64,000 bases of DNA from a bacterium (GCA_963669175.1 OY769902.1:4384001-4448000); one strand, 5' to 3'; shown: positions 1 through 64,000, numbered from the stretch's first letter. The notes: generated from the sequence alone by a model not told the origin. Translations and numbers: made by a program.

Positions 1-3000
1 TTTCGATCTCGGACACATAGACTTCGTAGGTTACATCATCGCCATCGGGATCAGTAGAAGCATTCCAGCCAAGTTCCACGTCTTCACTGCCGGAAGTAGA
101 ACCGTCTGCAGGTGAAGCCAGGTCAAAGTCTTCCGGTGCGCTTCCCGGCTCTCCCAGGTTCACACTGAAGCTCCAGGTCTGGTTCGCCTGTGTCCACATG
201 CCGTCCGTATCCAGTGCGCGCACAGTCCACCAGTATTCGGTGTTATTCAGACCGAAGAACTCGAAACCGGAACCGGTAAGGTCGCTGGCGATACGTGTGC
301 CCAACTCATTTTCCACGGTTGAAGCGTAGACATCATAGGTCACAGCTCCACCGTCTGGGTCGGTTGTCGTATTCCAGCTCAGAATGACGCTTTCCTGCGC
401 GAACACCATGCCGTCATCCGGCCCGGTCAGGTCAAATGCCAGCGGCGGAGTTCCGGGAATAGCGACATCAATATCGAAGCTCCAGCTCTGGTTGGACTGG
501 GTAACATTGTTGTTGGTATCGCGTGCACGAATCATCCACCAGTAAGTCTGCCCGGTGGTTCCGGTGAAGGTATAGGACGTACCAGCCAACCCGCTGGCGA
601 TGGGCGCGCCGAATGCGCCCTGTGTGGTTGACACATAGACGCTATAGGTCACATCATCGCCATCCGGGTCGGTTGTCGCGTTCCAGCTCAGATCGACATC
701 CACCTCCGACGACACATAGCCGCTGTCCGGTGATGCCAGATCAAACGCCAAAGGTGCATCCCCTACCTGGGTCATGTTGATGGTATAGCTCCAGGTCTCA
801 TTCGCCTGGGTCTGGTGACCATCGGAATCTTTGGCAAATACGGTCCAGTAATACGTCTCACCGTCTTCACCGTTAAAGGTTGTTTCGTTGGTAGCCAGGT
901 TCCCGGCGATACGAGCGCCAAGGAAACCAAGAATATTGCTTACATACACATCGTAGGTAACATCGTCGCCATCCGGATCAGTGGTCGCATCCCAGGCGAG
1001 ATCAACCGCAAGGGTTGTAATGACACTTGCATCTGCCGGGCTGTTCAGGCTGAAAGTATTCGGCGCATTGCCCGGGATGCTGGTATCAATGCTGAAAGTC
1101 CAGGTCTGGCTGGCCTGGGTGTACATACCGTCTTCATCCACGGCCAGTACGGTCCACCAGTAATCCAGCCCTGTCACGCCGGTATAGCTGTACGAGGTTC
1201 CTGTCAGGTTACCGGCAACACGTGTTCCCAGGAAGCCTGCGACTGTTGAGACGTAAACATCATAGCCAATGTCGCCGCCATCCGGATCAGCCGATTCAAA
1301 CCAGCTCAGGTTGACTTCGGTATTTGGTGACGTATAACCATCATCCGGTCCGGCCAGATCGAAAGCCAATGGCGCCAATCCTGCCGCTGCCCCGGTGTCA
1401 ATATTGAAGCTCCAGGTCTGGTTCGCCTGGGTCCACATGCCGTCTTCATCAACCGCACGAATCGTCCACCAGTAGGATTCACCGTCTGTGCCGGTGAATT
1501 CGTAACTGGTTCCAGTAAGGCCGGAAGCGTAACGTGTGCCAAGGAATCCGAGCTGCTGTGACACGAATACTTCATAGCTGACCGCGCCGTCATCAGGATC
1601 GCTCGAAGCATCCCAACTCAGGGTAATGTTTTCGTACGGTGATGTACTGTTGTTATCCGGCGCTGCCAGATCGAAAGCGACCGGGGCAGTTCCGGGTATG
1701 GTTGTATTAATGGTAAACGACCAGATTTCGCTCGCCTGGGTCCACATACCGTTATCGTCAACAGCACGGATAGTCCAGTATGAGGTCTCGCCGTTGACAC
1801 CGGTGTAGGTATAGGATGTTCCGGTCAGTCCGTTGGCAACACGTGCGCCCAGGTAAGCCGCATCATCGCTGATGTAGACATCGTAACTGACAGCATCACC
1901 ATCTGGATCAGTCGTACCTTCCCAACTCAGATCAATATCTGTGACCGGGGAGATGTAGCCGCTGTCCGGCGAGGCCAGGTGGAACGCCAACGGTGGATCA
2001 CCGGCGATGTCGGTGTTGATGGTGAAGCTGCGGGTTGAGTTTGACTGGGTTTCGTTGTTGCTCTCATCGGAAGCGATTACGGTCCAGTAATAGGTTGAAC
2101 CGTTGGTCCCGGTAAAGGTTGTGCTGGTTCCGGACAGGTTACCCGCGAAACGGGTCCCAAGGAAGCCTGCGACCGATGAGATGTAAACATCATAACTGAT
2201 CGCTTCACCTTCCGGGTCGGTTGTCGCTGCCCAGGTCAGATCCACACTGGTCATCGGGGACAGGTAACCATCTGTCGGACTGGTCAGATCAAAGGCTAAC
2301 GGCGGCTGGTTCGCCTGGGTCGCATCAATGCTGAAGCTCCAGGTCTGATCCGCCTGCGTGTACAGGTGATATGTGTCCAGCGCACGAACCGTCCACCAGT
2401 AGGTTTCGCCTTCTGATCCGCCAAACTCGAAACTGGTTCCGGTCAGGTTGGCTGCGTAGCGTGTGCCAAGTTCACCTTCGATGGTGGATACGTACACATC
2501 ATAAACAACCGCGTCACCATCGGGATCATCCGTGGCTTCCCAACTCAGCAGAACCGATTCATCCGGGGACACATGCCCGTCATCCGGTCCGGTCAGTGCG
2601 AAGCTGTTCGGGACGTTGTTCGCAGGCGGCATGGTGCCGGTGTCGATGCTGAAGGTCCATGTTTCAGTGGACAACGTCGCCAGGTCATTTTCATCGACCG
2701 CACGAATGGTCCAGTAGAATATGTCGCCATCAGCGCCGGTGTACAGCCATGATGTCGCAGTCAAACCTCCAGCCATACGGCTGCCGATGAAGCCTTCAAC
2801 CGTTGACAAATAGACTTCGTAGAACACATCATCGCCATCCGGATCAACCGCAGGTTCCCAACTCAGCAGGACATCGGTCAACGGCGAAACAATACCACTG
2901 TCCGGTCCGGTAAGGCTGAATTCGGCGGGCGGTTGGTTGAAGGGCGGCACAGACCCTGTATTGATAGCGAAGCGCCAGGTTTCGCGCGCTGAGGTAGTTC

Positions 3001-6000
3001 CGACATGACCATCCCACGCTTCCACCGTCCAGTAATACGCCTCACCATCAACCCCGGTGAAGGTCCAGGATGTTCCTTCAAGGTCTTCAACTACTGCTGC
3101 GCCCATGTTCCCAAGGTCGGTGGATACATAGACGTTATAGGAAACATCGTTGCCTTCAGGATCGTTCGACGCTTCCCAACTGAGCAGGATGTCTTCAATG
3201 CCTGAAATTATACCGCTGTCCGGCGCCAGCAGGCTGAACTCGGTTGCGGGAAGGTTCACATCAATGGTGAAGTTCCAGGTCTGGTTCGCCTGGGTAATAC
3301 GTCCGGTTGCATCCACCGCACGTACAGTCCACCAGTATTGAGTATTGTCGTTGCCGGTGAAGGTGTAGGTTGTATCAGTCAAATCCTGCGCGACACGGCT
3401 GCCAAGGAAACCTTCCACCTCTGACATGTAAACGTCGTATGTGATATCATCGCCGTCCGGGTCATCCGTGTCATGCCAGGTTAAATCCACATCCGGGAAG
3501 AACTGAATACTGCCGTCAGCAGGCCCGACTAAATCGAACGGGTTCGGTGCGCTGCCGGGAAGATCGACATCAATGGTAAAGCTCCAGGTCTGGCTGGCTT
3601 GACGGTCGTTGCCGTTGCCGTCAGAAGCGCGTACAGTCCAGTACCAGGTTTCACCATCAGCCCCGGTAAAGGTCCAGGATGTTCCGGCAAGGTCTATAAC
3701 GTCAGCCGTACCCAGATCAGCAGGATCATCGGACACATAGACCGAGTAGCTAACATCATCGCCATCAGGATCGGTTGTTGCCTGCCAGCTCAGGGTCACA
3801 TCGGTTGTGGGCGATGTGCTGCCGCTGTCCGGCGCTGTAAGGTTGAACGCTACCGGCGGCTGACCGACTACAGTGTTCTGAATGCTGAAGGACCAGGTTT
3901 CCGTGGATTGGGTTTCACGTCCGCTCGCATCCACTGCCATCACGGTCCACCAGTAGGTCTCCCCCGGTGTACCGTTATAAGCCAATGTGGTAAAGGGTAA
4001 TCCACTGGCAACACGAGTGCCGATGAAACCATCCACCGTACTCAAGTAGACATCGTACGTAATTGCGCCGCCGTCCGGGTCTGTCGATTGCTGCCAGACC
4101 ATATTGACCAGCGAGTTGGGTGAACTGAATCCGTTCACCGGGCTCACCAGCGAGAATGCCGTCGGTGGGTTGGTTGCCTGCGTCAGGTCAATCGAGAAGC
4201 TCCAGCTTTCCGATGCCTGGGTGGCATTGCCCGCTTCATCACGTGCAATCACGGTCCAGTAGAACAGGTCGTTATCAGCGCCGGTATAGGTGTAGCTGGT
4301 ACCATCCAGATCCGATGCGATGCGTGTGCCGATGAATCCGGATACTGCACTCAGGTACAGATCGTAGACAATGTCCCCGCCTTCCGGATCAGAAGATGCA
4401 GCCCAGCTCAACAGGACATCATTGACCGGGTTGACATGGCCATCGTCCGGGCTGACCAGAGAGAAAGCTTCCGGTGCAAGGTTGGCTGTTCCAGTATCAA
4501 TGCTGAAGGACCAGGTTTCACTGGACTGCGTGCTGTTGTTGTTCGGATCGGAAGCGATCACGGTCCAGTACAACAGGTCTCCATCAGTGCCAGAACAGGT
4601 ATAGCTGGTACCATTGAGGCCCGAAGCTACCTGTGTACCGATGAATCCGACGATATCACTTACGTAAACATCGTAGCTGACCTCTTCCCCATCCGGGTCA
4701 GTCGTCGCTTCCCAACTGAGCAGAACATCCGTGCTCGGGGATACCCAACCGTTGTCCGGCGCGACAAGGCTGAACGCCAACGGGGCATTGTTCGCCTGGG
4801 TTAAATCAATCTCGAAAGACCAGGTATCGGTTGACTGTGTCGTGTTTCCTGCTTCGTCGGAAGCGATCACAGTCCAGTAATACGTTGTGTTATCACTGCC
4901 GGTATGGCTGTAGCTGGTACCAGTAAGACCATCCACCACTCGAGTACCCAGGAAACCGGGTACGGTCGAAATGTAGACGTCATAACTAACTGATGCGCCT
5001 TCAGGATCACTGGAAGTTTCCCAGGTCAACAGCACATCGGTAACCGGTGAAACGAAACCGTCTGACGGGCTGGCAAGAGTAAATGCATCCGGCGCCTGGT
5101 TGGCGTTGGTAATATCAATGCTGAACGCCCAGTTCTCCGTGGATTGAGTGGTATTGCCAAACGCATCAACCGCGCGAACAGTCCAGTACCAGGCCTCACC
5201 GTCGTTGCCGGAATAACTGTAGCTGGTTCCGGTCAAACCACTGGCGATACGGGTGCCGATATCGGTCGAGGTCGGGCTGAGATAGAGTTCGTAGGTCAGC
5301 GCGTCACCATCAGGATCAGTCGTAGCCTGCCAACTCAGAATAACATCGGTATTCGGTGATATCCAGCCGGAATCCGGCGCCACAAGGCTGAAAGCTAACG
5401 GTGCATTATTGGCTTGAGCGATATCAATCTCGAAAGACCAGGTATCGGACGATTGTGTGGTATTACCCGCTTCATCGGCGGCAATTACAGTCCAGTAACA
5501 GGTCGTGTTGTCACTGCCGGTAAAGGTGTAGCTGGTTCCGGTAAGGTCATCCGCGACACGAGTGCCAAGGAATCCGGCAACGGTGGAAGCGTAAACGTCG
5601 TAGGTAACCGTTGTGCCTTCCGGGTCCGTGGTCGCTTCCCAGGTCATCAGAACATCGGTAACCGGTGAAACGAAACCATCTGTCGGGCTGGCCAGGGTAA
5701 ACGCATCCGGTGGCTGGTTGGCATTGGTGATATCAACGCTGAAAGACCAGCTTTCGGTCGATTGCGTTGTATTGCCAAAGGAATCCACCGCGCGAATCGT
5801 CCAGAACCAGGTCTCGCCATCGTTGCCGGAATAGCTGTAGCTGCTTCCGGTCAGGCCACTGGCGATACGAGTGCCAATATCAGTTGAAATCGGACTGACG
5901 TACACTTCGTAGGTAATTGCGTCACCATCAGGATCGGTAGTGTTTTCCCAACTCAGGATCACATCCGTACTCGGCGATACCCAACCATCATCCGGAGATA

Positions 6001-9000
6001 CCAGGTTGAAAGCCAAGGGCGCACTGTTGGCCTGGGTCAGGTCAATTTCGAAAGACCAGGTGTCGGTGGACTGGGTGGTGTTGCCCGCTTCATCGGACGC
6101 GATCACGGTCCAGTAATAGGTCGTGTTATCGCTACCGGTGAAGGTATAGCTGGTCCCGGTCAGATCGTCCGCAATCCGTGTTCCGAGGAAACCGGCAACA
6201 GTCGATGCGTACACATCATAGCTAACCGTGGTTCCTTCCGGATCGCTTGAAGCTTCCCAGGTCATCAATACATTCGTAACAGGCGATACGAAGCCGTCCG
6301 TTGGGCTGGCAAGCGTAAAGGCTACCGGCGGCTGGTTGGCATTGGTGATATCAATGCTGAAAGACCAGCTTTCGCTCGATTGCGTTGTATTGCCAAAGGC
6401 ATCCACGGCGCGGATGGTCCAGTACCAGGTCTCGCCATCGTTGCCGGAATAGCTGTAGCTGCTTCCGGTGAGGCCATCGACGATACGAGTGCCAATATCG
6501 GTTGAAGTCGTGCTGAGGTAGACTTCATAGGTAACTGCATCACCATCGGGATCGGTTGACGTTTCCCAACTCAGGATTACATCCGTACTTGGCGATACCC
6601 ACTCGTCATCCGGTGCAACCAGCGAAAAAGCGGCAGGTGCGTTGTTGGCCTGGGTCAGGTCAATTTCGAAAGACCAGGTGTCGGTGGACTGGGTGGTATT
6701 GCCAGCTTCGTCGGAAGCGATCACGGTCCAGTTATAAGTCGTGTTGTCACTGCCGGTATACGTATAGCTGGTGCCGGTCAGGTCATCTGCGATACGTGTG
6801 CCAAGGAATCCAACAACAGTCGATGCGTACACATCATAGGTGACCGTAGTGCCTTCCGGGTCACTCGACGCTTCCCAGGTCAGCAGCACATCGGTATCCG
6901 GGGAAACAAAGCCATCCGTGGGGCTGGCAAGCGTGAAGGCTACCGGCGGTTGGTTCGCGTTGGCGATGTTGATACTGAACGCCCAGGTCTCAGTGGACTG
7001 GGTTGTATTACCGAAGGCATCCACCGCGCGAATGGTCCAGTACCAGGTCTCGCCATCATTTCCTGCATAGCTGTAGCTGGTTCCGGTCAGGCCACTGGCG
7101 ATACGAGTACCGATATCGGTTGAGGTTGTGCTGAGATAGAGCTCGTAGGTCAGCGCGTCTCCGTCAGGATCAGTTGAAGCTTCCCAGCTCAACAATACAT
7201 CCGTAGCGGGAGAAATCCAGCCAGAATCCGGCGCTGCGAGTGAGAAGGCGGTCGGCGCGTTGTTCGCCTGGGTCAAGTCAATCTCGAAGGACCAGGTGTC
7301 GGTGGCTTGCGTGGTATTACCCGCTTCGTCGGCGGCAATCACGGTCCAGTAGTATGTCGTGTTATCACTGCCGGTGAAGGTGTAGCTGCTTCCGGTCAGG
7401 TCATCGGCAATCCGTGTCCCAAGGAATCCGGCAACAGTGGATGCGTAGACATCGTAGGCAACCGTAGTTCCTTCCGGATCACTGGACGCTCCCCAGGTCA
7501 GCAGCACATTCGTTACAGGCGACACGAAGCCGTCCGTCGGGCTGGCAAGCGTAAAGGCTGCCGGCGGCTGGTTGGCGTTGGCAAGGTTGATGCTGAAGGA
7601 ACGTGTCTGGTTGGACTCGGTCGCGTTACCAAAGCTGTCCACGGCACGAATTGTCCAATACCATGCTTCCCCATCGTTGCCGGAATAGCTGTAGCTGGTT
7701 CCGGTCAGGCCATCAGCGATACGTGTTCCGATATCGGTTGAAGTCGTGCTGAGATACACTTCATAGGAAACCGCATCACCATCGGGATCGGTTGATGCTT
7801 CCCAGCTCAGGATAATGTCGGTACTCGGCGACACCCAGCCGTCATCCGGGGATACAAGGTTGAACGCCACGGGCGCATTGTTCGCCTGCGTCAAGTCGAT
7901 CTCGAAAGACCATGTATCGGTTGACTGCGTGGTGTTGCCCACTTCATCGGCGGCGATCACAGTCCAGTAAAACATTGTGTTGTCGCTGCCGGTGAAGGTG
8001 TAGCTGCTTCCGGTCAGATCATCTGCAATTCGGGTTCCAAGGAATCCGGCAACAGTCGATGTGTACACATCGTATACGATCGTGGTGCCTTCTGGATCGC
8101 TGGAAGCACCCCAAGTCAGCAGGACATCGGCATCAGGTGAGACAAAGCCATCACTCGGGCTGGCAAGCGTAAAGGCCACCGGCGGCTGGTTGGCATTGGC
8201 AAGGTTGATGCTGAAGGATCGTGTCTGGGTAGATGCTGTCGCATTACCGAAGCTGTCCACCGCACGAATGGTCCAGTACCAGGATTCTCCGTCGTTCCCG
8301 GTATAGCTGTAGCTGGTTCCGGTCAGGCCATCCGCGATACGTGTGCCGATATCGGTTGATGTGGCGCTCAGGTAAACTTCATAGCTCACCGCGTCACCAT
8401 CAGGATCGGTCGTGCTTTCCCAACTGAACAGCACATTGACGCTCGGCGACACCCAGCCGTCATCCGGGGATACCAGGTTGAAGGCCAACGGCGCGTTGTT
8501 CGCCTGCGTCTGATCAATTTCAAAGGACCATGTATCGTCGGCATAAGTTGAATTGCCGTTCTCGTCGTAAGCAATGATGGTCCAGTAATATGTTGTATTG
8601 TTTGTTCCGCTGTACGTGTAGCTCGGGACTGTCAAACCATCCGCTACCCGGGTTCCGAGGAAACCGGAAACGGTTGACATATAGACATCGTAGGATACCG
8701 CAGATCCTTCCGGGTCGGTGGAGGTTTCCCAAGTCATCAACACATCAGTGGTCGGGGAAACGAAACCGTCACTCGGGCTGGCCAAGGCAAACGCAGTCGG
8801 CGGCTGGTTGGCCGTGGAGGTGTTGATATTAAAGCTCCAGGTCTGGTCCGCCGTGGTCATATTGTTATCCGGATCCTTTGCGTAGACAGTCCAGAACAGG
8901 GTATCAAGATTGCTGCCGTTGTAGCTGTAGCTGGTTCCGGCCAGATTACCCGCAACTCTCGTCCCGATTACGCCTTCTGCATCACTCACGTACACATCAT

Positions 9001-9400
9001 ACAACACGGCATCGCCATCAGGATCAACGGATGCGTTCCAGCTCAACGGTACAACGGTACTCGGTGAGGTCCAGCCACTGTCCGGCGCGACCAGCGCAAA
9101 GGCGCCGGGAGCATTGCCCGGATTGGCAGTATGAACCTGGAAACGCCAGATCTGGTTTGCCTGGGTTTCGTTGCCGATAGGATCACGTGCGATCACTGTC
9201 CAACGGTATGGAGTATCATGAATACCCGTGTAGGTGTAGGAAGTATTCGTCAATCCTGTCGCAACCGGGCTTTCAAATAACTGGCCTGTTGCGACATTGA
9301 CATACAGATCGTAAACCACGTCATCCCCGTTGGGATCAGTGGTTGGATACCAGGTCAACAGCACATCTTCTGTCGGAATCATCGCGCCGCTGTCCGGGCT
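1..9400 (-). repeat. Intragenic tandem array, ~309-bp (103-aa) period, about 31 units, including a 618-bp A/B dimer block
   Basis: TCGAAAGACCA-like motif at 4812, 5430, 6048, 6666, 7284, 7902 and 8520 (exactly 618 apart); linkers alternate LTQANNAP and ITNANQPP-like. Confidence 0.9.
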
Positions 9401-12400
9401 GGCAAGGTTGAATGCCAGCGGAGCCTGTCCGGCAAGGCTGGTGTCGACTGTAAAGCTCCACAGCTCATTGGCTTGCACGATATTGCCGTGGCCGTCATCT
9501 ACTCGCACGGTCCACCAGTAGGTGTTGCCATGTTCACCGGTGAAGGTCCAGGTTGAATCGGTCAGGTCATCGGCATCGGGCGTACCTAAATTGCCCTGAT
9601 CAGTGCTGACAAATACATCGTAGAACAACAGGTCGCCGTCAGCGTCACTGGAGAATTCCCAGCTCAACTGCACATCAAACCACGGCGAAGTCGTTCCGCT
9701 GTCCGGAAGAGCCAGGCTGAATGCCGCCGGGGCTTCTTCCACATAAATATCAAAGGAGAACGTATCGGACGCGGCGGTCGTATTGCCGTTGCCGTCATCC
9801 GCGATAACCGTCCACCAGTAGGATTCGTTATCAATTCCGGTGAAGGCGTAGAACGTATCCGCCAAATCAGACTGGTAAGCTGTACCCAGGTTGCCCGGTG
9901 TGGTTGACAGGTAGAGATCGTAGCTGACCACATCACCATCGGGGTCAACCGAAGTATCCCATGTCAGCAGGACTTCCGTGGCCGGTGCCGTTGAACCGTC
10001 CGCAGGAGTCACAAGGGTGAATACTCCCGGCACTTCTTCCACGTATATACTGAAGCTGAAGGTATCCGGGGCGGCGGTTTCGTTGGCGTTGGCATCAGAT
10101 GCGATTACTGTCCACCAGTACTGAGTATCATCTGCTCCGATGAAGTCAAACGTGGTATCGGTCAGGCCGGACTGATATGGTGCGGCCAATGCTCCAAGCG
10201 TGGTTCCGAGATACAGGTCGTAGGTGACCGCATCGCCATCAGGATCAGATGTGGATGTCCAGACCAGTTCGATCTCGGTTACGCCAGATACATGTCCGCT
10301 GTCCGGGCTGACCAATGTGAAAGCTGCCGGGAATTCTTCCACGTAGATACTGAATGAGAACGTATCGCTGGCAGCAACGGTATTGCCGTTGCCGTCATCC
10401 GCGATCACGGTCCACCAGTATTGCGTGTCGTCGCTACCATTGAAACTGTAAGTCGTATCGCTCAAGTCCGCCGCAATCGGCGCACCGAGGTTTGCTGCAT
10501 CAGTGCTGACATACAGATCATAAGTGATCAGATCGCTGTCCAGATCGCTGGTACTCTGCCAGACAAGGTCGAAGGTCGCAACAGGTTCAACTGTAGCATC
10601 GGCCGGTGTCAGCAGGGTGAAAGCGTCCGGGATATCTTCGACATCAATATCGAAGCTCCAGGTCTGGGAAGCCTGCACCGTGTTTCCGTTGCCGTCATTG
10701 ACCTCAACCGTCCACCAGTACCGGGTGTCATCCAGCCCGGTGAAAGTGTATGCAGTATCGGTCAGGCCGGTGGCAATGGCAGCGCCCAGGTTACCCGCAT
10801 CGGTGCTGACATAGAGATCATAGGTCAGCGCATCGCCATCGGGATCAGTCGACGAGGTCCAGCTCAGCGCAACATTATAATCCGGTTCGACGTTGCCGCT
10901 ATCGGGTGTTGCCAATGCGAAAGCAGACGGCGGTTCTTCGATATAAATCTCGAAGCTCCAGGTCTGGTCGGCCGGTGTGTCGTTGTTCTGGTCATCCAGT
11001 GCGATAACCGTCCACCAGTACTGAGTATCATCAGTTCCGGTAAAGGTGTATGTCGTGTCAGTCAGGTCGCTGGCAATTGCCGTCCCGAGGTTGCCCGGAT
11101 CTGTTGTAACGTAAAGATCGTAGACAACAGGATGATTGTCCGGATCAAGCGAAGACTGCCAGACCAGATCAACAGTAGATGTACCGGAAGTGTACCCATC
11201 GGCAGGGCTCAACAGGTTGAAGGGATCAGGCGCTTCTTCCACGTAGATGCTGAAGGTACGTGTTGAGTTCGCCATGGTCTGGTTGCCGCTGGGATCATTG
11301 GCACGTACTGTCCACCAGTACTGTGTATCGTCGTTCCCATTAAAGATCCAGCTTGTGGCCGTCACCCCCGTTTGCACCGGAGCCCCCAGATCGCCGGGGT
11401 CTGAGCTCACGAAGACATCATAGGTTACAACATCGCCATCGGGATCAACCGCTGCTGTCCATTGCAGGCTTACGGCCGCGTTTGAACGAACCGCACCGTT
11501 TACCGGAGCCAGCAGGCTGAACGCTTCAGGCGCTTCCTGAACATAAATACTGAAGCTCCATACGCCTGTGGCAGCTTGTGTTTCGCTACCGTTGCCATCC
11601 TTGGCGTATACCGTCCAGTAGTAGGTGGAATCATCATCGCCGGTGTACAGATAGGTGTTTGTGGTCAAATCACTGGCAACCGGAGTGCCCAGGTTACCTG
11701 CATCACGACTGACATAGACATCATAGGTCACCGCATCCCCATCCGGGTCAGTGGTTGTCTGCCATTGCAGGGTCAGGGCCGCATTCGGTGAAACCGCTCC
11801 ACTGGCGGGGCTGATCATGTTGAAAGCAAGCGGGGCTTCTTCGACATGGATCATGAAACGCCATGTTTGGGAAGCATCGGTCTCGTTCCCGTTGCTGTCG
11901 ATCGCCTTAACAGTCCAGTAGTAGGTGGAATCATCCAGACCGATATAGGTGTAGGCCGCTGTGGCAAGATCTGAGGCGACCGGCGTGCCCAGGTTACCCG
12001 CATCACGACTGACATACACATCATACGTCACATCGTCGCCATCAGGATCTGGCGCTGCTTCCCAGGTAAGATCCACTGCCAGTGTTGGTGAAGTGGTTCC
12101 GTTGCCCGGTGTCAGCAGGTTGAATGCTGCTGGGGATTCTTCCACATAGATACTGAAGGACCAGGTTTCACTGGCCTGGGTTTCGTTACCATTGGTATCA
12201 CTGGCGCGAACTGTCCAGAAATACTGTGTATCATCGTTACCGTTAAAGGTGTAAGTCGTAACGGTCAAATCACTGGCAACCGGAGTGCCCAGGTTACCTG
12301 CATCGGTGGAAACGTAAACATCATACGTCACCGCATCGCCGTCCGGGTCTGTGGTGCCGTTCCAGCTCAGGTTCACTACCGCTGTTGCCGAGACAGTACC

Positions 12401-15400
12401 GTTGGCCGGGCTGATCAGGTTGAATGCCAGAGGAACTTCTTCCACATAGACATCGAAGTACCAGGTCTGGTTGGCCTGGGTTTCGTTGCCATTGGTATCC
12501 TTGGCGCGAACCGTCCAGTAGTAACGCGTATCATCAGAACCGTTGAAGGTATAAGAGGCTGCTGCAAGATCACTGGCGACCGGGCTGCCAAGGTTTCCGG
12601 CATCGGTGGAAACGTAAACATCATACGTGACCGCATCGCCATCCGGGTCGGTTACCGTATCCCATGCAAGATCCATACTGGTCGTAGGCGATACTGCCGC
12701 ATTGGACGGGCTGGTCAGGTTGAAGGCTGTTGGCGCTTCTTCCACATAAATTTCAAAGGACCAGGTTTCGCTGGCCGGGGTGACATTGCTGTTCGGATCT
12801 TTGGCTCGGACTGTCCAGTAATATGTCGTGTTGTCTGAGCCGGTGTAGGTGTAGCTGGTCGCAGTGCGGTTGATCGCAACCGGTGTGCCCAGGTTGCCCG
12901 CATCAGTGCTGACATAGATATCGTAGCGAACCGCATCGCCATCAGGATCGACAGAAGCATTCCACTGAAGTGTTACCGACGTTGACGGCATCACCTGCCC
13001 GTCAGTCGGAGCACTCAGGCTGAACGCTCCCGGCGCTTCCTCAACATAGGTCTCGAACCACCATACCTGGCTCGCCTGCGTTTCGTTTCCGTTGGTGTCT
13101 TTCGCGCGTACAGTCCAGTAATACTGCGTATCGTCGCTACCGTTGAACGTGTAGTTCGTTACAGTCAGATCACTGGCAACCGGAGTTCCCAGGTTTCCGG
13201 CATCGGTGGAAACGTATACATCATAGGTAATAGCATCGCCATCCGGGTCGGTTGTCGCAGCCCAGACCAGGTTCACCGTAGCCGATGCGGTTACCGTCGC
13301 GTTAGTCGGACTGCTAAGGCTGAAGGCATTTGGCGCTTGTTCCACATAAATACTGAAACTGCGTGTTTCGTTCGCCGCGGTTTCGTTGCTGTGGTTGTCA
13401 TGCGCACGAACTGTCCAGTAGTATGTCTGGTCGTCACTAGCCGTATAGGTCCACTGTGTCGCGTTCAGGTTGGTGGCTATAGCCGTTCCCAGGTTACCTG
13501 CGTCCGTGCTGACGTACACATCATACCGAACCGGATCGCCATCGGGATCAACCGAAGCATTCCACTGGAGAGTTACCGAGGTTGACGGCATCACTTGCCC
13601 GTCAGCCGGGCTACTCAGGCTGAACGCTCCTGGCGCTTCTTCCACATAAATATCGAAGTAGCGAGTCTGGTTTGCTGGGGTCTCGTTGCCGTTCGGGTCT
13701 TTGGCGCGAACTGTCCAGTAATAGCGAGTATCATCGTTACCGGCGAAGTCATAGGTCGTGACAGTCAGATCCGAAGCAACCGGGCTGCCCAGGTTGCCCG
13801 CATCGGTGGAAACGTAAACATCATAGGTAACTGCATCGCCATCCGGGTCAGTGGTCGCATTCCAGCTCAGACTTACCGTTGCAGTTCCCGAAACAATCGC
13901 GTTTGCCGGACTGACAAGGTTGAATACCAGCGGCGCTTCTTCGATGTAAATGCTGAAGCTTCGGGTTTCCCCTGCTGCGGTTGAGTTGCCGTGGTTGTCA
14001 CGTGCCTGCACGGTCCAGTAGTAGCTCACGTCATCACTGCCTGACCAGGTCCACTGGGTTGCGCTGATGCCGGTAGCTACCGGCATTCCCAGGTTACCTG
14101 CATCGGTGCTGACATACACATCATATACGACAGGATCGCCATCCGGTTCAACCGAAGCAGTCCATTGCAGGACAACCGAAATGGACGTCATCACTTGTCC
14201 GTCAGCCGGGTTGCTCAGGTTGAATGCTCCGGGCGCTTCTTCCACGTAAATATCGAAATAGCGAGTCTGGTTGGCAGAAGTTTCGTTGCCGTTGGGATCC
14301 TTGGCAACAATCGTCCAGTAGTAGCGCGTATCGTCGCTTCCAGTAAAATCGTATGTGGTTACTGTCAGATCAGAGGCAACCGGCGTTCCCAGGTTACCCG
14401 CATCGGTGCTGACATAGACATCATACGTTACCGCGTCACCATCCGGGTCAGTTGTGGTGGCCCAGCTCAGGGATAGGGTTGCTGTTCCGGAAACCACGCC
14501 ATTGGCAGGACTGGTCAGGTTAAACGCCAGCGGACTCTGTTCGTAGTAGATACTGAAGGAACGGGTCTCCCCCACTGGCGTGGAGTTGCTGTGATTATCC
14601 TTCGCAACAATCGTCCACCAGTATTGGGTATCGTCTTCACCGTCAAACGTGTAGGTCGTGCTGGAAACATTGGAAGCAACCGGAGTTCCCAAATCGCCGG
14701 GATCGGTTGAAATGTATACATCGTAACTGACCGGATCGCCATCCGCATCAGTTGACGCTGTCCAACTCAAGGCAACCATCGTATCCGGTGAGACAAATCC
14801 GTCGGCAGGCGCAATCAGTGAGAAGGCGCTGGGGGCTTCTTCCACATAGATACTGAAGTTCCAGGTGTTGTCCGCCCACACGGTGTTGCCATGATTATCG
14901 CTGGCAGCCACCGTCCACCAGTACTGCGTATCATCACTTCCGGTGTATTCCCAGGTTGTATCAACGATATTTGAAGCGACCTCGACCATGGTACCAACCG
15001 TTGTCCCCAGGAAGATATCATAGGTAACCGGGTCGCCATCAGGATCTACCGAGGTTTCCCAGACTAGATCTATGGTCTGTGCAGGTGAAATCCAGCCGGA
15101 AACCGGGCTGGCCAAATCAAACTCTCCGGGTTCATGTTCAATGTCAATGTAGAAGGACCAGGTCTGGCTGGCCTGGGTTTCGTTGCCGTTGTCATCGTAG
15201 GCAACTACCGTCCAGTAGTAGGTGGTCAGATCGTTACCGGTATAGGTGTATGCCGGTCCCGGAAGCCCCACGACAACCGGTGTTCCCAAATCACCCGGAT
15301 CAGTCGATATATAGATATCGTAGCTGATTGGATCGCCATCGGGATCAGTGGTCAGGTTCCAGGACACGGTCACATTTTCACTCTCAAAGGTTGTACCGTC

Positions 15401-18400
15401 AGCCGGGTTTGCAAGCGTGAAGGGTAACGGCGCTTCCTCTACATAAATGCTGAAGCTCCAGGTCTGGCTTGCCGGGGTTACGTTCCCGTTCGGGTCTTTG
15501 GCCCGTACAGTCCACCAGTACTGGGTATTGTCGCTGCCGTTAAAAGTGTATGTCGTGCCCGCCAGATCGCTGGCAACCGGAGTTCCCAGGTTACCGGCAT
15601 CGGTGCTGACATAAACATCATACGTCACCGCATCGCCATCCGGGTCAGTCGTAGCATTCCAGGTCAGGGCAACAGAAGCGGTGCCGGAAACAGTGCCGTT
15701 TGTCGGGGTCAGCAGGCTGAATGCTGCCGGCGCCTGCTCAATATAAATGCTGAAGCTCCAGGTTTGTGTCGCCTGGGTTTCGTTGCCGTTATCATCCTTT
15801 GCACGCACTGTCCAGTAATACGTCTCGTCGTCAGTTCCGGTGAAGTCATAACTGGTAACGGACAGGTCGCTGGCTACCGGGGTGCCCAGGTTGCCCGCAT
15901 CGGTGCTGACATACAGGTCATAGGTTACCGGATCGCCATCGGGATCTGTGGTGGAATTCCAGTGCAGGGTTACGGTAGCATTGCCGGATACCGTACCATC
16001 AGCCGGACTACTCAGGCTGAAGGCATTTGGCGACTGTTCAACATAAATACTGAAGTTCCAGGTCTGGTTGGCCTGGGTTTCATTGCCGTTAGGGTCTTTG
16101 GCGCGAATGGTCCAGTAATACGTTTGGTCATCGCTACCGGAGAAGGTGTATGTCGTTACGTTTAAGTCACTGGCAACCGGGCTGCCCAGGTTACCCGCAT
16201 CGGTTGAAACATACACATCATAGGTAACCGCATCGCCATCCGGATCGGTGGTCGCGTTCCAGGTCAAGACAACATCTGTCGCACCTGCAACTGAACCAGT
16301 TGCCGGACTGGTCAAGTCAAAGGCCAGCGGTGCCTGTTCCACGTAGACACTGAAGCTCCAGGTCTGGTTGGCCGGAGTTTCGTTGCCGTTATCATCCTTT
16401 GCGCGAACCGTCCAGTAATACGTCTCGTCATCGGTCCCGGTGAAGTCATAGCTGGTAACCGACAGATCACTGGCTACCGGGGCGCCGAGGTTGCCTGCAT
16501 CCGTGCTGACATACAGGTCATAGGTGATCGGATCGCCATCAGGATCGGTGGAGGTTCCCCAGCTCAGGGTTACGGTTGAACTCCCGGAAACAGCGCCATT
16601 CGCGGGGCTGGTCAGGTTGAACGCAGTCGGGGCTTCTTCCACATAGATGCTGAAGCTCCAGGTCTGGTTGGCAGCCGTCTCGTTCCCGTTGGTATCCTTG
16701 GCCCGAATCGTCCACCAGTACTGTGTATCATCATTGCCGTTAAAGGTATATGTCGTGGTATTCAGGTCACTGGCGACCGGGGCGCCGAGGTTGCCCGCAT
16801 CCGTGCTGACATACACATCGTAGGTAACCACATCGCCATCGGGATCGGTGGTGGCGTTCCACTGCAAGTCCACAGCGGTTGCAGGAGATACTGTACCATT
16901 GGCTGGACTGGTCAGGTCAAAGGCTAACGGCGATTCTTCGATATAAATGTCGAAGCTCCAGGTCTGTGTCGCTTGGGTTTCATTGCCGTTGGTATCCTTG
17001 GCTCGTACCGTCCAGTAATAGGTCTGGTTATCCGCTCCGGTGAAGTTGAATGTCCTGATACTCAGGTCTGCGGCAACCGGAGTTCCCAGGTTACCGGCGT
17101 CGGCGCTGACGTAAACATCGTAGGTAACCGCATCCCCATCAGGATCAATCGAAGCTGCCCAGTTCAGGGAAACTGTTGTCGAGGTTAGCGTAGAAGCATT
17201 GGCCGGGCTGGTAAGGCTGAATGCGCCCGGGGCTTCCTCCACATAGATATCAAAAGACCATGTCTGGTTGGCGTCTGTCGCGTTTCCGTTGGGGTCTTTC
17301 GCCTGTACAGTCCAATAATAGGTTGTGTTGTCACTTCCGGTGAAATCCCAGGTCGTTGCTGGCAGGTCCGAAGCGACCGGCGTTCCCATGTTGCCTGCAT
17401 CTGTGCTGACATACACATCATAGGTTACCGCATCGCCATCCGGGTCAGTTGAGGCATTCCATGCCAGCAATACAGTTGTCGATCCCTGTGTACTGCCATT
17501 TGCCGGGCTGCTCAGATCAAATGCCGAAGGGGATTCCTCAACATAGATACTGAAGCTCCAGGTCTGGTTGGCTGGCGTCTCGTTGCCGTTGGGATCCTTG
17601 GCCCGAACCGTCCAGTAGTAGGTCTGGTCATCTATCCCGGTATAGTTGTAGGTCAGAACAGTCAGATCACTGGCGACCGGTGTCCCCAGATTACCTGCAT
17701 CGGTACTGACATAAACGTCGTAGGTAATCGCATCGCCGTCGGGATCTGTGGTTGCATTCCATACCAGCGATACGGTGGTTGTGTTGGAAACTGTAGCATT
17801 GGCCGGGCTGCTCAGATCGAAAGCGATTGGCGATTCTTCCACATAGATGGAAAATGACCAGGTTTCACTGGCCGGCGTCTCGTTACCGTTGGTATCCTTT
17901 GCACGGACAGTCCAATAGTAGGTCTCGTCATCCGTCCCAGTGAAATCATAAGTCAGAACGGTCAAATCGCTGGCAACCGGGCTGCCGAGGTTACCCGCAT
18001 CGGTACTTACATAAAGATCATAGGTAACATCATCCCCGTCCGGGTCAGTGGTTGCGTTCCAGGTCAAGGTTACGGTTGTTGTCGCAGATACGGTTCCATC
18101 AGCAGGACTGGCAAGATTGAACGCAGCCGGCGCTTCTTCCACATAGATGTCGAAGCTCCAGGTCTGGTTCGCCGGAACATCGTTGCCGTTGCCGTCTTTG
18201 GCATGAATGGTCCAGTAATAGGTCGTGTTGTCACTACCTGAGAAGTCGTAGGTCAAGACATTCAGGTCTGTGGCAACCGCGGTTCCCATGTTCCCCGCAT
18301 CGGTGCTGACATACACATCGTAAACAACCGCATCACCGTCCGGGTCGGTTGAAGCGTTCCAGGTCAGGGTTACGGTTGTCGTTGCCTGCGTGGTTCCGTC

Positions 18401-21400
18401 GGCCGGGCTGCTCAAGTCAAATGCTGACGGCGCTTCTTCGATATAGATGGAAAAATCCCAGGTCTGGCTGGCTGCTGTTTCGTTGCCGTTCGTATCCTTT
18501 GCGTGGACTGTCCAGTAATAAGTTTCGTCATCCACACCGGTGAAATCCCAGGTCAGGACTGTCAAATCACTGGCGACCGGACTGCCAAGATTACCAGCAT
18601 CGGTGCTGACGTAAACATCGTACGTTACATCATCACCATCCGGCTCAATTGACGCTTCCCAGGTCAGGGTTACGGTTGTTGATGACGCAACATTGCCATC
18701 TGCCGGGCTGGTCAGGTTAAATGCGCCTGGTGACTCTTCTACATAAATACTGAAGCTCCAGGTCTGAGTTGCCTGGGTTTCGTTGCCGTTGGTGTCCTTG
18801 GCACGAATGGTCCAGTAATAGGTTGAGTCGTCAAGACCGGTAAAGGTGTAGACAGTTACATTCAAATCGCTGGCTACCGGGCTGCCCAGGTTGCCTGCAT
18901 CGGTACTGACATATACATCATACGTGATGTTGTCGCCATCAGGATCGGAAGTGCTTTGCCAGCTCAGTTCAACCGTGGTTGTTGCGGAAACGGTGCCATT
19001 TGCAGGAGAAACCAGGCCGAAGGCGTTCGGGGCTTCTTCCACATAGGTGTCGAAGCTCCAAGTCTGGTCGGCCTGACGTTCGTTGCCGTTTTCATCTTTG
19101 GCCCGAATCGTCCAGTAATAGGTCTGATCGTCAGTCCCGGTGAAATCCCAGGTCAGGACAGACAGGTCACTGGCAACCGGAGTTCCGAGGTTACCGGCAT
19201 CGGCGCTGACATAGACATCGTAGGTGACTGCCTGTCCTTCAGGATCAGTTGTCGAGTTCCAGACTAGTGAGACTGTAGTTGAAGGACTGACCGTACCATC
19301 CGCTGGCGAATCAAGGCTGAATGCAATCGGCGGATCATCGTATGAGATAGCAAAGGACCAGGTCTGGTTCGCCGGGGTCTCGTTGCCGTTAGGATCTTTA
19401 GCCCGGATGGTCCAATAATAGGTCGTGTTGTCGTTACCGGTAAAGTCGTAGGTCAACACGGTCAAATCGCTGGCTACCGGTGTGCCAAGGTTACCCGCAT
19501 CGGTGCTGACATACACATCATAGGTCACCGCATCGCCATCGGGATCGGTTGAAGCATTCCAGGTCAATGTTGTTGTCAGTGATGTAGATGTGGCGCCGTT
19601 GGAAGGTGTGGCAAGATCAAACGCACCTGGCGCTTCCTCTACATAAATATCAAAGCTCCAGGTCTGTCCCGCCTGGGTCTCGTTCCCTGCCGGATCTTTG
19701 GCACGTACTGTCCAATAATAAGTTGTGTTGTCACTTCCGGTGAAATCATAAGTGGTCGCTGCCTGGTCACTGGAAACCGGTGAACCAAGATTTCCCGCAT
19801 CGGTGCTGACATACACATCATAGGTAATCGCCTGTCCTTCCGGATCGGTCGCAGCATTCCAGGTCAGGGAGACAGTAGCCGCTCCCTGGGTTGATCCATC
19901 AGCGGGGCTGGCGAGACTGAAGGCGTTAGGCGCATCATCGACAAAGATGTCAAACGACCAGGTCTGGTTCGCAGGGGTCTCGTTGCCATTTGGGTCTTTA
20001 GCCCGGATGGTCCAGTAATAGGTTGTGTTATCGCTGCCGGTGAAATCATATGTCGTAGCGGAAAGATCACTGGCGACCGGTGTGCCAAGGTTGCCCGCAT
20101 CCGTGCTGACATAGACATCGTAGGTGACCGCATCACCATCAGGATCAACCGATGCATCCCAGGCAAGGGATACCGTTGCTGCGGGTTCCACATTGCCGTT
20201 GGCAGGGCTGCTCAGGTCAAACGCACCCGGCGCTTCTTCCACATAAATGCTGAAGCTCCAGGTCTGGTTGGCAACCGTTTCACCACCATCCGGGTCCAGC
20301 GCATGGATGGTCCAGTAGTACTGCGTATCATCAACACCGTTGAAGGTGTAAGATGTAGCGTTCAGACCGGTCGCTACCGAAGCGCCGAGATTCCCGGCGT
20401 CTGTGCTGACATACACATCATAGGTAATCGCTCCGCCATCAGGATCAGTCGTCGCATCCCACTGGAGGTTCACGGATGTTGTCGGTGAAACAGTTCCATC
20501 TGCCGGGCTGCTCAGGTCAAAGGCATCAGGCGGTGGTTCGTAGCTGATGGTAAAGGACCAGGTCTGGCTGGCAGTCGTTGTGTTGCCAACAGCATCGCGA
20601 GCATCGACAGTCCAGTAGTAGGTCTGTCCATCAACGCCTGTATGGGTATAAGTTGTGTTTGTTATTCCTGTTGCTACCTGTGCAAGGTTGAAGATCTGTG
20701 TACCGACGAACACATCATAGACCACATTGTCACCCGGGTCGGGATCAATCGATGCTTCCCAACTCAAAGGCACATCAAGCGTATAGACTGTTTCAGTATT
20801 AGTCGGATCGAGGAGGTTAAACGCTCCCGGCACTTCCTGAATGAAGATGCTGAATTTCCATGTCTGGTTCGCCTGGGTTGAATTGCCATTATCATCAAAG
20901 GCAATGACAGTCCACCAATAGGCTGTGCCATCTGTGCCAGTATAGTTGTACTGGGTAGCGCTGATATCGTCCGCCACCAGTGTCCCCAGGTCGCCCTGTA
21001 CAGTTGAGACATACAGATCGTAAACAACCGGATCACCATCCGGGTCTGTTGTTGCGGCCCAATCGAGCAAGACAGTAGTCGAAGCGTTTGAAATGTAGAA
21101 ATCTGCAGGTGAAACCAGGTCAAAAGCGTTTGGCGGAAATTCTTCATCTGTCGAGAAACTCCAGGTCTGGTTCGCCTGGGTTTCATTGCTACCATCCTTG
21201 GCGCGAATCGTCCAGTAGTAGGTCGCGTTATCCGCGCCGGCAAAAGTATAACTTGTCCCGGACAAATCCGTTGCCACCGGCGCACCGAGGTTACCCGCAT
21301 CCGTGCTGGCATAGACATCATAGGTAATGGCTTCGCCATCGAGATCGGTTGTGCTTTCCCATGTCAGGTTTACTACCAGCGTGCTGGAGACAAAACCATT

Positions 21401-24400
21401 GGCAGGCGTCAACAGGTTGAATGCGTTCGGCGCATAGTCAACATCAATACCAAAACTCCAGGTCGAATTCGCCTGGGTCTGGTTGCCATTGGTATCCTTA
21501 GCGTAAACGGTCCAGTAATAGGTGGTCAGGTCGGTTCCGTTGAACACATAGCTGTTCGCGGAAAGATCGCTGGCGACCGGAGTTCCCAGGTTACCCGCAT
21601 CCGTGCTGACATAAACATCATAGGTTACATCATCGCCATCGGGATCTGTGGTGGCGTTCCACTGCAACGTAACGGCAGTAGCACCTTCAGTACTCCCATC
21701 GGCAGGTGATGTCAGTTCGAAAGCGGCCGGATTTTCTTCCACATAAATCGAGAAGGTCCAGGTTTGTGAAGCCTGGGTTTCGTTCCCGTTACCATCATAG
21801 GCCCTGACCGTCCACCAGTACTGGGTATCATCCAACCCGGTGAAGACATTGGATGTTCCTGACAAGCCACTGGCGACAGGAGCGCCCAGGTTACCGGCAT
21901 CGGTTGACACGTACAGGTTATACGTGATCGGTCCGCCCTCGGGATCTGTAGCAGCACCCCAGGTCAGGGTTACAGACGACGTTCCGGAAACGGTCCCGGT
22001 TGCAGGGCTGGAGAGATCAAACGCCGTTGGCGGATCATCCAGTGAGATGGAGAATGACCAGGTCTGGTTCGCTGCAGTCTCGTTTCCGTTGCCATCATCA
22101 GCACGAACCGTCCAGTAATACGTCTGTCCATCACTACCGGAATAGGTATAGTTATTGACGTTAATACCCGATGCAACCGGAACACCCAAATCAAACGCAT
22201 CCAGACTGACGTAGACATCATAGGTTACCGGGTCGCCATCGGGATCTGTGGTCGCTTCCCATGTCAGGTTGACATCGCTGCTGGTTTCTGTTGCGCCATC
22301 AGCCGGACCGGTCAGGTTGAACGCGAGCGGTGCGTTGTTGACACTGATAGTAAATGACCAGGTCTGAGAAGCCTGGGTTTCGTGCCCATCAATATCTACC
22401 GCACGAACAGTCCAGTAATACGTAGTGTTGTTTACACCGGTAAAGGCGAAACTGGTCCCGCCCAGTCCCGTAGCATCGGGTGATCCCAGGTTTCCCGCAT
22501 CGGTGCTGACATATACATCATAGGTAACTACATCACCCGGATCCGGGTCCGTTGTCGCTATCCAGCTCAGATTGACAATATTGCTTGCTGAGGTAAAGCC
22601 ATTTGCAGGCAGTTCAAGGTTGAACGGGTTGGGCGGTTGCCCAATATTGATCGAAAATGACCAGGTCTGAGATGCTGGTGTTTCGTTGCCGTTCGGATCT
22701 TTTGCGCGAACTGTCCAATAATAGGTCTGATCATCAATGCCGGGGAACGTATAGTTGGTTGCATTTACATCGGTAGCAACCGGGAGTCCCAGGTTTCCGG
22801 CGTTTGTGCTTACATAAACATCATAAACAACGGCATCGCCATCGGGGTCCGTTGAGGCTTGCCATGTCAAGCTGACCGATGCGGCCGTAGCGACTGCGCC
22901 GTTTGCAGGCGTGAGCAGGTTGAAAGCGCCCGGGGGATCCTCTACATCAATACTGAAGCTCCAGGTCTGGTTGGCCATCGTGGTATTGTTTGAAGGATCA
23001 CGTGCGCGAACACTCCAGTAATAGGTCTGGTCATCCGTACCGTTATAGGTATAACTCAACAACGTCATACCGGACACAACCGGTGTCCCCAGGTTGCCCG
23101 CATCTGTGCTGACGTAAACATCATAGACCAGCGCATCGCCATCCGGGTCCGTAGCAGCGTTCCACGTCAGCGTTACCGCAGTTGCATTCGAGACAGTCCC
23201 GTTGGCAGGGCTGGCCAGGTCAAAAGCATTCGGGGCATCTTCAATATCCAGCCTGAACCACCAGGTCTGGTTAGCCATGGTTGTGAGGCCATGATTGTCT
23301 ACCGCCTCAATAGTCCACCAGTACTGGGTGTCGTCTGCGCCGTTATAAGTGTACGTCGTACCTGATACACCAGTAGCAACCGGGCTTCCCAGGTTTCCTG
23401 CATTCGTACTCACATAGATGTTGTAGGTAATGACATCATCTGGGTCGGGATCTGTGGCAGCATCCCAGGTAAGGGCGACTCCGCTTGCGTTTGACGTTGT
23501 TCCGTTGACCGGGCTGCTAAGATCAAACACATTCGGGTTTTCAAAGGTGTAAATATGAAAACTGTACCCTGTATCGCCCGGGTCCGCCCACACTTCGTTG
23601 TTAAACGCATCCCGGGATTTTACCCGCCAGTAGTAGGTCGTATTGTCGGAAAGTCCTGTAATCGTATAAAATGTATCAGAGACAGTTACTGAGGACGAGG
23701 CAGAAAAGTCCGAGTTTACAGACCATTCCAGATCATAGCGGACGTAGTCGTTAGCGTCCGTATCTGTGGATTCTGTCCAGTTTACCAGGACACTTGTTGT
23801 GTTGACAGTATCCGTGTTACCTGGTGTTTGCAATGCGAATGCAGTTGGATTGTTGGGCAGGTAAGCATAAATATCTCCCAATAGCGCGCGAATATGCAGG
23901 TCACGGTTCAGGTTGCTCCAGGTGCCGTTGTTCTGCTCGGATCGATTAGCCACTCCGGGATTGTCTGCCAGGATGTAAGGCCGATCGGAACGATACCTGA
24001 ACCCGGCGTGAAAATCGGTGGTAACCATCAGGTTATAGGGAACCATATCAACACGGGTAACCGCATACGGTGTTGACAGCGTATTCTCAGGATACACTGG
24101 GATATCTGGGGTTAATTGATTGTTCGGCCAACCGCCACTGTTATCCCAGATCATACAGTCTACAGAATCGATGTGCCGGTTCGCATCACGATAGAATCCA
24201 TAGAGGATCGCTGCGATATAGACATCCGCAGCGCCGGAAGGGGTGAATTGAACTGCGTATTCCTGGCCCCCATTAAGGTTTACAATAACATCGTTATCAT
24301 TGACTCCATCATCATACGTAAGCATGGTACCACAATAGTACTGCCACGGCCCATAGGTAGAGATATTTTGGGGCGTCCATCCATCGCCTGCTTCGATCCA

Positions 24401-25132
24401 ATAGGTTACACGATAGCCGGGAGTATATGCCGGAATATCAAAGTGGTATTCATCGCCAGTCTGGTAGTCAAACTGTGCCTGCAGGGTGTCACTGTCGTTG
24501 ACCTTGTAATACAAGTTTGCAAAGCTCACCCCGCTTCGGTCGCGGATTATGAAAGTAGCATCAAAGGGACCGTCAATGGCGGAATCAACCGGAACTTCGT
24601 TGTGAAGTACTAACGGCGGGCTGACATCGTCAACCGTAATCGTGATAGTAACATCGTCAATCCAGATACCATCCGCGATGGAAGCCTGGTCTGTATCAAA
24701 ACGGTACCGCACACGTACATCATTGTTGCCGATATACCCTTCCAGGTCAACATGATATTCTGTCCACGTCAGGTCTGTGCCATGATAGACAGCTTCCTGA
24801 TTCCAGGAAAAACCTGCATCGGTAGAGATATCCACGTACCAGAAGTCAAAATTCAGTTCCGTATCATATCGAGCCCAGAATGTCAGCTCACACCCCAGGA
24901 TTGCCTGATCGAGATCCTCGCCGGTTACCATTTCAATGGTCTTGTACTCCAGGTTCCCGTAATCAGCGCCAGGACTCTCCGTAATGCACCAGGAGCCCGA
25001 GTGCGCCTGCTCATTCGTACGCACCCAGTCCCCGGTCCATTGGGACAAATCGGTCTCAAAGTCATCGCTGAATGACCATGCAGCGCTGACCGTGACCAAT
25101 AGTAAAACGCAAACCAGAAACAAATTTCTCAT
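1..25132 (-). CDS. Giant exported repetitive surface protein (>=8,377 aa, 3'-truncated by the window edge): signal peptide, non-repetitive head, ~78-79 FnIII-like repeats
   Basis: ATG at 25132 with GGAGG 9 nt upstream, translating MRNLFLVCVLLLVTVSAAWS-FSDDFETDLSQW. The same frame gives repeat sequence where checked (about 8400-8590, and 2-60: STDPDGDDVTYEVYVSEIE). The ORF track lists no stop-terminated ORF from this start, consistent with no in-frame stop. Repeat consensus: P..F.L.SP.(D/N)G..V....V.L.W...TDPDGD.VTYDVYVS....LG......L..T.Y.FTG.D..TYYWTV.A.D..GN.T.A.QTWSF.I. Confidence 0.93.
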   Translation of the reverse strand, partial: MRNLFLVCVLLLVTVSAAWSFSDDFETDLSQWTGDWVRTNEQAHSGSWCITESPGADYGNLEYKTIEMVTGEDLDQAILGCELTFWARYDTELNFDFWYVDISTDAGFSWNQEAVYHGTDLTWTEYHVDLEGYIGNNDVRVRYRFDTDQASIADGIWIDDVTITITVDDVSPPLVLHNEVPVDSAIDGPFDATFIIRDRSGVSFANLYYKVNDSDTLQAQFDYQTGDEYHFDIPAYTPGYRVTYWIEAGDGWTPQNISTYGPWQYYCGTMLTYDDGVNDNDVIVNLNGGQEYAVQFTPSGAADVYIAAILYGFYRDANRHIDSVDCMIWDNSGGWPNNQLTPDIPVYPENTLSTPYAVTRVDMVPYNLMVTTDFHAGFRYRSDRPYILADNPGVANRSEQNNGTWSNLNRDLHIRALLGDIYAYLPNNPTAFALQTPGNTDTVNTTSVLVNWTESTDTDANDYVRYDLEWSVNSDFSASSSVTVSDTFYTITGLSDNTTYYWRVKSRDAFNNEVWADPGDTGYSFHIYTFENPNVFDLSSPVNGTTSNASGVALTWDAATDPDPDDVITYNIYVSTNAGNLGSPVATGVSGTTYTYNGADDTQYWWTIEAVDNHGLTTMANQTWWFRLDIEDAPNAFDLASPANGTVSNATAVTLTWNAATDPDGDALVYDVYVSTDAGNLGTPVVSGMTLLSYTYNGTDDQTYYWSVRARDPSNNTTMANQTWSFSIDVEDPPGAFNLLTPANGAVATAASVSLTWQASTDPDGDAVVYDVYVSTNAGNLGLPVATDVNATNYTFPGIDDQTYYWTVRAKDPNGNETPASQTWSFSINIGQPPNPFNLELPANGFTSASNIVNLSWIATTDPDPGDVVTYDVYVSTDAGNLGSPDATGLGGTSFAFTGVNNTTYYWTVRAVDIDGHETQASQTWSFTISVNNAPLAFNLTGPADGATETSSDVNLTWEATTDPDGDPVTYDVYVSLDAFDLGVPVASGINVNNYTYSGSDGQTYYWTVRADDGNGNETAANQTWSFSISLDDPPTAFDLSSPATGTVSGTSSVTLTWGAATDPEGGPITYNLYVSTDAGNLGAPVASGLSGTSNVFTGLDDTQYWWTVRAYDGNGNETQASQTWTFSIYVEENPAAFELTSPADGSTEGATAVTLQWNATTDPDGDDVTYDVYVSTDAGNLGTPVASDLSANSYVFNGTDLTTYYWTVYAKDTNGNQTQANSTWSFGIDVDYAPNAFNLLTPANGFVSSTLVVNLTWESTTDLDGEAITYDVYASTDAGNLGAPVATDLSGTSYTFAGADNATYYWTIRAKDGSNETQANQTWSFSTDEEFPPNAFDLVSPADFYISNASTTVLLDWAATTDPDGDPVVYDLYVSTVQGDLGTLVADDISATQYNYTGTDGTAYWWTVIAFDDNGNSTQANQTWKFSIFIQEVPGAFNLLDPTNTETVYTLDVPLSWEASIDPDPGDNVVYDVFVGTQIFNLAQVATGITNTTYTHTGVDGQTYYWTVDARDAVGNTTTASQTWSFTISYEPPPDAFDLSSPADGTVSPTTSVNLQWDATTDPDGGAITYDVYVSTDAGNLGASVATGLNATSYTFNGVDDTQYYWTIHALDPDGGETVANQTWSFSIYVEEAPGAFDLSSPANGNVEPAATVSLAWDASVDPDGDAVTYDVYVSTDAGNLGTPVASDLSATTYDFTGSDNTTYYWTIRAKDPNGNETPANQTWSFDIFVDDAPNAFSLASPADGSTQGAATVSLTWNAATDPEGQAITYDVYVSTDAGNLGSPVSSDQAATTYDFTGSDNTTYYWTVRAKDPAGNETQAGQTWSFDIYVEEAPGAFDLATPSNGATSTSLTTTLTWNASTDPDGDAVTYDVYVSTDAGNLGTPVASDLTVLTYDFTGNDNTTYYWTIRAKDPNGNETPANQTWSFAISYDDPPIAFSLDSPADGTVSPSTTVSLVWNSTTDPEGQAVTYDVYVSADAGNLGTPVASDLSVLTWDFTGTDDQTYYWTIRAKDENGNERQADQTWSFDTYVEEAPNAFGLVSPANGTVSATTTVELSWQSTSDPDGDNITYDVYVSTDAGNLGSPVASDLNVTVYTFTGLDDSTYYWTIRAKDTNGNETQATQTWSFSIYVEESPGAFNLTSPADGNVASSTTVTLTWEASIEPDGDDVTYDVYVSTDAGNLGSPVASDLTVLTWDFTGVDDETYYWTVHAKDTNGNETAASQTWDFSIYIEEAPSAFDLSSPADGTTQATTTVTLTWNASTDPDGDAVVYDVYVSTDAGNMGTAVATDLNVLTYDFSGSDNTTYYWTIHAKDGNGNDVPANQTWSFDIYVEEAPAAFNLASPADGTVSATTTVTLTWNATTDPDGDDVTYDLYVSTDAGNLGSPVASDLTVLTYDFTGTDDETYYWTVRAKDTNGNETPASETWSFSIYVEESPIAFDLSSPANATVSNTTTVSLVWNATTDPDGDAITYDVYVSTDAGNLGTPVASDLTVLTYNYTGIDDQTYYWTVRAKDPNGNETPANQTWSFSIYVEESPSAFDLSSPANGSTQGSTTVLLAWNASTDPDGDAVTYDVYVSTDAGNMGTPVASDLPATTWDFTGSDNTTYYWTVQAKDPNGNATDANQTWSFDIYVEEAPGAFSLTSPANASTLTSTTVSLNWAASIDPDGDAVTYDVYVSADAGNLGTPVAADLSIRTFNFTGADNQTYYWTVRAKDTNGNETQATQTWSFDIYIEESPLAFDLTSPANGTVSPATAVDLQWNATTDPDGDVVTYDVYVSTDAGNLGAPVASDLNTTTYTFNGNDDTQYWWTIRAKDTNGNETAANQTWSFSIYVEEAPTAFNLTSPANGAVSGSSTVTLSWGTSTDPDGDPITYDLYVSTDAGNLGAPVASDLSVTSYDFTGTDDETYYWTVRAKDDNGNETPANQTWSFSVYVEQAPLAFDLTSPATGSVAGATDVVLTWNATTDPDGDAVTYDVYVSTDAGNLGSPVASDLNVTTYTFSGSDDQTYYWTIRAKDPNGNETQANQTWNFSIYVEQSPNAFSLSSPADGTVSGNATVTLHWNSTTDPDGDPVTYDLYVSTDAGNLGTPVASDLSVTSYDFTGTDDETYYWTVRAKDDNGNETQATQTWSFSIYIEQAPAAFSLLTPTNGTVSGTASVALTWNATTDPDGDAVTYDVYVSTDAGNLGTPVASDLAGTTYTFNGSDNTQYWWTVRAKDPNGNVTPASQTWSFSIYVEEAPLPFTLANPADGTTFESENVTVSWNLTTDPDGDPISYDIYISTDPGDLGTPVVVGLPGPAYTYTGNDLTTYYWTVVAYDDNGNETQASQTWSFYIDIEHEPGEFDLASPVSGWISPAQTIDLVWETSVDPDGDPVTYDIFLGTTVGTMVEVASNIVDTTWEYTGSDDTQYWWTVAASDNHGNTVWADNTWNFSIYVEEAPSAFSLIAPADGFVSPDTMVALSWTASTDADGDPVSYDVYISTDPGDLGTPVASNVSSTTYTFDGEDDTQYWWTIVAKDNHSNSTPVGETRSFSIYYEQSPLAFNLTSPANGVVSGTATLSLSWATTTDPDGDAVTYDVYVSTDAGNLGTPVASDLTVTTYDFTGSDDTRYYWTIVAKDPNGNETSANQTRYFDIYVEEAPGAFNLSNPADGQVMTSISVVLQWTASVEPDGDPVVYDVYVSTDAGNLGMPVATGISATQWTWSGSDDVSYYWTVQARDNHGNSTAAGETRSFSIYIEEAPLVFNLVSPANAIVSGTATVSLSWNATTDPDGDAVTYDVYVSTDAGNLGSPVASDLTVTTYDFAGNDDTRYYWTVRAKDPNGNETPANQTRYFDIYVEEAPGAFSLSSPADGQVMPSTSVTLQWNASVDPDGDPVRYDVYVSTDAGNLGTAIATNLNATQWTYTASDDQTYYWTVRAHDNHSNETAANETRSFSIYVEQAPNAFSLSSPTNATVTASATVNLVWAATTDPDGDAITYDVYVSTDAGNLGTPVASDLTVTNYTFNGSDDTQYYWTVRAKDTNGNETQASQVWWFETYVEEAPGAFSLSAPTDGQVMPSTSVTLQWNASVDPDGDAVRYDIYVSTDAGNLGTPVAINRTATSYTYTGSDNTTYYWTVRAKDPNSNVTPASETWSFEIYVEEAPTAFNLTSPSNAAVSPTTSMDLAWDTVTDPDGDAVTYDVYVSTDAGNLGSPVASDLAAASYTFNGSDDTRYYWTVRAKDTNGNETQANQTWYFDVYVEEVPLAFNLISPANGTVSATAVVNLSWNGTTDPDGDAVTYDVYVSTDAGNLGTPVASDLTVTTYTFNGNDDTQYFWTVRASDTNGNETQASETWSFSIYVEESPAAFNLLTPGNGTTSPTLAVDLTWEAAPDPDGDDVTYDVYVSRDAGNLGTPVASDLATAAYTYIGLDDSTYYWTVKAIDSNGNETDASQTWRFMIHVEEAPLAFNMISPASGAVSPNAALTLQWQTTTDPDGDAVTYDVYVSRDAGNLGTPVASDLTTNTYLYTGDDDSTYYWTVYAKDGNGSETQAATGVWSFSIYVQEAPEAFSLLAPVNGAVRSNAAVSLQWTAAVDPDGDVVTYDVFVSSDPGDLGAPVQTGVTATSWIFNGNDDTQYWWTVRANDPSGNQTMANSTRTFSIYVEEAPDPFNLLSPADGYTSGTSTVDLVWQSSLDPDNHPVVYDLYVTTDPGNLGTAIASDLTDTTYTFTGTDDTQYWWTVIALDDQNNDTPADQTWSFEIYIEEPPSAFALATPDSGNVEPDYNVALSWTSSTDPDGDALTYDLYVSTDAGNLGAAIATGLTDTAYTFTGLDDTRYWWTVEVNDGNGNTVQASQTWSFDIDVEDIPDAFTLLTPADATVEPVATFDLVWQSTSDLDSDLITYDLYVSTDAANLGAPIAADLSDTTYSFNGSDDTQYWWTVIADDGNGNTVAASDTFSFSIYVEEFPAAFTLVSPDSGHVSGVTEIELVWTSTSDPDGDAVTYDLYLGTTLGALAAPYQSGLTDTTFDFIGADDTQYWWTVIASDANANETAAPDTFSFSIYVEEVPGVFTLVTPADGSTAPATEVLLTWDTSVDPDGDVVSYDLYLSTTPGNLGTAYQSDLADTFYAFTGIDNESYWWTVIADDGNGNTTAASDTFSFDIYVEEAPAAFSLALPDSGTTSPWFDVQLSWEFSSDADGDLLFYDVFVSTDQGNLGTPDADDLTDSTWTFTGEHGNTYWWTVRVDDGHGNIVQANELWSFTVDTSLAGQAPLAFNLASPDSGAMIPTEDVLLTWYPTTDPNGDDVVYDLYVNVATGQLFESPVATGLTNTSYTYTGIHDTPYRWTVIARDPIGNETQANQIWRFQVHTANPGNAPGAFALVAPDSGWTSPSTVVPLSWNASVDPDGDAVLYDVYVSDAEGVIGTRVAGNLAGTSYSYNGSNLDTLFWTVYAKDPDNNMTTADQTWSFNINTSTANQPPTAFALASPSDGFVSPTTDVLMTWETSTDPEGSAVSYDVYMSTVSGFLGTRVADGLTVPSYTYSGTNNTTYYWTIIAYDENGNSTYADDTWSFEIDQTQANNAPLAFNLVSPDDGWVSPSVNVLFSWESTTDPDGDAVSYEVYLSATSTDIGTRIADGLTGTSYSYTGNDGESWYWTIRAVDSFGNATASTQTRSFSINLANANQPPVAFTLASPSDGFVSPDADVLLTWGASSDPEGTTIVYDVYTSTVAGFLGTRIADDLTGSSYTFTGSDNTMFYWTVIAADEVGNTTQSTDTWSFEIDLTQANNAPVAFNLVSPDDGWVSPSTDIILSWEASTDPDGDAVSYEVYLSTTSTDIGTRIADGLTGTSYSYSGNDGEAWYWTIRAVDSFGNATESNQTRSFSINLANANQPPAAFTLASPTDGFVSPVTNVLLTWGASSDPEGTTVAYDVYASTVAGFLGTRIADDLTGSSYTFTGSDNTTYYWTVIAADEAGNTTQATDTWSFEIDLTQANNAPTAFSLAAPDSGWISPATDVLLSWEASTDPDGDALTYELYLSTTSTDIGTRIASGLTGTSYSYAGNDGETWYWTIRAVDAFGNTTQSTETWAFSINIANANQPPVAFTLASPTDGFVSPDTDVLLTWEASSDPEGTTVTYDVYASTVVGFLGTRIADDLTGTSYTYTGSDNTTYNWTVIASDEAGNTTQSTDTWSFEIDLTQANNAPAAFSLVAPDDEWVSPSTDVILSWETSTDPDGDAVTYEVYLSTTSTDIGTRIVDGLTGSSYSYSGNDGETWYWTIRAVDAFGNTTQSSESWSFSIDITNANQPPVAFTLASPTDGFVSPVTNVLMTWEASSDPEGTTVSYDVYASTVAGFLGTRIADDLTGTSYTFTGSDNTTYYWTVIASDEAGNTTQSTDTWSFEIDLTQANSAPLAFNLVSPDDGWVSPSTDVILSWENTTDPDGDAITYEVYVSPISTDIGTRIASGLTGSSYSYSGNDGETWFWTIRAVDSFGNTTQSTESWSFSVDITNANQPPDAFTLASPTDGFVSPVTDVLMTWEATTDPEGTTVTYDVYASTVAGFLGTRVADDLTGTSYTFTGSDNTTCYWTVIAADEAGNTTQSSDTWSFEIDIAQANNAPLAFSLVAPDSGWISPNTDVILSWQATTDPDGDALTYELYLSPTSTDIGTRIASGLTGTSYSYSGNDGEAWYWTVRAVDAFGNTTQSTENWAFSIDITNANQAPDAFTLASPSDGFVSPVTDVLLTWETSSDPEGASVSYDVYISTVPGFLGTRVVDGLTGTSYSHTGSDNTTYYWTVIASDEAGNTTQSTDTWSFEIDLTQANNAPLAFSLVAPDNGWVSPSTDVLLSWEATTDPDGEEVSYDVYVSDIVGFIGTQVASGLNGTSYTCSGTDGDLLYWTVIASDPNNNSTQSSETWSFSIDTGTANLAPEAFSLVSPDDGHVNPVNDVLLSWAASSDPEGGDIVYDLYLSAVSGFIGTRIASDLDGTSYTYTGADNDLFYWTVIARDEAGNATQASESWSFSIDLTQATNPPTAFSLVSPVNGFSSPNSLVNMVWQQSTDPDGGAITYDVYLSTVDGFIGTRVASGLPFTTLAYNGTPGETYWWTVMAVDASGRETQSTETWSFSIQNTVVGQPPVAFNLTAPDSGSTSPTTDVTLSWQATTDPDGDDVSYSVYVSDDPADLGTADVIDLAGTSWTFTGADGETWYWTVRASDGNGNDRQASQTWSFTIDVDLPGSAPNPFDLVGPADGSIQFFPDVDLTWHDTDDPDGDDITYDVYMSEVEGFLGSRVAQDLTDTTYTFTGNDNTQYWWTVRAVDATGRITQANQTWNFTIDVNLPATEFSLLAPDSGIISGIEDILLSWEASNDPEGNDVSYNVYVSTDLGNMGAAVVEDLEGTSWTFTGVDGEAYYWTVEAWDGHVGTTSARETWRFAINTGSVPPFNQPPAEFSLTGPDSGIVSPLTDVLLSWEPAVDPDGDDVFYEVYLSTVEGFIGSRMAGGLTATSWLYTGADGDIFYWTIRAVDENDLATLSTETWTFSIDTGTMPPANNVPNSFALTGPDDGHVSPDESVLLSWEATDDPDGDAVVYDVYVSTIEGELGTRYAANLTGTSFEFGGSEGETYWWTVRALDTYHLYTQADQTWSFSIDATQANQPPLAFDLTSPTDGYLSPMTSVDLTWAATTDPEGEAISYDVYISSVAGFLGTRFAGNLSGTSTTFTGTNGSTYYWTVIASDESNNETQSNSTRSFTINTDIAGDPPLAFHLASPDSGYISPVTDIDLSWEGTTDPDGDAVSYDVYISDDAAYLGARVANGLTGTSYTYTGVNGETSYWTIRAVDDNGMWTQASEIWSFTINTTIPGTAPVAFDLAAPDNNSTSPYENITLSWDASSDPDDGAVSYEVFVSQQLGFLGTRYASGLTGTSYEFTGTDGESYWWTIRAVDEDGMWTQANQTWSFNIDTGAAAGLAPLAFDLAGPDDGYTSPNTEVNLSWFESADPDGGDIGYDVYVSTVAGFLGTRVAGNLTGTSYSYTGVTGLDYWWTVLAVDEDGMYTQASQTWTFSIDTSIPGNAPNTFSLNSPADASVITTLAVDLAWDATTDPDGDDVTYDVYVSNILGFLGARIAGNLATNETTFNGEDGETYYWTVFAKDSDGHQTQANETWSYTINMTQVGDAPLAFDLASPDSGYVSSEVDVDLSWNATTDPDGDDVTYSVYVSTTQGAFGAPIASGLAGTSYTFTGTTGQTYWWMIRARDTNNNVTQSNQSWSFDIDVAIPGTPPLAFDLTGPDDGMVFAQESVILSWNTTTDPDGGAVTYDVYASTVENELGTRIASDLTGSGFEFFGLNNTEYWWTVRALDTDGMWTQANQTWSFSVNLGEPGSAPEDFDLASPADGSTSGSEDVELGWNASTDPDGDDVTYEVYVSEIE
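9400..23550 (-). repeat. Intragenic tandem array, 300-bp (100-aa) period, about 47 diverged units
   Basis: The motif CATCGGTGCTGACATA and variants recur every 300 bp (11701, 12001 ... 14401; 15598 ... 22498; 22801-23401) with occasional 3-bp shifts. Linker (Y)VEEAP. Confidence 0.92.
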
Positions 25133-25186
25133 GATCCCTGTCCTCCAGTCATACCTCCGGCTGGATGTAAACCTCATGATGACTGC

Positions 25187-25756
25187 TTATTGGTCGCGTG
25201 ACGACTTGTCGACCCGTCCCTCCAGCTCACGGACCGGCTGGGCATCCCTTAGCAGGGCATATCCCTGTGCGTCACCGCGAAGCTGGGCAAGAATGACACG
25301 ATCCATGTCAGTATCTGACAGGGACATAAGACGCAGACAGACAAAGCCCCCGCCCTCTTCAAATACCTTGGTATTCTCAGCTACGTAGGGAATGCTTTCA
25401 ACGCGAAAAGAACGCTCCACTTCATCAAGCGCTTCTGCTGCGTTTGCATCTTTTGACACCAGTGATGAAAGGCTGTTGACCAGATCGTAAAACCTCTGCT
25501 GTACAGCCCCGATAAGACGATCTTCAGCGGCAATTGTGGCTTGTGCGCGAGCTGCGTCCGGTGAGTTTCCATGCCCCTCACCAATCACCATTGTCTTGCC
25601 GGACTCATGCGATAGCACCGTAAGATCGGAATACGCCTGCGCCCGTGGATCCTGAGCCTCATGCGGAAGCGGGGGACGCGCTGCAACATCCAGAACCACC
25701 CCGACAAACATCATCAGAATTACCACGGTCTTGGGAAACTGGGCTAAACATTTCAT
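25187..25756 (-). CDS. Exported hypothetical protein, loosely LPP20-like
   Basis: 189 aa; AGGAGG RBS; hydrophobic N-terminus; 'VIGEGHG...ARAQATIAAEDRL' strand-then-helix pattern; ends 54 nt before the giant gene's ATG. Confidence 0.75.
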   Translation of the reverse strand: MKCLAQFPKTVVILMMFVGVVLDVAARPPLPHEAQDPRAQAYSDLTVLSHESGKTMVIGEGHGNSPDAARAQATIAAEDRLIGAVQQRFYDLVNSLSSLVSKDANAAEALDEVERSFRVESIPYVAENTKVFEEGGGFVCLRLMSLSDTDMDRVILAQLRGDAQGYALLRDAQPVRELEGRVDKSSRDQ

Positions 25757-25843
25757 CTTGTACCTCCTGCATCCCAGAGGGACGCTCTATGAAAAAACTC
25801 CTGAATCATCCATCACGGCGCTTCTCAAAGGGCTTCACTTAGG

Positions 25844-25871
25844 AATGTAAAAAAAAGGGGGCGTTTGTCAA
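25844..25871 (-). promoter_or_regulatory. Putative sigma70 promoter for the 25756/25132 operon
   Basis: Minus strand TTGACA (25871-25866), 16-nt spacer, TACATT (25849-25844); the spacer contains C5 and a T8 run. Confidence 0.6.
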
Positions 25872-25929
25872 GTGCTAAACATCACATTAACTATAAGGTT
25901 TACATGAGGATAGCTGGTATAATTGGGTA

Positions 25930-25974
25930 ATTTGGTGTTTTTGGATTTTCATAAAAGCGCTAAAAACACCAAAT
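25930..25974. repeat. Perfect 13-bp inverted repeat
   Basis: ATTTGGTGTTTTT (25930-25942) and AAAAACACCAAAT (25962-25974), 19-nt spacer. Confidence 0.7.
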
Positions 25975-26354
25975 GGCTGCAAAATTCCCACACCTTCATA
26001 CACGAAAAATCCAAAACCAACCATGATATTCTCCTCATAGCATTCTCATTCTTCTCAATAACTTTTTAATAAACAATGTTTCATGAATATCATTTCATAG
26101 TGCAATCGAATCGAAAACCAGAATTCTTGAATTCCTCCAAGCTCAATAAAAGTCAAAAAACGCTCTTTGGTTCTTTGGCGTTTTGAAATGAAGGTTTTGA
26201 CTCCGGGAGTCCTTTTCATGTGCTTGAGAATTCTCTTGAGGGCTAAGAAAAAAGCAATAGGACCGGTTATTCACCAGTCCCATGCTTGAGGGAGGGGTTA
26301 TCATCTCACGCTGCCGCGTGGTAAAATGATCTATTCACGAGAAAGCTGTCTTCT

Positions 26355-27380
26355 TCAATTTCCTTCCGCCTGATCCAGCTTATCATTACCGTTGCCATTA
26401 CCACCGCCGTTGCCATTACCACCGCCGTTGCCATTACCACCGCCATTGCCATTACCACCGCCATTGCCATTACCACCGCCATTACGTACTTCCTGACCTT
26501 CGTTGAATGCCTCATACATATCTTTCCGGGCCAGTAGATCCTGCCTTGAATACTGATCAGCATACATCAGCATGTACTCGCCTTCTAACAGGAACCACAT
26601 GGTCAGAATCGGGTCATCGTTAAGAAAACGTCCGTGCATATAATTCAATTCCGCAGCAAGAAGGTGACGCGCCAGGTTCTCAGTCGCATTATTGCCATTC
26701 TGCTCGAGGATAATCAGTGCGATTTCCATGTTGATTCCATGGAAAGGCTGCAATCCGAAGTTTGAGACACAATGGAGATAGTTCTGCAAAATCTCAGGTT
26801 CTATCTGCGCCCCGTTTTGACGCCCCTCCAATGCGAAGGTAATGTTGTGACGCCAGAAGCCCAGCCCATGACCTTCCTCATTATTTGGGCAATAGCCATC
26901 AATGGAGAGTCGAAGACCAATTTCCAACATTGTGTTGGCAGTAAGTTCAATGGAGAATTCATTTCCACCGTCAACCTCCATCCCTTGTATTGGAATGATT
27001 TCAACCCAGTATTCTGCCGGCGGAAGTTCTGAAATGAAAAAATACCCATTGGCATCAGTGTAAACTGCATGATGACTGTTCAAATAAATGTCAACATGTT
27101 CAAGCCTGATTTCACCATTATCCAATTCGCCATTATTGTTAATGTCGAAGTATGTAATTCCCGACAGCGAGAAAAGCTCATCATCTACGGGAATAACTTT
27201 GTCGGTTTCTACTTCATCAGCCTCTTGCATGGCGTTTGCATCCAGAAGTGTATTGGCAGATTCTTCAATTCCTGCCTCGTCAATATCCTCTGGACCTGAC
27301 ACTGGGTTACCCAGGTCACAGCCAACCGCAACAAACAGGATCATCAATCCCATCAGGGCAAGTGTTCTATAGCGTTTCAT
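26355..27380 (-). CDS. Lipoprotein with SdrD-B-like domain and Gly/Asn C-terminal tail
   Basis: Start moved to ATG 27380 (GGAGG RBS); lipobox AVG-C; 'SGITYFDINNNGELDNGE...TDANGYF...LPPAEY' resembles an SdrD-B repeat with an EF-hand-like loop; 'GLGFWRHN' motif. Confidence 0.8.
   Translation of the reverse strand: MKRYRTLALMGLMILFVAVGCDLGNPVSGPEDIDEAGIEESANTLLDANAMQEADEVETDKVIPVDDELFSLSGITYFDINNNGELDNGEIRLEHVDIYLNSHHAVYTDANGYFFISELPPAEYWVEIIPIQGMEVDGGNEFSIELTANTMLEIGLRLSIDGYCPNNEEGHGLGFWRHNITFALEGRQNGAQIEPEILQNYLHCVSNFGLQPFHGINMEIALIILEQNGNNATENLARHLLAAELNYMHGRFLNDDPILTMWFLLEGEYMLMYADQYSRQDLLARKDMYEAFNEGQEVRNGGGNGNGGGNGNGGGNGNGGGNGNGGGNGNGNDKLDQAEGN
26391..26480 (-). repeat. 5 x 18-bp tandem repeat encoding (GGGNGN)5
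   Basis: Plus-strand unit (G/A)TTGCCATTACCACCGCC, five near-identical copies. Confidence 0.95.
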
Positions 27381-27605
27381 GATGACCTCCTTCTTCCGAT
27401 AAACCGGAAATCGCTTCTCTTGAAAAAAAGATAACTCACCCAAAGGGAAAATGCAAGAAAAGAACACTCCAAATTGCTGTTTTTTAAAGATTTAGCATAT
27501 ACACCCTTTTATGTATTTTTCGTGTTTCGAAAACCTGGTTTTATCGTATTATTTTCTTAACACTTAAATCCGGATTGTTACAAATATTTGCCATTTTTGC
27601 TAAAG

Positions 27606-27640
27606 AAACCCCAAAAATCCTCGTAGCATTTTTGGGGTTT
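27606..27640. repeat. Perfect 13-bp inverted repeat in a divergent promoter region
   Basis: AAACCCCAAAAAT (27606-27618) and ATTTTTGGGGTTT (27628-27640), 9-nt spacer. Confidence 0.7.
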
Positions 27641-27864
27641 TCGTTTCGAATATTACATCTCCTCCTGGAGGCAATCATAAAAAAAAAGACGCAAAACAGG
27701 ATTCTTCATTGATTTTTTTATACTTATAGACGTACACACTCTCGTTGTCCATGCTCCTCTCAACCCCAAAAACGCGATAATCGCTATCCGAAATCCCGGT
27801 TGGCGTCTTACATTTTCATCAGTTATTGTTCCGCAAACTTTCGATCTGGTTCCAGGAGAAACCC

Positions 27865-28854
27865 ATGCAGTACGTAAGGATGGCCGCGATCTTTCTTGTT
27901 CTTTTCGCAGCAGTAGCTTTCGCGGATTATTCCCAGGAGTGGCAGGTTCAACAGAACTTCTACGATTACGGGATTCTGTATTTTGACTACAATCATGATG
28001 GCAGTGCGGAATTGACCAAGATGTGGGGGAACACTGTTACCGCCTATGACGGCTCATCGAATTATTCAGTTTTATGGTATCTCGAGCAGACGGATTATGA
28101 TGAGCTGTGTATATGGGACATCTACGATGATCTCATTGAAGGCCAGGAAATCGCCCTCTTTTTTGCAGATAACGTAGTTGATGAAACATCTACAAGGTTT
28201 TTCGCCTTTGAGGTTCTTGGCGACACCCCGGTATGGAGTTCCAATCTCTTTGATGGCTATTACAGCTACATCAGCGTAAAAGATATTGATGCGGATGGCG
28301 CAAAGGAAATCGTATTTGGATTGAACATTTACAATGCCGATGATGAGGACTATACTTCTCATTTTTACGTTCTGAATGGCCAGACAGGCGCCCTGGAGTA
28401 TACCAGTCCGGAATTCGCCGGATATATGCGCGGTCCGTTCCTTAATGACATGGATGATGATGGTGTTATCGAGATACTTCTCAACATTTACAACAACACG
28501 GATCAGACATCAGAACTGATCGTGTATTCCGATGATTCTCAAGGTGTGATTCAGACGGAAGATTTCCTCCCCAGGGACATCACTTTGCATTCCAATTTCC
28601 CGAACCCTTTTAATCCCGGCACCACGATTCCCATCACTTTGCAGTTGCGGGCTGAAGTGCGTATCGCTGTCTATGATATCCTCGGGCGTGAAATAACGGT
28701 ACTCATGGATGGCACACTTGGCGCCGGAACCCACCAGTTCTACTGGAATGGCAGGAATGATGCAGGTATTCCACTGGCATCAGGCGCTTACTTCTATGAG
28801 GTAAAAATCAATGGTCAACATCTTCTCAGAAAAGCCATGGTCCTGCTTAAATGA
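27865..28854 (+). CDS. Exported FG-GAP/VCBS-like protein with T9SS-type/FlgD-Ig C-terminal sorting domain
   Basis: AGGAG RBS before ATG 27865; signal peptide ending AFA; DxDxDG loops (DYNHDG, DIDADGAKEI, DMDDDGVIEI); C-terminus NFPNPFNP...YDILGREI...WNGRNDAG...SGAYFY. Confidence 0.85.
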   Translation: MQYVRMAAIFLVLFAAVAFADYSQEWQVQQNFYDYGILYFDYNHDGSAELTKMWGNTVTAYDGSSNYSVLWYLEQTDYDELCIWDIYDDLIEGQEIALFFADNVVDETSTRFFAFEVLGDTPVWSSNLFDGYYSYISVKDIDADGAKEIVFGLNIYNADDEDYTSHFYVLNGQTGALEYTSPEFAGYMRGPFLNDMDDDGVIEILLNIYNNTDQTSELIVYSDDSQGVIQTEDFLPRDITLHSNFPNPFNPGTTIPITLQLRAEVRIAVYDILGREITVLMDGTLGAGTHQFYWNGRNDAGIPLASGAYFYEVKINGQHLLRKAMVLLK

Positions 28855-29648
28855 GACTGATTGAACTGCTGGCAGCTCTATCGATTTATCCCTGGAACCT
28901 GGGTGCAGGTGGCTACTATACGTACGGCACATTCCGTGATGACCTTGTCTATCATGGCCAGTCCGCTATTGTAACCCTGGACAGGAAGAACAAGGATCTG
29001 CTTGAGTTCAAGTTCGAGGATTTCACCATTGACGGTGATGGACGCTCCTTTGAACAGACGAATTATATCGCACGTGCCGCCTGGTGGGCTGATAAACGAT
29101 GCCGTCCAGGCGCGTTTCTTTGGATTCCGCATACTGACTTCAAGTCGGATGAGTATTACCTGGGCGGCACGTTGGAGGGTGATTTCTCATTCGGCGGTTA
29201 CAGGCTGGCCATGACGCACAAGCACGGTCAGGATTTCGGGACTTTCGGGCCGGTTCAACGGTTTGATGCGAAACAATATGACGTATCACTTCACAAGTGG
29301 TTTGGTCCGCATCGTTTCCAGGTCGGTGTAACTCACGTGAGTCTCAACGAGGAGAATTATTACCTCCTTCGGTTGGCAACCTTGAGTCTGTTATCGAATC
29401 AAACAGTAGTGTTCCTGGAATACTCGACCGGGGAAAGCCGGTATTACGTTGAACCGTTTGACCTGGCTGTTCATGACAGCGAGGAGATACTAAAAGCGCA
29501 GTACGTAGCTGGTTTCACTTACAGGTTCTTTACCAACTTGTCCGGGTATGCCAGCTACATTCGAGTGGACATGGAATCCGCTTTCCCGGGTTTCATGTGG
29601 CCGGAAACCAAGCAGTACTACACAGTGGGCTTGCAGGTCAGGATTTAG
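28851..29648 (+). CDS. Putative outer-membrane beta-barrel protein
   Basis: ATGA overlap with the upstream gene; aromatic-rich alternating strands; ends YYTVGLQVRI. The signal peptide is unusually short or atypical. Confidence 0.65.
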   Translation: MRLIELLAALSIYPWNLGAGGYYTYGTFRDDLVYHGQSAIVTLDRKNKDLLEFKFEDFTIDGDGRSFEQTNYIARAAWWADKRCRPGAFLWIPHTDFKSDEYYLGGTLEGDFSFGGYRLAMTHKHGQDFGTFGPVQRFDAKQYDVSLHKWFGPHRFQVGVTHVSLNEENYYLLRLATLSLLSNQTVVFLEYSTGESRYYVEPFDLAVHDSEEILKAQYVAGFTYRFFTNLSGYASYIRVDMESAFPGFMWPETKQYYTVGLQVRI

Positions 29649-29676
29649 AAGCGTTGACAGGTTTACAGAGGTTTTC

Positions 29677-30117
29677 ATGAGGCGGTTTTTTGCTTGGATT
29701 ATCGCAGTTTTTGTACTGGTTGGCTTTGCTGCTGCCGAGCCGGCGAAACTGCACGTGGATATTGTTGTGGATGCCGATCACGGCTGGCCGACAAAGCTCG
29801 TGGTCAGTGGAAACGTACCCCAGAGCAAGGCATGGCTTGGTATTTCCCTTTACCCTTACGCAGTCATTGATCCGATAAATGATGGCGATCATACAATCAT
29901 TGAACTGCCAAAGGGTGAATTCAAACGTGAGATCCCGGTTCCCTCAGGATTTCTTGGTGGTAGCTTCGAATTCGGTCTTTGGGGGAAACGGGTGGACAAA
30001 ATCGACTGCACCATTGATAACTGTTACTGGTGTAAAAAGAACGGTTTCCATCTGGATAGCTCACTGGCTTACAAGAGCGGACTTTTAACACGTCTAACCG
30101 GTTACGGTACAGAGTAA
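29677..30117 (+). CDS. Small exported protein with CxxxxCxWC motif
   Basis: Start moved to ATG 29677 (GAGG upstream); signal MRRFFAWIIAVFVLVGFAAA; CTIDNCYWC near the C-terminus; 146 aa. Confidence 0.75.
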   Translation: MRRFFAWIIAVFVLVGFAAAEPAKLHVDIVVDADHGWPTKLVVSGNVPQSKAWLGISLYPYAVIDPINDGDHTIIELPKGEFKREIPVPSGFLGGSFEFGLWGKRVDKIDCTIDNCYWCKKNGFHLDSSLAYKSGLLTRLTGYGTE

Positions 30118-30134
30118 TCCGGAAGGAGTACAGC

Positions 30135-30380
30135 ATGGGCACTACATTTAAAAGTGAAGTCACCGTAAGCAAGAGTGGCTTTGTTTTTGACCACTCTTCC
30201 GGGTTGACCTTTTCCCTGAACGAAACCGGTCATTTCATTTTCAAGGAACTTGAAGCCGGAAGCGAGCCCAGTGAGATCTTGAGCGGACTTATGGAAGAGT
30301 TTGCCGTGGATGATACAACAGCACGGAAAGACCTGGATGATTTCCTGCGTCAGCTCAAGGATCTTGGCTTTGTAGAATAA
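30135..30380 (+). CDS. Stand-alone PqqD-family / RiPP recognition element (RRE) protein
   Basis: 81 aa; AGGAG RBS; 'GFVFD..SG.TFSLNETG..I...L..G....EI...L.EEF.V....ARKDL..FL..L...G' is the PqqD-family pattern. Confidence 0.88.
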   Translation: MGTTFKSEVTVSKSGFVFDHSSGLTFSLNETGHFIFKELEAGSEPSEILSGLMEEFAVDDTTARKDLDDFLRQLKDLGFVE

Positions 30381-30501
30381 ACGGACCTTGTTGTCTAAAA
30401 ACGTAACTCCGCTTATTTCCTGTCGTTCCTTTAGAAGAACCCTGGAAAGAACGGTGAAACCTTTGCTGTATCGATAGTGGTTCGGTCCACTGGGAGTAAC
30501 C

Positions 30502-31575
30502 ATGAGTATAAATGTTGCGATCACCGGTCTTCACGCGACCGATAATCCTGCCCCGGGGATTGGTGTCATTCGTTCCCTGCGTCACCCGGACGGATGGGAT
30601 GGCGACATCATCGGCCTTGGCTATGACGTCTATGATACCGGGATTTATGACGTTGATCTTCTCGACCATACGTTCCTGATTCCTTATCCCAACCAGGGCG
30701 CGGATCACCTGTTCAGCCGCCTGATGTATGTCCATGAGCAGGTTCATATTGATGTGATCATTCCAACCCTGGACAGCGAATTGTCAGTTTTCCAAGTACT
30801 TGAGCCACGTCTGAATGAGGCCGGAATTCGCCTCTTCATTCCGAGTAAAGAAGTCACCGAAAAGCGTTCCAAGGCGAAACTGGTGGAATTCTGCGAGGAG
30901 AATGACATCAGCACACCGAAAACCATAGTCATCCGTGATCCAGCCAAGTTCGGCGACGCCCTGGATGATCTTGGCTTTCCTCTCTACGTCAAAGGTGTTT
31001 TTTACGATGCTTACAAGTGCAACACCAGGAGCGAAGCACTCAAGGCCTTTGAAAAGATGCGCCAGCAATGGGGGCTTCCGGTGCTGCTCCAGGAATCTCT
31101 CAACGGTGAAGAATTTGATGTCTGCGCTGTAAGCGATCAGGAAGGCGATCTGATTGGCGCAGTACCGATACGCAAGTTGCGCTTGACCGAAAAGGGCAAG
31201 GCCTGGGCGGCGGTTACCATTCGTAACAACGAATTGCTGGAAATGAGTCGTAAAATCTTGAAACGGCTGAAATGGTCCGGGCCCTGTGAGCTGGAAATCA
31301 TGCAGGAAAGCAGGACAAAGAAACTGTACCTGATTGAGATTAACCCACGTTTCCCGGCCTGGATATTTCTCGGAACCGGCGCCGAGCAGAATTTACCAAG
31401 AGTTGTTGTTGATCTTGCGCTGGGTAAAAAGGTTGAGCCGATGTCACCTGCCACCAGCGGGATCTCATTTGTACGTCATGCTACGGACCTGGTCTGCCCG
31501 CTCGAGTACCTCGAGAACCTGACCATGTACGGTGAACTTCACAACAAAGAGTACCGGGAGAGCAATCATGGCTAA
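30502..31575 (+). CDS. ATP-grasp ligase (CarB-like single-domain family)
   Basis: 357 aa; 'IDVIIPTLDSEL', 'GFPLYVKG', 'LLQESLNGEEF', 'LYLIEINPRF' ATP-grasp motifs. Confidence 0.9.
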   Translation: MSINVAITGLHATDNPAPGIGVIRSLRHPDGWDGDIIGLGYDVYDTGIYDVDLLDHTFLIPYPNQGADHLFSRLMYVHEQVHIDVIIPTLDSELSVFQVLEPRLNEAGIRLFIPSKEVTEKRSKAKLVEFCEENDISTPKTIVIRDPAKFGDALDDLGFPLYVKGVFYDAYKCNTRSEALKAFEKMRQQWGLPVLLQESLNGEEFDVCAVSDQEGDLIGAVPIRKLRLTEKGKAWAAVTIRNNELLEMSRKILKRLKWSGPCELEIMQESRTKKLYLIEINPRFPAWIFLGTGAEQNLPRVVVDLALGKKVEPMSPATSGISFVRHATDLVCPLEYLENLTMYGELHNKEYRESNHG

Positions 31576-32914
31576 GAAACCCTATGTGAAGCCGACCATT
31601 GTTCGTCATTCAGTTGGTGTTCAGAATAAATTCGGACGTCCGCCGTCAGCCGTGCCACGTGAATCCCTGGAAGGCTTCTCCGTGCGTGACCTTGCCAACA
31701 AGTACGGCTCACCTTTGTTCGTACTGTCGGTCAAGCAACTGCGAGACAAGTATCGTGACCTGGACCGGGCATTCCGCACACGTTACCCCAAGTTCCAGAT
31801 CGCCTATTCCTACAAAACGAACTACATGAAGTCCGTATGCTCTATCCTTCACCAGGAAGGGGCCTGGGCGGAGGTAGTATCCGGTTTCGAATATGATATC
31901 GCCGCTAACCTTGGTGTTCCAGGCGAACAGACAATCTTCAACGGACCCTATAAAACACGTGATGAGTTGAAGCGTGCTTTCGAAGCAGGGTCCATTGTCA
32001 ACATTGACAATTACGACGAGATGCTTGTTGTTGAGGACATCGCGGACGAGATGGGCAGAATTCTGGATGTCGGCATCCGAATTAATATGGATCTTAATGA
32101 TCCGCCCTGGCACAAGTTCGGTTTTAACGTGGAAAGCGGGCAGGCTTACCAGGCGGTGAAGCGTGCCATGAGCAGTGGAAAGCTGAATGTGGTCGGCCTG
32201 CATATTCACACCGGCACTTATGTTGATGACACCAGTGTCTACTCGCGCGCTGCTCGCGGTATGGTGAATTTCTACACCATCATCCGTGAACAAATGGGTG
32301 TCAAGCTGAAGTACTGGGACATGGGCGGAGGATATGCCTCGAAGAATACCCTGAACTGGGCGTATCTGCCCGGCGAACAGACCTGCCCGACCTTTGACCA
32401 GTACGCTGAAGCAGTATGCCCTATCCTGATGAGTGGTCCCTTCCCGGCTGATGAGCTGCCGCGTCTTTTCATAGAACCGGGCCGTGCTCTTGTCGATGAG
32501 CCTTTCAGTGTGGTCACTTCTGTCGCCGCTCAGAAAAGATTGCCGAACGGACGTCGTGGCGTTCTTCTCGATGTGGGCATGAATATGCTGTCATCGGTGC
32601 AGTGGTATCGTTACGCCATGCAACCCGCACAGGACAGCGGAACCATGCTGGAAGACTCGGTGATTTATGGCGGCCTGTGCATGAACATTGACGTGCTCAA
32701 TCCCAGCGCTTCTCTGCCTCCGGTCAGGCGCGGGGATCTGCTGGTGATTCCGCATGTGGGTGCGTATAACCTGAGCCAGAGCTGGCAGTTCATTTTTCTG
32801 CGCCCGTCTGTTATTGCGATTGAAAACGGCGAAATTCATGTGATCAAACGTGCGGAAACACGAGAATATGTGCAGGAGTTCGAGGAACTTCCGGATGGAT
32901 TTGCATTGAAGTAA
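31568..32914 (+). CDS. PLP-dependent fold-III decarboxylase (LysA/diaminopimelate decarboxylase-like) with an N-terminal extension
   Basis: ATG 31568 overlaps the ATP-grasp gene end, GGGAG RBS; YGSPLFV, YSYKTN (PLP Lys), FNGPYK, KFG, HIHTG, DMGGG, IEPGR, LCMNID, GAY. Confidence 0.9.
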   Translation: MAKKPYVKPTIVRHSVGVQNKFGRPPSAVPRESLEGFSVRDLANKYGSPLFVLSVKQLRDKYRDLDRAFRTRYPKFQIAYSYKTNYMKSVCSILHQEGAWAEVVSGFEYDIAANLGVPGEQTIFNGPYKTRDELKRAFEAGSIVNIDNYDEMLVVEDIADEMGRILDVGIRINMDLNDPPWHKFGFNVESGQAYQAVKRAMSSGKLNVVGLHIHTGTYVDDTSVYSRAARGMVNFYTIIREQMGVKLKYWDMGGGYASKNTLNWAYLPGEQTCPTFDQYAEAVCPILMSGPFPADELPRLFIEPGRALVDEPFSVVTSVAAQKRLPNGRRGVLLDVGMNMLSSVQWYRYAMQPAQDSGTMLEDSVIYGGLCMNIDVLNPSASLPPVRRGDLLVIPHVGAYNLSQSWQFIFLRPSVIAIENGEIHVIKRAETREYVQEFEELPDGFALK

Positions 32915-33004
32915 TCGCGGGAAGGCGTGCAAACCCAGGGTAAAGATCAGACTATTTCACCCATTCGATCCTGAAGGGATCACACAACATAAATAGATAA
33001 AAAC

Positions 33005-35119
33005 ATGGAAGCAGCAAAACCACAACTGCAAGACAACCTCAGGCACTGGCATATTATCAAGCCTTACCTGCTCGGGTATGGTGTGGTCATTTTTGCTGCG
33101 CATCCGGCGCCGTCTTTCCTGGTCCTGCTTGCGACCTTTTACCATCCGATGGTAGGTGTCATGGGGCTGGCCGGAAACATTCTCGCCAATATCACCGCTC
33201 GCTGGATGGGTGCGAATGAAGAGATCCAGGCCAGTGGAATTTATGGCGTCAACGGACTTCTCGTTGGGCTCGCGCTGGGAATGCACGGCGAACCTTCGCT
33301 CAAAATGCTGCTGTTCCTGCTGGTAGGCTCCGTTGTTGCTGGAATTGTATCCGTGTTCCTCGGTAATAAATTTCTCAAGAATGACCTGCCGATCCTGTCA
33401 CTCCCTTTCATGATGCTGATCTGGCCTTTGTTGATCCTTGTCGGAATCACCAGCCAGGACCGTAGCGCGTTTGCCATTATTCCTGTCCTTCGCAGTTCGG
33501 ATCAGTGGCTGTATAATAATGTCAGCATTGAGGTTTTCCAGTACATCAAGATGTTCGGAAACATCCTGTTCCAGGAAAACCTGATTTCGGGTGTATTGGT
33601 CTATATCGCGCTGGCTCTGTATTCGCGGGTATCCCTGGCATATGCCATGCTCGGCGGTGTTCTGGGTATTCTCACTCACCTGCTACTCTATGGCACCTTA
33701 TCCAATTTCAACGGGCTTAATTATATCCTCATAGCTCTGGCATTCGGCGGGTTCTTTATCATTTCCAACCGTCATGGTTTCCTGTATGCGGTCATTGCCA
33801 TTTTCAGTGTGGGGCTGCTGGATTACGCCATTGTGAAATTTCTCAAAATGACCATCAATCCACGACTTGAAGTATTGCCGACCCTTGTATGGTCTTTTAA
33901 TATCGTTACGCTGGTTTTCCTGTATCCTCTGAAGAAGATCGCCCTGGCTCGTGCGGACCTGAACTTGATTCCTGTCCCGTTAAGTGTTGTGAAAAGTCCT
34001 GAAGCAAACCAGAACTGGCTGAAACGCTGGCAATCCCAACGATTCCGTCAGAAGACGGTATTGTCGCTCCCCTTTACCGGAAGTTGGACTGTTTTGCAGG
34101 GCAACGACGGCGAATGGACGCACAAGGACAAGGGACGCTACGCCTGGGACTTTGTTGTTACGGATTCAAGCGGCAGCCAGCACAGCGGTTACGGACTTTC
34201 ACTGACAGATTTTCATGCGTTTGGGCTGCCTGTTTTCGCCCCGGCCAGTGGGACAGTTGTTGCTGTTGAAAACGCCATCCTGGACAATCCACCACGGACA
34301 GCCAATACGGAGAACAACTGGGGCAACTATATCGTCCTTGATCATGGCAACGGTGAATACACCGAATTAAGCCATTTCAAGCAGGGAAGTATTGTTATTT
34401 ACCTGGGACAGGTGGTGAATCGTGGGCAATTACTCGGTTACTGCGGCAACTCGGGCCGTAGCGCCGTTCCCCATATTCACATGCAACTGCAGGAAGGCCC
34501 GAAACCTGGCGATAAATCCATCCCGGCACGTATCGCTGAAGCTACAATCAACGGTTCCCTGAAAGTGAATTGCATCCCTCAAAAGGATGACACACTTTCG
34601 CCTCCGGAAATCGATACGGAGCATGAATGGACACTCCTGGGCAAAGAAGGTGAAAGCTGGATTGCAGATGTCAAGCTGGGGATGGTCTCTTTCCGAGAAA
34701 CCCTGACATTCGGTTCCGATTACTTCGGAGCGCCTGCCATGCTGGGAAAAAACCATTTCCTCTGGACGATACAGGACCGTCCCAACTTCTTCGAGATCAT
34801 CCCGGATTACAAAACCTTCCCTACACTACTCGCGCCTTCCGGCTGGATGAAAATTGTTGGCGAATCCCTTGTACTGCCCAAGAAGTTGAAGGTGGGCTTG
34901 AAATGGGAAGTCGCCCAGTTTGACAGCAAGGGCCGGAAGAAAATGATCCAGGGGCATGTGATAAGCCGTTCATCCAACCTTTGGCTGATAGAGGTGAACA
35001 ACCTGCAGATTACAATAGATGAAACCCTTGAGCGAATTATACGGGTGATGGTGGAAGGTGACGAGCATTTTCGGTTCGTTGTGCGTGAACCGCAAAAGGA
35101 TGACGTTTTCTACGTTTAG
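33005..35119 (+). CDS. Urea-transporter (UT) family membrane domain fused to an M23 peptidase-like domain
   Basis: First ~310 aa multi-TM with UT motifs GIYGVNGLLVG and LPILSLPF; then WTH...YAWDF, PVFAPASGTVV, WGNYIVLDH, GQLLGYCGNSGRS..PHIH (M23). Confidence 0.87.
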   Translation: MEAAKPQLQDNLRHWHIIKPYLLGYGVVIFAAHPAPSFLVLLATFYHPMVGVMGLAGNILANITARWMGANEEIQASGIYGVNGLLVGLALGMHGEPSLKMLLFLLVGSVVAGIVSVFLGNKFLKNDLPILSLPFMMLIWPLLILVGITSQDRSAFAIIPVLRSSDQWLYNNVSIEVFQYIKMFGNILFQENLISGVLVYIALALYSRVSLAYAMLGGVLGILTHLLLYGTLSNFNGLNYILIALAFGGFFIISNRHGFLYAVIAIFSVGLLDYAIVKFLKMTINPRLEVLPTLVWSFNIVTLVFLYPLKKIALARADLNLIPVPLSVVKSPEANQNWLKRWQSQRFRQKTVLSLPFTGSWTVLQGNDGEWTHKDKGRYAWDFVVTDSSGSQHSGYGLSLTDFHAFGLPVFAPASGTVVAVENAILDNPPRTANTENNWGNYIVLDHGNGEYTELSHFKQGSIVIYLGQVVNRGQLLGYCGNSGRSAVPHIHMQLQEGPKPGDKSIPARIAEATINGSLKVNCIPQKDDTLSPPEIDTEHEWTLLGKEGESWIADVKLGMVSFRETLTFGSDYFGAPAMLGKNHFLWTIQDRPNFFEIIPDYKTFPTLLAPSGWMKIVGESLVLPKKLKVGLKWEVAQFDSKGRKKMIQGHVISRSSNLWLIEVNNLQITIDETLERIIRVMVEGDEHFRFVVREPQKDDVFYV

Positions 35120-37020
35120 TCCCCTCTTTTCTTATTCCGGACATTTCTGTCTTTAATCGTATCCCAGGGATTTTTTGCCTTGGTCCGTGATTGCCCTTTC
35201 CCGCGATTTGACCTGCTTTTCGCTTCTGATTTTTCCTGCCTTTCCGGCTTTGTCGTCACCATGTCTTTCTGCTTCCGTTTGCGCCCCCCATCCTTCTCGA
35301 CAAACAACTTCTCCCCGGTAAACGGGTCCATCTCAGTCCAATACATTACGGCAGACCATGTGGATGGCAAGGGGGTAAAGATCTGTACCTGCTCCGGTGT
35401 AATCTTCAATCTTCGTTGGGTATATTCTCGAAGCTGTTCCATATCACGGTCTGTGCATCCCGGATGCGCGGCGATCAGGTAATAGGTCATGAAGACACGG
35501 TTGCCAGCCTTTTCCCGGGATTGCTCAAAGCGCTCGGTAAATTCATCCAGTTCACGTCTTCCCGGCTTTCCCATCGTCTCCAGCACATGATCCTGCGTAT
35601 GCTCCGGGGCGATTTTCAACTGACCGGAAACATGATGCTGTACCAACTCATCCAGGTACGCCTGTCCCTGCTTCTCATCAGCCAGAACCAGGTCATAACG
35701 CAGTCCAGAGGTCATGAAAACTTTCTTCACCTTCGGCAGAGAACGAAGCTTCTCCAGCAATTCTCGCTGTGGTCTGTGATTCACTCGAAGCGCCTTGCAG
35801 ATACCGGGCGTCATACAGCGTTTGATTTCGCAGACCCCTTTTTTCTGCCAGCGCAGGCAATCGAAACCGTACATATTCCCGGTCGGCGACCCGCCATCGT
35901 ACAGGATGCCCTTGAACTTGGGATGATCACTCAGCTTTTCCGCTTCTCGCAGAATGGAAGCCTCTGAACGGCTCTGCACCTGGCGTCCCTGGTGAACCGC
36001 TATCGCACAGAAGTTGCACTCGCCGTAACACCCTCTGTGAGTTGCAAGGGAGAAGCGGATGGTTTCCAGCGCACGAATCTCACCATGCTGCTGATAATAC
36101 GGATGCGCATCACGTTCGAAATCCAGCTCGTAGTAGCTGTCCAGTTCATCACGTGTGGGCGGGAACGCCGGAGGATGCTGTACCAGCCAACGATCCCCGT
36201 GTTGTTGTGCTAACGGCTTCGCGGTAAGCGCATCATTGTTGTGGTAAAATGTGCGGAACATCTCAGTAAATGCAACCTTGTCCCTGGCGACATCTTCATA
36301 GGAAGCAAGAACGATAGCATCATCAGGCGCATCCTGTGCGATACGGCAGATTCCACGGATTCTCTCAAGTTTGATCTGCTCACTTTCCCGGGTGCCAGCA
36401 CCCGGGCCACTCAACTGAAGCGAGCTGTCAGGCGCTTCTATTGCAGGAGAATCTGATGCGTTGGCAAGGTGCTGTTCGAAGTATTTCGCCAGTTCCAGCA
36501 CGGTCTTCTCACCCATACCATAGGCCAGGAAATCAGCTTTGGCGTCGAACAGAAGTGAGCGCCGGATATCATTGGACCAGTAATCGTAATGAGCGATACG
36601 TCTCAGGCTGGCTTCCAGTCCGCCAAGCACGATGGGAACGGTGTTCTTGTAGTGTCTTCGTATCAGACCGGTGTAAACGATGGATGCCCGGTTGGGCCTT
36701 CGGTCATTTACTCCCCCCGGCGTGTAGTCATCATCACGGCGTTTCTTTTTCAGCGCGGTGGTGTTGGCAACCATCGAATCCACACTGCCCGCGCTTACTC
36801 CCCAGAACAGCCGTGGCTCGCCTAAACGTGTGATATCGTCATTTTCCAGACCCGGTTGTCCGATAATACCAACACGATACCCGGCACGGTGCAGCACCTT
36901 GCCAATCAGTGCAATGCCGATAAGCGGCGAATCGATATAGGCATCCCCGGTGACCAGCACCACATCAAGCTGATCCCAGCCAAGGGCTTGCATTTCATCA
37001 CGTGTTGCAGGCAGAAACAT
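35116..37020 (-). CDS. ygiQ: YgiQ family radical SAM protein (UPF0313)
   Basis: MFLPATRDEM..LGWDQLDVVLVTGDAYIDSP start; RGCYGECNFC (CxxxCxxC); LKIAPEH; QVQIFTPLP. Confidence 0.92.
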   Translation of the reverse strand: MFLPATRDEMQALGWDQLDVVLVTGDAYIDSPLIGIALIGKVLHRAGYRVGIIGQPGLENDDITRLGEPRLFWGVSAGSVDSMVANTTALKKKRRDDDYTPGGVNDRRPNRASIVYTGLIRRHYKNTVPIVLGGLEASLRRIAHYDYWSNDIRRSLLFDAKADFLAYGMGEKTVLELAKYFEQHLANASDSPAIEAPDSSLQLSGPGAGTRESEQIKLERIRGICRIAQDAPDDAIVLASYEDVARDKVAFTEMFRTFYHNNDALTAKPLAQQHGDRWLVQHPPAFPPTRDELDSYYELDFERDAHPYYQQHGEIRALETIRFSLATHRGCYGECNFCAIAVHQGRQVQSRSEASILREAEKLSDHPKFKGILYDGGSPTGNMYGFDCLRWQKKGVCEIKRCMTPGICKALRVNHRPQRELLEKLRSLPKVKKVFMTSGLRYDLVLADEKQGQAYLDELVQHHVSGQLKIAPEHTQDHVLETMGKPGRRELDEFTERFEQSREKAGNRVFMTYYLIAAHPGCTDRDMEQLREYTQRRLKITPEQVQIFTPLPSTWSAVMYWTEMDPFTGEKLFVEKDGGRKRKQKDMVTTKPERQEKSEAKSRSNRGKGQSRTKAKNPWDTIKDRNVRNKKRGD

Positions 37021-37021
37021 C

Positions 37022-38503
37022 TTACTCCCGTATCGTCCGTTGTATCCGTGCAACATACATCAAGACACCGAAGTTTACTAGCAGTCCCCATACCCCGGAA
37101 TGCACTCCCAGCGGCTTTGCCGGAAGCAGACCGAATCCCATTTCCAGTATGGTCAGGATCAGGGTAACAATAACACCAGCCAGCATTCCCCAATACACCG
37201 GTTTTGCCTTGATCTGCGGATACAACACCCCCACCAGCAGCGCGGGAGCTGCCTGAACGAAAAACACCAGCTTCAGCTCAATCAATCGCCAGACAGTTTG
37301 CGGTAGTATCATCGCCAGCCAGATCATCAGCGCCATGATAATCCAACTGAAGCCTTTTCCCAGGTAAGTCAGTCGTTTCCAGTCGGTCCCCGGCTTCAGG
37401 GGCAGGTAGATATCCATGGTGAAGATGGAAGACAGGGAAAGCAGCGCCGAATCAACTGTGGACATGATCGCCGCCAGGGATGCGGCCAGGAACAGGATCA
37501 TCAGCCCACCAACCCAGGCATTCCCGGCGCCCAGGTCATTCAGAAATATCATCAGGATCTGTTCGCTTTCCCCTTTGCTCAATCCCGGAAACTGAACCGC
37601 TCCGACAATCCCGATTGTGACGATGAGCAGAGTCGTCACCAAAGGCATGAAAGCCATGAATTGCAGAGATCGTTTTAACGATCCTGCGCTTTTAGCCGCG
37701 AAAACACGTTGTACCATATGCGGATAAGTCGATACACCGAAGAAGAAGATCACAATGGTACTGAACCACGTCATCTTCCCGGTCCAGGAAGGCGCCTGCC
37801 ATATCTCCGGGCGTTCGGTCATGGCACGCTTCGCAACTTCGGTCATGGGACCATATTTCACCATCACGATGACAAACAGAAGCAGACATCCAACCATCAG
37901 GATCACGCCCTGGATCAGGTCAGTCCAGGCCACGCTTCTCATCCCGCCGAGCGTCTCATAAATCACCATAATCAGGGCAAGAATAACCACTCCCCATGCG
38001 AAAGGAATCACACCGCCCGTAGTCGCTTCAACAATATGTCCGATGGCTTTCAGGTTAGACAGGATGTAATTCGCCAACGCCCAGATGCCAAGGATGGAAA
38101 AGGCTATGGTAAGCGGACGATATCCGAAGCGATGCTGAATGAAATCGCCTGGTGTGATGAAGTTGTGCTTTGCGGCAAGTCGTTGAAGTTTTGGTGCAAA
38201 CAGCGCCAATGCCCCAACCACGGCAATCATGAAGGTTGCGCCGACGAGGAAGGCATATCCCTGGCGATAGGCGCGTCCGGCAAAACCGACCAGAGTGTTG
38301 CCGCTGTATTGGCTCGCGTACAGGGTGAAAAACAGGACGAGAAAACCGAGGGAACGTCCTCCCAGGTAGTAATCAGGTGGCGATACTTCTTTCCGGGCAA
38401 AACGTCCCCAGATCCCAACACCAATCAAGGTCAACATATAGAGGCCGACAGCGACAATCCCGCCTGTACCAAGAATCGCACCCGCTCCACCGGTTTCAGG
38501 CAT
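37022..38503 (-). CDS. Sodium:solute symporter family protein (PanF/PutP-like)
   Basis: DYYLGGRSLG, GGMRSVAWTDLIQG, AAIMSTVDS; about 13 hydrophobic segments. Confidence 0.92.
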   Translation of the reverse strand: MPETGGAGAILGTGGIVAVGLYMLTLIGVGIWGRFARKEVSPPDYYLGGRSLGFLVLFFTLYASQYSGNTLVGFAGRAYRQGYAFLVGATFMIAVVGALALFAPKLQRLAAKHNFITPGDFIQHRFGYRPLTIAFSILGIWALANYILSNLKAIGHIVEATTGGVIPFAWGVVILALIMVIYETLGGMRSVAWTDLIQGVILMVGCLLLFVIVMVKYGPMTEVAKRAMTERPEIWQAPSWTGKMTWFSTIVIFFFGVSTYPHMVQRVFAAKSAGSLKRSLQFMAFMPLVTTLLIVTIGIVGAVQFPGLSKGESEQILMIFLNDLGAGNAWVGGLMILFLAASLAAIMSTVDSALLSLSSIFTMDIYLPLKPGTDWKRLTYLGKGFSWIIMALMIWLAMILPQTVWRLIELKLVFFVQAAPALLVGVLYPQIKAKPVYWGMLAGVIVTLILTILEMGFGLLPAKPLGVHSGVWGLLVNFGVLMYVARIQRTIRE

Positions 38504-38771
38504 CTTCCCTCCTGTCCAGGTTTGAGCTTTGACTTACGTCAGTACAGGATGAATTCTCAGTATTTCCCAAGTCATCCTCACCTGTCAGGCCATCCCAGTA
38601 TGCATGCAGCGACCAGGCAATGAACAGTGCGTAGAACACGGTTATCACCAGTGCCAGAAAACCCCACAAGGGGAATCCCAGAACCTGCACGTTGCTGCTG
38701 CCGGTGAACAACCATGGGGTTGCCAGGACAGGAATAAACAACATCAGGAACCACAACAGGCCTTTCTTCAT
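38496..38771 (-). CDS. Small two-TM membrane protein of the kind found upstream of SSS symporters (DUF997/DUF3311-like)
   Basis: Start at ATG 38771; 'PWLF...VLGFPLWG' motif; overlaps the symporter start. Confidence 0.75.
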   Translation of the reverse strand: MKKGLLWFLMLFIPVLATPWLFTGSSNVQVLGFPLWGFLALVITVFYALFIAWSLHAYWDGLTGEDDLGNTENSSCTDVSQSSNLDRREDA

Positions 38772-38879
38772 GAAAGCCCCTCGGTTAATGTTCACATCTT
38801 GCCAGAAGGGTAAAAGTGGCGCCTTCGATCTTACCATACTCACAAGATGTTACACTATTGGCAAAAGCTTACTTGCCGC

Positions 38880-38908
38880 TTGACAGCCAAACCGTACACG
38901 TATATCGT
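38880..38908 (+). promoter_or_regulatory. Putative sigma70 promoter
   Basis: TTGACA-N17-TATCGT upstream of the gene at 39095. Confidence 0.5.
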
Positions 38909-39094
38909 ACTGACTACTGTGGCGGATATTTCTGGTACAATTCCCACCAAACAGGTTCTGTTTTCTGAGGCATCAGTAGTGTTGTATTCCTGTGATTATG
39001 AGACTACAATAATAATAGATTATTGAAAGATGTCCAAGCACTACACATTGCCATTTTGATACAATTCCAACTACCGATTCCATTTGGAGATAAC

Positions 39095-39487
39095 ATGGAA
39101 TTTTACAGCTTACTTCTCACCACATTTCTCATGGCAGTTGTTGTGTCCCTGATCGTCATTTTCGCGTTCCGAAAATCCATCAAGACGATTTTCATGAGGA
39201 TTATTGGAGAAGACATCGCTATTGTCTGGGAGAAATTCCTCGTTTTTGCCTTGTTGGTGGTTGGGATCGCATCCGGCGTCAATATCAGGATGCTGGAACG
39301 CTTTATTGCCCCGGCAACGGAACAGAATCCCACCCCGGAACTGACTACGGAATCCTGGGTATTGGAACTGTTTCGTACCATGCTGAACTCACTTGGCGGC
39401 CTGGCCTGGGCATTGTTGATCTTTTTCCTTGTTGCCTTGATTACATATGTGATTGTCAAAGGGCGGGAAAAGAAACTGGATGGGTGA
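39095..39487 (+). CDS. Hypothetical three-TM membrane protein
   Basis: GGAG RBS before ATG 39095; three hydrophobic segments. Confidence 0.75.
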   Translation: MEFYSLLLTTFLMAVVVSLIVIFAFRKSIKTIFMRIIGEDIAIVWEKFLVFALLVVGIASGVNIRMLERFIAPATEQNPTPELTTESWVLELFRTMLNSLGGLAWALLIFFLVALITYVIVKGREKKLDG

Positions 39488-39528
39488 AGTCCGTTGTTTT
39501 GACTACAACATCCACATGGGAGGTCACG

Positions 39529-40203
39529 GTGAAAAGAACATACACAGCAATATTCTGCCTCGGTATTGTCTTCTCGCTAATATCCGGATGCGCCACCTTC
39601 CGTTCCGGGGTGAAAGGACATTTCTCTGAACCAGGAAGTAAAAACCTTGGGGCTGAAAAGGTAGATGTGCTGTTCATTTTCAGCCACTACGAGCAGGCGC
39701 GTGGGTATGACGCTATCCCGAAACTGGAAAGCCACCACCAGATCATCCGTGATTTTGACGATCTCTTTATAGATGCCTGCGGTGAATTATCCAACCTGGA
39801 CAAGTATACGACTTTCACCGAATACGCATCCGATGTAAGCGAGCCGGAACGCATCACCAAGCGAGACAGCCTGATTGCAGCTTACGATTATGTCATACGA
39901 ATCAAATTCATGAAGGAACACTCCTTCGCACAGCATTTCCTGGGAACCCTGTTTTCAACAGTGTCCGCCACACTCCTGCCCATGCCCTACTCACAACACT
40001 TCTCCATGGAAGTGAATGTGTTTGATGATCAGGATATCCTTCTGCACAGTTATAAACGGGAAGCCTCGATGACAAAATGGGTGCAGACACTGCTGGTTTT
40101 CGTCTACCCTTTCCATACTGAAAAACGGAAGGAAGAAGAAATCTACATCAACCTGATGCACGACGTCTTCAGGCAGATTGAAACGGAAAGAGTGCTGAAA
40201 TAG
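39529..40203 (+). CDS. Hypothetical lipoprotein
   Basis: GGGAGG RBS before GTG 39529; lipobox ISG-C. Confidence 0.75.
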   Translation: MKRTYTAIFCLGIVFSLISGCATFRSGVKGHFSEPGSKNLGAEKVDVLFIFSHYEQARGYDAIPKLESHHQIIRDFDDLFIDACGELSNLDKYTTFTEYASDVSEPERITKRDSLIAAYDYVIRIKFMKEHSFAQHFLGTLFSTVSATLLPMPYSQHFSMEVNVFDDQDILLHSYKREASMTKWVQTLLVFVYPFHTEKRKEEEIYINLMHDVFRQIETERVLK

Positions 40204-40295
40204 GGTATTTATCTCCCTGCACATTTTGAACTTGAACCAAACTACAACAGCAATTACACCGGCGACACCACTTCATTTCGGAATTTCACCCATTG

Positions 40296-41381
40296 TTATG
40301 AAATAATGATTTTCACAATCTGGTCTATCTCTTCCGTAGTCAGATCGTAATACAACGGTAGACAGAGTATTCTTTCAGCAATCGATTCAGCAATCGGTAA
40401 AGCGCTATCCATAAAACCGCGAACACGATTCAACGATGGATAGAAATACCGTCTTGGGAAAATCTTCTTTGCCCCCAGCTTCCTGACTGCATCCAACAGT
40501 CTTTCCTCGGAATCGAACAATACGGGCATATAACTGTAGTTATAGGACTCTTCTTCAAATCTCTGGAAATCTATGAAAGGTGAAGCAGCCAACTGTTTCT
40601 GATAGTAGGCATATTTCCTTTTCCTGTCCGCCCGAACCTCATCGAGATATTTCAGGTTGACCAGGCCCAGCGCGGCATGAATCTCTGTCATTTTCGCGTT
40701 GGTGCCTTCATCAACAATGTCCTTGCTGTCATCGAAACCGAAAAAGCGCAACCGTTTTATTCTATCCACGATCTCATCATCACGGCAAACACATCCTCCG
40801 CCTTCCCCGGTATTATACAACTTGGTAGCATGAAAACTGAGGCAACTGACATCGCCGTATTCCACCAGGGGACGTCCCTTGTATTCCACTGCGGTTGCAT
40901 GGGCAGAGTCATAAATCAACTTGAGGTTGTGTCGATCAGCAATATCCTGTAAAGCCTCCACATCACACGGAGCACTGAATACATGAACAGGCAGAATCGC
41001 TGCAGTTCGGTCAGTAATAGCATCTTCGACCTTTTCCGGATCGATATTCCATGTGTGCGGATCAATATCAACAAATACCGGTTTTATCCTGTTCCAATCA
41101 ATAATATTGGCCGTAGCGATGAATGAGAATGGCGACGTAATGATTTCGCCCTGAAGATCGTATGCACGTATGGCGAGATCCAGTGCAGCCGTACCATTCA
41201 CTACACACACCATGTTTCTGACCTTGAGATAGGCCATCAACTCACGCTCAAGCCTTTGTAATAACGGACCGTTATGCGTAAGAATACCGGATTCCCACAT
41301 TTGTTCCAGGTATTCATCAAATTCAGGAATCGGACCCAAAGAAGGTCTCGTCACAAAAATGGGGTTGTTACCTTGACTCAT
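40296..41381 (-). CDS. DegT/DnrJ family sugar aminotransferase, VioA-like (C4)
   Basis: IFVTRPSL...LTHNGP, YDSAHA, SFHATKLYNTGEGG, GTNAKMTE, RRYFYP. Confidence 0.9.
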   Translation of the reverse strand: MSQGNNPIFVTRPSLGPIPEFDEYLEQMWESGILTHNGPLLQRLERELMAYLKVRNMVCVVNGTAALDLAIRAYDLQGEIITSPFSFIATANIIDWNRIKPVFVDIDPHTWNIDPEKVEDAITDRTAAILPVHVFSAPCDVEALQDIADRHNLKLIYDSAHATAVEYKGRPLVEYGDVSCLSFHATKLYNTGEGGGCVCRDDEIVDRIKRLRFFGFDDSKDIVDEGTNAKMTEIHAALGLVNLKYLDEVRADRKRKYAYYQKQLAASPFIDFQRFEEESYNYSYMPVLFDSEERLLDAVRKLGAKKIFPRRYFYPSLNRVRGFMDSALPIAESIAERILCLPLYYDLTTEEIDQIVKIIIS

Positions 41382-41407
41382 CTGTTCCTCTGTTCCGAAA
41401 ACTGTGT

Positions 41408-42376
41408 TCAGGCAATCGTACCGGCCAACTCACGAAACTGCCACTGGATAGATGCTTGCGCCAGGATTTTCTCGTATTCCCCCGGCCAGCATGATACATT
41501 CTCAATACTATCACGGAAATGACAGACCATATTGTGGTAATGATTGTCCGGTGGAAGCTTGATGATATTCTTATCGTTCTGGTGTTCGATTATCATTGTT
41601 GGCATGAACCCTGGTGGTGCGGTAAAAATACGATCCGTAGTCAGTTTGCCTTTTGTGCCTAATATCTCCAGTGTACATTGGTAAAAATAGTTGAATCCAA
41701 ATGAAACCTGAGCTACTTGTTCCCTGTCGTTGACCAGCATACCATCGCCATACATATCAACACCACGATCCTGATCATACTCCAGCAGTGCAGAAACAAG
41801 CTTTGTATTGGGGCCAAGCAACAGGTTGCTGATTTTCAAGACATAACCACCTGCGTCCAGAAGCGCCCCACCGCCCAACTCCATATTGTAGCGAAAATTA
41901 TCTGCATTTAAGGGGGGGAAACCGAATGTTGAACGAATCAACCTTACATCACCCAATTCTCCTGAAGCCAGGTAATCCGTAACCCATTTAAACTGAGAAT
42001 GGTGTGGGAAAAGATAATTCTCCACCAGGAGAACACCTTTCTCCCTGGCAGCATTCACAAGCCGTTGCGCAGTTTCGAAGTCTCCAGCAAGTGACTTTTC
42101 TATCAGGAGATGCTTTCCCGCCTCGATAGCATGATTAATCCACTCTTCATGCAGCCCGGTCGGAAGCGGCATATAGACGGCATCAATATCTGGCCGCTTC
42201 AGCAGCTCGTCATATCCCTCGACGGCTTCACAGGCAAACTGCTCTGCGTATGATTTGGCTTTTTCAAGGCTTCTGGAAGCAACAGCGGTTACTTTCACAT
42301 CTTGCGTCTGCATCAGCGCCGGAATCATGGCCCTTTTTGCAAAAGAAGAGCATCCAACCACACCAACTCGCAACAT
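41408..42376 (-). CDS. Gfo/Idh/MocA oxidoreductase, probable NDP-hexose 3-ketoreductase
   Basis: GVVGCSSFA, AGKHLLIEKS, LGGGALLDAGGY; adjacent to the 2,3-dehydratase. Confidence 0.82.
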   Translation of the reverse strand: MLRVGVVGCSSFAKRAMIPALMQTQDVKVTAVASRSLEKAKSYAEQFACEAVEGYDELLKRPDIDAVYMPLPTGLHEEWINHAIEAGKHLLIEKSLAGDFETAQRLVNAAREKGVLLVENYLFPHHSQFKWVTDYLASGELGDVRLIRSTFGFPPLNADNFRYNMELGGGALLDAGGYVLKISNLLLGPNTKLVSALLEYDQDRGVDMYGDGMLVNDREQVAQVSFGFNYFYQCTLEILGTKGKLTTDRIFTAPPGFMPTMIIEHQNDKNIIKLPPDNHYHNMVCHFRDSIENVSCWPGEYEKILAQASIQWQFRELAGTIA

Positions 42377-42403
42377 TACACTATCTCCAGCTATCTACAT
42401 AGT

Positions 42404-43897
42404 TTAAATGAAACCCAAACAGGATATCAAGCACCTGGCCTGTACATTGACAAAGTTGTTGTATTTGATAAATTCCTTGATCTGGTTCATGGTCATCCAG
42501 ATATAATTATCCGGAATTTCCAGTTCCTGATCCTGGTCAATCTCAACAATAATATTCCGGTTTTCTTCACGGAAGAAGCGTCCACCTTCCTCTGATTGCA
42601 GTGTATCGTAGCGAATTCGGTCTTTATCTGCCGAAGTGATCTGTTCCAGGAAAGGCGGCCAGAATTCTTTCGGCGCGTCTTTGTAACTGCCGGTTATTGC
42701 CTGAACAGTAGGCGCCATCTCCACAATATCCACGCAACCAGGCTCAACTTTTGCCTGGATCAGAAAATGATAGATACCGTTGATCTTCTTGATCAGCATT
42801 CCAATGATGCCCGGCTCCAATGATTCAACCAGCGGTTGTGTCCAACTTGGCACCTCACGCACCTGCGCTTCAACAGAACAGGCAATCACTTTGAAATACT
42901 TGTCTTCCTCGTGATGAATATCATATTCCGTATGCTCCCAATTGGTCACCTCGTTCAGGGGAATATGGCGCACATCAAGTTCATAACGGAATTTCTGTTC
43001 TGTGAACCAGGCAATGATCTCATCAATGGTGTGCAGACACCTATCGGTATTCAGGGTGCTTTCAAGAAGATCCTGATGGAAATGCGACAGGCTGCTTTTT
43101 TCTTCCTGCAACCAGCTTTCACGTAATGCATTGATTATATAGGCAATCTCTGCACCGGGGAGCGAACGAGTGCCATAATTGAGACCGGACAGGACTGTAC
43201 GCGCATCCATATTGACAATATTATCCTGTCGCATTACCTGGCGAATCTGTCCAAGCGTCAACCATATAAAGTCATCATAAACAGGTATATCATCTTCGAT
43301 ATAGATAATAATATTACGATTACGTTTGCGGAGAAAACGTGCACCCTGTTCTGACTGCAAGACGTCAACGACCTTCTTGGTTCTGACAGGTGGGTCAATG
43401 AAGTACTCCAGGTAAGTAGGCGCTTTTCCCTGGTGAACTCGTGTAAAGTTACTTCGGGTTGCCTGTAATGTTGGTGCAAGTTGTATCATATTGATGTTTC
43501 CGGGTTCCATTTTCGCCTGCATCAGGAAATGCATCACACCATTAATTTTTTTGGTGATGATTCCCAGTATCCCAATCTCCGGTTGATTTATAATCGGTTG
43601 TGTCCAGGTTGACCTGTTTCCATAATTTGTTGTCACATGAATTCCATCAATACTGAAGAATTTCCCGCTGGCATGACACAGATTGCCTGTTTCACTATCA
43701 AAATGCCAGTTGATAAGCTCTGAGAAGGGAATCCGGTTCAGTTTGAAGGTGTGAGCACGTTTCCTGCTTTCAAACCAATCGGGAAATTCCACTGCGCCTG
43801 CCGAAAAGCTTTTGCCCGTGATCTCGGAGATCAATAGTTCGGAGCCAATTTGATTTGGATCGTATAGCGGCTCTTTAATCGTCTGTTTCTCTTCCAC
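42404..43897 (-). CDS. NDP-hexose 2,3-dehydratase (EvaA/OleV family)
   Basis: Two homologous halves: QAKMEPGN...APTLQATRSN...QSEQGARF and QAKVEPG...APTVQ...QSEEGGRFF. Confidence 0.92.
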   Translation of the reverse strand: MEEKQTIKEPLYDPNQIGSELLISEITGKSFSAGAVEFPDWFESRKRAHTFKLNRIPFSELINWHFDSETGNLCHASGKFFSIDGIHVTTNYGNRSTWTQPIINQPEIGILGIITKKINGVMHFLMQAKMEPGNINMIQLAPTLQATRSNFTRVHQGKAPTYLEYFIDPPVRTKKVVDVLQSEQGARFLRKRNRNIIIYIEDDIPVYDDFIWLTLGQIRQVMRQDNIVNMDARTVLSGLNYGTRSLPGAEIAYIINALRESWLQEEKSSLSHFHQDLLESTLNTDRCLHTIDEIIAWFTEQKFRYELDVRHIPLNEVTNWEHTEYDIHHEEDKYFKVIACSVEAQVREVPSWTQPLVESLEPGIIGMLIKKINGIYHFLIQAKVEPGCVDIVEMAPTVQAITGSYKDAPKEFWPPFLEQITSADKDRIRYDTLQSEEGGRFFREENRNIIVEIDQDQELEIPDNYIWMTMNQIKEFIKYNNFVNVQARCLISCLGFI

Positions 43898-43977
43898 AGA
43901 TTTCTTCCTCGTTACTTTGTAACCTTGCAGCAGACTTTGAAAAACAGCATCAATTGGAATCGTACTCCTGCCCCAAC

Positions 43978-44631
43978 TTACTGGCCACGCTTGATTGGTT
44001 TGGCAGGCACACCCACTACCGTCAGGCCGGAATCAATATTGTGAACAACAGCAGCGCCGGCCCCGACTACGCAATCGTTACCTATGGTAATATGGTCACG
44101 TACAGCAGCCCCAATACCAATCCAGCTTCTGGCGCCAATTGTGCAAGATCCCCCGACCCTGGCGCCCGGCGCTATATGACAGGCTTCACCTGCAACACAA
44201 TCATGGTCAACACTTGCACTTGTATTAATAATACAGTAGTCGGAAATCACCGTATCACTATTCACAATAGCCCCGGGCATCACGAGAACGCCAGAACCAA
44301 GCTTCGCAGTGGGTGATATTTGCGTAAATGGATGAATCAATGAGGGAATGTGAAATCCTTTTCTGGTCAGGTTTGCAGCTATCGTCTGCCGGGCCTGATT
44401 GGTCCCAATGGCAATAAATACATCATGCGTATTGCTGGAATAACTAAATAACTCCTGCTCCCCACCCAGAATCTCAATACCGTAAAGAGCGCTGCCCCAA
44501 CGATCTTGATTAACAGTGTCTATCAGGCCAATAATCTCATGCGATTGGTTTTGTTGAACAACATCAATGACCACCTTTGCATGCCCACCGGCCCCGACAA
44601 TCAGAAGTTTCCTTTTCACCATGAAAATCAC
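43978..44631 (-). CDS. PglD/NeuD-like sugar acetyltransferase
   Basis: GAGGHAKVV; hexapeptide repeats; INTSASVDHDC; GVPAK. Confidence 0.9.
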   Translation of the reverse strand: MIFMVKRKLLIVGAGGHAKVVIDVVQQNQSHEIIGLIDTVNQDRWGSALYGIEILGGEQELFSYSSNTHDVFIAIGTNQARQTIAANLTRKGFHIPSLIHPFTQISPTAKLGSGVLVMPGAIVNSDTVISDYCIINTSASVDHDCVAGEACHIAPGARVGGSCTIGARSWIGIGAAVRDHITIGNDCVVGAGAAVVHNIDSGLTVVGVPAKPIKRGQ

Positions 44632-44667
44632 CGTTTGGGGTTGAATGAATCTCAGTAATTTAAATAC

Positions 44668-45633
44668 CTAGCCAATAGTCTCATCGTTTTCTTTTATCTT
44701 TACTTCTCTGACAATGAATGTCGTATTTCCAAGCTGCTTTCTGAATGTTCGAATTGTAAATTCACCCTGAATACTGAAAAATACTGCCAGTATCAGTGTT
44801 GAGATGGTAAGCGCATTCAATATCAGGCCATTCGTAACTTCAGGAAGGATTTTAAAATCCCAGACACTGTTAATGATAAGCCTCAAAATGAAAAGATTTG
44901 CAAACAGCAGGCAGGTAATAAATAACTGCTGAAATGGCTTCTCAAGCATCATTATCACATTTTCCATATTGTAATTCCACAACTTGCGAAAAGTCCAACC
45001 AGACTTCCCGTAGCGTCTGGGTGAATGGCTTACGGGAATTTCAATCCTTCGATTGGTATTTCTGATAATATCAGTAGGTCGAAAGGTTTTATGCGCACTC
45101 GGTTCCATTCCCCGAATAAGATAGCCAGCATATAGTTTGAAAGATCCACCAAAATCACGGAAATCACTTTCCGATACCTTCCGCATGATTACATTTGCGA
45201 TTTTTGATGGCAGTTTTCTTGTCCAACTGTCCTTCCTGTTCACACGGTATCCGCTGACAACTTCATACCCCTGATCCCATTTTTCAAGCAATAACGGGAT
45301 TTCCTCCGGATGAAATTGCAAATCACTGTCCATATGGATAATGGCCTTACCTCGCGCATGACAAAGACCTGCCATAACCGCACTCGTTTGGCCAAAATTT
45401 CGTGTCAAATCGATAACGGCATACACATTTGGATCTGATTCGAAAATCTCTTTTAACAGCTCAAAAGTCCGGTCGGTACTGCCATCGTTTACGAAGATCA
45501 TTTCATGAGTTCGCCCTGTTTCGCGAAGCGCCTTCGACAAACGACTATGAAATTCTGTGATGCTGTTCTCTTCAAAATAGCAGGATATCACAGCACTGAT
45601 TTCTGGACGCCAGTTGTCTTGTTCGTTTTCCAC
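44668..45633 (-). CDS. GT2 polyprenol-phosphate glycosyltransferase (ArnC/GtrB-like)
   Basis: GGAGG before GTG 45633; VNDGSTDRT, RNFGQ, MDSDLQ, R.YGKSGW; two C-terminal TMs. Confidence 0.88.
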   Translation of the reverse strand: MENEQDNWRPEISAVISCYFEENSITEFHSRLSKALRETGRTHEMIFVNDGSTDRTFELLKEIFESDPNVYAVIDLTRNFGQTSAVMAGLCHARGKAIIHMDSDLQFHPEEIPLLLEKWDQGYEVVSGYRVNRKDSWTRKLPSKIANVIMRKVSESDFRDFGGSFKLYAGYLIRGMEPSAHKTFRPTDIIRNTNRRIEIPVSHSPRRYGKSGWTFRKLWNYNMENVIMMLEKPFQQLFITCLLFANLFILRLIINSVWDFKILPEVTNGLILNALTISTLILAVFFSIQGEFTIRTFRKQLGNTTFIVREVKIKENDETIG

Positions 45634-46085
45634 TGCGTTGTACCCCTCCAAGCCTTTTAAAAGACATAAGTGTAACACCTGATGGTAAAGCAATGTGTTT
45701 ATTGCAGACGTGATTCGGGTCAAAGCATACAATATAAGAACTACTGTTCAATAACCGTGTCCTGTCTCTCTGCTGAAGATACTAACCGTGAGGCAGGATA
45801 AACATTCTTTTCGATCAAATGAAGTATTTATGTGGTAATCGGAGACTGATGCAGGTAAGCTTCTTCCGGTCGGAAATCGCAGGCGGGCCCGAGTAATAGC
45901 TGACTAATATAAAAGCAGAAAACAGAGACTCTAACACATTGTATTCATTAGGCCATATGCACCATTTTCAGTTATTGGTTCATGATGCTTCATCACTATG
46001 ACAGATTTCCTGGAATGATCCTCAGTGATGGATCTGTATAGAATTCAAGAACAACATCACAGGCAATTGAGCGTACGTCAATCAC

Positions 46086-48341
46086 TCACATGGCCTGGTG
46101 CAGGGTTATCTCGTGTGTTCCTTCTGAAAGCTTTACGCCGATGAAATAGCCATTGGCCAACACGATATCCGTTGTCTCGCCATCAACAACTGCCTGCCAC
46201 TCACCAACATTGCCCTGTGTTACAATCAGGTAGCCCTCATGTGCTGTGACAGCTTTGACGGCAAGACTATTATTTGTATAATCAACAACTTCCACAACAC
46301 ACTGGTTATCACCGACTGGATCAGCTTCGGTAATATCAGGATCACTCAAATAGATGTTTTCGGTCAACTCCTTATATTCTGCGTCACCAAGCAGAGTATA
46401 AATATCCTCTTCTTTAGATACATTCTTTACTCCCGTTACAAAGTATGCACGGGGAAAATATTTTACAGATTCATATACATATATTCCATCAGAACTATCT
46501 GAATAACTATAACAGGTTGAATTTAACGGTACTGTCGTGAACACATAACGTACTCCCAGCATGGCAAGTACTTCTGTATCATAATAAGTATCAAATGCCA
46601 GTGTATCAACAAGATCATTTTTGCTATCATGTGGATTATACAGATAAAGACGCTGTCCATATTCACGATAATAGTCTGCCAGCTCTTTATTTCCCTTTAA
46701 AGCATTTCGTATCACCTGCCCCCATATTTCATGATATTTTTTCGGATATAAATTCATATAGGCATCTGCAGTTTCCAGCCCATAGTAGATTGGATAGCCA
46801 GGATGCAGAGATACATTTTTCCTGTTTGCTACAGATACAACCCGGAAAAGATTTTCTTTCGAGAATTCCTCTCGCGCATCCCAGTATACTCTATTGTCGA
46901 AGTATCTGCTGAAACGCTCTTCACCAGCTAAAGCATCAGAGGAGTTTATGACGATCCGTTTCACCCCCATGCTGAGCGGTATCATCAGAAACAACACCAG
47001 CAGCACCCCACTATACAGCAGCATATTCCTCTTTATAGTCAGCATATAGACACAATACAATGAGGTTATTACTAAAAGAACCAGTACAGCGCCCATGGCA
47101 AAAATCTTCGAGGACAGCAATCCAGAGCTACCTGATTCGATTTGCAGAACCCGCATTACACCATAGAATGATACAAAACTGAATAATATGAGCAACATAT
47201 TGACGAATAAAAGCATCAAAGTTGTAATACTAATCAGTTTTAATGGCGACTTCATAGTCCTTAGTATTATCAATAACCTGTCAGCAGCCACTGCAACAGC
47301 GGCGGCTGACCAGAATGACACAAAAAAGTAGAATCTACTCAATTGATAACCACTTGCTATTAAATCTGCAAAGGTGGATAGTTCAACAAGAAAAGTAAAA
47401 GTTATATAACCAATATAAATAAATAAGTGTTTTTTATTTTTCCACGGCCTGGTAAGTAGTCCCAGAATAATAAGAAATAAGCTGTACACCAGCAGCATAT
47501 CAGCCCGAAAATAGTGCCATAGATGATTTATTATCTTGGCAATCATTGTCCCAATTGTGCTAGTATGTTCTACAGTAGCTGTTCTGTAAGATATTCCTGA
47601 TAGTGCCGTTGTGCTTGGAAGAAATGGGATTGTAACGATTAATACTCCAATACCAACGTAAACAAGCGAAAGTATAGCAGGGAGAAAAGGTTTTCTCTCA
47701 ATAAGCACAATCCAGAATAGTACTACAATGAACATTTGCGGCAGATAGATAACAGATCCAAAGAATGCGAGATAAACTCCCATTGAAATACAAATAAGCA
47801 TGTATAGTATATAGTTTTTCAACTTTGTCACCCACAACAATGCCAGAATAAACAACGGCAAGGATGGCGTAGAAAGAAGATGATAAATGACATATTCTTG
47901 AGGGTTGGCATTTAGTGAGAACATCATACCTGCCGCAAAAGCCACATACATGTTAATATTTACTCGTTTATATAACAGGAGAAAAGTAAAAAATGTTGCA
48001 ATAAAGCGTTGCAGAATCATGAGGATAATATTGGCGACAAAGGGACTACCAAGCAGATATGTTAATGATGCAAAGCCATTAAAATGCCCATTGTAGGAGA
48101 AAGAGCTTGGGAGACCAAGTAGAAAACCATTGTACCAGTTTTCTGTAAACGCACCGTTAATATTATGGACATAGTAACCGATTTTGGGGAGGTTTGCATC
48201 CCCGTTATCATGTATCATAATGTAGCTGTCGGTACCAAAAATATAGAAATAGGATGTTATCAGAAGAGTCCAGACAATAGAAGCTACCAGTATTGCTCGA
48301 ATGTTTCGATTATCAGTCTTATTTGTCTCCAAAGGAATCAT
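46086..48341 (-). CDS. Polytopic membrane protein, YfhO-like putative GT-C glycosyltransferase
   Basis: About 13 TMs; acidic motif HDNGD in the first external loop; C-terminal soluble domain ending W.A.VDG...ANGYFIGV.LSEG.H.I. Confidence 0.72.
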   Translation of the reverse strand: MIPLETNKTDNRNIRAILVASIVWTLLITSYFYIFGTDSYIMIHDNGDANLPKIGYYVHNINGAFTENWYNGFLLGLPSSFSYNGHFNGFASLTYLLGSPFVANIILMILQRFIATFFTFLLLYKRVNINMYVAFAAGMMFSLNANPQEYVIYHLLSTPSLPLFILALLWVTKLKNYILYMLICISMGVYLAFFGSVIYLPQMFIVVLFWIVLIERKPFLPAILSLVYVGIGVLIVTIPFLPSTTALSGISYRTATVEHTSTIGTMIAKIINHLWHYFRADMLLVYSLFLIILGLLTRPWKNKKHLFIYIGYITFTFLVELSTFADLIASGYQLSRFYFFVSFWSAAAVAVAADRLLIILRTMKSPLKLISITTLMLLFVNMLLILFSFVSFYGVMRVLQIESGSSGLLSSKIFAMGAVLVLLVITSLYCVYMLTIKRNMLLYSGVLLVLFLMIPLSMGVKRIVINSSDALAGEERFSRYFDNRVYWDAREEFSKENLFRVVSVANRKNVSLHPGYPIYYGLETADAYMNLYPKKYHEIWGQVIRNALKGNKELADYYREYGQRLYLYNPHDSKNDLVDTLAFDTYYDTEVLAMLGVRYVFTTVPLNSTCYSYSDSSDGIYVYESVKYFPRAYFVTGVKNVSKEEDIYTLLGDAEYKELTENIYLSDPDITEADPVGDNQCVVEVVDYTNNSLAVKAVTAHEGYLIVTQGNVGEWQAVVDGETTDIVLANGYFIGVKLSEGTHEITLHQAM

Positions 48342-48343
48342 TA

Positions 48344-49510
48344 TTATTCCCCTGTTTTATTATCGAGAATTTCTTTCAAACCTTCACATACGGTATTGAT
48401 ATCCTCATCCGTCATTGTATGGAACAGCGGCAATATGATAGCCTCCTGCTGCGCCTTTTCACTTTGTGCAAGAGAAGTCACCAATGTGCCCCCGTACGCT
48501 GCTTCCAGGTGTGCATTCATGATGCCGCGTCTTGAAGCAATACCGCGCTCCAGCAGCGCCTGCATGACATCGACCTGATTGAAGCCAGGCGCCAGGCGAA
48601 CACAGTAGCTTTGAAAATTGGAACGTGTATACTCTGAGTCACCTGGCAGCGTTAAAGCGTCAATGCCGGAAAGCATCTCAGTATACCGTTGCGCGAGTTC
48701 TCTGCGCCGCAGCAGAATGTCATCAAGACGCTGTAATTGAACACGACCGACAGCAGCTTGGATATCGGTCATGCGATAGTTGTAGCCCACCTCGTTATAC
48801 TCTTCAAAAATGATCTTTTTCGAAGTATGCCTGACAGTATCCGGCACACTCATGGCATGTTGACGCCATAGCTTGAACTTCTCGTCATACTCGGGATTAT
48901 TCGTGGTCAACATCCCACCGTCACCCGTCGTCAACACTTTGCGAGGGTGAAATGAGAATGCTGCGATATCGCCATGAGGTTTGCCAATCTTTTCCCAGTT
49001 TTCCCCGATTTTTATTTCACTCCCGATCGCACAGGCAGCATCTTCCACAACCGGAAGGTTATGCTTATGCGCAATCGTCAGGATACGTTCCATGTCACAG
49101 GGCATACCCATCTGGTGGACACAGAGAATAGCGCGTGTGCGATCAGTAATGGCCGGTTCAATGAGCTCCGGATCCATATCGTACGTTTGCGGATCGATAT
49201 CAATGAAATGCGGAGTAGCGCCACAATAGCGTACGGAATTCGCGGTAGCTATGTAGGAATGACTCACCGTGATAACTTCATCGCCTTCACCAACACCGAT
49301 TGCTTTCAAGGCCAGATGAAGGGCCGTGGTGCAGTTTGACGTAGCGCTCGCATATTTCGAACCGACGTATGCGGCAAACTCTTCCTCAAACGCCTTCACT
49401 TCCGGTCCCTGGGTAACCCAACCGGAGAGCAGAACTTTCGCGACAGCGTCAACTTCACGCTGGTCCAGTACAGGCTTAATAATGGGTATCACTCTTGTAT
49501 GTCCCTTCAA
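48344..49510 (-). CDS. DegT/DnrJ family sugar aminotransferase
   Basis: SGWVTQGP, EDAACAIG, FSFHPRKVLTTGDGG, GYNYRMTD. Confidence 0.92.
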   Translation of the reverse strand: MKGHTRVIPIIKPVLDQREVDAVAKVLLSGWVTQGPEVKAFEEEFAAYVGSKYASATSNCTTALHLALKAIGVGEGDEVITVSHSYIATANSVRYCGATPHFIDIDPQTYDMDPELIEPAITDRTRAILCVHQMGMPCDMERILTIAHKHNLPVVEDAACAIGSEIKIGENWEKIGKPHGDIAAFSFHPRKVLTTGDGGMLTTNNPEYDEKFKLWRQHAMSVPDTVRHTSKKIIFEEYNEVGYNYRMTDIQAAVGRVQLQRLDDILLRRRELAQRYTEMLSGIDALTLPGDSEYTRSNFQSYCVRLAPGFNQVDVMQALLERGIASRRGIMNAHLEAAYGGTLVTSLAQSEKAQQEAIILPLFHTMTDEDINTVCEGLKEILDNKTGE

Positions 49511-49537
49511 CTCAACGAAACATGTTTCTGTACAAAA

Positions 49538-50545
49538 TCAGTTCTTTACTTCCCAGTTCCGAACACTTTCATCACGAAGCAGATTGGCAGGCACTTCTCC
49601 CTGTTCTTCATACCACGCTAACAACCTGCGCAATCCCTCTTCCAGGGATACTTCCGGCTGGAATCCCAACAGTTGTTCCGCTTTTGACGAATCAGCAAAC
49701 AAACGAAGAACATCGCCCGGACGGCTTTCCACATGTTCAACCGTAGCTGTTTCAATGCCCGTAACTTTTCGAACAAGATTCGCCAGATCATTAATTTTTA
49801 TTTCTTCCCCCTGCCCAAGATTTACAATTTCGCCAAGTGCCTTTTCGGCGAAACCTGCTTTCAGAATTCCACGAGCCGTATCTTCGACAAAAGTGAAGTC
49901 ACGAGTTTGTTCACCATCCCCGAATACCATCATGGGTTTTCCTGCGAGGGTTCGTAACAGGAATTTCGGGATGACTTCTCCACTGTCCCCCTCATGGTGG
50001 CTGCGAGGACCGAAACTGTTGAACGGACGTACCACTACCGTAGGATAGTTGTACGTTTTCCAATAGGCGCGCGTATAACAATCGCCGGCAAGCTTTGATG
50101 AGCCGTAAACCGTATGCGGAAAAGCCGGTACACTTTCATCCATTGGTACACGAACGGCAGTGCCATATACTTCGGAGCTTGAGACGTAAACAAACCGTCC
50201 AACTCCCAGTTCACGTGATAAACGCAATAAATCAAGCGTACCTGTAGCATTGACATCATGATTTTCACGTGGCGAATGAATGCTGTGACGTACCCCCAGG
50301 CAAGCCAGGTGATAAACAACATCAACATCTTTCAGAAGCTGTGTCATCAGCGGAATGTCACGAATATCGGCTTCATTGAACTGTACACGTGATGACAGAA
50401 CGTCCTCAACATTCTTTCTTTTTCCGTTCACCAGGTTATCAACAATAATAACCTCATCGAATTGCTGCGATGCTTGACGCACAAGTTCTGAACCGATAAA
50501 ACCAGCGCCGCCGGTAATAAATGCACGTTTATGCTGCATCTTCAC
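49538..50545 (-). CDS. Extended SDR nucleotide-sugar epimerase/dehydratase
   Basis: TGGAGFIG, SSSEVYG, YGSSK, GDGEQTRDF. Confidence 0.92.
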   Translation of the reverse strand: MKMQHKRAFITGGAGFIGSELVRQASQQFDEVIIVDNLVNGKRKNVEDVLSSRVQFNEADIRDIPLMTQLLKDVDVVYHLACLGVRHSIHSPRENHDVNATGTLDLLRLSRELGVGRFVYVSSSEVYGTAVRVPMDESVPAFPHTVYGSSKLAGDCYTRAYWKTYNYPTVVVRPFNSFGPRSHHEGDSGEVIPKFLLRTLAGKPMMVFGDGEQTRDFTFVEDTARGILKAGFAEKALGEIVNLGQGEEIKINDLANLVRKVTGIETATVEHVESRPGDVLRLFADSSKAEQLLGFQPEVSLEEGLRRLLAWYEEQGEVPANLLRDESVRNWEVKN

Positions 50546-50678
50546 TATGAAACCCCTTAAAACAGTAGATCATCAAAGATAACTTACAGGTGAAAAAGGA
50601 TAACGCCGACAGTAATAAGATATCTACCCTTTAACGACATGGAATAACCTTCTTGTTTGAAAAAGAATAATCAAAGCA

Positions 50679-51014
50679 CTATGCGAACAACCACACGCCT
50701 GTAACAATCAACAGCATTCCCAGGAGTTGCTTGATTTGCAGCTTTTCATGCAAAAATATATATGCGGCCAGCGGAACTGTAATGTATTGAATTCCTGTAA
50801 AAGAAAAAACAAAAGCGAGTTCATAATGATCTAAAGCCAGGTTGACAAAAAACGGTACGATAGCGATGCTGGCAAAACTGGCAAACAGATAAGGGTTTTT
50901 TACAATTGTCCAGGGCTTGCTCATAACCAGCCCCCCGCTCGCCTGTTTGGCAAATATCTGCCCGGTCGTTGTCAGTGTGACCATGATGACTAAATATAGA
51001 ATTCCCATATTCAA
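50679..51014 (-). CDS. Small DMT/EamA four-TM protein, ArnE/F-like flippase subunit
   Basis: About 110 aa, four TMs, GQIFAK, 'ELAFVFS...LHEKL...LG'. Confidence 0.75.
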   Translation of the reverse strand: MNMGILYLVIMVTLTTTGQIFAKQASGGLVMSKPWTIVKNPYLFASFASIAIVPFFVNLALDHYELAFVFSFTGIQYITVPLAAYIFLHEKLQIKQLLGMLLIVTGVWLFA

Positions 51015-51430
51015 CGCCTGCCAACGAAGAGAATACCGCTCACGATAAACAAGGTACCCAGTACCCTGTTCAGCGTGATCGCTTCATCGAACATGAAATA
51101 AGACACAAGGAGAATGAGGGGATATGAAAGACTCATGAAAGGATATGCAACGGATAACGGAACAACTTTTAGCGACATGATCCAGATGAATCCACGAACT
51201 AAAAGTACAGCATAGGCAAGAATAAAAAGAGGATTTAAGAAACGATCAATAGAGAATCCATCAAAACTATTTGCAATAATTTTGTTCAATATATTCCCTA
51301 AAACAAGGAAGAGTATCGTGATGACAACTCCTCCCCATCCCAGCCAGAATTTCTTATCCAACCTATGGTCAGCCATAACCTGCGATACCCAGTTTGCTAT
51401 CACCAAGCAAATCACTGCTTGATAGTGCAT
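51011..51430 (-). CDS. Small DMT/EamA four-TM protein, ArnE/F-like flippase subunit
   Basis: 'VPLSVAYPFMSLSY...FDEAIT..RVLG' signature; the true start may be the internal MADHR. Confidence 0.78.
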   Translation of the reverse strand: MHYQAVICLVIANWVSQVMADHRLDKKFWLGWGGVVITILFLVLGNILNKIIANSFDGFSIDRFLNPLFILAYAVLLVRGFIWIMSLKVVPLSVAYPFMSLSYPLILLVSYFMFDEAITLNRVLGTLFIVSGILFVGRR

Positions 51431-51563
51431 TACCGTAACAAACAGTTCATTGACAACTTGTATAATAGTATCAAATACTTTACTTTGGAATTAACAACAA
51501 CAATCCCAATATTTACTGATAATAACCATCAACATATCACTTGTTATACAGGAAAGAATATCA

Positions 51564-52661
51564 TTAATCTTCTATCTTAACACAAGAATTCATATTTAAT
51601 TTGTGTTCCTCTTTAACATGGGACAACAAGGGTTCCAACATGTCATATTCGTGTTTACTTATTATTATTGATGGCTTGTCGGATCTGGACTCTATCATAT
51701 ATTCCAGTGATTTTCTACTGTATTCAAAAATGCGCCACAGGTATTCGCCCAATATCCCGAGCAACAACATGGTTACAGAAATTCCCATCGATGTAACAAA
51801 CATGCTTGAGGCCCAGCCTTCTTGCGGTTGTCCAACCCACATTTTATAGACAAAAACATAAAATGCATAACATGCGCTGACAAGTGATATAGAAAATCCA
51901 AGACCCGTCACAAAACGAATTGGCAAATTGGTAAAGTACATCAGAGTGTTTTTCATATGTTGAACCTTCTTTTTGAAGGTCCAACTACTTGTTCCGGCAA
52001 TGCGCTGGCGTTTTTCAAAGAGCAAGTCAATCTGACGGAACCCTAATGACCTGAGAAATAGCGTAATCGCAACTTTGCGAATGGATGATTCCCTGAGAAC
52101 ATTGACCACGTTCCCATCTACCAGAAAAGCATCGGCGCCGGCAGCGGGTTGATTCTTTAACCCGGGAAGCCGTCGGACCAGCGCATACCAGAGTCGGCCA
52201 TATATGCTTGGCATATAGCCACTCTTTGACTCCTGATGCCTTGCCAGCCAAACAATCTGATAACCTTCCAGCCAGTACCCAAGCATCCTCAGCAATTCAC
52301 CAGGCGGATCCTGTCCATCGGATGCAAGAACAGCAGCGCAACGTCCTGTAGATTGCTGTAAACCCGCTGCAATAGCAACATGCGACCCCTCATTTCGGGC
52401 AAAACGAATGTAGCGTACCCGGGGGTCCTTTTGAGACAGATCTTCTAAAATCTGGGTTGAACTATCGATGGAATGATCATCAACTGCAATCCATTCCCAA
52501 TCAATATCACCGCCAATCTGATCAAAAGTTACGCAGATCTCCTCATACGTCCTTTGAAGGTTCAACTCTTCATTGTAAACTGGTGACACGATTGATATCA
52601 AAGGTTTTGTATCACGCGTAATACTGCTTTCTGAAACCTTTTTAGCGCTACAATCGTCCAC
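51564..52661 (-). CDS. GT2 polyprenol-phosphate glycosyltransferase (GtrB/DPM-like)
   Basis: PVYNEE, VDDHSID, SDGQDPP, R.AG.SSW, two C-terminal TMs (GW.S...LGILGEYLWR). Confidence 0.9.
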   Translation of the reverse strand: MDDCSAKKVSESSITRDTKPLISIVSPVYNEELNLQRTYEEICVTFDQIGGDIDWEWIAVDDHSIDSSTQILEDLSQKDPRVRYIRFARNEGSHVAIAAGLQQSTGRCAAVLASDGQDPPGELLRMLGYWLEGYQIVWLARHQESKSGYMPSIYGRLWYALVRRLPGLKNQPAAGADAFLVDGNVVNVLRESSIRKVAITLFLRSLGFRQIDLLFEKRQRIAGTSSWTFKKKVQHMKNTLMYFTNLPIRFVTGLGFSISLVSACYAFYVFVYKMWVGQPQEGWASSMFVTSMGISVTMLLLGILGEYLWRIFEYSRKSLEYMIESRSDKPSIIISKHEYDMLEPLLSHVKEEHKLNMNSCVKIED

Positions 52662-52703
52662 TTAACACCTCAACATGAGTTTGCCCCAACACATACGAAT
52701 AGA

Positions 52704-53381
52704 TTATTTTTCAGCACGTTCAAGTTTTTTTGCGGGATTTCCAACAACTACTGCATTCTCATCAACATCTTTTGTTACAACAGCCCCCATTCCCACAATT
52801 GCCCCGCGCCCTACAGTTACACGTTCCTTCACGCAAGAACCTTGTCCCAGATATACGTTTGACTCAACATTTGCGTATCCAGCAAGAATACAATTTGTAC
52901 CGACTATTGTATCTTGCCCAACTGTGTTGTGAATTCCGACCGTTGATCTTGGCATTAGAAGTGAGCGATGTCCAACTTTGGCATGGTGATGCACAACCGT
53001 AAACGGGTATGCAATAACTCCGTTTTCAAGTGTCGCACTTGGTGAGATCCATGTAGAGGGATGAATCAGGTTCAGCCAACGATCATAGCCAATTTCTGTC
53101 TTTGACAGAATTTCAGTTAACCTCCTGCAAGTGCTATAGTTATATATACCATTGATAAAACTGACATCATTGGGCAAACGTGAAGCAGAAGTAAGCTTTC
53201 CAATAACAGGGTAGCCATTTACCATAGCATCAGGTGCATATGCGCCATCATCGAGAAAGCCAAGAATCTCCCACGAGAAACAATTTAGTGAATTCATTTC
53301 TTCAATCATCTCAAGCAGACTTACAGATTTAATGCCTGCGCCGCAGAAAACAACCTTGGCTTTCTCGACATGCTGATACAT
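52704..53381 (-). CDS. NeuD/PglD-like hexapeptide acetyltransferase
   Basis: GFLDD, IHP, hexapeptide repeats, VVGNPAK. Confidence 0.85.
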   Translation of the reverse strand: MYQHVEKAKVVFCGAGIKSVSLLEMIEEMNSLNCFSWEILGFLDDGAYAPDAMVNGYPVIGKLTSASRLPNDVSFINGIYNYSTCRRLTEILSKTEIGYDRWLNLIHPSTWISPSATLENGVIAYPFTVVHHHAKVGHRSLLMPRSTVGIHNTVGQDTIVGTNCILAGYANVESNVYLGQGSCVKERVTVGRGAIVGMGAVVTKDVDENAVVVGNPAKKLERAEK

Positions 53382-53393
53382 GGAACAGTCCCC

Positions 53394-54488
53394 TTAACAA
53401 TTTTGCAGATTTGCTACAACCTCTTTCACCATCTCGTCAGTTAATTCACCAAATATGGGAAGTGAAAGCTCCTCGTTTCCAAGCCGTTCTGCAACGGGAA
53501 AATCACCTTCAACATAACCTAATTCAGCAAAACAGGGCTGTAAATGGACTGGTTTGGGATAATGAATACCACAGGCCACGCCGGCTTCGTTCAGTTTATT
53601 CATCATTTCAGCGCGGTTCTTGACCAGAACAGCATAGACATGATAAACATGGCGGACATCATCCTGCACCTTGGGTTCGACAACCCCGGGAACGTCCTTC
53701 AGCAGCTCACTGTAGAGCGCACCTGCACGGCGACGGCCTTCTGTCCATTCTTCAATGTAGTTGATCTTTACGCCAAGAACTGCACCCTGGAAACCGGTCA
53801 TACGGTAGTTGAAGCCCTTGTAAAAGTGATTGCCTTTGCCTTTCTGGCCCCAGTCACGCAGACTTCTGACCATCTCGGCGTATTCGTCGTTATTGGTTGT
53901 GACCGCTCCGCCTTCCCCATACGCGCCAAGATTTTTCCCTGGATAGAAACTGAAGCCGGCAATATCACCGATAGAGCCGCAACGCCGTCCCTTGTATTCC
54001 GCGCCATGCGCCTGGGCGGCATCTTCGACCACCAGCAGGTTATGCTTCTTCGCAATGGCCAGGATGGGATCCATATCAGCAGGTTGACCGTACAGGTGAA
54101 CCGGCATGATTACTTTGGTTTTCTCGGTAATGGCCGCTTCAATCTTTTCCGGATCCAACGTATAAGTTTCCGGGTGAACGTCAACCAGAACCGGTTTCGC
54201 ACCGGTATAGTCGACAGCAGCAGCGGTAGCCACAAAGGTCATCGCCGGTACGATAACTTCATCGCCCGGGCCAACGCCGATTGCCAGCAAAGCCAGATGA
54301 AGCGCGCTGGTACCGGAATTGACCGCGATGGCGTGCTTTGCATTAACGTATTCGCCGAACTTCTTTTCGAATCCCTGCACAGACGGTCCCAGCACAAATG
54401 CTGTATTGGCCATGACTTCGTCCAAAGCAACATGTACTTCATCACGGATCTGCGCATATTGCGCCTTCAAATCGACAAAAGGTATCAT
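53394..54488 (-). CDS. DegT family sugar aminotransferase, WbpE/FdtB-like (C3)
   Basis: MIPFVDLKAQY, EDAAQAHG, SFYPGKNLGAYGEGG. Confidence 0.92.
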   Translation of the reverse strand: MIPFVDLKAQYAQIRDEVHVALDEVMANTAFVLGPSVQGFEKKFGEYVNAKHAIAVNSGTSALHLALLAIGVGPGDEVIVPAMTFVATAAAVDYTGAKPVLVDVHPETYTLDPEKIEAAITEKTKVIMPVHLYGQPADMDPILAIAKKHNLLVVEDAAQAHGAEYKGRRCGSIGDIAGFSFYPGKNLGAYGEGGAVTTNNDEYAEMVRSLRDWGQKGKGNHFYKGFNYRMTGFQGAVLGVKINYIEEWTEGRRRAGALYSELLKDVPGVVEPKVQDDVRHVYHVYAVLVKNRAEMMNKLNEAGVACGIHYPKPVHLQPCFAELGYVEGDFPVAERLGNEELSLPIFGELTDEMVKEVVANLQNC

Positions 54489-54515
54489 CTTTATGAAATC
54501 CCTGGTTAAGCTTAC

Positions 54516-55523
54516 TTAGAGACTAACACATTCGCCCTGTTTTTCGAGCGACTGAGTTGCAGCTTCCAGCATACGAACAATCCGTGCGCCGGATATCCCG
54601 CTTGTCAACGGTTCCGCACCGTTCTCTATCACATCAGTAAAATGCGCAACGAGTTCACGCAACGCTTCTTTACGTTCCAGCTTTGGAACCCAGATATCAC
54701 CGGCACGATAACCGACACGCATTTTGTACACATTTTCCGGACTTGGATTTACGGTAATGCCCTTGTCGTAGACACGAACCTTTTCTTCCGGTTCCATGTC
54801 ATTGTACACGACCATCTTTTCAGTGCCACCGATCAGGGTCTGGCGTACTTTCACCGGGGCCAACCAGCTTACATTGATATGCGCAATAAACGATTCCTTG
54901 AAGAACAAGGTCATGAACGCAGTATTGACCGGGCTTCCTTCAACATGAGCAATACCGGTAGCTGACACTGAAATGGGGTGATAATCGAACACCGCTTCCA
55001 TGATGGACAGGTCGTGTACGGCCAGATCCCATAGTACATTTACATCTGTCTGGAAAAGCCCCAGGTTGATACGGGACGAGTCAAAGTATTGAACATCACC
55101 CAGATCACCGGTTTTGACCAGTTCCTGTATCTTCTTCACGGCCCCGGTATAGGGGAATGTGTGGTCAACCATGAGCGCCAGGCCACGCTTATCCGCTTCT
55201 TCAAGCATCTGTTCGCAATGCTCGGAAGAATCAGACATCGGTTTTTCCACGAGAACATGCTTCCCGGCCTGAAGGGCTTTCATGGCCAGATCAAAATGTG
55301 TGTAAACCGGGGTGGCGATTGAAACTGCATCCACATCCTCGGCGTTGAAAACTTCATCCGGGTTTGTGGTCACTTTAACAGAAGGGTAACGCTTTTTAAC
55401 CGTTTCAAGCAGCGCTGGATTCAGATCACAGACATATGTCAGCTCTGTGGAATCATTTTCCATGTAGTTGCGAACCAGGTTTGGCCCCCAATACCCATAT
55501 CCGATTACACCAGTCCGTACCAC
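54516..55523 (-). CDS. Gfo/Idh/MocA oxidoreductase (sugar 3-dehydrogenase-like)
   Basis: GYGYWGPNL, AGKHVLVEKP, WDLAVHD. Confidence 0.9.
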   Translation of the reverse strand: MVRTGVIGYGYWGPNLVRNYMENDSTELTYVCDLNPALLETVKKRYPSVKVTTNPDEVFNAEDVDAVSIATPVYTHFDLAMKALQAGKHVLVEKPMSDSSEHCEQMLEEADKRGLALMVDHTFPYTGAVKKIQELVKTGDLGDVQYFDSSRINLGLFQTDVNVLWDLAVHDLSIMEAVFDYHPISVSATGIAHVEGSPVNTAFMTLFFKESFIAHINVSWLAPVKVRQTLIGGTEKMVVYNDMEPEEKVRVYDKGITVNPSPENVYKMRVGYRAGDIWVPKLERKEALRELVAHFTDVIENGAEPLTSGISGARIVRMLEAATQSLEKQGECVSL

Positions 55524-55634
55524 GTGTCGCCTCCCTTATCTAAAAAGCTGTTTTTGTATGTGAATAGCGTGTATATAGGAGGCATAATTCCCGCCCCCTG
55601 TGTGTAGCATCACTTCAACTCCTGGAGTGTTGCA

Positions 55635-56111
55635 TCAGTCTTTGGTGATATAGCGCTTCAGTCGTGCCGGTACCCCAGCCACAATAGCGCCGTCCGGCAC
55701 ATCACCAGTCACCACAGCGCCAGCGCCAATAATGGCTTTCTGGCCAACTGTAACCCCACCCATAATCACAGCGCCACTGCCGATGCTGGCGCCTTTTTTG
55801 ATGAGAGTTTCTACAACCTGCCAGTCGTCTTCAGTCTGAAGTTCACCACCCTCCGCAGTCGCACGAGGATAGATATCATTTATGAATACCACACCGTGCC
55901 CGACAAATACGTCATCTTCAATCGTAACACCTTCACAAATAAAGGTATGAGAAGATATCTTGCAGTTCTTGCCAATGAAAGCATTTTTTTGAATTTCTAC
56001 AAAAGCTCCGACCTTCGTATTGTCACCCAAAGTGCAACCATAAAGATTCACCAGATCGGGCTGGAATACCTTGACATCCTTGCCCAACGATACTGTATCA
56101 GTAATTGGCAT
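55635..56111 (-). CDS. WbpD/FdtC-like N-acetyltransferase
   Basis: VNLYGC, SSHTFICEGV, FINDIYPR, GVPAR. Confidence 0.9.
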   Translation of the reverse strand: MPITDTVSLGKDVKVFQPDLVNLYGCTLGDNTKVGAFVEIQKNAFIGKNCKISSHTFICEGVTIEDDVFVGHGVVFINDIYPRATAEGGELQTEDDWQVVETLIKKGASIGSGAVIMGGVTVGQKAIIGAGAVVTGDVPDGAIVAGVPARLKRYITKD

Positions 56112-56412
56112 CGTTACTTCCTCGGTTATGTTGCTGTCTGTTTTTTACCTATCAACTGCGGCAATGTAGGATAGCGAGGTTATACTTTCAAGCTTACCCA
56201 CTTGGAGGGGAGAGCTCGTGCTTTCAATAAGTTCTATTTGTGTTTTCAAAGGGAATTTTTTGAAATGCCAGTTCATTTTTACATGACTGATTTATCCTTA
56301 CTTACGCAGAAAAAAATCTCCATCAGAAACAGGCATGGCGCTATTGTACTTCACATCACCCATAAATCCAGATTGGTCAGCAGATAGCCCGGCTATTCCC
56401 CATTCTCGTTAA

Positions 56413-57258
56413 TCATTCAAAACCAAACCGTACCAGCACACTGAGGTGGTCCGATGGGTAAAACCCTTCACTAGATGCCTGGTTCAATATGATTTCTGAA
56501 CTTGCGGGGTACAGAGCCCCATCATCGGGAATGAAGATAAAATCACATCGTTTTACAAGGTTATCGCTTGCAAAGGTGAAGCCGTCGTCGTCAGGATGAA
56601 GAGTCGAGAAACAGTCAATGAAAGCCCGATTCGGATTCCCGTTTGTCACAACCTGGTAAGGCGCAGAACCTGGTATACAGTTAAAATCACCGCCAAGAAT
56701 GATAGCGTCGGCGGGATACGCTGTATTGATAGAATCGATGAACGTATGAATTTCCTCTGCCTGCTTTACCCGAATATATTCATGATCGTCACGATAGCTC
56801 AGATGCGTACAGAATACATTTACCAATCCCATTCCAGCATCCGCCTGCACCCAGATTACTTTCCGTTTCAGCGCTCCCGGCGTTAAATCGAGATAGCCAT
56901 ATTGCAGCACCGGATGGCAACTGACAATGGCAATACCCTCCTGGAATTCACCCCATGAAATATCTGTCGGGGAAAAGAAGAAGTCGTATTCAGTTCCTGT
57001 TTGCCCAGACAGGCCCGCTGCCATTGTACGCCCCATGTTGTCCTGACCGTGCCCTTCAACTGTCTCACACACTTCCTGGAGTAGAATGAAGTCAGGCGCC
57101 AACGCACTTAGCTGGTCGATCTGCATTTGCAGACGTTCTTCCCACTGTGTATCCGGCTTCATTCCCATCATGTTACAGGTGACAATGGTAAGGTTGGGCT
57201 GGGCCAACACAATACTGCTGACCAGTACAAATCCAAGAATCATAAGCAGTTTTCGCAT
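56413..57258 (-). CDS. Exported endonuclease/exonuclease/phosphatase (EEP) family protein
   Basis: Signal peptide; LQEV, THL, GDFN, SDH motifs. Confidence 0.9.
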   Translation of the reverse strand: MRKLLMILGFVLVSSIVLAQPNLTIVTCNMMGMKPDTQWEERLQMQIDQLSALAPDFILLQEVCETVEGHGQDNMGRTMAAGLSGQTGTEYDFFFSPTDISWGEFQEGIAIVSCHPVLQYGYLDLTPGALKRKVIWVQADAGMGLVNVFCTHLSYRDDHEYIRVKQAEEIHTFIDSINTAYPADAIILGGDFNCIPGSAPYQVVTNGNPNRAFIDCFSTLHPDDDGFTFASDNLVKRCDFIFIPDDGALYPASSEIILNQASSEGFYPSDHLSVLVRFGFE

Positions 57259-57470
57259 GGATGCGCCTCGTTTTCTGTTGACGGTTCAAGGGAAATGTAC
57301 GATCAATAGCGTTGCGGAACACCCTTCAACACGAGTCTTCATCTTTAAAATCAGCATCCTTCCATCCTCTGTTCTCTTACATATCTTTTGTATCTTTACA
57401 CTTTATGGTGTCAACCAAGATTGACACCTGCGCTGCAACAAAACGCTTTTGCGATCGATTGGAACTGTGC

Positions 57471-58658
57471 ATGAAGAAGCGCATCCTTATTCCCATAGTT
57501 ATTGTTTTTATTCTATTTCTTGCCTGGCGGGTTTATCATCTGGTATCCCCTTCAAAAAAGGATCAGGGTTTCGGGCAGGGCCGTCCGGCGGTTGCGGTCG
57601 AAACAGACAACATCAATCAGGGTCCGATTGAGGATGTCAGGTTGTTCACCGGAACGGTTTTCCCGCTGTATCGTTACCAGGTTGCCTCTAAAGTGGCCGG
57701 TCGTGTTGTTCATTTCAACAAACGAATCGGTGATTACGTTCGTCGTGACGAGACCATCGCAACCCTTGATGACGCAGAATTTCGTCAGTCCATGCTGGAA
57801 GCTGAAGCAAATCTCGCCATCGCCAAAGCCTCCCTGGTGGATGCGAAAGCGCAGTTGGAATTGTCCCAGCGCGAATTTGACCGTGCCCAGTCTTTGCATG
57901 AACAGGGCTTGAATTCACCGTCCGATTTTGATGCCGCCCGTTCGCGCCTGGAAGCCCAGAACGCCAAGCTGAAAGTGGCTGAAGCGCAGGTACTACAACG
58001 CGAAGCGGCATTAGAGGTCGAAAAGATTCAACTGGACTACACGGTTCTCCGAGCTTCGGAACCGGGGTATATTGGCGAACGCCTGGTCGATGAAGGCGCA
58101 CTTCTCTCTGTCAACACACCTTTGGCATCCGTGATTGGAATTGATACGGTTTATATCCGTACTTCCATTATCGAACGTGATTATGGACGTATGCAGATCG
58201 GGCAGGAAGCTTTCATCACGGTTGATGCATTCCCCGAACAAACCTTTTCCGGCCGTGTTTCACGAATCGCGCCCATGCTGCGAGAGGAATCCCGCGTTGC
58301 TGAAATGGAAGTCGTGGTGAAGAATCAGGAACAGCTTCTGAAGCCGGGAATGTACGCTCGTGTTCGTGTCGTCCTTGATTCTCGTGACAATGCCCTGCTG
58401 GTTCCAACCAAAGCGGTTGTCCACAGCGGAAGCCAGAACGGAGTTTTTCTTGTGGTTCCCGGTGAACCGGCAACGGCGAAGTGGGTTCCGGTTGCGACAG
58501 GTATTGTTGGCGAAGCCTATACGGAAATCCTCGATCCGGTAAACATTGAAGGACAGGTAGTTTCCCTGGGGCAACATCTTCTTGAAGACGGCGGGAAAAT
58601 CCTGCTTCCCGATCCTGTCAATTCGCCATCGCAGCCAGGCACGAGCCCAGGGGAATAG
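57471..58658 (+). CDS. RND efflux periplasmic adaptor (membrane fusion protein)
   Basis: Start at ATG 57471; N-terminal anchor, coiled-coil hairpin, LKPGMYARV. Confidence 0.92.
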   Translation: MKKRILIPIVIVFILFLAWRVYHLVSPSKKDQGFGQGRPAVAVETDNINQGPIEDVRLFTGTVFPLYRYQVASKVAGRVVHFNKRIGDYVRRDETIATLDDAEFRQSMLEAEANLAIAKASLVDAKAQLELSQREFDRAQSLHEQGLNSPSDFDAARSRLEAQNAKLKVAEAQVLQREAALEVEKIQLDYTVLRASEPGYIGERLVDEGALLSVNTPLASVIGIDTVYIRTSIIERDYGRMQIGQEAFITVDAFPEQTFSGRVSRIAPMLREESRVAEMEVVVKNQEQLLKPGMYARVRVVLDSRDNALLVPTKAVVHSGSQNGVFLVVPGEPATAKWVPVATGIVGEAYTEILDPVNIEGQVVSLGQHLLEDGGKILLPDPVNSPSQPGTSPGE

Positions 58659-58662
58659 ATCC

Positions 58663-61600
58663 ATGAGTTTCGCAAAAGGCCCAGTCAATCGCCCCATCCT
58701 GACGGCAATGATCTACCTGATTGTGATCATTGTCGGCGCGGTGTCTTTTTTCAGACTTTCCATTGATTTAATGCCGGACATTACTTTCCCGACAATCTCA
58801 ATTTCAACCAGCTATGGCAATGTCGGCCCGGAAGAGATGGAAGAACTGGTCACACGTCCCCTTGAGGAATCCGTTGCCGCGGTACAGGGAGTTGACCAGC
58901 TCACGTCCACCTCCACGGAAGGCAACAGCACAGTCCGGGTATCGTTCACATGGGGTTATAACCTCGAAGAAGCCGCCAATGACATTCGTGAACGTATCGA
59001 CCGGGCTATGCGTCAACTACCGGACGATATTGACGATCGTCCCATGATCCGCAAGTTCGACCTGTCGGCATTCCCGGTTGTCATCCTCGGCGTTGCCAGC
59101 AACCTGAATCCTCTCGATTTACGCCAGATTGTGGATGACCAGGTAAAATACCGTATCGAAAGGGTTGACGGCGTTGCCGCGGTAGATATTCGTGGAGGAC
59201 TGGCACGTGAAATCCATGTGGATCTTGATGCGGAGAAAATTAAGGCGCTCGGGTTGTCCACTACGACCATTCTTGCCATGCTGCAGAATGAGAACCAGAA
59301 CATTCCCGCAGGAACCTATAAAACCGGTAATTTCGAAGTCTTGATTCGCACCCAGGGTGAATTCGCCAGCCTGGATGAAATCCGCAACACCGTCATCGCC
59401 GTACGCAATGGCGCTCCGATACGGATATCCGACTTTGCCACGGTGAGCGATTCGTGGCAGGAAGTGACACGTCTTGTCCGTGTAGACGGTGTTCCGTCGC
59501 TACGTCTGTCCATAAACAAGCAGTCCGGCGCAAATACGGTCCAGGTTGCCGATGCGGTGAAAGCGGAAGTGGAGCGTATCAACCGGGACATTCCGCAGAT
59601 AAAAATTATCCCGTTGATCGATACGTCAACCTATGTGCGAAATTCTATTAACAATGTCGGCAATTCCACCCTTCTGGGCGGCTTACTCGCAGTCCTTATC
59701 CTGTTCCTGTTCCTGCGCAATGTATCCAGTACGCTGATTATTGCCACTGCCATCCCGGTATCCATCATCGCTACTTTCGGCCTGATTTATTTCGGCGGAT
59801 TTACGCTGAACCTGATGACCTTCGGCGGGCTCGCGCTGGGAATCGGGATGCTGGTGGACAACTCCATTGTTGTACTGGAAAACATCTACCGGTTGCGCGA
59901 AGGTGGCATGTCGCCGCGCGATGCGGCGCTGAACGGCACTTCCGAAGTCGGCAGCGCCATTTTTTCAAGTACGGCAACAACCCTGGTCGTTTTCCTGCCG
60001 GTCGTGTTCATGCGGGGCATGTCAGGCATCTATTTCCAGCAACTTGCCTATGTTGTGGCTTTTTCGCTTTCCTGTTCGCTGGTCGTCGCGCTTACCCTTG
60101 TCCCCATGCTGTCGTCCCGTTTCCTGAACTACCGTTCAGACAGCCATGCCGGTTCCGGGCGGTTCTTCGGCAAGATCTACGATGCCAGCGAGCGAACATT
60201 CAAAGCGGTTGAAGCTCAGTACAGCCTGTTACTGGCATGGGCGTTGGATCACAAACGAATTATCATCCTTTCCGCGCTGGGAATCTTCATTGTTTCCATC
60301 ATCCTGATACGGTTTATCGGGGTAGATTTCATGCCCTCAACAGACCAGGGCGAGGTGCGTGTCAGCATTGAGATGGCCGTAGGCACCAGGCTGGAAGTGC
60401 TGGATGAGCTTGTTCGCCGGGTTGAAATGATTGTCGGCAATGAGGTGCCTGAGATAAAGTCTACACTTACGACCGTAGGCGGTGGTGGCTGGCGAAATGC
60501 CGGAGGACACACGGCCGAGATTCGCATGACACTTGTCCCCCTCGCTGAACGTAACCGCAGCAGTGAGCAGATTGCCGATGCCCTCCGTCCAATCCTGAAC
60601 CGCCTTCCCGGCGCAACTATCCGTACCCGACCGGGCCAGGGTTTATTCCTGCTTCGTATGATGTCGGGGGGTGAAGGAGAAAGTGTTACCGTCGAAGTAC
60701 GTGGTCACGATCTGGAAACATCACGCGAGCTGGCCAATCGTGTCAATGATGCGATCAAGGGAATTGAAGGAATCACCGATACGCAAATCAGCCGTGAAGA
60801 AGGCAGACCGGAACAGGTTATCCGGATTGACCGTGCCAAGGCTGCCGATTTGGGTCTGAATGTCGCCACCATCGGCCAGGCGCTTCAGACTGCAATTGGA
60901 GGATCGTACGCCTCCTATTACCGTGATGCCGGAAAGGAATACCGCATCCTGGTGCGATTGAGCGAAGAAGATCGCCAGAACCTGCGGAACCTGCTGGATC
61001 TGACCGTTACCAACAATCGCGGACAGCAGGTAGTGCTGCGTAATGTTGTGGAAGCAGTGCCTCGTGAAGGCCCGGTGCGAATTGAACGAAAGGACCAGGA
61101 ACGCACTGTTTATGTCACCTGCAATTACAGTGGCCGTCCGATGGGCGATGTGATAAATGATGTCCGGGCTAAACTGCATGAAATACCGGTTCCCAAAGAC
61201 TTCTCCGTGATCATCGGCGGCGACTACGAGGAACAGCAGAAAGCTTTCCGTGAACTTCTGCTGGGGCTTATCCTGTCGATTATCCTGATCTACATGGTCA
61301 TGGCGGGACAGTTTGAATCCTTCAAGAATCCACTGGTTGTGCTTTTCTCTGTTCCGATGGCAGTCATCGGGGTGACCTTGACCATGATTCTGAGCGGAAC
61401 CAGCTTCAGCCTGAACGCCTACATCGGCTGTATCATGCTGGGCGGCATCATCGTGAACAACGCTATCCTGCTGGTTGATTACACCAACCTGCTGCGCGGA
61501 CGTGATAACATGCCCCTGTATGATGCGATTCGAACAGCCGGTTCACGACGCCTGCGTCCTATCCTGATGACGACACTTACTACCGTACTCGGCCTGATGC

Positions 61601-61773
61601 CGCTCTCATTCGGCTTCGGCGAAGGTGGGGAGACACAGGCGCCACTGGCGCGGGTTGTAATCGGCGGCTTGATCAGCTCAGCCCTGATCACGCTTGTCTT
61701 GATCCCGGTCGTATATGCGGTGTTCGAACGTAGAAGTGAAGCGCGAAAACTGGCGAAAGAGACCTCGCTGTAA
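58663..61773 (+). CDS. RND efflux permease (AcrB/SwrC-like)
   Basis: NRPI, GMLVDNSIVVLENI, IVNNAILLVD, RLRPILMTTLTT; about 1036 aa. Confidence 0.95.
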   Translation: MSFAKGPVNRPILTAMIYLIVIIVGAVSFFRLSIDLMPDITFPTISISTSYGNVGPEEMEELVTRPLEESVAAVQGVDQLTSTSTEGNSTVRVSFTWGYNLEEAANDIRERIDRAMRQLPDDIDDRPMIRKFDLSAFPVVILGVASNLNPLDLRQIVDDQVKYRIERVDGVAAVDIRGGLAREIHVDLDAEKIKALGLSTTTILAMLQNENQNIPAGTYKTGNFEVLIRTQGEFASLDEIRNTVIAVRNGAPIRISDFATVSDSWQEVTRLVRVDGVPSLRLSINKQSGANTVQVADAVKAEVERINRDIPQIKIIPLIDTSTYVRNSINNVGNSTLLGGLLAVLILFLFLRNVSSTLIIATAIPVSIIATFGLIYFGGFTLNLMTFGGLALGIGMLVDNSIVVLENIYRLREGGMSPRDAALNGTSEVGSAIFSSTATTLVVFLPVVFMRGMSGIYFQQLAYVVAFSLSCSLVVALTLVPMLSSRFLNYRSDSHAGSGRFFGKIYDASERTFKAVEAQYSLLLAWALDHKRIIILSALGIFIVSIILIRFIGVDFMPSTDQGEVRVSIEMAVGTRLEVLDELVRRVEMIVGNEVPEIKSTLTTVGGGGWRNAGGHTAEIRMTLVPLAERNRSSEQIADALRPILNRLPGATIRTRPGQGLFLLRMMSGGEGESVTVEVRGHDLETSRELANRVNDAIKGIEGITDTQISREEGRPEQVIRIDRAKAADLGLNVATIGQALQTAIGGSYASYYRDAGKEYRILVRLSEEDRQNLRNLLDLTVTNNRGQQVVLRNVVEAVPREGPVRIERKDQERTVYVTCNYSGRPMGDVINDVRAKLHEIPVPKDFSVIIGGDYEEQQKAFRELLLGLILSIILIYMVMAGQFESFKNPLVVLFSVPMAVIGVTLTMILSGTSFSLNAYIGCIMLGGIIVNNAILLVDYTNLLRGRDNMPLYDAIRTAGSRRLRPILMTTLTTVLGLMPLSFGFGEGGETQAPLARVVIGGLISSALITLVLIPVVYAVFERRSEARKLAKETSL

Positions 61774-62005
61774 ACAGGATTTTTCAGCCCGGATATTTCA
61801 TGAGTGCGAGGTATTCATTCCCAGAGTGAACATAGACAGGGAATGGTGGCTGTACCCATTTTTTGAAAGCAGGCAGGAATTACACGGAAAAGGGCACAGT
61901 TTCCTTTTCTATGCATACTTCAGGAATGTTCTGCATACACGCGAGGAAAAGAATCCCGTCCTCTTTTCCCGGCAATCTCATTATTGAGTTTACAGCTTCC
62001 TCAGC

Positions 62006-64000
62006 CTATTTGACCAGGACGATCTTCCTGACATCCTGTCCTCTTCCCTGCATCTCAGCAACAATAAAGTAGTTGCCACTGGACAGGCGTGTCAAATCGA
62101 AAGCGAACTGGTGCCTGCCCGCCTGAAAATTGTCTTCTACCAATCCCATGACTTCACGGCCCAGAATGTCAAACAGCTTTACATGCAGCATTCCGGCAGC
62201 AGGCAGGTCAACACTGATTCGTGTAGTGCCATTGAAGGGATTGGGATAGATGGATGAGATTTTGAAATCATCCGGGACCAGGCATTGTGTATGATTCGAT
62301 TCGAGACCATTTACTTCAGCTTGAATCCTCTGTGCAAAAATATCATAGGATGCCATCCGCCCATCCCGCCAGACGGTCAACAAACCATCCTCGCCATCAT
62401 TTGCCAGAAAGATCGTGTATTGAGCGCCATACGTGACTACCAGATCTTGCGGAGTATTATTGTATGAGTTAAAAATGGCGCCATCACTATCCAGATGTAA
62501 ATACTTGTAATCATAATAGTCAGGCCATTCAGCTTCTACTTCAAACACCACCCATGCAGTATTGTCGGAGGTCAGATTCACTTGCCAGTGGTTATGTCCT
62601 TCCAGCTCCACGCCCTCCTCCGGTTCAAACAGAAGGGTTCCTTCGGTGGAAATCTGCTGGAGATAATTTCCGACCAGTATCCAGGCGGAGTTGGCATCCG
62701 GTCCGGTAGACAAAAGTGACCTGGTGTAGTTGGAAATTGGATAGTTAATCGTGACCGGTTCAGGCCATGCCAGGTTACCCAGGGTATCCAGATACGCAAC
62801 CGTATAGGACTGCGAACCGGCTACCGCAAGAAGAAACACGCCATCCCGGGCTGCTGTGATGGACGGATAACAACTCCCCTCCAGGTAATCCAGGTTAATA
62901 CTGGTCAAGTTGCCCGCTTCATCCAGAAGATTAGCTACTAACGTGTTATCCGATCCATATTGAACACAGGAGATGGCTTGTTGAGAATTCAAAGCGCACA
63001 AATGCGATAAGTGAGTAGTACTATCTGCCTCAAAGAACCTGAATGGATAACCGTCAAATGCCCAACATGCTTCACCATCGTTATCGAATTTCTGGTATGC
63101 AATTCCCCTCTCATCATTGATCTGTGCTATCCATGCAACCAGGACATATCCATCATCGAATTGAAGCTGGCCCACGTACGGCATGTCCGTAGATCCCACT
63201 TCCACTCCATTGTCACCCCATAACAATTCGCCATCAGGTCCAATTCTTTGCGCGTGGATAGTGTAACCGTCATCCCCAAGATTGACGTCAGAGACACATG
63301 TCATATTACCCTGATCGTCCAGTAAAACATTGGTTCCTGATATCGAACCTTCCGGGATGTTCTCATACAACTGCCAGGGTTCGCTTGAAGCCTCCCCGCT
63401 TGTCGCATCCAATTTTTGAAGACATATATTGTTCAGACCAGGATATTGCCTGGTGCGGTAAAGTACCCGCACTTCATCTTCAAACTTGGAAATGTGACAC
63501 GGATAAGCATAAATATTTTCTACCTGCCGGAGTATTTGCCCCTCATCTCCGAAGATCGAAGCCCCATTCGAAAGATTGACCCTGTTCATTACTAATATCA
63601 CGTCGCCTTCCACCTGCCCTGGGATATCACCCCAGGTCATGTTTCCCTGACTGTCAATAGCATTTGCCCACTCTTTGTAATAGTAGCTGTCATACTCCAA
63701 CTCAGCAATCACGCACACTTCGCTCGTTTCACCTTCTTCCGTGAGAACAGTTGCCAATAAACCTGAGTAATATGAATCATACCGATTGTCGAAGATCCAC
63801 ATTCGAATTGCCATGCTGCCATCTTCCAGAAGCACACATGGAAAAATTGCTTCGTAGTCTTCATCGTTTGAAACACTATGCAGCAGGACTTCGCCATCTT
63901 CCCAGGCGATACTCAGTTCCTCTTCTCCATAAATGACCTGTGCAAAAAGACTGTCAAAATCCTCCCAGGTCACCAGGGCCCTTTCATCCGGCAAAGAATG
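62006..64000 (-). CDS. Large exported protein with T9SS-type C-terminal sorting domain (5'-truncated)
   Basis: Frame open to the window edge; repeated 'W.D.R...DIFAQRI' / 'AQRI..DG..LWG' units; C-terminus YPNPFN...FDILGREV...SSGNYF...KIVLVK. Confidence 0.87.
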   Translation of the reverse strand, partial: HSLPDERALVTWEDFDSLFAQVIYGEEELSIAWEDGEVLLHSVSNDEDYEAIFPCVLLEDGSMAIRMWIFDNRYDSYYSGLLATVLTEEGETSEVCVIAELEYDSYYYKEWANAIDSQGNMTWGDIPGQVEGDVILVMNRVNLSNGASIFGDEGQILRQVENIYAYPCHISKFEDEVRVLYRTRQYPGLNNICLQKLDATSGEASSEPWQLYENIPEGSISGTNVLLDDQGNMTCVSDVNLGDDGYTIHAQRIGPDGELLWGDNGVEVGSTDMPYVGQLQFDDGYVLVAWIAQINDERGIAYQKFDNDGEACWAFDGYPFRFFEADSTTHLSHLCALNSQQAISCVQYGSDNTLVANLLDEAGNLTSINLDYLEGSCYPSITAARDGVFLLAVAGSQSYTVAYLDTLGNLAWPEPVTINYPISNYTRSLLSTGPDANSAWILVGNYLQQISTEGTLLFEPEEGVELEGHNHWQVNLTSDNTAWVVFEVEAEWPDYYDYKYLHLDSDGAIFNSYNNTPQDLVVTYGAQYTIFLANDGEDGLLTVWRDGRMASYDIFAQRIQAEVNGLESNHTQCLVPDDFKISSIYPNPFNGTTRISVDLPAAGMLHVKLFDILGREVMGLVEDNFQAGRHQFAFDLTRLSSGNYFIVAEMQGRGQDVRKIVLVK

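Follow-up and report, generated by a model that had tools for sequence, protein, structure and literature searches.

Gene content of the locus

The window (the whole stretch of bacterial DNA that was analysed, 64,000 nucleotides) carries on its + strand the genes of a PqqD-like protein, an ATP-grasp ligase, a fold-III decarboxylase and a UT-fold channel fused to an M23 metallopeptidase (UT-M23). All four open reading frames were confirmed at the positions given in the first-pass annotation, which had described them as an orphan four-gene module. However, the conserved + strand unit reaches upstream to 27826, with T9SS-sorted, barrel-like and secreted 146-aa proteins added, so that the four genes belong with barrel-like, TPR and T9SS-sorted envelope partners rather than standing as an orphan. 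The features of the unit in the window are as follows:

27826..28854, + strand: T9SS-sorted FG-GAP/FlgD-Ig-like protein, 342 aa, secreted; opens the + strand unit
28851..29648, + strand: barrel-like protein, 265 aa, of no known family
29677..30117, + strand: secreted 146-aa protein with an N-terminal signal-peptide-like segment
30135..30380, + strand: PqqD-like protein, 81 aa, with the fold of an RRE-type peptide chaperone (PF05402)
30502..31575, + strand: ATP-grasp ligase, 357 aa, stand-alone, of the carbamoyl-phosphate-synthase-like group
31568..32914, + strand: fold-III (alanine-racemase-fold) PLP decarboxylase, 448 aa, LysA/FslC-like
33005..35119, + strand: UT-M23 fusion, 704 aa, with UT, M23 and beta-rich C-terminal domains

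The decarboxylase reading frame opens with GTG at 31532, and the starts of its homologues align to the Met at 31568; with this start the gene overlaps the ATP-grasp stop at 31575 by 8 nt, the overlap reported at first pass. The + strand unit holds no pqqA/B/C/E, lasso cyclase or urease gene, again as described earlier. A YgiQ radical SAM gene (35116-37056) meets the 3' end of the unit convergently from the - strand.

The stop of the first gene of the unit overlaps the following start by 4 nt, and its product combines FG-GAP repeats, a FlgD-Ig-like domain (Pfam FlgD_ig, 35.9 bits, cut-off 27) and a T9SS C-terminal sorting domain (NCBIfam TIGR04183 Por_Secre_tail, 28.4 bits, cut-off 23); this family adjoins the cassette in 11 related loci besides the window. 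The 265-aa protein has no match in Pfam or NCBIfam but looks like an outer-membrane barrel in its composition and C-terminus, and in Marinimicrobia and Ignavibacteria members of its family adjoin the cassette (11 loci). It resembles the C-terminal half of the ~450-aa TPR proteins that are encoded downstream of UT-M23 in Bacteroidota (profile-profile comparison, probability 90%, E 1.6e-6). The reading frame of the 146-aa protein was called from 29548, and its homologues begin at the Met at 29677; the protein has no Pfam match, and its family lies directly 5' of the PqqD-like gene in 8 related loci (7 of Marinimicrobia and 1 of Calditrichaeota).

Conservation and distribution of the cassette

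The gene set co-travels in hundreds of Bacteroidota-related bacteria, and 79 related loci were compared here, 58 of them with at least 3 kb upstream and 63 with at least 2.2 kb downstream. The decarboxylase gene was found directly upstream of UT-M23 in 72 of the 79 loci, a recurrence that places the arrangement far from chance, and the ATP-grasp gene was additionally present in 63, the missing cases being mostly contig ends. The PqqD-like protein, ligase and decarboxylase genes all stand beside UT-M23 in 55 of the 58 loci with sufficient upstream sequence, while in each of the three exceptions the ligase is encoded elsewhere in the genome.

The same linkage was found in the phyletic distribution. 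Within the window's own phylum, 12 of the 31 genomes have the ligase, and the same 12 encode UT-M23 and a decarboxylase of ~220-238 bits; in one further genome UT-M23 is accompanied by a decarboxylase truncated where the contig ends. Of the 151 Bacteroidota sampled, 12 have the ligase and exactly those 12 have a full-length UT-M23, a count that takes in one split copy and one cut-short copy. Thus the four-gene core does co-occur across genomes, as a gene-neighbourhood check had been expected to decide, and no published description of the cassette was found in the literature searched.

The TPR genes come after UT-M23 in 52 of the 63 loci with sufficient downstream sequence, and the TPR, barrel-like and secreted partners have signal-peptide-like N-termini. 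AraC-type regulator genes are located upstream in 16 loci, and 2 loci have an aminotransferase gene inserted after that of the decarboxylase and before that of UT-M23.

The decarboxylase and lysine biosynthesis

The decarboxylase matched the Pfam families Orn_Arg_deC_N (127 bits) and Orn_DAP_Arg_deC (35.1 bits), while its scores with the LysA model TIGR01048 (221.2 bits, cut-off 297.9) and the FslC model NF041039 (193.2 bits, cut-off 500) were both under the cut-offs. Its catalytic loop is G-G-L-C-M-N-I-D, and L-C-M-N-I-D was found in all 67 decarboxylase sequences, as were the PLP lysine, the Gly loop (G-G-G) and the E-x-G-R positions of the E-P-G-R motif; judged by these motifs, the fold-III PLP machinery is intact. 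The cassette enzymes also have a conserved N-terminal extension of ~20 aa. In LysA, the distal end of DAP is held by the C-E-S/T-x-D loop together with the Arg of M-N-D-x-x-R-P-x-x-Y. The aligned loop is C-M-Q-H-D in FslC/FigC and C-M-N-I-D here, and the Arg is replaced by Ser in the cassette decarboxylase and by Thr in FslC. The first-pass annotation had argued against a true LysA from LCMNID standing in place of C-E-x-x-D; the loop was confirmed in the sequence, and the sub-cut-off score and the replaced Glu and Arg positions lead to the same conclusion. In the FigC study, M355 was described as stacking on the aliphatic part of docked N-citrylputrescine, the non-DAPDC members of the clade of FigC were considered likely to serve specialised metabolites, and such a role, for example in siderophores, was predicted for the clade-2 enzymes (PMC7857480). 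With the Cys-Met of FslC/FigC present and the Glu and Arg of LysA missing, the likely substrate is a conjugated amino acid, which agrees with the ligate-then-decarboxylate analogy drawn at first pass.

It might be supposed instead that the decarboxylase is the divergent LysA of this organism and that its neighbours are unrelated to it, since it is the only LysA-like gene in the single-contig 5.45-Mb genome, where dapA (298 bits) and dapF (221 bits) are over their cut-offs and no LysX over cut-off was found. The check for a separate canonical lysA, which touches the refuting condition set at first pass, found none in the window's genome and one alongside the cassette in 4 of 5 cassette genomes from other phyla (336-393 bits). 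However, not one of the 31 genomes from the window's own phylum has a canonical lysA over cut-off and 17 of them have no LysA-like match at all, which indicates that the decarboxylase is not the LysA of the phylum. The gene is, moreover, present or absent together with those of the ligase and UT-M23, its TIGR01048 score falls short, and Met and Ser occupy the positions of the LysA Glu and Arg, so that this explanation is considered extremely improbable.

The ATP-grasp ligase and the PqqD-like protein

The ligase matched Pfam ATPgrasp_Ter (45 bits, cut-off 29.1, E 1.1e-11), with the NCBIfam matches of PRK12767 type all far under their cut-offs, and 42 columns are invariant among 53 sequences of the family. 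The top fold match of its AF2 model (pLDDT 93.0) was 2pn1, an uncharacterised CPS-like ATP-grasp protein (E 2.2e-22). Its closest relatives of solved structure are an uncharacterised protein and enzymes that activate bicarbonate (CPS, biotin carboxylase and PurK), so that the structures give no support for a particular acyl or amine substrate. A weak likeness to the pseudomurein ATP-grasp model NF053643 was also recorded (33 bits, cut-off 500). Assignment as a graspetide ATP-grasp is not favoured, as no adjacent precursor with a repeated core was found, the best models being ATPgrasp_Ter and CPS-like PRK12767, and the best fold 2pn1.

The PqqD-like protein matched PF05402 with 56.3 bits (E 4.2e-15, gathering cut-off 23.4); in an iterative search its gene was found directly 5' of the ATP-grasp gene in 59 loci, with G15, F18 and G23 invariant in the family. 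To our knowledge, all PqqD/RRE proteins characterised so far bind peptides. The RRE/peptide scaffolding proposed at first pass found no support, as a search in and around the 79 loci for a conserved ORF that might encode a precursor or scaffold peptide gave only artefacts antisense to PqqD; a precursor may be hypervariable or distant from the cassette. A complex model of the ATP-grasp and PqqD-like proteins scored 0.35 against 0.00 for the best control, in the range at or below 0.60 where passes comprise 18 of the solved complexes and both mismatched pairs and where, for a pairing that was not likely beforehand, wrong passes outnumber right ones. Of the 157 solved complexes 116 attained the mark itself, as did 2 of the 215 mismatched pairs. 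Three runs agreed in at least 95% of contacts with a partner pLDDT of at least 81, and the model lends weak support to a putative ATP-grasp/PqqD complex.

That no precursor ORF was found is in favour of a pathway for a free small molecule without any ribosomal peptide, following the logic of NIS siderophores, in which the ATP-grasp enzyme would replace a citrate or acid-amino-acid synthetase, the decarboxylase would trim the conjugate like FslC, SbnH or AcsE, PqqD would be a mere structural adaptor, and a chelator, polyamine conjugate or signal would exit via the UT channel and an outer-membrane barrel. The FslC-like Cys-Met loop, the specialised-metabolite role predicted for clade-2 enzymes, the AraC-type regulators and the intra-cassette aminotransferase genes are consistent with it, and a small solute suits the UT pore. 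Nevertheless, PqqD is conserved as strictly as the enzymes, which sits poorly with an adaptor given the peptide binding of its known relatives; the M23 domain would have no obvious role; and neither a TonB-dependent receptor nor an NIS synthetase was found among the subset of neighbours scanned with Pfam. We regard such a pathway as rather unlikely.

The channel-peptidase fusion

The 704-aa UT-M23 protein consists of a UT-fold channel (~20-313), an M23 metallopeptidase domain (~356-505) and a beta-rich C-terminal domain (~510-700), with Pfam matches to UT (PF03253; 157.2 bits, cut-off 25, E 6.7e-46) and Peptidase_M23 (54.5 bits, cut-off 28.7, E 1.4e-14). In its AF2 model (pLDDT 92.5, pTM 0.87), Foldseek matched the UT domain to dvUT 3k3g (E 1.6e-16, TM-score 0.82-0.83) and the M23 domain to solved M23 domains (E about 1e-6), the nearest being ShyA, DipM and Csd-type enzymes. 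H373, D382, H457, H490 and H492 are invariant across 60 UT-M23 sequences, with H457, H490 and H492 aligned with the His and H-x-H of solved M23 peptidases. The canonical first motif of M23 is H-x-x-x-D, while here the first Zn-ligand motif is atypical and of uncertain assignment, as D382 comes nine positions after H373, and the Asp of one solved M23 enzyme falls opposite D402 in the alignment.

Such a strong UT fold and Pfam match would suit an ordinary urea channel for nitrogen uptake with M23 as a regulatory or anchoring appendage. By alignment, however, F80 of dvUT corresponds to Val82 and its repeat-2 Phe counterpart to Leu238, and the two L-P-x-L-T-x-P-F threonines to Ser132 and Val295. 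In dvUT/UT-B these Phe and Thr pairs form the selectivity filter, F80 being the residue mutated in PDB 3m6e. No urease alpha subunit was found in the window's genome (best match 21 bits, cut-off 680), and the strict linkage of UT-M23 to three enzymes and the invariance of the M23 catalytic histidines further reduce a urea-uptake role to a very slight prospect.

The structures of urea channels have a pore too narrow for a peptide, and, the UT domain being a passive channel, export would depend on a gradient and on the product being small. Beyond its last UT helix the protein has no further hydrophobic helix, and the 309-355 linker holds nine Lys/Arg residues; since the termini of UT-B have, in addition, been described as intracellular (PMC12998343), the M23 domain is probably cytoplasmic, as far as homology and charge bias can tell. 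A cleave-and-export step would fit this putative topology.

This probable location is also at odds with an editing of envelope or peptidoglycan peptides. In such a scheme M23 and the LysA-like enzyme would act on stem peptides that contain meso-DAP, or on precursors of these, for instance through decarboxylation at the free D-centre of peptide-bound DAP, with the ligase re-attaching a residue, and the TPR and barrel partners would connect the module with the cell wall or the outer membrane. The M23 enzymes are typically peptidoglycan endopeptidases, ShyA, DipM and Csd-type enzymes are the nearest solved matches, meso-DAP is the substrate of LysA, the cassette partners are envelope proteins, and the ligase bears its weak pseudomurein likeness. 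However, the patchy cassette (12 of 31 own-phylum and 12 of 151 Bacteroidota genomes) is unlike a core wall function, and the residues for the DAP distal end are replaced, which leaves envelope editing improbable.

Relation to known systems and proposed pathway

Close precedents are FslA/FslC (FigA/FigC of Francisella rhizoferrin), SbnE/SbnH and AcsD/AcsE, where a ligase conjugate is subsequently decarboxylated by a LysA-like fold-III enzyme, as proposed here. Among PDB proteins, the cassette decarboxylase scores nearly equally with FslC/FigC 7kh2 (165.8 bits) and M. jannaschii LysA (167.7 bits), and it shares with FigC the Cys-Met of the catalytic loop. The differences are that its NF041039 score (193 bits) is under the cut-off of 500, that the ligase is an ATP-grasp enzyme and not an NIS synthetase, and that a PqqD protein, the UT-M23 fusion and TPR/barrel partners are added; an iron role is a candidate only by analogy. 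In butirosin BtrI/BtrJ/BtrK, an ATP-grasp ligase and then a fold-III decarboxylase act on a tethered amino acid, a parallel to the cassette pair drawn at first pass, the BtrK reaction having been described (PMC7857480). Yet BtrK is more distant from the cassette decarboxylase (85-86 bits), an acyl carrier protein was not seen among the cassette neighbours scanned, and the cassette has a PqqD-like protein where the carrier would be expected.

A discrete PqqD-type protein beside a modifying enzyme is known from the RRE RiPP and scaffold pathways (PQQ, lasso peptides, pearlins, fosfazinomycin), and a preprint gives the fosfazinomycin precedent for small molecules built on a scaffold peptide and then cut off (PMC13622209). 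Unlike them, the cassette has no precursor peptide gene found in the 79 loci and no radical SAM, cyclase, YcaO or PEARL enzyme, and its candidate protease is the M23 domain on a channel. In the PCATs of bacteriocin systems, a cytoplasmic peptidase domain is fused to a membrane export device. The UT-M23 fusion may be likened to them as a peptidase-exporter fusion, although PCATs join a C39 cysteine peptidase to an ATP-driven ABC transporter for whole peptides, while here M23 is joined to a passive UT-fold channel. The dvUT urea channels share the UT fold, and differ in the pore positions and in the absence of a urease alpha subunit from the window's genome. A 2026 survey on how UT proteins evolved lists the UT + M23 architecture, the listing itself giving neither function nor gene context (PMC12998343).

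The cassette probably makes and releases an amine-bearing compound. What the analysis establishes is which genes are present, how they are conserved and co-occur phyletically, how their domains fold, that the catalytic motifs are intact and that the specificity residues are not those of LysA. Each chemical step, the transport direction, the topology and the PqqD role are inferred in the following scheme, in which the cassette is an FCB-group biosynthesis-and-release module across the cell envelope (ligate, decarboxylate, cleave, release), a reading held tentatively and with somewhat less than even confidence. The cytoplasmic ATP-grasp enzyme would form an amide between a carboxylate and an amino-acid side chain, with the alpha-amino-acid head kept free (for example, an N-omega-acylated diamino acid), while the PqqD-like protein would hold a peptide-like partner for the ligase. 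The FslC-like PLP decarboxylase would then take off the alpha-carboxylate to leave a terminal amine, the M23 domain at the cytoplasmic end of the UT-fold channel would cut the finished piece free, and the channel with its altered pore residues would let the small product out of the cytoplasm, to be handled in the periplasm and outer membrane by the barrel-like and TPR proteins, joined in some lineages by T9SS-sorted ones.

A bolder reading, which we judge unlikely, is that of a new class of peptide-guided small-molecule pathway, with an RRE without a co-encoded precursor that would direct the ATP-grasp enzyme and the FslC-like decarboxylase, an amine-capped unit built by them on a carrier, a peptidase-on-a-channel release and a dedicated TPR/barrel outer-membrane route. 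As carrier, either a peptide whose gene lies elsewhere or the tail of a protein belonging to the pathway itself would serve, and for the latter the conserved N-terminal extension of the decarboxylase is a candidate. If true, the cytoplasmic M23 domain on a UT pore with a remodelled filter would be a previously unknown "peptidase-on-a-channel" device, and a peptide-guided pathway would be widespread in FCB-group bacteria.

Organization of the gene unit

The four genes that a first-pass annotation had read, from the sequence alone, as an orphan module for ligation, decarboxylation, cleavage and export were confirmed as open reading frames (ORFs) of one strand, and all of their Pfam assignments exceed the gathering scores:

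30135-30380, + strand: PqqD-like protein, 81 aa (PqqD, E 4.2e-15)
30502-31575, + strand: ATP-grasp ligase, 357 aa (ATPgrasp_Ter, E 1.1e-11)
31532-32914 from a GTG, + strand: fold-III PLP decarboxylase, 460 aa (two Pfam domains, E 1e-36 and 1.6e-8)
33005-35119, + strand: UT-M23 fusion, 704 aa, single chain (UT, E 6.7e-46; Peptidase_M23, E 1.4e-14)

In an alignment, decarboxylase homologues start from the Met equivalent to 31568, which gives an 8-nt overlap between the true start and the ligase stop, as had been noted in the first-pass annotation, and the loop G-G-L-C-M-N-I-D was found in the window sequence as described there. The four-gene core is thus real, but the conserved unit exceeds it, as extra envelope partners were recovered by ORF clustering. 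The gaps between the seven + strand genes of the window are -4, 28, 17, 121, -8 and 90 nt, and the terminator-like sites of the region are fewer than in shuffled sequence; because of this spacing and this scarcity, the seven genes likely make up a single operon. The promoter and terminator scan itself, with counts no higher than about those of shuffled sequence (11 vs 9.2 and 2 vs 8.5), is not informative. No lysine riboswitch or other Rfam element was detected in 26000-36000, and the PADLOC defence-system models gave 0 matches for the seven proteins.

The spacer between the PqqD-like and ATP-grasp genes (30381-30501) measures 121 nt in the window and mostly a few bases in the related loci; it contains just one 29-aa ORF starting from TTG, and has no Rfam match. 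Downstream, a convergent YgiQ-family radical SAM gene (35116-37056, - strand; TIGR03904, 756.8 bits) overlaps the UT-M23 stop by 4 nt and is followed by a sodium:solute symporter gene, neither of them being kept beside the cassette in the other loci examined. The GC content falls to 0.43 at 26001-28000, immediately before the unit, and to 0.39-0.47 further downstream (40001-52000), the first 24 kb of the window having 0.52-0.56; on the - strand, the gene at 26355-27467 weakly matches SdrD_B and CarboxypepD_reg.

Conservation of the cassette

The search with the UT-M23 protein returned 304 relatives, and nearly all of the 120 listed possess both domains, the named sources among these 120 being Marinimicrobia/Fidelibacterota, the FCB group and Bacteroidota. 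At least 560 relatives were confirmed by a contig scan of one genome per species, from which the best 79 loci were retained. By tblastn, the decarboxylase lies directly upstream of UT-M23 in 72 of these 79 loci, and the ligase is present too in 63, while in 59 loci an iterative search showed a PqqD gene to be the immediate upstream neighbour of the ligase. Neither enzyme was found in seven loci, four of which have less than 1.2 kb of upstream sequence; three loci (L033, L074 and L083) have 9 kb upstream without the enzymes, and the ligase is located elsewhere in all three genomes. Where at least 3 kb of upstream sequence was available, PqqD, ligase and decarboxylase are all present in 55 of 58 loci (51 from ORF clustering and four whose decarboxylase appeared in tblastn). 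The co-occurrence of the four genes, which had been proposed for checking in other genomes, was borne out in this way, and their presence and absence also agree genome by genome. Thus, among 31 genomes of the window's phylum, the ligase occurs in 12 and UT-M23 in 13, with the decarboxylase type scoring 220-238 bits in the same 12, and in the thirteenth UT-M23 genome the decarboxylase is cut by the contig end. Similarly, of 151 evenly drawn genomes from the phylum of the Algoriphagus carrier, 12 have the ligase, and precisely these 12 also have UT-M23, which shares its contig with the ligase and is intact in 10 genomes, split in one and cut short in one; three more genomes have an M23-type match alone. 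The cassette is present in several hundred species-level genomes at least, with Bacteroidota, Ignavibacteriota, Calditrichota and Marinimicrobia as hosts; cultured carriers among the best 79 loci include an Algoriphagus isolate and Plebeiibacterium sediminum.

Separate proteins, about 350-400 aa long and matching the UT-M23 family in its M23 part only (profile positions about 335-527, E 1e-42 to 1e-50), were observed in three cassette-free Bacteroidota genomes (G066, G108 and G120). Single in-frame stops interrupt the ligase or UT-M23 matches of seven genomes (G011, G025, G032, G051, G048, G100 and G124), and in G051 UT-M23 is split over two frames; the possible causes are decay of the copies, sequencing errors or overhanging matches.

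The decarboxylase and lysine biosynthesis

The decarboxylase scores 221 bits against TIGR01048 (cut-off 297.9) and 193 bits against the model of FslC, the N-citrylornithine decarboxylase also named FigC (cut-off 500), and of the solved structures M. jannaschii LysA (167.7 bits) and FigC/FslC (165.8) are equally near to it, BtrK being more distant (85-86). Its specificity loop reads C-M-N-I-D, compared with C-M-Q-H-D in FigC and C-E-S-S-D or C-E-T-G-D in LysA, and the Arg of the LysA motif M-N-D-x-x-R-P-x-x-Y is Ser here and Thr in FigC. In FigC, the docked product has its aliphatic portion stacked against M355, and the clade members besides DAPDC or D-ODC are described as likely specialised-metabolite enzymes (PMC7857480). 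Since the L-C-M-N-I-D, PLP-lysine, Gly-loop and E-x-G-R positions are all invariant in 67 cassette decarboxylases, the motifs suggest that the enzyme is active and has a single, fixed substrate other than DAP.

The first-pass view that this is not the canonical LysA holds, given the score below the TIGR01048 cut-off, the different loop and a separate canonical lysA (336-393 bits) in four of five cassette genomes from other phyla; the check for such a separate gene, proposed in the first-pass annotation, is thus positive in those four genomes and negative in the window's own genome, where no LysA-like gene occurs besides the cassette decarboxylase. In the same genome dapA and dapF exceed their cut-offs, and no LysX over its cut-off was found. 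That the decarboxylase is a divergent LysA amid unrelated neighbours would fit its being the only LysA-like gene there, but lysA over the TIGR01048 cut-off was found in none of the 31 genomes of the phylum sample, 17 of which lack any LysA-like match; because the lack is a trait of the phylum sample, the cassette gene cannot be the LysA of the lineage, and this reading retains hardly any probability. The genome context agrees with a non-LysA role, and the last step of lysine synthesis has no assigned gene in the lineage, which may reflect either auxotrophy or a non-homologous enzyme.

The cassette decarboxylases share an extension at the N-terminus, about 20 aa long (M-x-K-x-x-Y/F-E-R/K-P-x-I-x-K/R ... 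G-x-x-N-K-F-G; window 31568-31640), which precedes the start of the alignment with M. jannaschii LysA and is a candidate docking tail that could serve, for example, PqqD.

The ligase, the PqqD-like protein and the precursor search

The ligase model (pLDDT 93.0) has as its nearest solved structure 2pn1 (E 2.2e-22), an uncharacterised CPS-like ATP-grasp protein, followed by CPS, biotin carboxylases, PurK and the L-amino-acid ligase RizA, and these fold neighbours give no clue to the substrate. The co-fold of the ligase with PqqD scored 0.35 vs 0.00 for the best control, with runs sharing at least 95% of contacts and a partner pLDDT of at least 81. Of 157 solved complexes 116 attained the co-fold mark, as did two of 215 mismatched pairs, and as passes at 0.60 or below comprise 18 of the solved complexes and both mismatches, a pass at this level lends weak support to the pairing.

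No conserved precursor ORF was found in the 79 loci and the window by four approaches, which included the clustering of ORFs of at least 30 aa, the inspection of ATG ORFs upstream of PqqD and the clustering of intergenic ORFs of 12-70 aa with blastp-short; the recurring small-ORF families were just PqqD-antisense ORFs and matches between the two near-identical genomes L029 and L043. A pathway for free small molecules, in which PqqD would be merely an adaptor, matches this negative search, sits less easily with the constant presence of PqqD beside the ligase, and is possible, if doubtful. A LysW-like carrier role of PqqD with a fixed C-terminal Glu was rejected, as the C-termini vary (D, E, L, Q, K, G, N), which makes a fixed attachment residue of that kind unlikely.

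Three other PqqD-type genes occur in the window's genome (C1:2173355, 3419253 and 763990; L003, L005 and L006): one adjoins a radical SAM enzyme and an S24/S26-like peptidase, one encodes the C-terminal portion of a 281-aa protein that has a T9SS-sorted protein as its neighbour, and one adjoins an HPr-kinase-like protein and an NTP_transf_5 protein.

The UT-M23 fusion protein

The AF2 model of UT-M23 (pLDDT 92.5, pTM 0.87) matches the Desulfovibrio urea channel dvUT (E 1.6e-16, TMt 0.82) and the M23 domains of DipM, ShyA and lysostaphin (E about 1e-6 to 1e-5). The beta-rich C-terminal domain at about 510-704 was not identified by ESM Atlas (best 0.80 and 0.77, below lead level), nor was its fold assigned in the full-length Foldseek search, where UT and M23 matches dominate. 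The residue F80 of dvUT, mutated in PDB 3m6e, corresponds to Val82 and its second-repeat counterpart to Leu238, and the Thr of the two dvUT motifs L-P-x-L-T-x-P-F corresponds to Ser132 and Val295; these aligned dvUT positions presumably line the channel filter. An ordinary urea channel, as the fold and the Pfam match might suggest, is very improbable beside these replacements and the absence of a urease alpha subunit from the window's genome, which has one UT gene.

In the M23 domain, H457, H490 and H492 match the catalytic His and the H-x-H of solved M23 enzymes in the alignment; these three residues, like H373 and D382, do not vary among 60 sequences, and the domain has an atypical first Zn-ligand motif. 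Because no hydrophobic helix follows the last UT helix (296-313), the linker 309-355 carries nine Lys/Arg and the termini of UT-B are intracellular (PMC12998343), the M23 and C-terminal domains are probably cytoplasmic. Such a location would be unusual for M23 and argues against a role on mature peptidoglycan; the editing of envelope or peptidoglycan peptides, which the M23 domain and the envelope partners could also suggest, is accordingly rated improbable.

Envelope partners and variable neighbours

The clustering of all ORFs of the loci revealed that in Bacteroidota UT-M23 is followed by proteins of about 445 and 207 aa, both with TPR repeats and signal-peptide-like N-termini, and at least one such TPR gene occurs after UT-M23 in 52 of the 63 loci whose downstream sequence reaches 2.2 kb or more. 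The Ignavibacteria have a TPR protein of 211 aa and, after it, one of about 270 aa from the family of the window's 265-aa ORF (28851-29648). This family matches the C-terminal half of the 445-aa TPR proteins (profile-profile probability 90%, E 1.6e-6), and its members and the related TPR proteins, with aromatic-terminal strands at the C-terminal end, look like outer-membrane barrels. The barrel-like gene of Marinimicrobia lies upstream, with a 146-aa secreted protein and a T9SS-sorted FG-GAP protein, an arrangement that the window shares at 27826-30117. AraC regulators occur in 16 loci and further T9SS-sorted proteins in 14; these, like DUF4405 membrane proteins, an aminotransferase and an M28 peptidase, are less regular neighbours.

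In some Bacteroidales loci (L042:6950-8896, L057:5619-8949, L052:7533-8348), a DUF4405 membrane protein, a class I/II aminotransferase and a T9SS-sorted PKD protein are inserted between the decarboxylase and UT-M23, and in some the M28 peptidase gene comes after the TPR genes.

Proposed pathway and significance

The reading that we tentatively favour, at somewhat below even confidence, is a pathway of ligation and decarboxylation, M23 release, UT exit and envelope handling. An amino acid would be ligated in the cytoplasm and decarboxylated as a conjugate, in the manner of FslC, with PqqD presenting a peptide-like partner; the product would be freed by the M23 domain, leave the cytoplasm via the remodelled UT pore and be handled in the envelope by the TPR, barrel and T9SS-sorted partners. 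The probability left over by this reading and its four rivals is kept for explanations not yet considered.

No description of the cassette was found in the full-text collection searched, most subscription journals being outside its coverage, so that an earlier account is possible. UT plus M23 is listed as a bacterial architecture, without function or context, in the available part of a 2026 survey (PMC12998343), and the available parts of the RRE survey (PMC12710340) and of the graspetide survey (PMC8939145) make no mention of decarboxylase, urea or M23. Pairs of a ligase with a fold-III decarboxylase and RRE-assisted pathways are of known kinds, and what would be new is the unprecedented release device. 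The parts not reported together are an RRE without a detectable precursor, a decarboxylase with siderophore-pathway-like specificity residues, and a urea-channel fold whose pore residues are changed and which is joined to a probably cytoplasmic M23 peptidase. The host groups are abundant in oceans, sediments and guts, and since cultured carriers exist, the question is directly testable. Solving the cassette would assign a function to the UT-M23 architecture and might reveal a new class of metabolites or a new route for the release of products from the cell.
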